From IMG/VR virus record IMGVR_UViG_3300048599_000736, positions 1 to 38,348 of that record: DNA of 38,348 nucleotides. The stretch is one strand, 5' to 3'. The first letter of the stretch is position 1. The number at the start of each line of letters is the position of its first letter. The notes under the pieces are model-generated. The model did no database searches and was not told the origin of the DNA. It saw only the letters and a program-made list of their open reading frames with translations. Below are positions 1-38,348 of this stretch, one piece after another. The position numbers and the translations under genes were made by a program. The stretch comes from a virus (Duplodnaviria > Caudoviricetes).

Positions 1-1314
1 TTAAGCGGCCCTCCGGGGTTCCGATCTGACGGTGCGCAGGTCGGCGACCAAATCTGTGAGCCCCGCTGTCCGCAACCGGATGTCGGCGCCGTCGGGGCTG
101 ACGTCGACCCGCTCCACGAGCAACTGCACGATCCGCGCCTGCTCGGCGGGGAACAGCTCATCCCAGAGGGGATCGAGCCGCTCCAGCGCCTCGCGGACGT
201 CGACCTCCGAGATTTCGCCCATCGATTTCGCTGCGCGCCATGTGCGCACGATAATCTCAGGGGTGCGCAGCAAGCCGCGCAACTGGTCGACGACCGCGCT
301 CTCGATCTCGGCCGCCGGAACCCGCCGCACGGTGCAAGCCTCGGCATCACGTTTCAGCACATCGGTGGAGACGTAATAGCGATAGAGCTTGCCGCCCTTG
401 CGCGTGTGGGCCGGCGTCATCGCCCTGCCGGTCGGCCCGAATATCAGGCCCTTGAGCAAAGCCGGCGTCTGAGCCCGGGTATGTGCGGCTCGTGCGCGCG
501 GGCTCTCGCGGAGAATCCCGTGCACCCGATCCCAGAGGGCGCGATCGATGATGGCCTGATGCTCGCCCGGATAGGCCGCGCCCTTGTGCACGGCCTCGCC
601 CACGTAGACCCGGTTGTTGAGCAGCTTATAGAGATAGCCTTTGTCGACCAGCTTGCCCCGCTTGCCAGTAATGCCTTCTGCCCTGAGCGCGCGCACCAGG
701 GTGGTTGCCGAGCCTATCTTGGTAAAGCGCTCGAAAATAATTCGAACGGTCGCCGCCTCGGCTTTGTTGATGACGAGCTTGCGGTCCTTGACGTCGTAGC
801 CGAGCGGAACGAAGCCTCCCATCCACATGCCCTTCTTGCGGGAGGCGGCAAACTTGTCGCGAATACGCTCGCCGATAACCTCGCGCTCGAACTGCGCGAA
901 GGAGAGCAGGATATTGAGCGTCAATCGTCCCATCGAGGTGGTGGTGTTGAATGACTGCGTGACGCTGACGAAAGTGACATTGTTGCGATCGAAGATTTCG
1001 ACGAGCTTGGAAAAATCCATCAGCGCGCGGCTGAGCCGATCGATTTTGTAAACCACGACCACGTCGACCCGCTGGGCCTCGATATCGGCAAGCAGTCGCT
1101 GCAGCGCCGGACGCTCGAGCGTTGCGCCGGAAATACCGCCGTCGTCGTAGCGGTCGGGAACAAGCAACCAGCCCTCAGCCTTTTGGCTTGCGATGTAGGA
1201 CTCGCAGGCTTCCCGCTGAGCGTCGAGTGAGTTGAACTCCTGCTCCAGGCCCTCTTCGCTGGACTTGCGGGTGTAGACCGCGCAGCGGAGCTTGCGGACG
1301 ACCGGCTTCTTCAT
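1..1314 (-). CDS. Large serine recombinase / integrase (resolvase + recombinase domains)
   Basis: N-terminal catalytic motif AVYTRKSS...SLDAQR, VVVYKIDRLSR, SFAQFEREVIGERIR, GFVPLGY, LLNNRVYVGE, HQAIID. Confidence 0.95.
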   Translation of the reverse strand: MKKPVVRKLRCAVYTRKSSEEGLEQEFNSLDAQREACESYIASQKAEGWLLVPDRYDDGGISGATLERPALQRLLADIEAQRVDVVVVYKIDRLSRALMDFSKLVEIFDRNNVTFVSVTQSFNTTTSMGRLTLNILLSFAQFEREVIGERIRDKFAASRKKGMWMGGFVPLGYDVKDRKLVINKAEAATVRIIFERFTKIGSATTLVRALRAEGITGKRGKLVDKGYLYKLLNNRVYVGEAVHKGAAYPGEHQAIIDRALWDRVHGILRESPRARAAHTRAQTPALLKGLIFGPTGRAMTPAHTRKGGKLYRYYVSTDVLKRDAEACTVRRVPAAEIESAVVDQLRGLLRTPEIIVRTWRAAKSMGEISEVDVREALERLDPLWDELFPAEQARIVQLLVERVDVSPDGADIRLRTAGLTDLVADLRTVRSEPRRAA

Positions 1315-1757
1315 GACGATGCCCGCCGATTCTTGAGGCCAAAAAAGAGGAGCCCATTCCAGCGCGTACCGGTGATCGCGCGCGCGATGGCGGAGAGCGA
1401 TTTGTACGGACGGCCTTGGTATTCAAAATCCTCGTCACGCACCGTGACGCAGTGCTCAACGCCCTGATACTCGCGAATGAGCCGCGTGCCGGCGATCGGG
1501 CGATCCTTGGCTGGTTGGCGACGTCGCGCTGGATCCCCGCCGTCGAGGTCTTCGGCGATGGCCGCGAGCCGCTCGATCGTCTCGCGCTTGAGCCCGCCGT
1601 AGGCCAATTCCTGGATGCGGTACGCGAGCCGGTGTTCGAGGAAGCGCCGGTTGTAGGGCGGCGGTTCGGTTTCGAAGAGATCGCGCCATTGCTGCTTGAG
1701 TTTGAGAATGGGAAGGGCGTTCAGGGCCGCCACCCGCGCCAGAACTGTATCGGTCAA
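1311..1757 (-). CDS. DUF2924 family protein (candidate integrase accessory / directionality factor)
   Basis: LKQQWRDLF...LAYRIQELAYGGL...GTRLIREYQG...YKSLSAIARAITGTRWNG signature. TTG start, 4-bp overlaps with both neighbours. Confidence 0.85.
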   Translation of the reverse strand: MTDTVLARVAALNALPILKLKQQWRDLFETEPPPYNRRFLEHRLAYRIQELAYGGLKRETIERLAAIAEDLDGGDPARRRQPAKDRPIAGTRLIREYQGVEHCVTVRDEDFEYQGRPYKSLSAIARAITGTRWNGLLFFGLKNRRASS

Positions 1758-1963
1758 TCCGAGCCTCCATGAGCCTTGAGGGCGTCGGCATGACCGCTCT
1801 GGTGGCCGGCACAGTCGAGCGAACTTTCTCCGGAGTGGGCAGATAAAGGTGTGGACTTCCGCGCCTTCAACCGCATGAGGCCGGCCGCCAAAATCTCGGC
1901 GATCTCGTCGAGCCGCTCGGCGGCGGAAAGGCGTTCTGGATCAATCGGATTCGGGAGTTGCAT
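1754..1963 (-). CDS. Small conserved protein, first gene of the integrase operon
   Basis: 69 aa PNPIDPERLSAAERLDEIAEILAAGLMRL, typical of DUF2924/recombinase operons. Stop overlaps the DUF2924 start. Confidence 0.7.
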   Translation of the reverse strand: MQLPNPIDPERLSAAERLDEIAEILAAGLMRLKARKSTPLSAHSGESSLDCAGHQSGHADALKAHGGSD

Positions 1964-1999
1964 CGCAAGCCTTGGATTGGGGGCACCCTCCCCAGGCCT

Positions 2000-2026
2000 C
2001 TACCCACGGGGCTCATAATCCGTCCC
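2000..2026 (-). promoter_or_regulatory. Putative phage-sigma promoter for the excision operon (GGGACGG-N14-GGGTAG)
   Basis: Minus strand reads GGGACGG ATTATGAGCCCCGT GGGTAG, ending 37 nt before the ATG at 1963. Same motif and spacing at 4974 and 13932. Confidence 0.75.
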
Positions 2027-2069
2027 AAAACGATGGTTTTGAATCGACTCTCGGCCGAATCGAGCTTAA

Positions 2070-2084
2070 GAACGTAAAGTGAAC
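2070..2084 (+). promoter_or_regulatory. Alphaproteobacterial LexA (SOS) box GAAC-N7-GAAC
   Basis: GAAC GTAAAGT GAAC just upstream of the first rightward gene. Overlaps a possible sigma70 promoter TCGACT(2044)-N17-TAAGAA(2067). Confidence 0.8.
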
Positions 2085-2112
2085 GAGCATGAGGCAGATA
2101 TGGGCGGCTGAG

Positions 2113-3357
2113 ATGGCCAAAAACCTGAAGAAGTTCGTCAATCCGAAGTTCACGAGGACAACCGACCTCGGCCTTCTCCGCCGGCTCCTGGAGCGCCACC
2201 AGGCCGACCTCCACGGGTTCGACCTCGCTGTATTCGGGCGGCAGCCCGACGAGGCGCGCTGTACGATTCAGAACTTCTTTGCAGGCCCCGAGGACAATTA
2301 TCCCGAGGGCCTGGTCGCCGATCTCCATCGCATCGCCGAACTCGGCAATGCCAACGGGCTGCAACTTCTTTTAGAACAAGCTCGGCGGCGCGGCGTGCAG
2401 ATCGCCCCTGCCGACGACCGCGACGATACTGCGGAGGCGAAGCAGGACCCGAAGCACGTCGCGCTCAGAATGTTTCTGGATCAGCCAGCGGTATTTGACG
2501 CCGCGGCCGATATGCTGAGCTATACGACCCTATCCTCCTTCACCGAGTTCGCGGGCGGTGAAGAGGGGATCGAGGCGCAAATCGACGACGAGACTCGACA
2601 AGCCTTTCAGCGTGAAGCCGAGCGTCTCTTCGAGGCCGACCTTCGTGGACGCTATTGCCGGGTCGGATGGTACGACGATGACGACGAGATCAATGTTGTC
2701 GTCACCCATGGCGCGCCGCTGAAGACGACCGAAATCATCGAGGCTGGCGCCGATCGCGTGATCAGCTTCCGGGAGGCCGAGCACGCGGTTCTGTCCTATG
2801 CCGCAACCACCGGTCGGCTGAAGGTTGGCGGTTTCGCCAAAGCGCGTCGCGCGGAGCTTGCCGAGATTTTTGCGGCCTCGATGCTCAAGCGGCCCCGGTT
2901 CTTCGCGGCTCCCGACGCCCAGAACCTCTACACTCTGGTGCCGGTCGAGCGTGCCGGCTTCGGATTCACCTTCAATCACGCATTCGATCCCGGCATCCGC
3001 CGTGTGCAGATTGTCGAGGTTCAGGCGGACCGCCTCGGCACCGACCCGCGGTCCGGCGAGACGCGCACATTCTGGTCCCATGTGACCCGCGATGGCCGTG
3101 ACAATGCGCTCGCGCGATTGGGCGAGGGGACGCGCGGCATTACTTTCGGGGCCGATTGGCGGCTTAACCACATGGTTATCCGTGCGCACATCGATGTCGG
3201 TGGATCAAAACCGGCACGAGTGACGGTGAAGCTCAAGCCGCCCGACACGGCGATGTTCAAGCGCCATCGTTTCGAGGGGCGCATCATGGCGCTCTTGCGC
3301 CGCAATGGACTCGTCAATGACAGACTGCCTGGCAAGGCTGCTGTTGCGGCTGAGTGA
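2113..3357 (+). CDS. Hypothetical protein (~414 aa), first gene of the SOS-box-controlled regulatory operon
   Basis: Long ORF with typical coding pattern. ATG at 2113 (MAKNLKKFVNPKF), alternative ATG at 2089. No recognisable catalytic motif. Confidence 0.8.
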   Translation: MAKNLKKFVNPKFTRTTDLGLLRRLLERHQADLHGFDLAVFGRQPDEARCTIQNFFAGPEDNYPEGLVADLHRIAELGNANGLQLLLEQARRRGVQIAPADDRDDTAEAKQDPKHVALRMFLDQPAVFDAAADMLSYTTLSSFTEFAGGEEGIEAQIDDETRQAFQREAERLFEADLRGRYCRVGWYDDDDEINVVVTHGAPLKTTEIIEAGADRVISFREAEHAVLSYAATTGRLKVGGFAKARRAELAEIFAASMLKRPRFFAAPDAQNLYTLVPVERAGFGFTFNHAFDPGIRRVQIVEVQADRLGTDPRSGETRTFWSHVTRDGRDNALARLGEGTRGITFGADWRLNHMVIRAHIDVGGSKPARVTVKLKPPDTAMFKRHRFEGRIMALLRRNGLVNDRLPGKAAVAAE

Positions 3358-4294
3358 GGCGGGCGAACCCGCAATACTCTGGGGACGCCAGGCCAAGCCC
3401 TATCTCGGCCGGGATTTTGAGCGTCTTATCGGCCAAGGCATCCTCGTCGAGGACGCACCGGCGACCGAGTGGGATGTCTGCTCTTCGTGCGAGTGCGATC
3501 TCGACGTTCGCCCGATCCAGCAGATCGATGGCCGTCATGTCGCGGCCTGTCCACTCGATCAAAAGAGCGACCTCATCTTGGATGCAGAAGATCTGAGGAG
3601 CTTTCGCATCGGCGTTCTTGCGCTCGTGCGCGAGATTGCGTCTGCCTCTGGCTTCTCGAACGAACCCTCGGAAACCGCAGCCGGTATCTGGAATTTGGGC
3701 CTAACGCCATCAAAGCGAGCCGCCTTCCTCGCACCATCGAGGACGGCGGCATTGCAGCCGGGTCTTGTCGGGGCGCTTCGAATGATCGCTCGGTCTTCGC
3801 CGATCACGATGATTGCGCCGGCATTATCGGCAGCCGAGCAACTGCGCTTCGCTGAAGCGGAAATCCACTTGGTCACGGTGGGTGATGTGATCGCTCCAGG
3901 CGACGGCACCATGCCGTTCGCGATCGACCTGGCGAAGCTGGAGTCGCCGTCGGCATTAGCTCCGCGCCTCGTCATCGTCCGATCGGCAAAATCCGTAATG
4001 CTCGATGGTGTCTCCCGCGCGCTCTCCGACCAGTCGTTCGAACTTCTTTGCCTGCTTGCTGAGCGGGCGTCGACCGATAATCCTTTCGCCTCAACTCGTG
4101 ATGTCGAAGCCCGGATCTGGGGCGACTCCATTCATCGAGTCTCACGCGCCGCTCGCGATGTCGTTCGAGAGCTTCGTGATGCGCTCGCAGCGGACGTTTC
4201 AGAACCCAATGCAGTTCGCCAGCTCATCGAGAACAAACGCAATCGCGGCTGGCGTCTGACGCTGACGGCGGACAAGATTGACCTCCGCGCCTGA
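3317..4294 (+). CDS. Putative transcriptional activator: N-terminal Cys cluster plus C-terminal OmpR-like winged helix
   Basis: CSSCEC...ACP cluster. C-terminal LSDQSFELLCLLAE...VEARIWG...RDVVRELRDAL...LIENKRNRGWRL matches a Trans_reg_C-type wHTH. Overlaps the upstream gene by 41 bp. Confidence 0.75.
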   Translation: MTDCLARLLLRLSEAGEPAILWGRQAKPYLGRDFERLIGQGILVEDAPATEWDVCSSCECDLDVRPIQQIDGRHVAACPLDQKSDLILDAEDLRSFRIGVLALVREIASASGFSNEPSETAAGIWNLGLTPSKRAAFLAPSRTAALQPGLVGALRMIARSSPITMIAPALSAAEQLRFAEAEIHLVTVGDVIAPGDGTMPFAIDLAKLESPSALAPRLVIVRSAKSVMLDGVSRALSDQSFELLCLLAERASTDNPFASTRDVEARIWGDSIHRVSRAARDVVRELRDALAADVSEPNAVRQLIENKRNRGWRLTLTADKIDLRA

Positions 4295-4305
4295 CACCAA
4301 GCTCT

Positions 4306-4343
4306 CCCACACTTCCCCCACGACATCCCCACGCCAAGCCCAC
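4306..4343 (+). repeat. Four CCCAC direct repeats with exact 11-bp period (putative wHTH operator)
   Basis: CCCAC at 4306, 4317, 4328 and 4339, between the wHTH gene and the sigma gene. Confidence 0.8.
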
Positions 4344-4405
4344 CAAGCGGGGCGGGGCGGTCGGCATCCTGCGGTCATCAACAGCGATGACCGAGGCCTT
4401 GACCG

Positions 4406-4975
4406 ATGTCGATTTTCCGATCCGATCTGCAGATCGTCCAGCATGAAGCCGACATTGCGGCCCGCCGCCTGATCCGCCAGCTGCGTCTTCCCTACGACGA
4501 TCTCGCCGACCTTCGTCAGGAGTTCCTTCTCGACCTGTTTGCTCGTCTCTCCGCCTTCGATTCCGAGCGCGGTTCGCTCGGCGCGTTCGCCGGTATTGTC
4601 ATGACGAACAGGGCGACCCGAATCGCGCACAAAGTGAAACGCGACCGCCGGCTCTATGGCGCCGTGCCGGCCTCACTCGACGCAACCTTGCCCGATAGCG
4701 ACGGCGCCACGCGCGGCGATCTCGTTGCCGAAGAGGACGGTCTCGCGGCCTACCTCGGTCAGCGGGTGGGCGCTTTCGCCGAGGTCGAGCACCGACTCGA
4801 CGTCGAGCGTGGCCTCGGCACCCTCGATCCGAATGACGGCGCCCTCTGCGCCGCGCTTTCCAGGACGACCATCGATCGGCTTGCGCGCGGTGGTCGTGGG
4901 GCACGGAGCAGCCTCTATCGCCGCGTGAAAGACATCCGTCTCGCTTTGCTCGCCGTCGGCCTGAGGGCCGCGTGA
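4406..4975 (+). CDS. Sigma-70/ECF-like RNA polymerase sigma factor
   Basis: Region 2-like DLRQEFLLDLFARLSAFDSERGSLGAFAGIVMTNRA and C-terminal HTH TIDRLARGGRGARSSLYRRVKDIRLAL; 189 aa. Confidence 0.7.
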   Translation: MSIFRSDLQIVQHEADIAARRLIRQLRLPYDDLADLRQEFLLDLFARLSAFDSERGSLGAFAGIVMTNRATRIAHKVKRDRRLYGAVPASLDATLPDSDGATRGDLVAEEDGLAAYLGQRVGAFAEVEHRLDVERGLGTLDPNDGALCAALSRTTIDRLARGGRGARSSLYRRVKDIRLALLAVGLRAA

Positions 4976-5000
4976 GACGGTTCAGCCGCGTGGCGAGTAG
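4974..5000 (+). promoter_or_regulatory. Putative phage-sigma promoter for the replication operon (GAGACGG-N14-GAGTAG)
   Basis: GAGACGG TTCAGCCGCGTGGC GAGTAG, overlapping the sigma gene stop and ending 10 nt before the ATG at 5010. Confidence 0.75.
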
Positions 5001-5009
5001 GAGCCAATC

Positions 5010-5351
5010 ATGATCAGCACCATCACCAAGCTACCGAGCGTCCGTCTGCGGATCAACGAAACCGACCTGTGCGGCTGGATTGGGCAGGCGGCTCCCGGCG
5101 ATGTCCTGGAGTATTACCGCGGCTTTCTCGCACTGGACACGTTTTCGCATGGGACGCGCCTTCCCGAGCGCGACCGCGCGGAGCTCACCCGACTGGCGCG
5201 CCGCGCCTGGTGGGCCGGCGAGCAGAAGCTGATCCACCTCGTTCAGCGCCGCCACGGTCCCGACGACTACAGCTATCTCGCCATCGCGCGCTCGAAGCCG
5301 AAGACGGTTCCGGCCTCGCTGTCATCGCTGCTGTTGGCGGAGGTCGCGTGA
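5010..5351 (+). CDS. Conserved phage hypothetical protein
   Basis: LCGWIGQAAPGDVLEYYRGFL...LIHLVQRR...YSYLAIAR; GGAG upstream; first gene of the replication operon. Confidence 0.75.
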   Translation: MISTITKLPSVRLRINETDLCGWIGQAAPGDVLEYYRGFLALDTFSHGTRLPERDRAELTRLARRAWWAGEQKLIHLVQRRHGPDDYSYLAIARSKPKTVPASLSSLLLAEVA

Positions 5352-5409
5352 TGGGCCCGCACCTCGCCAAGCCGAGATTTCACCTCAGCATCAACGAAGA
5401 GGTTTCCCG

Positions 5410-5703
5410 ATGACCACATCAGTTGCAGTGACCGCGCTGCGCAAGCGCCACATCTGGCTCGAAGCGCTGCCGGACATCATTGCCATTCCGGCGCTCGAAG
5501 CGCGGCAGCGTGAGGCCTGCGTCAAAGCGATGGAGGATGCCACGCTCGACGACGTCGCGTTCGCGATGCTGGTGACGGAGGCGGAATTCAATGCCGTCGG
5601 CGACCGGCTGCATGCGTTGCGCAAACTCTACGGTCTTGCCCGGCAGGCCGGTGCGCTCGGCGCCGACCGCGCGGTCGATGCGATCTCCGAGGGAGGCCGC
5701 TGA
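5410..5703 (+). CDS. Hypothetical protein
   Basis: 97 aa, GAGG RBS, TGATG overlap with the next gene. Confidence 0.7.
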   Translation: MTTSVAVTALRKRHIWLEALPDIIAIPALEARQREACVKAMEDATLDDVAFAMLVTEAEFNAVGDRLHALRKLYGLARQAGALGADRAVDAISEGGR

Positions 5704-6536
5704 TGGCACTGCGCATCATCACGGTCGATCAGCGGCTCGCCGAGGCCCACACCAAGACCACGATGGCGATCTTCGGACCTTCCGGTGTGGGCAAGACCTC
5801 GCTGCTCAAGACCCTGCCACCGGCGGAGACGCTCTGCATCGATCTGGAAGCGGGCATGAAGTCGGTCCAGGACTGGCCCGGCGACAGCATTCCCGTTCGC
5901 AGCTTCGCCGATGCTCTCGATGTCGCCTGCCTGGTCGGCGGCGTCGATCCGGCAGCCGACGAGAAGACCTTCTTCTGCGAAAGCCATTACCGGCATCTCG
6001 GCGACACCTATCCCGACCTCGTCCGCATGATCGCGGGCAAGCGCATCATCTTTGTGGACTCCATCACCGATCTCACGCGGCTCGCCATGGCCTGGGCAAA
6101 GACGCGGCCGGAAGCGCAGTCGGAGCGGACCGGCAAGCCTGACACCCGCGGCGCTTACGGCCTGCTCGCGCGCGAAACCATCGGGCTCCTCAAGCACCTG
6201 CAACATGTGCCGGGCCGCACCGTGATTTTCGTCGGGATTCTGGACCGCGTCACCGACGAGTTCAACCGCATCACCTGGCAGCCGCAGATGGAGGGCGGCA
6301 AGGCCGCCCGCGAGCTCCCCGGCATCGTCGATCAGGTGATCTCCATGAGCCGGTTTACGGCGGACGGCGACACCTGGCGTCACGAGCCCGATCGCGGCGA
6401 GGTGCGCCGCCTCGTCTGCCAGTCGGCCAATCCGTTCGGCCTGCCGGGCAAGGATCGCTCCGGCCGCCTCGACCTCACCGAGCCGCCCGACCTCGGCGCG
6501 CTGCTCCGCAAGATCAACCAGACCAGCAGAGGATGA
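5703..6536 (+). CDS. AAA_24 / Sak4-like phage ATPase (recombinase-type)
   Basis: Walker A GPSGVGKT, IDLEAG, Walker B IIFVDSIT, ELPGIVDQV, GKDRSGRL. Confidence 0.85.
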   Translation: MALRIITVDQRLAEAHTKTTMAIFGPSGVGKTSLLKTLPPAETLCIDLEAGMKSVQDWPGDSIPVRSFADALDVACLVGGVDPAADEKTFFCESHYRHLGDTYPDLVRMIAGKRIIFVDSITDLTRLAMAWAKTRPEAQSERTGKPDTRGAYGLLARETIGLLKHLQHVPGRTVIFVGILDRVTDEFNRITWQPQMEGGKAARELPGIVDQVISMSRFTADGDTWRHEPDRGEVRRLVCQSANPFGLPGKDRSGRLDLTEPPDLGALLRKINQTSRG

Positions 6537-7279
6537 CCACCATGTTCGACATGAACGATGCCGAGCCGCAGAAGACCGGCGAACTCATTCCCGACGGCAC
6601 CTTCGCCAAGGTGACCATGATCGTCCGCCCGGGCGGGATCGACGGCCAGAGCGAGATCGACCAGGCCCTGCTCAAGGCGCCCAAGGATCCCACCAGCGAC
6701 GTGCGGATGCTCGACTGCGAGTTCACCGTGGCGGAGGGGCCGCATGCCAAGCGCAAGTTCTGGCAGATGTTCACGGTCCAGGGCGGCAAGGTCGACGAGA
6801 ACGGCGTCTCGATCGCCTGGAAGATTTCGAAGAGCACCTTCCGCGCCATGATCGATAGCGCGCTCGACCTCGACCCGCAGGATATGAGCGAGGCGGCGAA
6901 GCAGAAACGCGTCCTGCGCGGACTTGCCGATCTCTCGGGCATCGCCTTCGTCGCCAAGATCAGGATCGAGGCCAGCGAGGACTCCCGCTACGGCGACCAG
7001 AACCGCCTCGACCGCGTGGTGCTGCCGACCGAGAAGGAGTGGAAGCTCATCATGGACGGCAAGGACGTGCCGGCAAGCCCAAGTCGCTCGCGTGGGGCCG
7101 GCGGCAAAGCCGCTGCCGTGCAGCCAGCCTGGAACCAGGCCACGGGACCGGGTGGACAGCCGGCTGCCGCGCAACCGCGATCTCCGCAGACGTCCGGCGC
7201 GCCCGCCTGGTCGCAACCGTCATCCGGCACTGGCACACCGGCAGCAAAGTCGGCGGGTCCGGCTTGGCTCAACGGTTGA
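6533..7279 (+). CDS. SSB-like (DUF669-type) single-stranded DNA-binding protein
   Basis: Follows the Sak4-like ATPase. LIPDGT...LDCEFTVAEGPHAKRKFW...FVAKIRIE...NRL core with a low-complexity P/A/Q tail. Confidence 0.7.
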   Translation: MTTMFDMNDAEPQKTGELIPDGTFAKVTMIVRPGGIDGQSEIDQALLKAPKDPTSDVRMLDCEFTVAEGPHAKRKFWQMFTVQGGKVDENGVSIAWKISKSTFRAMIDSALDLDPQDMSEAAKQKRVLRGLADLSGIAFVAKIRIEASEDSRYGDQNRLDRVVLPTEKEWKLIMDGKDVPASPSRSRGAGGKAAAVQPAWNQATGPGGQPAAAQPRSPQTSGAPAWSQPSSGTGTPAAKSAGPAWLNG

Positions 7280-7282
7280 GCC

Positions 7283-7516
7283 ATGACCGACGACGAGTGG
7301 CAGGCGCACGTCACGCATGAAGCGGCCAAGGCGATCGGCGAATGGCTCGAAGGAAGAGGACGGCTTCACCAGCCAATCCGCTCTTTGACCATGCCCGAGA
7401 TCGAGGCCATGGCGCAGAACGCCATCAGCCGATTCATCGTGCTGGCGTCGCACCGGATCGCGGAGGCACCCGACCAGCCCGGGTCGCAGAAGCTCTCGAT
7501 GCTGCTGTTGGGCTGA
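7283..7516 (+). CDS. Hypothetical protein
   Basis: 77 aa, in operon, compact helical sequence. Confidence 0.7.
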   Translation: MTDDEWQAHVTHEAAKAIGEWLEGRGRLHQPIRSLTMPEIEAMAQNAISRFIVLASHRIAEAPDQPGSQKLSMLLLG

Positions 7517-7857
7517 GAGCCTGCACCCTCTGCAGTCGCGAAGCTCGCGGCTTCTACTACACCCACCAGCTGCGTCCCGACCGCTACCCGACTTTCGCCT
7601 TCTGCTCGCTGCGCTGCCTCAATGCCGGCGCCGCCATCGCTAAGAGGAACCACGGCGTGATCGACAAGACCGAGTTGGAGATACAAGCGATCAAGGCGGC
7701 GCGGCGCAATTTTGCGGAGGTGCTGACCGAGCTCGGACTGATGGCGCCGTTCCACGACCGAACGCCCGAAGAGATCGATCGCATCATCGAGGCCTGCATC
7801 GACGGCTTCCAGAACGCCATGCGCCGCGAAACGCTCAACGACGATATTCCATTTTGA
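7513..7857 (+). CDS. DUF6511-like protein with N-terminal Cys4 finger and C-terminal DDIPF tail
   Basis: CTLC...FCSLRC then IDKTELE...NDDIPF. Start is either CTG 7513 (overlapping the upstream stop) or GTG 7657 (GAGGA RBS). Confidence 0.7.
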   Translation: MRACTLCSREARGFYYTHQLRPDRYPTFAFCSLRCLNAGAAIAKRNHGVIDKTELEIQAIKAARRNFAEVLTELGLMAPFHDRTPEEIDRIIEACIDGFQNAMRRETLNDDIPF

Positions 7858-7865
7858 GGCCGGTC

Positions 7866-8651
7866 ATGGATATCGTCGACCTCAACCACGGCTCGGGATT
7901 CACTTACGGCCGCGCCCCCGCGCCCCCGCCGATCGGCGAGCGCATTGACGCCCTCGTTGACGGCGCGCTCACGGCAGAGCGTGCCGTCATGCCTGCGCGC
8001 GATTATCTCGGCGCGTCCCGCATCGGCGAACCGTGCGCACGCCGGCTCTGCTACGAGTTGATGCAGGTCCCGGTCGATCAAGGCGCCGATTTTTCCGGGC
8101 GCATGCTGCGCATTTTCGAAGCCGGCCATCGTTTCGAGGAAATGACCATCCGGTGGCTGCGGCTCGCCGGGTTCGATCTGAGAACGCACAAGCGCAATGG
8201 CGAACAGTTCGGCTTCTCGGTCGCGGGCGGCCGCCTCCGCGGCCACATCGATGGCGTCATTGTCGGCGGGCCCGACGTCGGCATCGAGTATCCGGCCCTG
8301 TTCGAGCACAAGGCGCTCAAGTCCTCGTCCTGGCAGGACACCGTCAAGCACGGAGTCAAAGTTTCGAAGCCGATCTACTGGGCGCAGGTCCAGGTCTACA
8401 TGGCCTACCTCGCGGTCGAGAACACGCTGTTTGTCGCGCTCGACAAGGACACGCAGGCGCTCCGCTACGAGCCCGTCTCCTTCGATCCGCCGGCAGCCCA
8501 GGCGCTCTCCGACAAGGCCGTCGCCGTGATCCGCTCAGTCGAGGCTGGCGAGCTGCTGCCGCGCATCTCCGACGACGCCGGCTTCTTCATCTGCACGTTC
8601 TGTCCGTACCGCATCCGCTGCCACGCGCTCGCACCGGGAGGCAATGCATGA
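7866..8651 (+). CDS. PD-(D/E)XK exonuclease, Cas4/AddB-like with Fe-S cysteines
   Basis: RDYLGASRIGEPC, GHIDG, FEHK, YWAQVQVYM, CTFCPYRIRC. Confidence 0.85.
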   Translation: MDIVDLNHGSGFTYGRAPAPPPIGERIDALVDGALTAERAVMPARDYLGASRIGEPCARRLCYELMQVPVDQGADFSGRMLRIFEAGHRFEEMTIRWLRLAGFDLRTHKRNGEQFGFSVAGGRLRGHIDGVIVGGPDVGIEYPALFEHKALKSSSWQDTVKHGVKVSKPIYWAQVQVYMAYLAVENTLFVALDKDTQALRYEPVSFDPPAAQALSDKAVAVIRSVEAGELLPRISDDAGFFICTFCPYRIRCHALAPGGNA

Positions 8652-9952
8652 CCATCACCCTCTCCGAGAGCCAGCGCGCGGCGATCACCACGGTCAAGGA
8701 CTGGTACGAGAACCGCACGAAGGAGCAGCAGGTCTGCCGCGTGTTCGGCTATGCCGGCGCCGGCAAGAGCACGATCGTCAAGTATGCGATCGAGGAACTG
8801 GGACTCTCGACCTCGGGAACCGAGTCGAAGATCGGCGACGTGCTCTATGCCGCCTTCACCGGCAAGGCCGCCCTGGTGATGACCCGCAAGGGTACGCCCG
8901 CTTCCACCATCCATTCCCTCATTTACCGCGTCTCCGAGGCGAGCCCGCAGGAGATCGAGAAGCTCAAGGCAGAAGTCGCCGAGATCCAGGCGAAGCTGCC
9001 ATCGCTCGGAGTAGCCGAACGCCTGTTCGAGGAATCCCGCCTCCGGTCGCTCGAGCTGCGACTGAAGGACGTGCACAAGCCGCGCTTCGTGCTCAATTCC
9101 GAGTCTGTCCTGCGCGATGCCAAGCTGCTCGTCCTCGATGAGGTGTCCATGGTCGGCGCGGAGATGGCGCGCGACCTCCTTGCCTTTGGCAAGCCGACCC
9201 TCGTCCTGGGCGATCCCGGCCAGTTGCCGCCGGTCAAGGGCGAGGGCGCCTTCGACACCGACAAGCCCGACGTGCTCCTGACCGAAGTGCACCGGCAGGC
9301 CGGCGACAGCGCCGTCATCCGGCTTGCGACCTGGGCCCGCGAGGGAAAGCCGATTCCCTACGGCGAGCACGATGAATTCGTGTGGAAGATGCGCCGGTCT
9401 GACGTGGACGCATCTGGCTTGCTCCGGGCCGGCCAGGTGATCTGCGGGCGCAACGCCACGCGCATGCAGCTCAACCTTGCCATGAAGCAGGCCGCTGGTT
9501 TTACCGCAGCCTATCCGGCCGGGGCCGGCGAGAAGCTGATCTGCCTGCGCAATCGCAACGACATCGGCCTGGTCAACGGCATGTTCGTGACCCTCGACGA
9601 CATCGAGGAGGACGGCGACGAGATCGCCTTCAAGGCCTCGATCACCACCGAGGATGGGCACAAGGTTGGTGGCGAGACCAACGGCAAGCGCGAGCGCTTC
9701 CGCATCTATCGCGGCCACTTCGACGATCATCTGTCGCCCGATCCCGATCGGGAGCGGCGCGACCATCATAAGAAGCGCACCCTGATCGAGTGCGTCTGGG
9801 GCTGGGCCATCACGTGTCACAAGTCGCAGGGCTCCCAGTTCGAGAACGTCGTGGTGTTCGACGACGGGCTCGGGCGCACGCCGCAGGACCGGGCGCGCTG
9901 GCTCTACACCGCCATCACCCGCGCCGAGCGCGGCCTCGTGCTGCTCGATTGA
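8648..9952 (+). CDS. SF1B Dda/RecD-like DNA helicase
   Basis: GYAGAGKS, AFTGKAA, DEVSM, GDPGQLPPV, EVHRQ, AITCHKSQGSQF, YTAITRA. ATGA overlap at 8648. Confidence 0.92.
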   Translation: MTITLSESQRAAITTVKDWYENRTKEQQVCRVFGYAGAGKSTIVKYAIEELGLSTSGTESKIGDVLYAAFTGKAALVMTRKGTPASTIHSLIYRVSEASPQEIEKLKAEVAEIQAKLPSLGVAERLFEESRLRSLELRLKDVHKPRFVLNSESVLRDAKLLVLDEVSMVGAEMARDLLAFGKPTLVLGDPGQLPPVKGEGAFDTDKPDVLLTEVHRQAGDSAVIRLATWAREGKPIPYGEHDEFVWKMRRSDVDASGLLRAGQVICGRNATRMQLNLAMKQAAGFTAAYPAGAGEKLICLRNRNDIGLVNGMFVTLDDIEEDGDEIAFKASITTEDGHKVGGETNGKRERFRIYRGHFDDHLSPDPDRERRDHHKKRTLIECVWGWAITCHKSQGSQFENVVVFDDGLGRTPQDRARWLYTAITRAERGLVLLD

Positions 9953-9959
9953 GGCGCCA

Positions 9960-12902
9960 ATGCTCGACCTCAACGACGCGCAACCTGTATGGCCGGTCGA
10001 GCGGTTTGACCTCGATGCCATCGTCTCGCGTCTGCGCGATAGCGCCGAGCAATGGGTTCTGCGGCTGTTCCCGAATGGCCGGCGGGTCGGCGATGAATGG
10101 CGGCTCGCCAATATCCGGGGCGCCGCGCCGCGCAAGAACGGCTCTTGCGTGATCGCGCTTGCCGGCGAGCACGCTGGCGACTGGATTGACTTCGACGGCG
10201 GCCATGGCGGTGGACCGCTCAGCACATTGGAGAATGCAACGGGGCTCAGCGGACGCGAGCTGTTCGCCTACGCGGCCGATCTGACGAAAACGGGCGCGCA
10301 GCCGAAACGGTCCGCCGCCAAGCCCTCGTCCAAGCAGGCGGATCAGGCCCGCGAGATCGAACACATCCTGTCGAAGGCTGTGCCGATCGCAGGCACGTTG
10401 GGCGAACGATATCTCGCGTCGCGTGGGATACCGGCTCCGGACTGCGCCGACCTGCTATTCCACCCGGACCTGACGCATTGGGAAAGCCGGCGTGGCTTTC
10501 CGGGCCTGGCAGCCGTGGTACGGGACGTTGCCGGCAACCGCATCGCGCTCCACCGCACCTATCTCGCCGACGACGGCACCGCCAAGGCGCCGGTCGATAA
10601 CCCGCGCAAGATGCTGGCCTCGATCGCAGGCGGCGCCGTGCGACTTGCCGATCTGACTAAGGATGGCGTCATCGGTCTCGCCGAGGGCATCGAGACGGCG
10701 CTCTCGGTGATGACTGCCTGCGCGCGCCTGCCGGTCTGGGCAACGCTCTCAGCCTCTAACCTGGAACAGGTGGCTCTGCCCACCGAAGCGCGGAAGGTCG
10801 TGCTCCTTGCCGACCACGACGCCTCCGGCGCCGGCGCGCGCGCGGCCGAGACTGCTGCCGCCCATCTGCACGCCGAGGGCCGGCGGGTCTTCATCGCCAT
10901 ACCGCCCAAGGAGGGCGACGATTTCAATGACCTGCTGCTGCGCAACGGCGTCGATGCCGTGCGCAGAATCGTTGAAGCCGCGGTCGAATGGGGCGCCCCC
11001 AGCAACGACGACCGGGTGATTCTCGCCATCGACAGCGGCACGCATAGGCCGATCGGCTTTGGGCAGTCGGATCGCCCCCGACCGCAGTTGCGCGCCGACA
11101 ATGGCGATCTGGCGCGCGCGGTGTCGCAGGCGTGGCAGGTTCTGCTCGCCGCCAATGATCCGCCATGGATGTTCCGCGCCGCCGGATGCCCGACCTGGGT
11201 GGTGCGCGACGACGACGGCCTGCCCATGGCGAAGCCCCTTACCGAGGACCGCCTGCGTCCGGTGCTCGCCCAGCTCGCCGATTGGCGAAAGCTTAATCGC
11301 AACGGCGAACTCGTCCCGGCCCATCCACCATTGGCGGTGATCAAGTCGATCCTCGCCACGCCCGATCCGGCGCTTCCGGTGCTGACAGGCATCGTCACGA
11401 CGCCCGTGTTCGGCCGCGAGGGCGAGCTCATCACCGAGCCCGGCTACCATCCGGCTGCGCGCCTGCTCTACGACCCGCCCAAGGGCTTCGTCCTGCCGCC
11501 GGTGCCGGCGAAGCCTACGCAATCCGACATCGCCGTTGCGCGGGCTCTGCTGCTCGACGATCTCCTGGGAGATTTCCCGTTCATCGGCGAAGCCGAGCGC
11601 GCGCATGCGCTTGCGCTCCTTCTCGTCGGCTTCGTGCGCGCCATGATCGACGGGCCGACCCCGCTGCATCTGGTCGAGAAACCGACCCAAGGCACCGGCG
11701 CGACCCTGATGGTGGACGTGATGTCGGTCGTCGCGATCGGCTGCCGGGCGAGCGTCATGGTCGAAGGCAGCGACGACGAGGAATGGCGCAAGCGCTTGAC
11801 CGCCAAGTTACGACAGATTCCGTCCGTCGTCCTGATCGACAATCTTCGCCGGCCGCTCGACTCCTCGGCGCTCGCTGCCGCGCTCACCGCGCCGTTTTGG
11901 GAAGACCGCATCCTCGGTATCTCGGAAACGACGCGGCTGCCGATCCGCTGTATCTGGATCGCCACCGGCAACAATGCCGAGTTCTCGGGCGAGATGGCGC
12001 GCCGGCTCGTGCGCATCCGGCTCGACGCCCGCGTCGACCAGCCCTGGCGCCGCAGCGGCTTCCGTCATCCCGATCTCATGGGCTGGGTGCATGCCAACCG
12101 GGCAGACCTCGTCGCCGCTTGCCTGACGCTATGCCGCGCCTGGATCGCGGCCGGCATGCCGCGCGGCCTCAAGAACATCGGCAGCTTCGAAACCTGGGCC
12201 GCCGCGATGGGCGGGATGCTCGACGCGATCGGCGTTGCAGGGTTCCTTGGCAATATCGACGAGATGCTCGAAGCCTCCGACGGCGAAGGGGCGGTCTGGC
12301 GCGTGTTCGTCGGACAATGGTGGGACCGTTTCGGCACCGCCGAGGTCGGTACCAGCGGGCTCTACGAGCTCGCCGTCAATTGCGAGCCGCCGCTTCCGCT
12401 CGGCACCGGCGGCGACCGTTCGCAGCGAACCCGGCTCGGCAAGGCGCTCGCGCGCATGCGCGACCGGGTGTTCGACATCGCCGGACTCAAGGCGCGCATC
12501 CGGGCGATTGGCGTCTCGCACCAGGCCCGCCGCTGGCAGCTCGCCCTCGAAGGGGAACACGGGGAACGTGGGGAACGTTTTCCGGACCCGTCCGAAGCAG
12601 AAAAAGGGGAACGTGGGGCCTCTCTCGACCAACGTTCCCCCCAACGTTCCCCGGCCTATCCCATTGATCAAGAAGGGCTCGGGGAACGTGGGGAACGTGG
12701 GGAACGTTTTTCCGACCCCCGCGCGTGCGCGCGCGTACACAATAATAAAGAAGAGCAAACACGTTCCCCACATTCCCCACATTCCCAAAACGCCGACAAT
12801 TCAGAGGCTTGTGCCGGGGAATATGGCGGGGAAGGTCGCCAAGCACGTTCCCCACATTCCCCGCTCGCCGATTCCCCCGATTGGCTGAAGGGGGTGCCGT
12901 GA
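9960..12902 (+). CDS. TOPRIM primase fused to SF3/P4-alpha-like helicase domain
   Basis: YLASRGI, ALHRTYL, LAEGIETALS, LADHD, DFNDLL (TOPRIM). C-terminal GTGAT, LIDN, WIATGNN, RRLVRIRL. Confidence 0.88.
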   Translation: MLDLNDAQPVWPVERFDLDAIVSRLRDSAEQWVLRLFPNGRRVGDEWRLANIRGAAPRKNGSCVIALAGEHAGDWIDFDGGHGGGPLSTLENATGLSGRELFAYAADLTKTGAQPKRSAAKPSSKQADQAREIEHILSKAVPIAGTLGERYLASRGIPAPDCADLLFHPDLTHWESRRGFPGLAAVVRDVAGNRIALHRTYLADDGTAKAPVDNPRKMLASIAGGAVRLADLTKDGVIGLAEGIETALSVMTACARLPVWATLSASNLEQVALPTEARKVVLLADHDASGAGARAAETAAAHLHAEGRRVFIAIPPKEGDDFNDLLLRNGVDAVRRIVEAAVEWGAPSNDDRVILAIDSGTHRPIGFGQSDRPRPQLRADNGDLARAVSQAWQVLLAANDPPWMFRAAGCPTWVVRDDDGLPMAKPLTEDRLRPVLAQLADWRKLNRNGELVPAHPPLAVIKSILATPDPALPVLTGIVTTPVFGREGELITEPGYHPAARLLYDPPKGFVLPPVPAKPTQSDIAVARALLLDDLLGDFPFIGEAERAHALALLLVGFVRAMIDGPTPLHLVEKPTQGTGATLMVDVMSVVAIGCRASVMVEGSDDEEWRKRLTAKLRQIPSVVLIDNLRRPLDSSALAAALTAPFWEDRILGISETTRLPIRCIWIATGNNAEFSGEMARRLVRIRLDARVDQPWRRSGFRHPDLMGWVHANRADLVAACLTLCRAWIAAGMPRGLKNIGSFETWAAAMGGMLDAIGVAGFLGNIDEMLEASDGEGAVWRVFVGQWWDRFGTAEVGTSGLYELAVNCEPPLPLGTGGDRSQRTRLGKALARMRDRVFDIAGLKARIRAIGVSHQARRWQLALEGEHGERGERFPDPSEAEKGERGASLDQRSPQRSPAYPIDQEGLGERGERGERFSDPRACARVHNNKEEQTRSPHSPHSQNADNSEACAGEYGGEGRQARSPHSPLADSPDWLKGVP
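12552..12877. repeat. Iteron array (~17 copies of GGGGAAYRT, both orientations): putative replication origin
   Basis: Forward copies at 12552, 12561, 12570, 12606, 12681, 12690, 12699, 12816, 12828. Reverse copies at 12632, 12644, 12761, 12770, 12779, 12845, 12854, 12869. A-rich patch at 12737-12760. Confidence 0.8.
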
Positions 12903-12945
12903 TGCCGCGCACCCTCGACGCTGGATTGATTCACGGAGGCGCGCC

Positions 12946-13263
12946 ATGAGCCGGCAGCGTCTTCCCAATCGCCGGCCCAGCCTCACGACCCGGCTCGTGC
13001 ACGACTGCCGGTCGTACTCGGTGACGGTCGGTTTCGATCCGAACACCGGCCGCATCGGCGAAGTGTTCACGCACGGCGCCAAGGTCGGCTCCGCCATGGA
13101 CGGCATCCTAGACGATGCCTGCATCGCGCTGTCGCTCCTGCTTCAGCACGGCGTCGAGCCCACCGCGCTCGCTGCGAGCATGGGGCGGCTTGGCGACGGC
13201 AAGACGCCCGCCTCGATCATCGGTGCGCTCGCCGACCTCATCGCCCGCGAGGCGCAGCCATGA
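12946..13263 (+). CDS. Stand-alone TSCPD-like (class II RNR C-terminal) domain protein
   Basis: RQRLPNRRPS...VTVGF...GEVF...KVGS...ALSLLLQHGV...SIIGALAD; GGAGG RBS. Confidence 0.7.
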   Translation: MSRQRLPNRRPSLTTRLVHDCRSYSVTVGFDPNTGRIGEVFTHGAKVGSAMDGILDDACIALSLLLQHGVEPTALAASMGRLGDGKTPASIIGALADLIAREAQP

Positions 13264-13460
13264 GGTGGACACCCAAAGGATACGGCGGAGAGCGGCGCCC
13301 TCCCGACGACGTCAAGCGTGAGGGTTGGCACGAGCACGGCATCCTGGTGGTGAGCGAGGATGATCATCGTCTCACCTGGTCGGAGCGTGAACTGATCCGG
13401 CAACTCGGGGGAAAACTTTACGGCAAACGCTCGACGAACAAGGAGGCGTACCATGGCTGA
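13260..13460 (+). CDS. Conserved phage hypothetical protein
   Basis: MRWTPKGYGGERR...GW...LYG; ATGA overlap. Confidence 0.75.
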   Translation: MRWTPKGYGGERRPPDDVKREGWHEHGILVVSEDDHRLTWSERELIRQLGGKLYGKRSTNKEAYHG

Positions 13461-13890
13461 TTGGACGCCGGCTTGCGTGGAAGCGCGGCTTCACGAAGCG
13501 GCGGACGTGATGGCGCGTCTGCCGGAGGTGCGCGTGCAGGGTTACTTCAACCTGTGGCCGAAGGTTCTCCACGAGTTCAGCGACCTCGTCGGGCAAGAAC
13601 CAGTGCGGTTGAAGCGCCCGCCGCCATTGCCCGACGCCATCAGCCGCATGGAGGAGACGCTCGGCTGGCTGCGCTGGCTGGAAGCCGAAGACGCAAAGCT
13701 CGCCTGGGCGCGTGCCGAACGCACACCATGGAAGCCGATTTGCTGGCGCTTTGGCATCGCGCCGGCAACGGCAAAGCGCCGCTGGCAATACGCATTGAGC
13801 CTCATCGCCTGGAAGCTCAACGGCCGCTTTGTCGGCACGAAGACATCGCGGCGCGCGTTCATGGAACGCGCTCGCATTCTGTCAAGATGA
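13453..13890 (+). CDS. DUF6362 family protein, probable late transcription regulator (C-terminal HTH)
   Basis: WTPACVEARLHEAA...VQGYFNLWP...AISRMEE...PWKPICWRFGIAPATAKRRW. AGGAGG RBS. Occupies the lambda Q-like position. Confidence 0.75.
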   Translation: MADWTPACVEARLHEAADVMARLPEVRVQGYFNLWPKVLHEFSDLVGQEPVRLKRPPPLPDAISRMEETLGWLRWLEAEDAKLAWARAERTPWKPICWRFGIAPATAKRRWQYALSLIAWKLNGRFVGTKTSRRAFMERARILSR

Positions 13891-13897
13891 AATCGCC

Positions 13898-13937
13898 GTG
13901 TGAGCCAATTTTGTGTGAGCCACTTTTATGCGAGACG
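13898..13937 (+). repeat. 15-bp-period direct repeats GTGTGAGCCA (putative late-regulator operator)
   Basis: GTGTGAGCCA at 13898 and 13913, degenerate ATGCGAGACG at 13928, separated by T-rich spacers. Confidence 0.7.
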
Positions 13938-13958
13938 GAATCGGCCGACGAAGTGTAG
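13932..13958 (+). promoter_or_regulatory. Putative phage-sigma late promoter (GAGACGG-N14-GTGTAG)
   Basis: GAGACGG AATCGGCCGACGAA GTGTAG; third copy of the motif, upstream of cos and the late operon. Confidence 0.75.
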
Positions 13959-14011
13959 TTTCGCGGCAGGCTCGCGAGAGGCGCGCGCGACGATCGGCAG
14001 AGCCGAGTCGC

Positions 14012-14206
14012 GGGTCCTCCCTGGCGGAAATGGTATGCGGGGGGCAATGGCCCGGAATTTCGCTACAGACAGCCGCAAAATCTGAGTTACCAGTTACCGG
14101 CTTCACCCACGGTCGTGCGGTGATAAACCCGTCGAAATGCGAAGAAATTTGCGCTTTCCGCATTGGTAACCTGGCGCGTGGTAATCGCGCGGTGGTTACC
14201 ACGCGC
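14012..14206 (+). other. Lambda-like cos packaging site (cosQ, cosN, cosB-like repeats)
   Basis: GGGTCCT (lambda cosQ sequence) at 14012-14018; 23 nt later GGGCAATGGCCC (14042-14053) then TTTCGCTA, as in lambda. GTTACC/GGTAAC repeats at 14086, 14093, 14165, 14180 (GGTAAT), 14195. Confidence 0.75.
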
Positions 14207-14212
14207 TCGCCG

Positions 14213-14392
14213 CTACTTATCTTTGAGATACGCCTCGACCTTCTTGGCGCTCTTTCCGACTGCGCGGACCGCGCCCGCCAATGCTTGGCCAGACACCCTG
14301 AATTTCTTCTTCCAGTATTCCTTCTCGTAATCCTCGTTCATGTTGATGGTGCTGCGGTCGGGCTCGCCGCGCTTCTTCCGATTGTCGGCCAT
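14213..14392 (-). CDS. DUF3606 family small protein (moron)
   Basis: MADNRKKRGEPDRSTINMNEDYEKEYWKKKFRVS...AVRAVG...V..YL. GAGGAG RBS; TATAAT on the minus strand at 14418-14423. Confidence 0.85.
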   Translation of the reverse strand: MADNRKKRGEPDRSTINMNEDYEKEYWKKKFRVSGQALAGAVRAVGKSAKKVEAYLKDK

Positions 14393-14488
14393 GATGGTCT
14401 CCTCAATGGGGTGGCCGATTATAGCCGACTCATCACGAACATCCATCGCCTCGGGCAGAAACGCAGCGACCCTACATCCGTTAAATCA

Positions 14489-15721
14489 ATGAATTCGGTT
14501 GCCCCCATCTCGGTCGAGCATTGGCCGCTCGACCAATTGATCCCGCACGCCCGCAACGCGCGCACGCATTCCGAGGATCAGATCGCGCAGATCGCAGGAT
14601 CGATTGCCGAGTTCGGGTTCGTGAACCCAGTGCTGCTCGGCGATGATGGCGTGATCGTCGCGGGTCACGGCCGCGTGCTTGCGGCGCGCAAGCTTGGCCT
14701 CGCGCAAGCTCCGGTGATCGTGCTGTCGCACCTGTCGCCGACGCAGCGACGGGCACTGATGATTGCGGACAATCGCATTGCCGAGAACGCCGGCTGGGAT
14801 GACGAGATGCTGGCAGCGGAACTTGCTGCCCTCAGGGATGAAGACGTCGACCTCGGAATGCTGGGTTTCGACGAAGGCGAGCTCGATCGCCTGCTCGATG
14901 GCACGGCGGAGGATGGTGAAGACGCTGACGAGGCGCCAGAGCCACCGACGGACCCGGTGTCCAGGCCGGGCGATCTCTGGATCTGCGGTCAGCATCGGGT
15001 GCTATGCGGCGACGCCACCGTGCTGTCGGATGTTGAGGTCCTGCTCGGCGGGGAGCTCGCCGACTTGTGCTTCACCGATCCGCCCTACAACGTGAACTAT
15101 GCTAACGGGTCGGACAAGAGGTCCGGCAAGAAGCGACCGATCCTCAACGACGCGTTGGGCGAGGAGTTCCATCAGCTTCTCTACGACGCCTGCGTCAACA
15201 TCCTGAGCGTCACCAAAGGCGCGGTCTACGTCTGCATGTCGTCATCGGAACTCGATACGCTGCAGAAGGCATTCCGCGCCGCTGGCGGTCACTGGTCGAC
15301 GTTCGTGATTTGGGCGAAGAATACATTCACGCTCGGGCGCTCGGATTATCAACGCCAATACGAGCCGATCCTCTACGGCTGGAAGGATGGTGTGGACCAT
15401 TACTGGTGCGGCGCACGCGACCAGGGCGACGTCTGGTTTGTAGACAAACCGGCGAAGAATGATCTTCACCCAACGATGAAGCCGATTGAGCTCGTTGAAC
15501 GTGCCATCCGCAACTCAAGCAAGAGCCGCGATATCGTGCTCGATCCCTTCGGCGGGTCGGGCAGCACGCTCATCGCCGCCGAGCGAACAGGCCGGCGCGC
15601 GCGGCTCGTCGAACTCGATCCCAAGTATGTCGATGTGATCGTGCAACGATGGCAAAAGATAACCGGGGGCAGCGCTACCCACGCCACCACCGGTCAAGCC
15701 TTTTTCGGCAAGTCCGTCTGA
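14489..15721 (+). CDS. ParB-like N-domain + N6/N4 DNA methyltransferase
   Basis: LIPHARNARTHS...FGFVNP...AGHGR (ParBc); TDPPYNV; HPTMKP; LDPFGGSGST. Confidence 0.92.
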   Translation: MNSVAPISVEHWPLDQLIPHARNARTHSEDQIAQIAGSIAEFGFVNPVLLGDDGVIVAGHGRVLAARKLGLAQAPVIVLSHLSPTQRRALMIADNRIAENAGWDDEMLAAELAALRDEDVDLGMLGFDEGELDRLLDGTAEDGEDADEAPEPPTDPVSRPGDLWICGQHRVLCGDATVLSDVEVLLGGELADLCFTDPPYNVNYANGSDKRSGKKRPILNDALGEEFHQLLYDACVNILSVTKGAVYVCMSSSELDTLQKAFRAAGGHWSTFVIWAKNTFTLGRSDYQRQYEPILYGWKDGVDHYWCGARDQGDVWFVDKPAKNDLHPTMKPIELVERAIRNSSKSRDIVLDPFGGSGSTLIAAERTGRRARLVELDPKYVDVIVQRWQKITGGSATHATTGQAFFGKSV

Positions 15722-15724
15722 AGA

Positions 15725-16006
15725 TCAGCCGGCAATGCGATAGACGCGCCCGCGCCCTTCGACCTTCTCCGATTGCACGTTCAGACCGAGCTTCTTCTTC
15801 AGTGCACCCGCAATCGCTCCGCGGACGGTGTGCGGCTGCCACTCGAACTTCTTGACGATCTCATCGATCGTTGCGCCGTCCGGACGCTTGAGCATTTCGA
15901 TCAGCTTGGCTTGCTTGCTATCGGCGCGTGTTCCGGGCGTCTTGTTCTTTGGTGAGGCTTTGCGCTTTCGGGCGGGTTTGGTTGCTGACTTGGTTGACTT
16001 GACCAT
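15725..16006 (-). CDS. DUF3489 family winged-helix protein
   Basis: SKQAKLIEMLKRPDGATIDEI...WQPHTVRGAIAGALKKKLGL...GRVYRI; GAGGAG RBS. Confidence 0.88.
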   Translation of the reverse strand: MVKSTKSATKPARKRKASPKNKTPGTRADSKQAKLIEMLKRPDGATIDEIVKKFEWQPHTVRGAIAGALKKKLGLNVQSEKVEGRGRVYRIAG

Positions 16007-16159
16007 AACGGGCTCCTCAGGGTGGGGGCCGCGACGATCGCGACCCTTCTACTGAGCGAAGCCCCGGACTGGGGCGCAGGCAGGATACATGCTCTGTGTG
16101 CCGCGTAAGCCAAGCGAAATCGCGGATCATTTGATTGCTTCGTTGGCCGTTCGATCGTC

Positions 16160-16717
16160 ATGGGATTATCCATCCGGGGTTATGCCAAAACCCGTGGCGT
16201 CAGCCACGTGGCCGTGCTCAAGGCCGCGAAGGCCGGGCGCATTCCGCTTGAGCCGGACGGTACGATCGATCCTGCCAAAGCCGACGTGGCCTGGCAGCGC
16301 TCCACAGACCCAAGCCGCGCGAAGACAAAGCTGAAGCCTTCGGCGGAGAAGCTTCGTCCCGTCGGCAGCGCCGCGCTTGGTTCGGTCCGCGAGACGCTGA
16401 AGGAGCAGGGGCTTCCTGCCGGCGGCAACGTCACTTTCGTCCAAGCGCGCACCGCGCACGAAATCGCCAAGGCGCATCTCGCGCGGCTGCGCCTGCAGCG
16501 CATGAAAGGCGAACTGGTCGACCGCGCTCGCGCCACCGCACTGGTGTTTCGGCTGGCGCGCGAGGAACGGGACTCCTGGCTCAATTGGCCGGCGCGCGTC
16601 GCGGCGCTCGTGGCGGCCGATCTCGGAGTCGAGGCTCACGCGGTCCAGAAGCTTATAGAGACCCATGTCCGCGATCATCTCGCCGAGCTCGCCGAGATTC
16701 GAGCCGAGTTCAGGTGA
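16160..16717 (+). CDS. Terminase small subunit (Nu1-like)
   Basis: N-terminal wHTH MGLSIRGYAKTRGVSHVAVLKA; ARTAHE...KGELVDR; directly upstream of GpA. Confidence 0.8.
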   Translation: MGLSIRGYAKTRGVSHVAVLKAAKAGRIPLEPDGTIDPAKADVAWQRSTDPSRAKTKLKPSAEKLRPVGSAALGSVRETLKEQGLPAGGNVTFVQARTAHEIAKAHLARLRLQRMKGELVDRARATALVFRLAREERDSWLNWPARVAALVAADLGVEAHAVQKLIETHVRDHLAELAEIRAEFR

Positions 16718-18677
16718 GCTGTTCGTCTTCGACGGCGCAGAGGAGCTCGCCCAAGCCTGGCGCGACGGGCTGCTGCCCGATCCGGCACTGACGGTCTCCG
16801 AATGGGCCGATCAGCACCGGGTCCTGAGTCCAAGAGCATCTGCAGAGCCGGGGCGCTACCGCACCGATCGTACGCCCTACATCCGGGAGATTGTTGACGC
16901 GCTGTCGCCGATGCATCCGGTGCGCCGCATCGTCGTAATGAAATCGGCCCAGGTCGGCTTCACGGAAGGCGGCAACAACTGGATCGGCTACGTCATCCAT
17001 CACGCGCCCGGACCGATGCTCGCGGTGCAGCCGACCGTCGAGCTCGCCAAGCGCTTCTCGCGCCAGCGCATCGAGCCGCTGATTGCCGAGAGCCCGGCGT
17101 TGCGCGAACGGGTCAAACCCGCGCGTTCGCGCGATGCCGGCAACACGGTGCTGTCGAAGGAATTTCCGGCGGGACTCTTGGTCATCACCGGCGCCAACAG
17201 CGCGGTCGGCCTGCGCTCGATGCCGGCGCGCTACCTGTTCCTCGACGAGGTCGATGCCTATCCGCCATCCGCCGACGAAGAAGGCGATCCGGTTGCGCTC
17301 GCCGAGGCGCGCACGCGCACATTCTCGTGGCGATCCAAGGTGCTGCTCGGCTCGACGCCAACCATTCATGGACTGTCGCGCATCGAGCGCGAATACGAAG
17401 CAACCGATCAGCGGCGCTACTTCGTGCCTTGCCCGCATTGCGGGGAGATGCAGTGGCTGAAGTTCGAGCGGCTGCGCTGGGATAAGGGAAAGCCCGAGAC
17501 GGCACACTACGAATGCGCATCCTGTGACGGGCGGATCGAAGAGCACCACAAGACCGCCATGCTCGAGGCGGGCGAGTGGCGACCGTCTGCCGAGGGGCAT
17601 GACCCCGGCACCATCGGCTTTCATATCTCGGCGCTCTATTCGCCGGTCGGGTGGTTCTCCTGGGAGAACATCGCGCGCCTCTGGGAAGCCGCGACCACCG
17701 ACGAGGCCAAGCGCAGCTTCAAGAACAGCGTCCTTGGGGAAACCTGGATCGAGACCGGCGAAGCCCCGGACTGGCAACGGCTCTATGAGCGTCGCGAAAC
17801 TTGGCAGATCGGCACCGTGCCGCGAGGCGGTCTGTTCCTGACGGCCGGCGCCGACGTCCAGAAGGACCGCATCGAGGTCGACATCTGGGCCTGGGGCAGG
17901 GGTCTCGAAAGCTGGCTCGTCGACCACATCGCCGTCGAAGGCGGGCCTGAACATGCCGAGACCTGGGAAGAGCTTAGTGACCTGCTTGGCCGCACTTGGC
18001 CGCATGCGCATGGCGCACAGCTTGGTCTTGCCAAGCTCGCAATCGATACCGGCTATGAATCGCCTGCCGTGTACGCCTGGGCCCGCCGGACCGGTCATGC
18101 CCAGGTCGCGCCGATCAAGGGTGTGGAGGGCTTCAACCGTGCGGCACCGGTGATCGGCCCGACGCATGTCGATGTGACTGAGGGCGGCAAGAAGCTGCGC
18201 CGCGGCGCCCGGCTGTGGACGGTCGCAGTCTCGACCTTCAAAAGCGAGACCTATCGCTACCTGCGTTTGTCGACGCCGACCGACGAAGAAATCGCCGCGG
18301 GCGCGAAATGCCCGGCGGGTTACGTGCATTTGCCGAACGGCACCGAGGCAGAGTGGCTGAAGCAGCTCGTCGGCGAGCAACTGGTCACGGTCAAGACCAA
18401 ACGCGGCTTTAGCCGCCTCGAATGGCAGAAACTGCGCGAGCGGAACGAAGCGCTCGACTGCCGGGTCTATGCGCGCGCTGCGGCTTGGATCGCCGGCGTC
18501 GATCGTTGGACCGAGGCTATGTGGCGCGACCTGGAGGCTCAGATTGGCCCAGCGCAAGAGATCGAGCGCGAGCAACCGGCCGATCAGCAATTCGGAAGCG
18601 ACAACGTTGCCGGCGTGATCCGGCGCCGGCCCGAGCGACGCGGGCGGCGCGTGTTTCAATCGAGCTACCTGAGCTGA
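16665..18677 (+). CDS. Terminase large subunit, GpA family
   Basis: TVSEWAD, RTPY, MKSAQVG, LRSMPARYLFLDEVDAY, STPT, VPCPHCG, GADVQ, AIDTG, RNEALDCRVYA. Start uncertain (53-bp overlap with terS). Confidence 0.95.
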   Translation: MSAIISPSSPRFEPSSGELFVFDGAEELAQAWRDGLLPDPALTVSEWADQHRVLSPRASAEPGRYRTDRTPYIREIVDALSPMHPVRRIVVMKSAQVGFTEGGNNWIGYVIHHAPGPMLAVQPTVELAKRFSRQRIEPLIAESPALRERVKPARSRDAGNTVLSKEFPAGLLVITGANSAVGLRSMPARYLFLDEVDAYPPSADEEGDPVALAEARTRTFSWRSKVLLGSTPTIHGLSRIEREYEATDQRRYFVPCPHCGEMQWLKFERLRWDKGKPETAHYECASCDGRIEEHHKTAMLEAGEWRPSAEGHDPGTIGFHISALYSPVGWFSWENIARLWEAATTDEAKRSFKNSVLGETWIETGEAPDWQRLYERRETWQIGTVPRGGLFLTAGADVQKDRIEVDIWAWGRGLESWLVDHIAVEGGPEHAETWEELSDLLGRTWPHAHGAQLGLAKLAIDTGYESPAVYAWARRTGHAQVAPIKGVEGFNRAAPVIGPTHVDVTEGGKKLRRGARLWTVAVSTFKSETYRYLRLSTPTDEEIAAGAKCPAGYVHLPNGTEAEWLKQLVGEQLVTVKTKRGFSRLEWQKLRERNEALDCRVYARAAAWIAGVDRWTEAMWRDLEAQIGPAQEIEREQPADQQFGSDNVAGVIRRRPERRGRRVFQSSYLS

Positions 18678-18681
18678 ATCC

Positions 18682-18894
18682 ATGACCATCGAAGAGATGA
18701 CCGCCCAGCGCGATGCGCTGCTAGCCGCGCGTTTCCGTGGGCTGCGCACGGTCGAGATCGATGGCCGGCGCGTCACCTATGCCTCGGACACCGAAATGGC
18801 GGCTGCCATCACGGATCTCGAACGCCGCATCGCGGCAGCCGAGGAGGGCGGCCGAAAGCGCCGAATCCTGACGTCCGCTTCGAAGGGACTGTGA
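18682..18894 (+). CDS. gpW-like head-tail joining protein
   Basis: 70 aa, GLRTVEIDGRRVTYAS, between TerL and portal. Confidence 0.85.
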   Translation: MTIEEMTAQRDALLAARFRGLRTVEIDGRRVTYASDTEMAAAITDLERRIAAAEEGGRKRRILTSASKGL

Positions 18895-20352
18895 GTGCTT
18901 GCTTCGCTGAAAACCCTCCGGCGTCGGGTCGGGGCGTTCATCGGCGGATTCGAAGCGGGGCTAGCGAACCGCCGGCTGAAAGGTTTCCAGCCGAGCCGCG
19001 CCCATCTCAATACGCTTATCGCCGCGGCAGGCCCCGACATCACGGCGCGCGCCCGCTGGCTCATTCGCAACAACGGCTATGCCGCCAATGCCATCGAGAG
19101 CTGGGCCGGCAACGTGGTCGGCGCCGGCATCAAGCCGTCCTCGCTGATCACCGACCCCGAGCTCAAGGCGCGGGTGCAGAAGCGCTGGCTCGACTGGACC
19201 GACGAGGCCGACGCCGAAGGCTTCACCGATCTCTACGGACTGCAACGCCGCGCCGCGCGCGAGGTGTTCATCGCGGGGGAAGTGTTCTTCCGGTTCCGGC
19301 CGCGCCGGCCGCAGGACGGGCTCACGGTGCCGCTGCAGCTGCAAATGCTCCCCTCGGAGATGCTGCCGCTCAACCGTAACGAGGTCATGCCCGGCGGCAA
19401 TGTGATCCGCCAAGGCATCGAGTTCGATGCGATCGGACGGCGCGTCGCCTACCACTTCCTGCGCCGGCATCCGGGCGACATGACGGACCCCGGCCTTGCC
19501 GGCGACATCGTGCGGGTGCCGGCTTCCGAGATCGTGCACGTCATCGACCCGGTCGATGCCGGACAGTTGCGTGGCGTCTCCCGCTTCGCCGCGGGCATCG
19601 TGAAACTCTTCCTGCTCGACCAGTACGACGATGCCGAGCTCGACCGGAAGAAGGTCGCCGCGATGCACGCGCTCTTCATCACGACGCCGGCGCCGGCTGA
19701 GCCGCTCGACGCCGCGGAAGGGCGCGACGAGAACGACGAGCGCACCATCGACCTGCAGCCCGGGCAGATCACCATGCTGGAGCCTGGCGAGGAGGTGCAG
19801 ACCTCGGCGCCGGCGGACTCTGGTGCGACCTACGAACCGTTCCAGTATCGCACCCTGCTGCAGGTCTCGGCGGCGCTCGGCGTGCCGTACGCGTATCTCT
19901 CGAACGATATGCTCAAGGCAAACTATTCGAACTCGCGCTTGGCGCTGCTCGAATTTCGCCGCCGCATTGAGGCCTACCAGCACGCGGTGATCGTCTGGCA
20001 GCTCTGCCGACGGGTCTGGGCGCGCTGGATGGACACCGCCGTGCTTGCGGGAGCGCTCGATCTTCCGGACTACGACCGGCGCCGGCGGGAGTACCTTGCC
20101 TGTGGTTGGCTGCCGCCGAAGTGGGACTGGGTCGATCCGCTCAAAGACGCGCGTGCCGAGATCGAACAGATCGATGCGGGCTTGAAAAGCCGCACGCAGG
20201 CGCTCGCCGAGCGCGGCTACGACGCCGAGCAGGTCGACGCCGAGATCGCGGCCGACAAGGCACGCGAGAAATCGCTCGGTCTGACCTTCGGATCGATAGC
20301 GCCTGGGACGCCGCTGCCGAGCGACCAGGCGGATGCATCCAGCGCCAGCTGA
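18895..20352 (+). CDS. Portal protein, lambda family
   Basis: RARWLIRNNGYA, GIEFDAIGRRVAYH, GQLRGVS, NYSNSRLALLEF, WVDPLKD. Confidence 0.95.
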   Translation: MLASLKTLRRRVGAFIGGFEAGLANRRLKGFQPSRAHLNTLIAAAGPDITARARWLIRNNGYAANAIESWAGNVVGAGIKPSSLITDPELKARVQKRWLDWTDEADAEGFTDLYGLQRRAAREVFIAGEVFFRFRPRRPQDGLTVPLQLQMLPSEMLPLNRNEVMPGGNVIRQGIEFDAIGRRVAYHFLRRHPGDMTDPGLAGDIVRVPASEIVHVIDPVDAGQLRGVSRFAAGIVKLFLLDQYDDAELDRKKVAAMHALFITTPAPAEPLDAAEGRDENDERTIDLQPGQITMLEPGEEVQTSAPADSGATYEPFQYRTLLQVSAALGVPYAYLSNDMLKANYSNSRLALLEFRRRIEAYQHAVIVWQLCRRVWARWMDTAVLAGALDLPDYDRRRREYLACGWLPPKWDWVDPLKDARAEIEQIDAGLKSRTQALAERGYDAEQVDAEIAADKAREKSLGLTFGSIAPGTPLPSDQADASSAS

Positions 20353-20362
20353 AGGGCTGAAA

Positions 20363-21643
20363 ATGCTTAATCTGCCGCATGTGGCCACCAGGGTGTTCGG
20401 GACGCCGCTGATGATCGCGCGGGCGAAGCTCGAGGTCATCCTCGGCGTCCTCGGGCCGCGCTTCACCGGTGGCGCTCTGGAGGTGGTCAAACCAGAAACC
20501 GATCCGGCGCCACTCACCTCGATCACTGTCGAAAGAATCGCGGTGGTCTCGGTGATTGGAACACTGGTGAGCCGCTCGGGCTATCTGGACGCTGCCAGCG
20601 GTCTCCAGGCCTACGGAGACATCGCGGATGCCGTTGCCACGGCGATGGATGACGCGAGCGTGCGCGGCGTCATTCTCGATGTCGATTCCCCGGGCGGAGA
20701 GGTCGGTGGACTGTTCGACCTGGTCGAGCAAATTCAGGCCATCAGGCGCGCGAGCGCAAAGCCGCTCTGGGCAGTGGCCAACGAGAGCGCGCTATCCGCT
20801 GCCTATGCCATCGCCAGCACCGCCGACCGGCTCTACGTCACGCGCACCGGCGAGGCCGGCTCGATCGGCGTCGTGGCGGTCCACATCGACGAGAGCGGGG
20901 CCGACGCGAAAGCGGGCCTCGCCTGGACCTTCGTCTTTGCCGGCGACCGCAAGGTCGACGGCAATGCGCACGAGCCCCTTTCGGAGCGCGCCCGCTTAAC
21001 GATCCAGGCCGACGTTGACCGACTCTATTCCGAGTTCTGCGCCCTGGTTGCCGCCAATCGCGGCCTGACTGTCGAGACCGTGCGCGGCACAAACGCCGCG
21101 ATCTATCGCGGCGAGCTTGCGATCCGGGCAGGTCTCGCCGATCGGCTCGGCACGCTCGACCTCGCCGTCGCGGAAATGGCCGCCGATCTCGATCGCGGCA
21201 CACAGACGCGCACCCTCATCAAACCGACAGCCAAAAGGAGCCCATCCATGGCAACCAACGAGACCGAACAGATTCAGGAACAGCCGAGGGAACCGCAGCA
21301 GTCGATCGATCCCGCCGCCGAACCGGCGGATGCGGCGCCCGATCCTGCGCCGGCCGCCGCCGAGCCAGCGCCCGCGGCAGGAACGGCCGAGAGGCTACGC
21401 GCTGAATTCGCCGAGGTCGCCGCCATTGCGACGCAAGCGGCGCGTCTCGGCGTCACTCTCGATGCCGCCGACGCGCTGAAGAAGGGCATCGCGCCTGATG
21501 CGCTGCGCCGCAGCGTGCTCGATACGCTTGCGGCCCGCGCCGAGGCGACAAGTGTCATTGCAGCCGCCCCGTCCACGCCGACCGCGGGCGACAGCCCAAT
21601 CGTGCGGCGCGCCAAGGAACGCGCCGCGGCATCGCGCGCCTGA
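20363..21643 (+). CDS. S49 head maturation protease (lambda gpC-like) with C-terminal scaffold
   Basis: LDVDSPGGEV, ALSAAYAIAS, GSIGVV, GLAD. Confidence 0.92.
   Translation: MLNLPHVATRVFGTPLMIARAKLEVILGVLGPRFTGGALEVVKPETDPAPLTSITVERIAVVSVIGTLVSRSGYLDAASGLQAYGDIADAVATAMDDASVRGVILDVDSPGGEVGGLFDLVEQIQAIRRASAKPLWAVANESALSAAYAIASTADRLYVTRTGEAGSIGVVAVHIDESGADAKAGLAWTFVFAGDRKVDGNAHEPLSERARLTIQADVDRLYSEFCALVAANRGLTVETVRGTNAAIYRGELAIRAGLADRLGTLDLAVAEMAADLDRGTQTRTLIKPTAKRSPSMATNETEQIQEQPREPQQSIDPAAEPADAAPDPAPAAAEPAPAAGTAERLRAEFAEVAAIATQAARLGVTLDAADALKKGIAPDALRRSVLDTLAARAEATSVIAAAPSTPTAGDSPIVRRAKERAAASRA
21248..21643 (+). CDS. Nested in-frame scaffolding protein (Nu3-like), 131 aa
   Basis: Internal AAGGAG RBS (21235-21240) and in-frame ATG at 21248 (MATNETEQ...), followed by a P/A/E-rich segment. 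Confidence 0.7.
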   Translation: MATNETEQIQEQPREPQQSIDPAAEPADAAPDPAPAAAEPAPAAGTAERLRAEFAEVAAIATQAARLGVTLDAADALKKGIAPDALRRSVLDTLAARAEATSVIAAAPSTPTAGDSPIVRRAKERAAASRA

Positions 21644-21667
21644 TCAACTTCATAAGGAGCATCCGAC

Positions 21668-22057
21668 ATGCCCACGCTGACCATGGCGCCGACGCTCGGC
21701 GACCTGCTCAAATATGAACTCAACGGCAATTACACCCGCGAAACCGTCACGCTCAAAGCCGGCACGAACTATGCGCTCGGCTGCGTGCTCGGCAAGATCA
21801 CCGCGACGGTGAAGTACCGGCTCTCGCCGGCCGCCCAGGTCGTCGGCGACGAAGGCGCGGAAACAGCCGTTGCCGTGCTGTTGGAAGCGGTCGACGCGAC
21901 GGCCGCCGACAAGACCGGGCTCGTCGTTGCGCGCGGCCCCGCCATTGTCTCCGAGGCGGCGCTCGTCTTCGACGCCTCGGTCGACGACGACACGAAGAAA
22001 GCGGCCAAGCACGCCGAGCTCTCTGCCGCAGGAATCGTCCCGCGCGACACCGCCTGA
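21668..22057 (+). CDS. Head decoration protein (lambda gpD-like)
   Basis: LGDLLKYE...YTRETVTL...GCVLGKIT...AVAVLL; AAGGAG RBS; position before the capsid gene. Confidence 0.88.
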   Translation: MPTLTMAPTLGDLLKYELNGNYTRETVTLKAGTNYALGCVLGKITATVKYRLSPAAQVVGDEGAETAVAVLLEAVDATAADKTGLVVARGPAIVSEAALVFDASVDDDTKKAAKHAELSAAGIVPRDTA

Positions 22058-22088
22058 TCTGACAACGCTCTAACCGCGCCCAACACAA

Positions 22089-22129
22089 CGGGCCTCGACG
22101 GAAATCGCCGTCGGGGCCCGATCCTTTTC
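22089..22129 (+). terminator. 13-bp hairpin with short U-tract between decoration and capsid genes
   Basis: CGGGCCTCGACGG-AAATCG-CCGTCGGGGCCCG followed by ATCCTTTTC. Confidence 0.55.
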
Positions 22130-22142
22130 AAGGAGACCTAGA

Positions 22143-23165
22143 ATGGCCCCGATGATCAATCCCTTCGACGCGGGCGGCTACACGCTCGCCGAGATGACCC
22201 AAGCCATCAACATCCTGCCCAATGTCTACACGCGTCTCGGCGAGCTCGGCCTGTTCCGCTTCGAAGGCATCACCCAGCGCAGTGTCATCATCGAGCAGGC
22301 CGAGGGCGTGCTCAACCTCTTGCCGACCGTGCCGCTCGGCGGGCCGGCGACGGTTGCCAACCGGGACACGCGCTCGATGCGCTCCTTCACGGTGCCGTGG
22401 ATTCCCCATGACGACGTGATCACGCCGCAGGACATCCAGGGCGTGCGCGGCTTTGGGGTGACGGATGCGGCCGACCCGCTCGCCACCGTGATGGAGCGAA
22501 AGCTCACCCGCATGCGGGGCAAGCACGCCCAGACCCGAGAATACATGGAGATCAATGCGCTGCGAGGCGTCGTCAAGGACGGCGCCGGCACCGAGCTCTA
22601 CGACTATTTCGACGAGTTCGGGCTTGCACAGCAGTCCGTCGACTTGGTGCTCGGGACCGCGGCTACCCAAGTGCAGGCCAAATGCCGCGAAGTGCTGCGC
22701 GACATCGAGACCGAACTCAAGGGCGAGACCATGAACGGGGTGCTGGCGTTGGTCAGCCCGGGCTTCTTCGACAAGCTGATCGGGCACAGCAAGGTCGAGG
22801 AAGCCTACAAATACTTCTCCTCGACCGGCGCCCAGCCCTTGCGCGAGGACACCCGCCGGCGCTTCCCCTTCGCCGGCATCGTATTCGAGGAATACAACGC
22901 CACGGTCACGCTCTCGACCGGCGCGACCGAGACGCTGATCCCGGCGAACGAAGGCATCGCGTTCCCGCTCGGCACCATGGATACCTTCGTGACCTATGGT
23001 GCCCCGGCCAACCTGATCGAGACGGTCAACACTATGGGCCTGCCGATCTATGCCCGCCAGATCGCGCGGCTGGACGGCAGCGCCATCGATGTGAAGACCG
23101 AAGCCTCGCCGCTGCCGGTCAACAAGCGCCCGCGGCTGGCGGTGAAGATTCTCACCAGCAACTGA
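22143..23165 (+). CDS. Major capsid protein (phage capsid E family)
   Basis: NPFDAGGYTLAEMTQAIN...HAQTREYM...ALRG...FPFAGIVFEEY...PLPVNKRP; AGGAG RBS. Confidence 0.93.
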   Translation: MAPMINPFDAGGYTLAEMTQAINILPNVYTRLGELGLFRFEGITQRSVIIEQAEGVLNLLPTVPLGGPATVANRDTRSMRSFTVPWIPHDDVITPQDIQGVRGFGVTDAADPLATVMERKLTRMRGKHAQTREYMEINALRGVVKDGAGTELYDYFDEFGLAQQSVDLVLGTAATQVQAKCREVLRDIETELKGETMNGVLALVSPGFFDKLIGHSKVEEAYKYFSSTGAQPLREDTRRRFPFAGIVFEEYNATVTLSTGATETLIPANEGIAFPLGTMDTFVTYGAPANLIETVNTMGLPIYARQIARLDGSAIDVKTEASPLPVNKRPRLAVKILTSN

Positions 23166-23181
23166 GCCTGGCGAAAAGTCC

Positions 23182-23499
23182 GTGATCGATTTCGACGCCC
23201 TGGTGCTCGGGCCCGTCTATGACGCGTTCGGCGAGCCTGCCGTCCTCACGCTTTCGTCGGCGAGTTACGACCTGACCGTCATCGACCACACCGCGGGCGT
23301 CGAGGTCGAGGACGGCGGGATCGGTCTCCAGACGATCCGCCCGGCTGTGGACCTGCGGCGCAGCGCGCTCACAGCGCTCGGCATTGCCGTTGGGGACCTG
23401 GTCGGCGGCGTGGTCCTGCTTGGCGCGACCGCCTGGCGCATCAAGACCGCGATCGAGAACGGCCTCGAACTGCGCCTTGTCGTGATGCAGGACGCGTGA
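23182..23499 (+). CDS. Head-tail joining (FII-like) protein
   Basis: 105 aa, YDAFGEPAVL..., position after the capsid gene. Confidence 0.65.
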   Translation: MIDFDALVLGPVYDAFGEPAVLTLSSASYDLTVIDHTAGVEVEDGGIGLQTIRPAVDLRRSALTALGIAVGDLVGGVVLLGATAWRIKTAIENGLELRLVVMQDA

Positions 23500-23942
23500 T
23501 GGACAAGCGCGAAGCCATCCTGCAGCGGCTCACCGAGATCGCGGCAGGAATTCCGGGCGTCGTCACGGCGGTGCGCAACCAGGACGAAATCTCCGAGCAT
23601 ACACGCCCGGCCATCGCCGTCTTCGACGCCGACGAGACCGCCGACGAACATGCCGTGCAACGGGGCCACGCGGGGACTGCGCCCAATATCGTCGAGATGA
23701 CGCCCGAGGTCATGATCCTGCTCGGCGCCCTGCCGGAGCGGGTCGGCACTGCGCTCAACGAGCTGCGCGCCCGACTGGTCAAGGCGGTGCTCACTGACGC
23801 GCAACTGGGTGCGCTCACCGGTTCGAACGGACGCATGCGCTACGCGGGCTGCAGCACGCATCTGCGTCACGGCCGCTCCATAGAGGGCCTGATGGCCGTG
23901 AACTTCGCCTTCACCTACGTGCTGCGCCCAGCCGAACTTTGA
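23499..23942 (+). CDS. Putative tail terminator protein
   Basis: KREAILQRL...RPAIAVFDADE...FAFTYVL; position before the tail tube gene. Confidence 0.65.
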   Translation: MDKREAILQRLTEIAAGIPGVVTAVRNQDEISEHTRPAIAVFDADETADEHAVQRGHAGTAPNIVEMTPEVMILLGALPERVGTALNELRARLVKAVLTDAQLGALTGSNGRMRYAGCSTHLRHGRSIEGLMAVNFAFTYVLRPAEL

Positions 23943-23952
23943 AGGAGAGCCC

Positions 23953-24498
23953 ATGCCTGTATCTCTGGTCGCGCCCGATGCCGACAACTACCAGGTCGGC
24001 AAGGGCATCGTGTCGTTCAAGCCCGATGGCGCAGCCGATTACATCGATCTCGGCAACGTCGCCGAGCTCGCATACACGCCCACCATCGAAAAGCTCGACC
24101 ACTATTCAAGCCGTGCCGGCACCCGCACAAAAGACAAATCCATCGTGCAGACTCGCAGCGGCACGCTGCGCATCCTCATGGAGGAATTAACGGCGCAGAA
24201 CCTGTCGATGTTGCTGATGGGCACGGTCGATGACGCCGCTGTCGGCGGGCCTACCATCGACATCATGGCAACAGACTCGATCCGCGGCGAGGTAAAATTC
24301 GTCGCCACCAACGACGTCGGCCCGCGCTGGGATCTGCAGTTCTACAACGTCGAATTCAGCCCGTCCGGTTCGTTCAATCCAATCTCGGACGAGTGGAATC
24401 AGATCGAGGTGACCGGCGAGGTGTTGTTGGCGACCAGCGGCGCAAACATCGGCAAGATCGGCATTGCGCAATTGACCAACCTGCCAGCCTCGCCGTGA
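23953..24498 (+). CDS. Major tail tube protein
   Basis: NYQVGKGIVSF...DLGNV...LDHYSSRAG...PSGSFNPISDEWNQIEVTGEVL; AGGAG RBS. Confidence 0.8.
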   Translation: MPVSLVAPDADNYQVGKGIVSFKPDGAADYIDLGNVAELAYTPTIEKLDHYSSRAGTRTKDKSIVQTRSGTLRILMEELTAQNLSMLLMGTVDDAAVGGPTIDIMATDSIRGEVKFVATNDVGPRWDLQFYNVEFSPSGSFNPISDEWNQIEVTGEVLLATSGANIGKIGIAQLTNLPASP

Positions 24499-24523
24499 TC
24501 TCAAAACCAAGAGGGCCTGCAAC

Positions 24524-24955
24524 ATGGTTAGCCTGCTCGATATTGCCGATCAGCAAAAGACCGTCACGATCCGGGACAAGGACGTGGTGGTCTTTGGCAT
24601 TTCTGCCCAAGACATCGTCTATTTGTTCGGCAAGTTCCCGGAATTGCGCCTGCTGATGTCCGGCAAGCAGGCCGACCTCACCCCCGAAACGTTGCTCAAG
24701 CTGGCACCCGGCGCCGTCGCCGCCGCGATCGCCGCCGGGACCGGCTCGGCCGGCGATGAAAACGCCGAGGCGGTCGCCGCGCGGCTCGGCCTTGGCGAGC
24801 AGCTTGATCTGCTCGCGGCGATCTTCGATCTGACCTTTCCGCAGGGCGTCGGCCCTTTCGTGGCAAAGCTGGACGCGCTCGGCCTGCTCAAAAGCGCCGA
24901 CGGCGCGTCTGGATGGGCTCAGGCTACGAAATCGCCCGAGCCGTCGAGCAACTGA
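24524..24955 (+). CDS. Tail assembly chaperone (gpG-like)
   Basis: Follows the tail tube gene; contains in-frame slippery heptamer C CCT TTC at 24853-24859. Confidence 0.75.
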   Translation: MVSLLDIADQQKTVTIRDKDVVVFGISAQDIVYLFGKFPELRLLMSGKQADLTPETLLKLAPGAVAAAIAAGTGSAGDENAEAVAARLGLGEQLDLLAAIFDLTFPQGVGPFVAKLDALGLLKSADGASGWAQATKSPEPSSN

Positions 24956-25143
24956 TCCACAGTGGCCACGCGCGTGCCGATGTGTGGAAAATGACGCCCC
25001 GGCAAATTGCCGCCTGGTCGCAATTGGCGATGCGCCGGAAATTCGGCGAGCAGGCGCAACTGTTGACGCTCATGCGCGCTGCGCGCAGCGACGACAGGCA
25101 TTTCCAGACGTTCTTGCGCAAACTTCAGGACGAGTCGCAATGA
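24853..25143 (+). CDS. gpT-like -1 frameshift extension of the tail chaperone
   Basis: The -1 frame is open from the slippery site to 25143 and encodes AVEQLIHSGH...VWKMTPRQI. Confidence 0.65.
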   Translation, partial: PFRGKAGRARPAQKRRRRVWMGSGYEIARAVEQLIHSGHARADVWKMTPRQIAAWSQLAMRRKFGEQAQLLTLMRAARSDDRHFQTFLRKLQDESQ

Positions 25144-25682
25144 CCTCGATCGGCCTGCGGCCGAAGCCGGGCCAAAGCCCGAAGGATGCCGCCAAGGCGC
25201 AAAGCGCGCGCCTGCGCAAGGCGATCACCTCGACCGCCTACAAGATCGCCGCGGAAGTGCAGCAGCGCGGGCGCGTCGATATCGCGCAGGCCGGCCGCTT
25301 CGGGCCGAATTGGATTTTCGGGCTGCGCGCCTTCAAGCAGCGCAAGGAGCCCGGCACGCGCCGCACCATCGTCACCGTCAAGCACAACATCCCCTTCGCT
25401 GAGATCTTCGAGGAAGGCGGCGTCGTCAAGGGCAGGCCGCTGTTGTGGATTCCGATCAGCACGGAAAGGGACGCTGTCGGCGTGCGGGCGCGCAAATTCA
25501 ATCTCCCGCTATTCCGGATCACGAGCAAGCGCGGCACGCCGCTGCTGATTACGGCAAAAGGCAAGCCGAAATATTTCGGCGTTCGCTCGGTCACCGAGCC
25601 GAAACTGTTCCACATTCGCCAGATCGCCGACGCCGAGGCCAAGCGCGCGGGCGATTATTTCCACTCCTACCTGGATGAATGA
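25140..25682 (+). CDS. Basic neck / tail-completion protein (DUF6441-like)
   Basis: Arg/Lys-rich; DIAQAGRFG...IFEEGGVVKGRPLLWIP; ATGA overlap at 25140. Confidence 0.6.
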   Translation: MTSIGLRPKPGQSPKDAAKAQSARLRKAITSTAYKIAAEVQQRGRVDIAQAGRFGPNWIFGLRAFKQRKEPGTRRTIVTVKHNIPFAEIFEEGGVVKGRPLLWIPISTERDAVGVRARKFNLPLFRITSKRGTPLLITAKGKPKYFGVRSVTEPKLFHIRQIADAEAKRAGDYFHSYLDE

Positions 25683-25688
25683 TCGGCG

Positions 25689-28532
25689 ATGTCCGACAAG
25701 ATCATCACCGAGATCGTCCTTGAGGGCGAGAAGGAAGCGATTGCCAGTATCCAGCGCGTCGGCAAGGCGGCCGATGCGACCTTCGCCGATCTTAAAGATG
25801 TCCAGCTCAACTTCGACTTCATCGAACCCCAGAAGGGGCTGAAATCGCTGACCGACGCGGGGCAGCGGTTCGCCTCGTCGATGAAGAACACCGGCAACAT
25901 CGTGACCAACGTGTTCGCCGGCATCAGCAGCGCCTTCCGCAATGCCGGGACCATCGGCGGCGGCGTGTTCTCGGAATTGACCCGTTCGCTGCAAGCCACG
26001 AGCCTGGTGGCCAAGACAGCCGGCGTGCAGATCCCCGCTATCGGAAAAACCGTTTCAGCGCTCGGCCGCACCGTCGATTCTTTCAGCAACGGCGCGCGGA
26101 CGGCCGCGCTCAATACGACGAGCTTCGGGCAATCGGTCGGTGCCGCTGGCCCACAGCTTAGCTCCGCATCGCAAGCCGCATTCAATCTGGGGCGCAATAT
26201 CGGCGACGTGGGCGTGACCGCCGTTCGCGTCGCGACCCAGATCGTCAAGCTGGTGACTGTCGTCTCGCTGCTGGGCACTGCCGTCATCGCGGCATTCGGC
26301 GCGCTGGCAAAATCGGCGTCGACCGCCATCAATGCGGTCGGCGAGGCCGCGCGCAATGCCAGCATGTCGGTCGATGCCTACGACAAGCTCATCATCGCGC
26401 TCAACGGCTTAGGGATTAGCAGCGAGGACGCGCAGGCGGCGATCACGGCGATGTCGTCGCAATTGGCGCGCTTCGGTATCCGCTACGGACCCGATTCGGC
26501 GGGCGTTGCCGATATGCTGTCCAACAATTTCGCGCGGCTGGCCGACCAGGTCGCGTTCAATATCGACCCGGTCAAGCAGCTACAGATCGCGCAAGCCGCG
26601 CTCGGCACCGAGCTGGGCAAGAAGCTGTTGCCGCAGCTGCGCATGGGCGGCGATTATTTCCGGCAGATGGCAGAGGATACACGTATCGCCGGCATCGCCT
26701 TCAACAAGCTGGATGATGCAAACGCAACCATGTTCATTGTCGCGTGGTCGCGTCTTTCCACCATCATCAGCCAATTGAAGAACAAGATCGGCGCGCAATT
26801 TACCGAGCCGTTCGCGCGTGCGATCAACATCGTCACCGACCTTGTCCTGCAAAATTCGCAGACGATTTTGCAATGGGCGTCCGATCTTGCCGCGGCCACC
26901 GGCCCGCTGCTCGTTGATCTGGCGCGGGCCTTTGCCGGCCTCGATAGCCAAGTCCAGAACAAAAATATTCTGGCGTTCCGGGACGCGGTTTTCGGCATCG
27001 GCAAGGCGATTGGCTTCGCGGTCAGCGCCGTTGTCGGCGGCTTCAAGCTGATGGTGGCCGCCATCAAGCCGGTGAGCGATGCGGTCAATAATCTGTTCGG
27101 CACCCAGATCACGGCCGGCGAGGTCGTCGCCTATGCGGCGATCCTGCAATTGATCGGCGCCTTCCGCCTGCTGTTCGCGGTCGCGACCGGCATCGGCGCT
27201 TTGGCGTCGCCCTGGACGCTGGTGGTGGTGGCGATCGGCGCGGTTCTCGTGGCGCTGGGCTATCTCGCCTACAAATATTGGCCGGAAATCAAGCAGGCAG
27301 TTGCCGACGCGACACAGTGGATGAAGGGCAAGTTCGGCGACGCCTGGGCCGTGGTGGCGGGCGCCGCCGCGACCGCCGCCGTTGCCGGCATCATCACTCT
27401 GATCGGGCTTATCCCCGGCGCGCTAGCCAGCGCCGTCGCCGGCATTGCGGCGTTTGGCAGCGCGGTCGCCGCCGCAATCGTTGCGGCGCCATGGGTCGCG
27501 CTCGGCGTCGCCATTGCCGGCGTCGCTGCCGCGCTCGGCGTGCTGGCCTACGAATATTGGCCCCAAATCAAGGCCGCGGCCGAAGCGACCTGGGCCGCGA
27601 TCAAGAATGGCGCCGCCACCTTGTGGACCGATATCCAGGCGGCATGGAATGCGGGCGTGAGCGCGCTCAACAGCCTGTGGCAGTTGCTCGTCTCTGGAGC
27701 GCAATCGGCCTGGTCACTGATCACGCAAGGCGCCGCGACCCTGTGGGCCAGCCTGCAAAGCGTCTGGTCGTCCGGCGTCACCGCCGTCTCGGCGCTGTGG
27801 TCCGGCCTCAACGTCGCTGCGCAAACCGCCTGGGACACGCTGGTGGCCGGCGCCAAGGGCGCGGCGTCCGCGATCAACGCGCTGTTCGCCAACATCATCG
27901 GCTACCTGTTCGGCAATCAGCTGGCGAGCGATCTGCAATCAGCCTTGCCGCTGTGGGACCAGATGGCCGCTGCTGCCGAATCCGCGATGGCGCGGGTCAA
28001 TGCCGCGGTCGCGAGCGCGACCGCCGCGGTGAACCAGTTGAGTGCTGCCCTGCAGCAAGCGGCGGCAACGGCCCGTGCCGCGCAATCGGCGATGCAGGAG
28101 GCTGCCGCCGGCGGTGGCGCGGCAGGCTATGCGCGCGGCGGCCCCATTCGCGGGCGCGGCACGTCAACATCGGATTCGGTTCTGCTGTGGGGTTCACGCG
28201 GCGAATTCATGCAGCCGGCGCACGCGGTGCGCCATTACGGCCTCGCCTTCATGGAGGCGGTGCGCACGCTGCGCTTGCCCATTCCGCGCCTTGCGACCGG
28301 CGGGCTTATCGACGGGCTGTCGAATGCCTTGATGAGCCCGCTCGCGCCGTCGCTGGCAATGCCCCAACCGGCGCCGATCGCAGCCGGCCCGACGCGTATT
28401 CTCAACCTGACCATCGGCAACGAGACGTTCGGCGGCTTGGCTGCCGATGAGGACACCATGGAGCGGCTGACGCGCTTTGCCGTGCGCCAGCAGTTGCGCT
28501 CGTCGGGGCGTAAGCCGGGCTGGAATCGCTGA
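25689..28532 (+). CDS. Tail tape measure protein
   Basis: 947 aa, Ala-rich, 11-residue Trp periodicity (ATWAAIKNGAATLWTDIQAAW...), hydrophobic segments, C-terminal YARGGPIRGRGTSTSDSV...GEF. Confidence 0.9.
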   Translation: MSDKIITEIVLEGEKEAIASIQRVGKAADATFADLKDVQLNFDFIEPQKGLKSLTDAGQRFASSMKNTGNIVTNVFAGISSAFRNAGTIGGGVFSELTRSLQATSLVAKTAGVQIPAIGKTVSALGRTVDSFSNGARTAALNTTSFGQSVGAAGPQLSSASQAAFNLGRNIGDVGVTAVRVATQIVKLVTVVSLLGTAVIAAFGALAKSASTAINAVGEAARNASMSVDAYDKLIIALNGLGISSEDAQAAITAMSSQLARFGIRYGPDSAGVADMLSNNFARLADQVAFNIDPVKQLQIAQAALGTELGKKLLPQLRMGGDYFRQMAEDTRIAGIAFNKLDDANATMFIVAWSRLSTIISQLKNKIGAQFTEPFARAINIVTDLVLQNSQTILQWASDLAAATGPLLVDLARAFAGLDSQVQNKNILAFRDAVFGIGKAIGFAVSAVVGGFKLMVAAIKPVSDAVNNLFGTQITAGEVVAYAAILQLIGAFRLLFAVATGIGALASPWTLVVVAIGAVLVALGYLAYKYWPEIKQAVADATQWMKGKFGDAWAVVAGAAATAAVAGIITLIGLIPGALASAVAGIAAFGSAVAAAIVAAPWVALGVAIAGVAAALGVLAYEYWPQIKAAAEATWAAIKNGAATLWTDIQAAWNAGVSALNSLWQLLVSGAQSAWSLITQGAATLWASLQSVWSSGVTAVSALWSGLNVAAQTAWDTLVAGAKGAASAINALFANIIGYLFGNQLASDLQSALPLWDQMAAAAESAMARVNAAVASATAAVNQLSAALQQAAATARAAQSAMQEAAAGGGAAGYARGGPIRGRGTSTSDSVLLWGSRGEFMQPAHAVRHYGLAFMEAVRTLRLPIPRLATGGLIDGLSNALMSPLAPSLAMPQPAPIAAGPTRILNLTIGNETFGGLAADEDTMERLTRFAVRQQLRSSGRKPGWNR

Positions 28533-28544
28533 AGGGGATCATAG

Positions 28545-28973
28545 ATGGCGGGCGAAACCGTGCTCTCGCTTCTGGGGCTCGGGGTGCCCGCCTATTCCGC
28601 GCGCGGCCTTACTCAAACCCTGGAGCCGCTCGACCAGGCCACCAGTCTGGCGCGCACCATCAATGGCGAGCTGATCGATCTGTCGCGCGCCGAATTCCGC
28701 AAATACAAGTCGACCATCAGCGGCACCGATCAGCGCCCGCCGTCCTGTGACGGGCTCTGGCCTGGGCGCCAGATCGTCGTCGACTGCGTCGAGGAGCTTG
28801 CCTATCCGGATGGCGGCACGCCGCAGCGGCCGGTGGTCGTAGGCTCGTCGTTTTCCGAAGAAGGTTTCACCTACTACCGGCCGCGGCTGACCATGGTGGT
28901 GACGGATTTCCAGCTGTCGCGCGATGAATACGGCGCGCAAGTCGGTTGGTCGATGAGTCTCGAAGAAAAATGA
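28545..28973 (+). CDS. Distal tail (Dit-like) protein
   Basis: Directly after the TMP; PAYSARGLTQTL...ARTINGELIDLS...WSMSLEE. Confidence 0.65.
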   Translation: MAGETVLSLLGLGVPAYSARGLTQTLEPLDQATSLARTINGELIDLSRAEFRKYKSTISGTDQRPPSCDGLWPGRQIVVDCVEELAYPDGGTPQRPVVVGSSFSEEGFTYYRPRLTMVVTDFQLSRDEYGAQVGWSMSLEEK

Positions 28974-30961
28974 ACGCCGATTTCACCGATCAAGCGAGCT
29001 TACGCGCACGCCTTCGCATCGGCAGCATCGGGCCATTCTACTTCGCATGGGCGGACAAGAATGAGGAGTTCGATCCGGCGGTGCATGCCCGTATCGACGA
29101 GGATGTTTTCAAGTTCGATGTCGATCACAGTGAGGGGGATTTCGCGACGCTGACTGCGATCGTGCGCAATCCGCGCATCGGCCTCTTGGCGCCCACGCGC
29201 CGCGTCTGGGTCTGGCTCGCCTGGCAGAATGGCTCCGACCTCGCGCCCCTGTTCTACGGCCGGCTGGTCGGCGTGCCGACCGACATCAACGAGGAACTGG
29301 TAACGCTTGTCTTCACCGCGCGCCCGGCCGATTTCGTCGCGCTGAAAGCGGCGAAGGCCGAAACGTTGAAGGTACGGCCCTATTACGATCCGATCTGGAT
29401 CAACCCCGATGCGCTCGATGATCCCGATACCGTCCTCGAAGCCCGCTCAGCTCTCTGGTCGATCGATCGCGTCACCCACGAGGTGGATATCTCCGACGTG
29501 CTGGTCGGCGAGGATGGCATCGAGGATTTTCAGCCGGACGAAGTGCCCTACGACTCGGTCAAGATCAATCTCGGCGAGACGCCGCTGCGCAGCGTCTCGG
29601 TCGACGCGACCATCAACTGGACGCAAAGCGCATCGGGCACACTGCCGTTCGGGTTGAACGTTGCGACCTACACCGGGCAGTCGCTGATCTCGGATTGGCC
29701 GAAGCCGGGCGCGACGCTGGGCGGCGGCTGGACGGTCACCGCCGCCTCGGCGCGCGACCTCAACGATGTCGAGAACGTCGATACGGTCAATTGCAGCGTC
29801 AACTGGCAAAACCAGGAGAAGAAGCACGCAACCGGCGACACCATGTCGGTCAGCATTTCGAGCTCGGTGCCGATCATGCGCGGCCCGTACCTTTATACCG
29901 ACCTGATGCGGAAATTTCAGACCGGTGTCATCGATGAAGGCGGGCCGGACAGCGATCCGGTCAATATCCCCGCGACGCAGGAGAGCACCGGGCTTTATGT
30001 GCCGCTCTGGCAAGTCCAGGCGAACATGACGCTCAAATACGACGCCAACCGGCCGCGCAAGGAGCACGCGCGCTTTACACTGACCACCAACGTGCAGGAC
30101 ATTGTGACGCTGGCCGAGGACGCCGATGTTCTGGCGATCAGTTTGGACTCGCAGGATGTCGGCGCCGCCGTCGCCGACGGCCCGCCGCCCATCGGCTATC
30201 TCGGGCGGCGCTCGTATCTACCCACCGATCGCGGGCTGTGGAGCCTAGAATATCTCATTGCGCTTGCGCGTGCGCATCTTCTGATCCGCTCGCGCTGCGT
30301 CGAGATCACCTTTGCCTGCACCTTTGAGCGCGCCATCACGCTCTCCTGCCGGAAGAACGCGCGGCTGTTCGACGACCGCCTGCCGGGCAGGGAGGCCCTC
30401 GGCAAGATCATCGACTACAAATTCGGCGTCGATGGCTCGAACGGCGTCGCCATCGGGTCCGTTACGATCGGCTGCGCCATCGGCTACGGTGGCGCGGTGC
30501 AGGAGCAGCCGGGCGATCCGTCCTATGCGGCGGAAGGCTATATGGCGCGCGGCTTTCAGGCATACCGCAATGTCGAGGTGGCGTTGCCGGCGAGCGATGT
30601 GAGCTATGCGCCGCCCATTGACGCGCCGAATGACGACGGGCTGGTCTTTCCGCTGTCGAAAAGCCAGGCGACGGTGCGCGAGCAGGTGCACGGCTCGGCG
30701 GACGCGCAGGGCGGCGCCATTCAGGCGTCGTTCCCCATCGATATCGAAGTCAACAACGCGCAGCCGCAGAACGTGAACGAGCAGAACCGCAACGCGGCGC
30801 TGCAATCGCAGACCACGACCGAAATCCTCAAAGGCAATGCCGTCTGGTACGACCTCGAATTAAAGCCCGTCGCCGGCATGTCATTCGAGACGGCCTACGA
30901 CATCGCCGTGTCCGAGTTGAAAGTGCCGAAGATGATCGATCTTGAGGCCGCATCGTCATGA
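28970..30961 (+). CDS. Tail tip / baseplate hub protein
   Basis: 663 aa, beta-rich, after Dit; ATGA overlaps at both ends. Confidence 0.6.
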   Translation: MNADFTDQASLRARLRIGSIGPFYFAWADKNEEFDPAVHARIDEDVFKFDVDHSEGDFATLTAIVRNPRIGLLAPTRRVWVWLAWQNGSDLAPLFYGRLVGVPTDINEELVTLVFTARPADFVALKAAKAETLKVRPYYDPIWINPDALDDPDTVLEARSALWSIDRVTHEVDISDVLVGEDGIEDFQPDEVPYDSVKINLGETPLRSVSVDATINWTQSASGTLPFGLNVATYTGQSLISDWPKPGATLGGGWTVTAASARDLNDVENVDTVNCSVNWQNQEKKHATGDTMSVSISSSVPIMRGPYLYTDLMRKFQTGVIDEGGPDSDPVNIPATQESTGLYVPLWQVQANMTLKYDANRPRKEHARFTLTTNVQDIVTLAEDADVLAISLDSQDVGAAVADGPPPIGYLGRRSYLPTDRGLWSLEYLIALARAHLLIRSRCVEITFACTFERAITLSCRKNARLFDDRLPGREALGKIIDYKFGVDGSNGVAIGSVTIGCAIGYGGAVQEQPGDPSYAAEGYMARGFQAYRNVEVALPASDVSYAPPIDAPNDDGLVFPLSKSQATVREQVHGSADAQGGAIQASFPIDIEVNNAQPQNVNEQNRNAALQSQTTTEILKGNAVWYDLELKPVAGMSFETAYDIAVSELKVPKMIDLEAASS

Positions 30962-31299
30962 CCAGCCTTGAGCGCATCGTGCGGCCGTTCCAGTCAAGGG
31001 ACGTGACGCCGCCGCAGCGGATTTTAAATCCCAGCGAGCCGCCGGTCGACAACGTTCTGATCCAGTGCGGACAGACCGGTTCGACCAAGACGTTCAATTC
31101 GAGCTTCAGCAGCACGATCACGTCCTACGTCGAGAGCAAGCATCGCGAACTCACCCGCGAAACCAGCATCAAGCGGATCACCAATCAGGATGATGATTTG
31201 CAATACGTCGATGTCGAATTGATCGACAAGCTCAAAACCTCCGGCGTCAACGGCCAGGAGACGACCTTCACCTACAAGAACAAGAGCAATGGCGCTTGA
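30958..31299 (+). CDS. Hypothetical tail protein
   Basis: 113 aa, coupled overlaps within the tail operon. Confidence 0.6.
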   Translation: MTSLERIVRPFQSRDVTPPQRILNPSEPPVDNVLIQCGQTGSTKTFNSSFSSTITSYVESKHRELTRETSIKRITNQDDDLQYVDVELIDKLKTSGVNGQETTFTYKNKSNGA

Positions 31300-32137
31300 T
31301 CCTCCATGGCGGCTCGACCCTCACCAAAGCATTGTCGAGGTCAGCTGGGGCGCCGCGAGGATTGCCGCACTGGTCTTGAGCGTCGATTATGCCGGCGGCG
31401 ATGCTTTCAGCGATACGCCGACATTGAGCGGCCTGCCGTTCGGCACCACGTTCAATCTGCTGGCTCAGATCGGCGCGCCGGGTGACACGCCGATCGTCAA
31501 TCCGTTTTCGTCCGCCATGCTGGCCCACGAATATATGTGGAGTCGCGCGCCGTGGTCCGATTCGCATTCGGAAAGCCAGACTTATGAGGCAACCGTCGTC
31601 GACGAGGCGATCTGGAATGGTTGGGCCTACGGCGGTGGCTCGCCGCTCGGCGGCGTGCGCGTCCCTTACCACGACGGCGTGCCCGACCAGGACGTGCTGC
31701 AACAGGCCATCGACGGCTGGGTCGAAGGCTACGGCATCCCCGCCGACCAGATCTATTGGATCATCTGGGAGGTCACCGCCTCGCACACTGAACTCCAGAC
31801 GATCAATCAGTTCTTTTATTCCGCGCATGCGATCGTCTTTTTCAATCTCGGCCGGATCAAAGAGCTGATCAGCCCGTCCCGCTCACTGATTTTTGAGATC
31901 GCGACGGCCGGCGCATCGAGCAGCACCTATTACCGATGGGCGCTTAGCCTCGGCACCTATAAGGGCTCGCGCGATTTCCCCTCGGACGCTCAATGCAATC
32001 CCGCCTGGGCCGGCATGCCGGTTGCTGCTGCCGGTACCGCAAGCCCGAACGTGCCTGAGACCGCGATGCCGGCCTGCACCAGCTCTTTCGCGATTGATCT
32101 CGACAGTCTTGAGGTCACCGCCGAACGCCTGCCTTGA
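31289..32137 (+). CDS. Hypothetical tail protein
   Basis: 282 aa, N-terminal PWRLDPHQSIVEVSW, in operon. Confidence 0.6.
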   Translation: MALDPPWRLDPHQSIVEVSWGAARIAALVLSVDYAGGDAFSDTPTLSGLPFGTTFNLLAQIGAPGDTPIVNPFSSAMLAHEYMWSRAPWSDSHSESQTYEATVVDEAIWNGWAYGGGSPLGGVRVPYHDGVPDQDVLQQAIDGWVEGYGIPADQIYWIIWEVTASHTELQTINQFFYSAHAIVFFNLGRIKELISPSRSLIFEIATAGASSSTYYRWALSLGTYKGSRDFPSDAQCNPAWAGMPVAAAGTASPNVPETAMPACTSSFAIDLDSLEVTAERLP

Positions 32138-32146
32138 GAAAAAGCA

Positions 32147-32917
32147 ATGGTCGCCCTGAAATATCGTACCGACGACAACGCCCAATGGGGCGCCGGCCTT
32201 GGTCGCGATCTCCAGCCTGGGGAAATCGACCAGAATTTCTATGACGTTGAACAGCGGCTGGAGGCGGTCGAGCAGAACCCGGTGCTGCCCAACGAGATCG
32301 AAGCGATCAGCGTTGACGGCAACCGGATGACGATCACCATGGCCGATCATACGGTGTTCGGCCCTTACGTGCTGCCGCAAGCCGCGTTCCGCTTTACCGG
32401 CGCATTTCAACCCAACCACGATTACCGGCTTTACGATTTTCTGGTCGCCAATGACGGCCTCTACCTTGTGCTGCACGATTTTACCTCGGGCGAGGCTTTC
32501 GTGTTCGGCGCGGACGCGCAAGGCCCGTTCTATCAATTCATCATGCCGTTCCCGAGCAACTACGACATCGCCTTCTTCTTCCCGGGTCCGCCCGGCTTGG
32601 GGCTCGTCGACGGCGCGGCGATGTTCGCCTTTCGCGCGTCGGCCCGCACGCCGTTCTATCTGCCGGCCGGCTTGGCTTCCTCCTCGGCAGGGCTTGCCGT
32701 CGCGCCGGCCGCCGCGCTGTCCTGCGCGCTCTACCAGGATGCCACGCAAATCGGCACGCTGGATTTCGCGGCCGGCAACACGGCCGGCACCTTCACGTTC
32801 GACCAGGCCGTCCAGTTCAACGCCGGCAACACGCTGCGCGTCATGCGCCCGGCGGTGCTCGATGACACTGCGTTCGATCTGAGCATTCTCATCGCCGCGG
32901 TGAAGGGAACGCTGTGA
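32147..32917 (+). CDS. Tail fibre / fibre adaptor protein
   Basis: N-terminal YRT..WGAGLGRDLQPGEIDQNF, an anchor-like motif of fibres; beta-rich C-terminus. Confidence 0.6.
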   Translation: MVALKYRTDDNAQWGAGLGRDLQPGEIDQNFYDVEQRLEAVEQNPVLPNEIEAISVDGNRMTITMADHTVFGPYVLPQAAFRFTGAFQPNHDYRLYDFLVANDGLYLVLHDFTSGEAFVFGADAQGPFYQFIMPFPSNYDIAFFFPGPPGLGLVDGAAMFAFRASARTPFYLPAGLASSSAGLAVAPAAALSCALYQDATQIGTLDFAAGNTAGTFTFDQAVQFNAGNTLRVMRPAVLDDTAFDLSILIAAVKGTL

Positions 32918-32918
32918 G

Positions 32919-35900
32919 ATGGCGACCCCGCTGGTAGCGGTCGCCTGGGGCGGCGCCGATAATCCACGCGGCGCCTGGTCGGCCGACGACGCGGCAAGCT
33001 GGACGACCGTCAATCTTCCGACTTTTGCTAACGGCAGTGGCGGAAGCTGGTCGGGCTTGGCCTATTCGCCCAAGCTCGCGATGTTCGTTGCCATCGCCAG
33101 CGGCGGCGACAACAACAACAATGCGGTCGCGCGTTCGACCGACAACGGCCATAGCTGGACCGGGACCGCCGTTCCAAATCAAAACAGCTGGACGATGAAC
33201 GGCATCTGCTGGGCCGGCGTCCTTGGGCTGTTCGTCATCGTCACGTCGGCCGGACCGACCACCAGCACGCGCGTCCTGACATCGCCGGATGGCGTCAATT
33301 GGACCGCGCGCACTTTGCCGGTGACCGGCGTCGCGCTGAATTCGGTCTGTTGGTCGTCCGATCTCGGCCTCTTGGTCGCCGTCGGCGACAACAACGCGGT
33401 CTTTACCTCGCCGGACGCGATCAATTGGAGCCAAGCCGCCGCGCCTGCCGCGAGCAAAAACTGGCGCTTCATCGTCTGGGCCGCCGGCGCCGTCCAGAAA
33501 TTCTGCATGATCGCTGGCAACGCCAGCGGCAACAACGACTACGCCTATTGCAGCGATCCGACATCGGCGGCCTGGTCGCAGAAAGCGCTGACCGGCTCGG
33601 CCTACGACTGGCAATCGTTGGCCTATTCGCCGGGCCTCGACATGCTGATGGTGGTCGGCGGCAACACCGGCGTCATTGCCCGCTCGACCGACGGCGTCAA
33701 TTACACGCAACTTGCGAGCGGCCTTGGCGGCACGCGCTTCGATCATGCCTGCTGGTCAGATAGCGGCCTCTGGCTCGTCATCGGCGCCAACACACTCTAC
33801 ACGTCGGCGAATGGCGTCGCCTGGGCGGCGGGCACGTCACCCTCGACGCTGAGCTGGCATCGCCTGGTGGCGGCGAATGCGCTGCCGCTCGCCGGCAATC
33901 TGCGGGTCAATTTCTCCGACAGTGCGGCGCTCGCACTCAATGCGCGCGTCCCCATCCCTCCTGGCGCACACTTCTGGTGGCGCGTCTATATCGAGGCCAA
34001 CAACGCCGATTCCTACACGTCGATCGGCGAGGTCTATATGCGCGCCTCGCCCGGCGGCGCCGACCTGTGCGTGGGCGGCACCGCGCTCGAAAGCGGCCAT
34101 AGCGGCTCCGATGTCGCGGCGAACGTCTTCAACCGCAGCGAGGGGAATCGCTGGGCGACGGTCGGTTCTTCCGGCGTCTGGGTCGGCTATCGTTTCCCGA
34201 TCCGGCAGCGAATCGTCGAATTCGCGCTCAAGGCCGATACCTCGTACCTCACGCAAGTTCCGAAGCGCTTCTGGCTCGAATGGTCGGACGACGGGGTCAA
34301 CTGGCGCACCGCGATCGGCGCGGTCAACGAAACCGGCTGGACCAATCTCCAAACGCGCACGTTCACCAAGCCGGCGCTGGTTGCCGGCGCGGCAGAAACT
34401 TGGGGCCTGCGCTGCCTCGACAAGATGTCGAGCGGCGCCTTCGGCAGCGCCGATTACGTCGAAATCCAGGAGCTTGAATTTCGCGATAGTAACGGCGTCG
34501 ATCTGACCGATGCCGGCAGCGGGACGGCCATCGAGTCCTCGCACAATTCGAGCTACGCGGCGGCCAACGCCTTCGACAACAATGCTAGCACGCGCTGGCA
34601 GGCCGGGGCGAACGGCAAGCAATATGTCGGCTACACCTTCCCGTCAGCGGTCGCCCCGGCCGTCCTTACCATGCGGGTGCAGAACACGTCCGAATACAAT
34701 CTGGCGCCGCTCAATTTCGATGTTCTGATTTCGCACGAGGCGCAAGTGTTCGGCGCGGTCCTGGCCGTGCCGACGCTGCCGGCCTGGACGCAAAATCTAC
34801 AACGCGCCTTCGATCTCGCCGGTGACGGCACGCCGCTCGGCCCCTCGATTGACGGCCAAGCCAACGCGAATTTTTCCGGTACCGCGACCGGGAACGTCGC
34901 GCTGACGACTACGCAGCCGGACGATATCGTCGTCGCGATCGTCCATACCGAGACGACCGGCAGCAATGGCTATCGCCCGGTTGGCAGCGTCACCGACACG
35001 GCCGGCTTGTCGTGGCAGCGGCGGGCGCAATACCAGTGGGCCGGCGGTCGCAATACCAATTCGAACACGCTGGAAATCTGGTGGGCGCATGCGCCGGCTG
35101 CGCTCACCGCCGATACGATCACCGCGCACATTTCCGGCGGCAATGTCGACGACGCGACGATTCTGGCTTTCGGCATTGCCGGTGCCGATGTCAACGAGCC
35201 CTTCGACACGAACGCGAGCCTGCCGGCGACCGCGACTGGTGGCGCATCGAGTGCGAGCACGCCGAGCCTTGCGGGCGTTGCAACCGATGCCGCCCGCGCG
35301 CTGATCCTCGCCGTCGCCGCTTCGCCGCGCACCGGCGGGACGAGCTCATCGTCTGCCGATTTCACGACGCTGGCGAATTTCACCAATAGCGGCGGCACTG
35401 ATTGGTCGTCGCAACAAAGCGAATACAAGCTCGCGACCGCCGCGCTCACTGACGCGACCGTCGCGTTCGGCACGTCCTTCACGATCCTGAATTGGGGCTT
35501 GATCGTCGATGCCATCAAGGCCCCGCCCGCCGGCATCCCGCCGCTCGAACTGACGGCGGCGTTGGCCGAGGATGGGGGCTTCGAGGCGGCGATCACCATC
35601 ATCTTAGCCCCGCTGGAATTGGCCGCCGCGTTCGCTGACGATGCGACGCTGGCGCCGATGATCGGCCTCTGGGCGCCGCTTCATCTCGCCGCCGCTTTCG
35701 GCGAGGACGCGGCATTCGTGGCAGCGATCACGGTTCTGCCGGCACCGCTCCATCTGGCCGCGGATCTCGCCGACGGTGCGGCGTTTGCCGCCTATCTGAC
35801 CGTCGGCGCGGCGGCCCTGCGGCTCGCGGCCAATCTCACCGACCAGGCGGCGCTCGCCGCGCGCGCGACGCTGTTCGCCGCGATAGCGCTCTCGGCCGCA

Positions 35901-35993
35901 TTCAACGACGACGCCGCGCTCGCGGCGCCAGTGACAATCGGGTTTCAGCCCCACGCACCGTCGATCCAGGTGGTCGTGGTGCTGAGTTGGTAA
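32919..35993 (+). CDS. Modular receptor-binding / fibre protein (Asp-box propeller, two discoidin F5/8-like domains, C-terminal repeats)
   Basis: Asp boxes SADDAASW, STDNGHSW, SPDGVNW, SPDAINW, STDGVNY. Two repeats of GTA(L/I)ES...AAN(V/A)F...RW...VGY.FP. Six ~22-aa C-terminal repeats. Confidence 0.75.
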   Translation: MATPLVAVAWGGADNPRGAWSADDAASWTTVNLPTFANGSGGSWSGLAYSPKLAMFVAIASGGDNNNNAVARSTDNGHSWTGTAVPNQNSWTMNGICWAGVLGLFVIVTSAGPTTSTRVLTSPDGVNWTARTLPVTGVALNSVCWSSDLGLLVAVGDNNAVFTSPDAINWSQAAAPAASKNWRFIVWAAGAVQKFCMIAGNASGNNDYAYCSDPTSAAWSQKALTGSAYDWQSLAYSPGLDMLMVVGGNTGVIARSTDGVNYTQLASGLGGTRFDHACWSDSGLWLVIGANTLYTSANGVAWAAGTSPSTLSWHRLVAANALPLAGNLRVNFSDSAALALNARVPIPPGAHFWWRVYIEANNADSYTSIGEVYMRASPGGADLCVGGTALESGHSGSDVAANVFNRSEGNRWATVGSSGVWVGYRFPIRQRIVEFALKADTSYLTQVPKRFWLEWSDDGVNWRTAIGAVNETGWTNLQTRTFTKPALVAGAAETWGLRCLDKMSSGAFGSADYVEIQELEFRDSNGVDLTDAGSGTAIESSHNSSYAAANAFDNNASTRWQAGANGKQYVGYTFPSAVAPAVLTMRVQNTSEYNLAPLNFDVLISHEAQVFGAVLAVPTLPAWTQNLQRAFDLAGDGTPLGPSIDGQANANFSGTATGNVALTTTQPDDIVVAIVHTETTGSNGYRPVGSVTDTAGLSWQRRAQYQWAGGRNTNSNTLEIWWAHAPAALTADTITAHISGGNVDDATILAFGIAGADVNEPFDTNASLPATATGGASSASTPSLAGVATDAARALILAVAASPRTGGTSSSSADFTTLANFTNSGGTDWSSQQSEYKLATAALTDATVAFGTSFTILNWGLIVDAIKAPPAGIPPLELTAALAEDGGFEAAITIILAPLELAAAFADDATLAPMIGLWAPLHLAAAFGEDAAFVAAITVLPAPLHLAADLADGAAFAAYLTVGAAALRLAANLTDQAALAARATLFAAIALSAAFNDDAALAAPVTIGFQPHAPSIQVVVVLSW

Positions 35994-36009
35994 CCAACGG
36001 AGAAAAATC

Positions 36010-36423
36010 ATGGCATCTGATATGAGCGTCTATCTCGGCAACAAGGTCTGCCGCTGGCTTGCCGGCAATGCAATGCCGGCGGCGCCCGCCGCCTGCTACG
36101 TCGGGCTATTCAACGGCAATCCGAAAGCGAGCGGGACCGAGGTCACCGCGACCATCCGCGCCGCCGGCCGCCTCGCGATTACCTTCGACGCGATCGCCGA
36201 CGATGGTGTCGACAACGAAGTCACGAATTCAGCCGATGTCGATTTCGGCGAGGCGGCTGGCGATGTCGCCAACCTGGACTATGTCGGCATCTTCGACGCC
36301 GCATCGGGCGGCAACCTGCTGTTCGGCAAGGCCCTGCCGGGCGGACCCTTTGCGGTCGCTACCGGCACGCCCATCAAGTTCCTGACCGGCGACCTGACTT
36401 TTACCATCGGCGCCGCGAGCTAG
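36010..36423 (+). CDS. Small phage tail/head fibre subunit
   Basis: MSVYLGNK...YVGLFNGNP...TNSADVDF...VGIFDAASGGNLL; GGAG RBS. Confidence 0.75.
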   Translation: MASDMSVYLGNKVCRWLAGNAMPAAPAACYVGLFNGNPKASGTEVTATIRAAGRLAITFDAIADDGVDNEVTNSADVDFGEAAGDVANLDYVGIFDAASGGNLLFGKALPGGPFAVATGTPIKFLTGDLTFTIGAAS

Positions 36424-36618
36424 TCGCAAGCGCGGATCAAACCGCGCCCTTCCCCTAAATCCCAAAACTGACGGCTCGGCTGTCGGCGCGCGCCGCGCGC
36501 CGCACACGCACATGCGCGTCTTTAAGGCGAGCCGATCTCGGAATGACGGCGCGCAGGTCGGCTCGCCGCCGCCTGATCCGGTATCGGCCGACAAATCCGT
36601 AAATACAGCGAGGACTTG

Positions 36619-37440
36619 ATGCACTGGACCTATGCGCCCGCGATGGAGCAAGGCGTGTTTCCGCACGAAGGCGGATACACCAACGACCCGCGCGATCCCG
36701 GTGGCCCGACCAATTGGGGCATCACCATCTATGACGCGCGCAAATACTGGAAATCGAACGCCACCGCCGCCGATGTGAAGGCAATGCCCAAATCGGTCGC
36801 CGAGGCGATCTACTGGCCGCACTACGCGGTTCCGCTCTGCTACGACGACCTCCCCGCCGGTCCAGATTACGCGGCCCTCGATTACGGCATCAATTCCGGC
36901 GTCAGCCGCGCCGCCAAAGTCGTGCAGCGCCTCGTCGGCATGAACAATGTCGACGGCAACATTGGCCCGGCAACGCTTGCCGCCATCGGTCGGCGCGACC
37001 CCGAGGCGCTCGTCAACGCGATCTGTGACGAGCGCATGGCATTCCTGCGCTCGCTCAAGACATTCTCGGCGTTCGGCAATGGCTGGTCGCGACGCGTGAG
37101 CGAGGTTCGAGCGCTGGCGCTGCATTTTGCCGATCAGGCAAAGCACATGGCGCCGCAGGTTACGCCGACGCAGACCGACGAGACGATGGCAAAGGGCGTT
37201 ATCCCGCCGCCGACGGCGGCAAAGAAGGTCATCCAGGTTGGCGGCGGCGGCGCGGCGGCAGGCACGGCCGGCGGCTTCCACGAATGGGTCGTCGCGCATC
37301 CGATCGAAACTGGCGGGCTGGCGCTCGGCGTCATCGTGATGATCGGCGGCACCATCTACGCGATCAATCGAAACTACCAGGAGCGGCAGGATGCGCCGAC
37401 ACCAGGCATCGCGGTGGTGCCCGAAAAAGCCGCAGCCTGA
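36619..37440 (+). CDS. Endolysin, glycoside hydrolase family 108, with PG-binding domain and C-terminal TM helix
   Basis: HEGGYTNDPRDPGGPTNWGIT, DYGINSG, DGNIGPATL, FGNGWSRRV; hydrophobic GGLALGVIVMIGGTIYAI. Confidence 0.92.
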   Translation: MHWTYAPAMEQGVFPHEGGYTNDPRDPGGPTNWGITIYDARKYWKSNATAADVKAMPKSVAEAIYWPHYAVPLCYDDLPAGPDYAALDYGINSGVSRAAKVVQRLVGMNNVDGNIGPATLAAIGRRDPEALVNAICDERMAFLRSLKTFSAFGNGWSRRVSEVRALALHFADQAKHMAPQVTPTQTDETMAKGVIPPPTAAKKVIQVGGGGAAAGTAGGFHEWVVAHPIETGGLALGVIVMIGGTIYAINRNYQERQDAPTPGIAVVPEKAAA

Positions 37441-37469
37441 AATTTTTTCACGCAAAAACGGAGTCAGTC

Positions 37470-37841
37470 ATGAACCTGCTTTTATGGTGCGCGCTGGTCG
37501 TGTTTCTGGCGTGGGCCTACATCTTCTTCGGCCGCCCCCTGCTGATGAAACGTTTCCGCACGCTTTGGGGCTATATCGACCCGGTAGAGCGCTGGCTGGT
37601 CGACCACTCGCGCACGCTCATCATCGCGCGCCTTTATTGGGTCGGCGGCATTGTCATCGCCATTCATGACACGCTGGCGTCCTACGGCATGGATTGGACG
37701 CCGCTGGTCAACGAGGTCACCAACCTGATCCCGCAGCAATACCGGGCGTTGGCGCTGGCGGGATTCCTCGCGGTGACTGGCGTCGCCTTCGAATGGCTGC
37801 GCCGCGTTACGCGCGAAAGCCTGGCCGACAAGAAGGGCTGA
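37470..37841 (+). CDS. Putative holin / membrane protein
   Basis: About three hydrophobic segments, basic C-terminus LRRVTR, GGAG RBS, follows the lysin. Confidence 0.6.
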   Translation: MNLLLWCALVVFLAWAYIFFGRPLLMKRFRTLWGYIDPVERWLVDHSRTLIIARLYWVGGIVIAIHDTLASYGMDWTPLVNEVTNLIPQQYRALALAGFLAVTGVAFEWLRRVTRESLADKKG

Positions 37842-37844
37842 CCG

Positions 37845-38348
37845 ATGTTCGAATGGCTCGCATCGGCCGCCGCGTCGGCGGTGTTCAAGCTGTTCGGCGA
37901 CAATATCGTCCAGCCGCTCTTGAATGCCTATCTAAAGTCCAAGGACGTCGACCTCGAAAAGTTCAGAACCGCCAACGTCTCGACCGAACACCTGGCGGTC
38001 GCGGTGCTGGACGCCAATGTCCGGTTCGCGCAGGTCAAGTCGCAATATGCGCTTGCCGTGCTGCAATGGTGGTCGTTCCGCGTCATCCTTTGGGTTATCC
38101 TCGCCATCGCTGCCACACGCTTTTGCCTCATCATGATCGACTCGACATGGTGGTGGATCTTCGGCTGCTCGATCAATGGCCGGCATGTTGTAGGCGACGC
38201 TTGCTCCTGGAGCATCCCGGCGATTCATGGCACCTACGGCGCGGCCGAGTTTGAGTACATCCTGTTCTTCGTGATCGCCAAGCCGGTCGATACCGCGATC
38301 TCGGGCGCGCTGGGCTTGGTGAGCCGCTACCTGGAGCAAAGCCGATGA
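37845..38348 (+). CDS. Putative holin-like membrane protein
   Basis: Amphipathic N-terminus and two TM segments (VILWVILAIAA; YILFFVIA), in the lysis cassette. Confidence 0.55.
   Translation: MFEWLASAAASAVFKLFGDNIVQPLLNAYLKSKDVDLEKFRTANVSTEHLAVAVLDANVRFAQVKSQYALAVLQWWSFRVILWVILAIAATRFCLIMIDSTWWWIFGCSINGRHVVGDACSWSIPAIHGTYGAAEFEYILFFVIAKPVDTAISGALGLVSRYLEQSR

What the first reader, a model, noticed from the sequence alone, without database searches (positions are those of the whole stretch)
1963..5010. Repressor-less lysis/lysogeny switch: host LexA -> two-gene activator -> phage sigma cascade
Seen: no CI/Cro or S24-peptidase repressor is recognisable anywhere in the window. The divergent region instead has a perfect GAAC-N7-GAAC box (2070-2084) before an unknown 414-aa gene and a Cys-cluster/winged-helix gene. 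These are followed by 11-bp-phased CCCAC repeats, a sigma-like gene, and a bipartite promoter motif repeated in front of all three downstream operons. Known: GTTC/GAAC-N7 is the alphaproteobacterial LexA site. Inference: the prophage is silenced by host LexA; DNA damage releases the activator pair, which switches on the sigma, which then drives excision, replication and late genes. I do not recognise this circuit as described for this phage group.
Basis: partly seen in the sequence, partly recalled or inferred. Interest (0 to 1): 0.92.

Follow-up and report, generated by a model that had tools for sequence, protein, structure and literature searches.

The report
Host-LexA-gated prophage activator cascade
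This alphaproteobacterial prophage has no recognisable repressor gene but has a conserved host-type DNA-damage (LexA) box in front of two unknown genes, which likely act as an activator that likely switches on a phage sigma-like factor, while distant relatives put their own damage-sensing repressor gene at the same spot.

Summary
The GAAC-N7-GAAC box sits in front of orfA in 115 of 128 related loci (44 of 54 non-redundant), never before control genes, and matches the lexA promoters of 5 of 5 hosts. No S24/LexA/XRE repressor was found in the window; no S24 gene in 24 related records. OrfA is predicted to have an RdgC/CENP-N-like fold. OrfB ends in an OmpR/PhoB winged helix; the 11-bp repeats overlap the -35 position of the sigma gene and change type together with OrfB, not with sigma. 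New here: distant relatives with the same chassis put their own LexA-family gene (22 of 30 loci, often with a different operator) or an XRE plus ImmA-like pair (3 of 30) directly before orfA, so the sensor is exchangeable and the window uses the host's. Weak points: activation, sigma activity and induction are untested; the late-operon promoter copy is intact in only 1 of 8 relatives, so late genes probably need DUF6362. Closest known logic: GIL01. Not found in print; this scan noted the pair before on other DNA (e1-4314430).

The parts
1..1314 (-). large serine recombinase (integrase)
   Evidence: PF00239, PF07508, PF13408; phrog_95
1311..1757 (-). DUF2924 gene, shared with AcaML1 and phage WO
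   Evidence: PF11149; tblastn
1754..1963 (-). conserved 69-aa gene, first of the leftward operon; function unknown
   Evidence: tblastn hits in related loci; no family hit
2000..2026 (-). leftward bipartite promoter-like motif GGGACGG-N16-GTAG
   Evidence: at most 1 mismatch in 70 of 91 distinct relatives
2044..2049 (+). -35-like TCGACT of the orfA promoter
   Evidence: sequence; recurs in relatives; role inferred
2070..2084 (+). alphaproteobacterial LexA box GAAC-N7-GAAC, over the inferred -10/start region
   Evidence: host lexA promoters
2113..3357 (+). OrfA, 414 aa, predicted RdgC/CENP-N-like fold; inferred activator subunit
3317..4294 (+). OrfB, 325 aa, Cys cluster plus C-terminal OmpR/PhoB winged helix; inferred DNA-reading activator subunit
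4306..4343 (+). four CCCAC cores at 11-bp phase, last one at the inferred -35 position; inferred OrfB site
4365..4370 (+). weak -10-like CATCCT (CAnnnT in 69 of 79 distinct relatives, 22-27 nt after the last core)
4373..4392 (+). short inverted repeat GGTCATC...GATGACC at the inferred 5' end of the sigma mRNA
   Evidence: sequence; recurs in relatives
4406..4975 (+). sigma-70-like protein, 189 aa (region 2 seen, region 4 not confirmed)
4974..5000 (+). bipartite motif GAGACGG-N16-GTAG before the replication operon
   Evidence: at most 1 mismatch in 56 of 71 distinct relatives
5010..12902 (+). replication/recombination operon (113-aa gene, Sak4-like, PD-(D/E)XK nuclease, helicase, primase)
13453..13890 (+). 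DUF6362 gene, candidate late-gene regulator
   Evidence: PF19889; position and adjacent repeats; role inferred
13901..13958 (+). two TGAGCCA repeats (13901, 13916) and the third bipartite motif (13932-13958) before the packaging genes
   Evidence: intact motif in 1 of 8 relatives

Best explanation
This is an integrated temperate phage of an alphaproteobacterium with no recognisable repressor gene, in which a conserved LexA box likely lets the host's LexA keep orfA-orfB silent, and DNA damage would release an OrfA-OrfB pair that likely activates a sigma-like gene whose product likely transcribes the integrase-side and replication operons. OrfB's OmpR/PhoB winged helix is inferred to bind the four 11-bp repeats over the -35 region of the weak sigma promoter, with the RdgC-like OrfA as partner. 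Late genes are probably one tier further down, through DUF6362 at the end of the replication operon. The sensor in front of orfA is exchangeable across the family (host LexA box, element-borne LexA-family gene, or XRE plus ImmA-like protease). Shown: sequences, conservation, domain and fold matches, gene arrangements. Inferred: binding, repression, activation, sigma activity, induction.
For: Box perfect in 115 of 128 loci, 44 of 54 non-redundant, spacer free to vary; 0 of 48, 48, 36, 48, 31 before five control genes; shuffles 0.2%; 28 of 38 in a second, more distant set; 5 of 11 loci of an unbiased class draw. Same box in lexA promoters of 5 of 5 hosts; GTTC-N7-GTTC is the published alphaproteobacterial motif (passages of PMC8565304, PMC7987155). 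No S24 in 24 related virus records, no LexA-like gene in 187 related stretches. Of 30 loci from a phylum draw, 22 have a LexA_DNA_bind+S24 gene directly before orfA and 3 an XRE+Peptidase_M78 pair; cleavage-site and Ser/Lys motifs in 22 of 23; a CCTW-N8-WAGG palindrome in 9 of 22 of their promoters, alpha box in 0 of 22, and the reverse 0 of 54. OrfB: ArlR E 6.6e-9, BaeR Z 13.5, rmsd 2.5, 98 residues. Repeats stay with sigma in 9 of 23 loci that have a cargo insert; repeat type agrees with OrfB helix type in 108 of 108 and changes 2 times on OrfA/OrfB trees against 11 on the sigma tree. Left and right promoter copies share variants (353 of 392 against 298+/-5; spacers 182 of 539 against 182+/-10). 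OrfA-OrfB complex prediction: weak support, 0.50 against best control 0.00 (runs 0.50, 0.03, 0.55; contact agreement at least 0%, partner pLDDT at least 81; the mark was reached by 116 of 157 solved and 2 of 215 mismatched pairs, but at 0.60 or under by only 18 solved pairs and both mismatches).
Against: No expression or binding data. 13 of 128 and 10 of 38 loci lack a perfect box, some with no alternative sensor seen. Repeat/helix agreement has only 2 independent origins, repeats and orfB are linked, the helix rule was written after seeing the data and one locus was relabelled by hand. Promoter covariation is not significant in phylogenetically independent pairs. Sigma region 4 is not confirmed (best PDB E 0.028). 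The late motif is intact in 1 of 8 relatives. The record is about 65% complete; small or divergent repressors would be missed; ImmA-like or XRE genes occur as cargo in a few alpha loci, one (L124) between orfB and sigma. How integrase is made on infection, if LexA silences the cascade at once, is unexplained.
Confidence: 0.62

Rival explanations
1. LexA gates orfA-orfB, but the switch also needs an unrecognised phage co-repressor or immunity factor (a gp7-like small protein, the 113-aa or 69-aa gene, an RNA, or a gene beyond the record's end).
For: GIL01 needs gp7 besides LexA (PMC6182141, abstract and Introduction). One box only; conserved small genes of unknown function; record 65% complete; some loci lack the box.
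Against: The small genes lie behind the sigma-type promoters, so they should be off in the lysogen (inference). The closest relative adds only about one gene at each end and has no S24 or HTH_3 hit.
Confidence: 0.2
2. OrfA-OrfB is SOS-induced but is not an activator of the sigma gene: it represses, anti-terminates or remodels DNA, or acts at excision/replication.
For: RdgC-like fold points to non-specific DNA binding; OmpR-family domains can repress (general knowledge); a hairpin follows the inferred start.
Against: Repeats end at the -35 position of a promoter with a poor -10, the geometry of PhoB-type activation (recalled); a damage-induced repressor of lytic genes would invert the logic of the LexA, own-LexA and ImmA sensors.
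Confidence: 0.12
3. The pair is an SOS-induced defence or cargo cassette, unrelated to the lysis decision.
For: Weak Atlas likeness to a GAPS4b_N cluster (score 0.78, family on 23% of members); cargo genes insert right behind orfB.
Against: No PADLOC hit; fixed position between integrase module and sigma gene across the family; repeats follow OrfB type.
Confidence: 0.05

Closest known systems
Bacillus thuringiensis tectivirus GIL01 switch (host LexA + gp7; gp6 activator); PMC6182141, abstract and Introduction read
   Same: No dedicated phage repressor; host LexA boxes in phage promoters; a phage activator delays later genes.
   Different: Linear plasmid-like tectivirus; LexA sits on the lytic promoters themselves with co-repressor gp7; activator is a LexA homologue. 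Here an integrating tailed phage has one box before a two-gene RdgC-like/OmpR-like pair and a sigma-like tier.
SetCD/AcaCD two-subunit master activators of SXT/R391 ICEs and IncC plasmids; PrtR-PrtN of pyocins (recalled, no call)
   Same: A damage-sensitive repressor holds back an activator that turns on excision and downstream operons.
   Different: Those use an element-encoded CI-like repressor and FlhDC-like or small activators; OrfA/OrfB folds match RdgC and OmpR/PhoB instead.
LexA-controlled antirepressors of coliphage 186 (Tum), N15, Fels-2; CTXphi (recalled, no call)
   Same: Host LexA box in a prophage promoter couples induction to SOS.
   Different: They keep a phage repressor that the LexA-controlled product inactivates; none was found here.
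Acidithiobacillus phage AcaML1 and Wolbachia phage WO (proposed Symbioviridae; PMC9203015, passages read)
   Same: Large serine recombinase with DUF2924 (46% and 34-37%), lambda-like gpE capsid (57% and 45-47%).
   Different: No OrfA or sigma match in any of 50,697 phage records; AcaML1 has HTH_17 genes and a PIN gene at this place.

Membership tests
Alphaproteobacterial LexA regulon | GTTC-N7-GTTC (GAAC-N7-GAAC) motif in the promoter | tested here: met
   motif from PMC8565304, PMC7987155 passages
Alphaproteobacterial LexA regulon | hosts encode LexA with the same box before lexA | tested here: met
   5 of 5 hosts of relatives; the window's own host is not available
Alphaproteobacterial LexA regulon | LexA binding and RecA-dependent induction | not testable with these tools
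   needs EMSA and induction assays
GIL01-type host-LexA lysogeny | no dedicated phage repressor | tested here: met
   no hit; limited to recognisable families and a 65% complete record
GIL01-type host-LexA lysogeny | gp7-like co-repressor and LexA-homologue activator gp6 | tested here: inconclusive
   no LexA-like profile hit in the window; gp7 itself was not searched
GIL01-type host-LexA lysogeny | linear extrachromosomal tectivirus | tested here: not met
   serine integrase, terminase, portal, tail genes; classed as provirus
Lambdoid CI/Cro switch | phage HTH+S24 repressor divergent from cro | tested here: not met
   the divergent region holds the 69-aa gene and orfA
OmpR/PhoB-family regulators (OrfB) | C-terminal winged-helix effector domain | tested here: met
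OmpR/PhoB-family regulators (OrfB) | phosphorylatable receiver domain | tested here: inconclusive
   no Response_reg Pfam hit; middle alpha/beta domain only Z about 6 to several folds
Sigma-70 family (ECF-like) | region 2 | tested here: met
   39 of 39 aligned members at E 0.01 or better, best 1.8e-8; window protein below the curated cut-off
Sigma-70 family (ECF-like) | region 4 helix-turn-helix | tested here: inconclusive
   no Sigma70_r4 hit; weak SigB/SigA match up to region 3; not folded
RdgC/YejK-like DNA-binding proteins (OrfA) | two-lobed TBP-like fold | tested here: met
   RdgC Z 10.6, rmsd 4.5, 217 residues; CENP-N Z 9.2; no sequence match
RdgC/YejK-like DNA-binding proteins (OrfA) | ring-shaped dimer that binds DNA | not tested
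Symbioviridae / Wovirus (proposed) | nucleotide homology to the WO core, EAM, ankyrins, patatin lysis module | tested here: not met
   protein identity 34-47% only; no ankyrin or patatin hit, lysis by GH108 endolysin

The most novel reading that the evidence does not exclude
A widespread, never-isolated family of serine-integrase prophages runs on a new kind of master activator (RdgC/CENP-N-like OrfA bound to OmpR-like OrfB) feeding a phage sigma, with a plug-in damage sensor; the alphaproteobacterial branch has dropped its own LexA-family repressor and handed lysogeny wholly to host LexA, at least twice, so these phages lysogenise by default and escape plaque isolation.
Probability: 0.4. Interest if true: 0.83.

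Novelty: new variant of a known kind. Interest (0 to 1): 0.72.

Why it matters
Host-LexA lysogeny without a phage repressor is established for GIL01, a plasmid-like tectivirus. Here it would hold for an integrating tailed phage family found in about 1 in 40 sampled alphaproteobacterial genomes (OrfA in 11 of 401) but absent from 50,697 phage records. The family offers a natural series of sensors on one chassis (host LexA, own LexA-family gene, XRE/ImmA), which makes the question of how prophages hand repression to the host directly testable, and it gives a function hypothesis for two unannotated protein families (931 representatives at E 0.001) and a tight three-tier SOS amplifier.

Tried and rejected
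Box as chance: rejected by position-matched controls. CI beyond the window: an S24 gene 40 kb from orfA in one genome is a host gene beside dihydroorotate dehydrogenase, syntenic in two other genomes; the 36 kb fetched there, and two other distal stretches, showed no blastn match to the window, so those elements' right ends were not located. HTH_3 hits in 4 of 24 records: the one examined is a HigBA pair. No OrfA match in phages or plasmids, PDB sequences or named Atlas clusters. DUF6362 has no PDB sequence match. Metagenome scan with the distant alignment found nothing; two further viral scans added nothing new. No RNA holder listed. The CCT-N10-AGG operator resembles a magnetotactic-coccus LexA box as I recall it, but two paper searches found no source. 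Ten paper searches found no description of this circuit; only open-licence full text is searched and no supplementary files were read, where predicted LexA regulon tables could list these boxes.
Full report
The window is a whole IMG/VR provirus record of 38,348 nt, estimated 65% complete, 65% G+C. It runs from a large serine recombinase and DUF2924 on the minus strand, through the region in question, a replication operon, DUF6362, a methylase, lambda-like terminase, portal and capsid genes and tail genes to a GH108 endolysin. The nearest isolated phages by capsid and DUF2924 are AcaML1 and WO; neither OrfA nor the sigma-like protein has a match among 50,697 phage records, and AcaML1 has other regulators at this place. 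Named relatives are nearly all Alphaproteobacteria (titles; a few metagenome bins carry other labels).

Observation. The box alone is not unusual in 38 kb (3 matches, mean 1.2). No CI, Cro, S24 or XRE hit was found in 45 proteins, in six-frame searches, or with profiles built from relatives' LexA, XRE and ImmA-like genes.

The box. Of 137 sequences (136 loci plus the window), 9 were dropped because the start of orfA was cut off or not located. Of the other 128, 115 have a perfect GAAC-N7-GAAC within 80 nt of the start and 122 have at most one mismatch; after removing near-duplicates, 44 and 49 of 54. The spacer varies. The same test gives 0 of 48, 48, 36, 48 and 31 before five other genes and 0.2% in shuffles. 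In a more distant set (OrfA 26-40% identical; 38 of 42 loci usable) 28 have the box within 200 nt, many at -135 to -163. Five of five hosts of relatives encode LexA with the same box in their lexA promoter, and GTTC-N7-GTTC is the published alphaproteobacterial motif (passages of PMC8565304 and PMC7987155; PMC6473078 passages mention GTTC and GAAC groups). The box follows a TCGACT -35-like hexamer and covers the inferred -10 and start. Against: 13 of 128 and 10 of 38 loci lack a perfect box, and for some (L026, L080, L091, L095, L107, L114, L163 group, L192) no other sensor was seen.

Absence of a repressor in relatives. No S24 domain in 24 related virus records; HTH_3 in 4 of 24, the one examined being HigA of a HigBA pair in the cargo region. 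No LexA-like gene in 187 related stretches; XRE-like and ImmA-like hits (5 each) lie outside the place before orfA, one in the cargo slot before sigma. An S24 gene 40 kb from orfA in one complete genome is a host gene.

The sensor is exchangeable. A profile of distant OrfA relatives hit 38 of 401 genomes drawn from the phylum. Of the 30 loci returned, 3 have the alpha box (the centre genome and two more), 22 have a LexA_DNA_bind+S24 gene directly before and in line with orfA, 3 have a divergent or adjacent XRE plus Peptidase_M78 pair, and 2 have neither. A viral locus, L197, has the same lexA-orfA-orfB order. Cleavage-site and Ser/Lys motifs are present in 22 of 23. Their promoters carry CCTW-N8-WAGG in 9 of 22 (15 with one mismatch; shuffles 1.3% and 27%) and never the alpha box, while 0 of 54 alpha loci carry that palindrome. 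In a draw from the class, 11 of 401 genomes matched; of 11 loci besides the centre, 5 have the alpha box, 5 a LexA-like gene (recognised by eye, not scanned; one split), 1 neither. On a quick unrooted OrfA tree the alpha-box loci form one large clade (support 99), and one further alpha-box locus (L253) falls among the own-LexA loci, which suggests a second use of host LexA; direction of change is not established. Three different damage-sensing devices at one position are the strongest argument that orfA-orfB is the SOS output of the element.

The two proteins. OrfA (model pLDDT 79) matches RdgC (Z 10.6, rmsd 4.5, 217 residues), CENP-N/CENP-L (Z 8.5-9.2) and weakly YejK. OrfB (pLDDT 89) has conserved Cys 55, 58, 60, 78 and a C-terminal OmpR/PhoB winged helix. 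The genes overlap and occur together. A complex prediction gave weak support only (0.50 against 0.00; one of three runs 0.03).

The repeats. They stay in front of sigma when cargo is inserted after orfB (9 of 23 loci). Eleven is the commonest spacing (161 of 263) and a CAnnnT hexamer follows the last core by 22-27 nt in 69 of 79 distinct promoters, which puts the last repeat at the -35 position, as for PhoB boxes (recalled). Relatives with another OrfB type have GAGAGG-like units at the same phase; L155 and L156 have sigma 86-90% identical to the window's but OrfB 26-27% and no CCCAC. Repeat type and recognition-helix type agree in 108 of 108 non-redundant loci (3 loci dropped, 1 relabelled by hand, rule written after inspection); the type changes 2 times on OrfA and OrfB trees and 11 times on the sigma tree. 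This shows that orfA-orfB-repeats move as one module; with 2 origins and linkage it does not prove co-evolution.

Sigma and its promoters. Region 2 is seen in 39 of 39 members; region 4 is unconfirmed. The bipartite motif has at most one mismatch in 70 of 91 distinct leftward and 56 of 71 distinct rightward sites (shuffles 21 of 1160; three leftward rows were misplaced in truncated loci). The two copies of one element share variants more than random pairs, spacers do not, but independent-pair tests are not significant. A related CCGACAG-N16-GTA form recurs in 12 of 25 own-LexA loci (shuffles 2.5%). The late copy is weaker: of 15 related stretches 8 had a DUF6362 hit; the motif is intact in 1, degenerate (GAGACAC-N16-YTAG after two TGAGACA repeats) in 4 and not seen in 3. 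The window has two TGAGCCA repeats there. I infer a fourth tier through DUF6362.

Mechanism. Shown: the parts and their conservation. Inferred: LexA represses orfA-orfB (about 0.85); OrfB with OrfA activates the sigma gene (0.7); the sigma-like protein transcribes the leftward and replication operons (0.75); late genes need DUF6362 (0.55). Whole chain to replication about 0.6. Unexplained: how integrase is made on infection, and what gives superinfection control. If LexA alone suffices, healthy cells would be lysogenised by default, which would fit the absence from plaque-isolated collections (inference).

Comparison. It works like GIL01 (PMC6182141, abstract and Introduction read) in using host LexA without a phage repressor, and like SetCD/AcaCD or PrtN (recalled) in releasing an activator, but it is a member of neither. 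It shares a chassis with WO and AcaML1 but fails the Wovirus criteria (PMC9203015, passages). Ten searches found no description in open-licence text; supplements were not read. Verdict: new variant of a known kind, interest 0.72.

Noticed in passing
window 12546-12871: GGGGAACGT direct repeats and their inverted TTCCCCAC copies inside the end of the primase gene; likely replication origin iterons.
   Followed up: no
between orfB and sigma in L003, L005, L007, L010, L032, L071, L121-L136: Cargo slot of 0.8-3 kb; a recurring 237-aa unknown protein and other genes, one ImmA-like (L124). Same-strand cargo would be SOS-induced with orfA-orfB.
   Followed up: partly
L155, L156 against the window: Integrase 89-91% and sigma 86-90% identical but OrfA 37% and OrfB 26-27%: a clean swap of the orfA-orfB-repeat module.
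   Followed up: yes
L170-L185, L193-L195, L253 upstream of orfA: Box 135-163 nt before the start, leaving a long conserved leader that may be a structured RNA or small ORF.
   Followed up: no
window 4995-5012 and relatives: The 113-aa gene starts 8-9 nt after the -10-like GTAG/GTAA, often without a Shine-Dalgarno sequence; possibly a leaderless mRNA.
   Followed up: partly
L137 1039-1743 (G003; similar HTH hits in G002, G004): HigB-HigA toxin-antitoxin moron next to DUF6362.
   Followed up: partly
L196 3052-4572: MqsA/SocA-type antitoxin gene and a small partner, divergent from orfA, in place of a LexA sensor in a distant relative.
   Followed up: no
L199 2757-3245; L198 1540-1910: Distant relatives with an unknown 162-aa gene, or only a near CCT-N10-AGG palindrome, before orfA.
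   Followed up: no
window 13960-14490: Long stretch between the late motif and the methylase with a GGGTCC...GCGGGGGGC segment that recurs in relatives; cos-like by recall.
   Followed up: no
window 12946-13263 and 15725-16006: Stand-alone TSCPD-domain gene and a minus-strand DUF3489 gene.
   Followed up: no
G149, G205, G229, G245, G109: Some genomes hold up to four OrfA-family loci each, mostly of the own-LexA type where examined.
   Followed up: no
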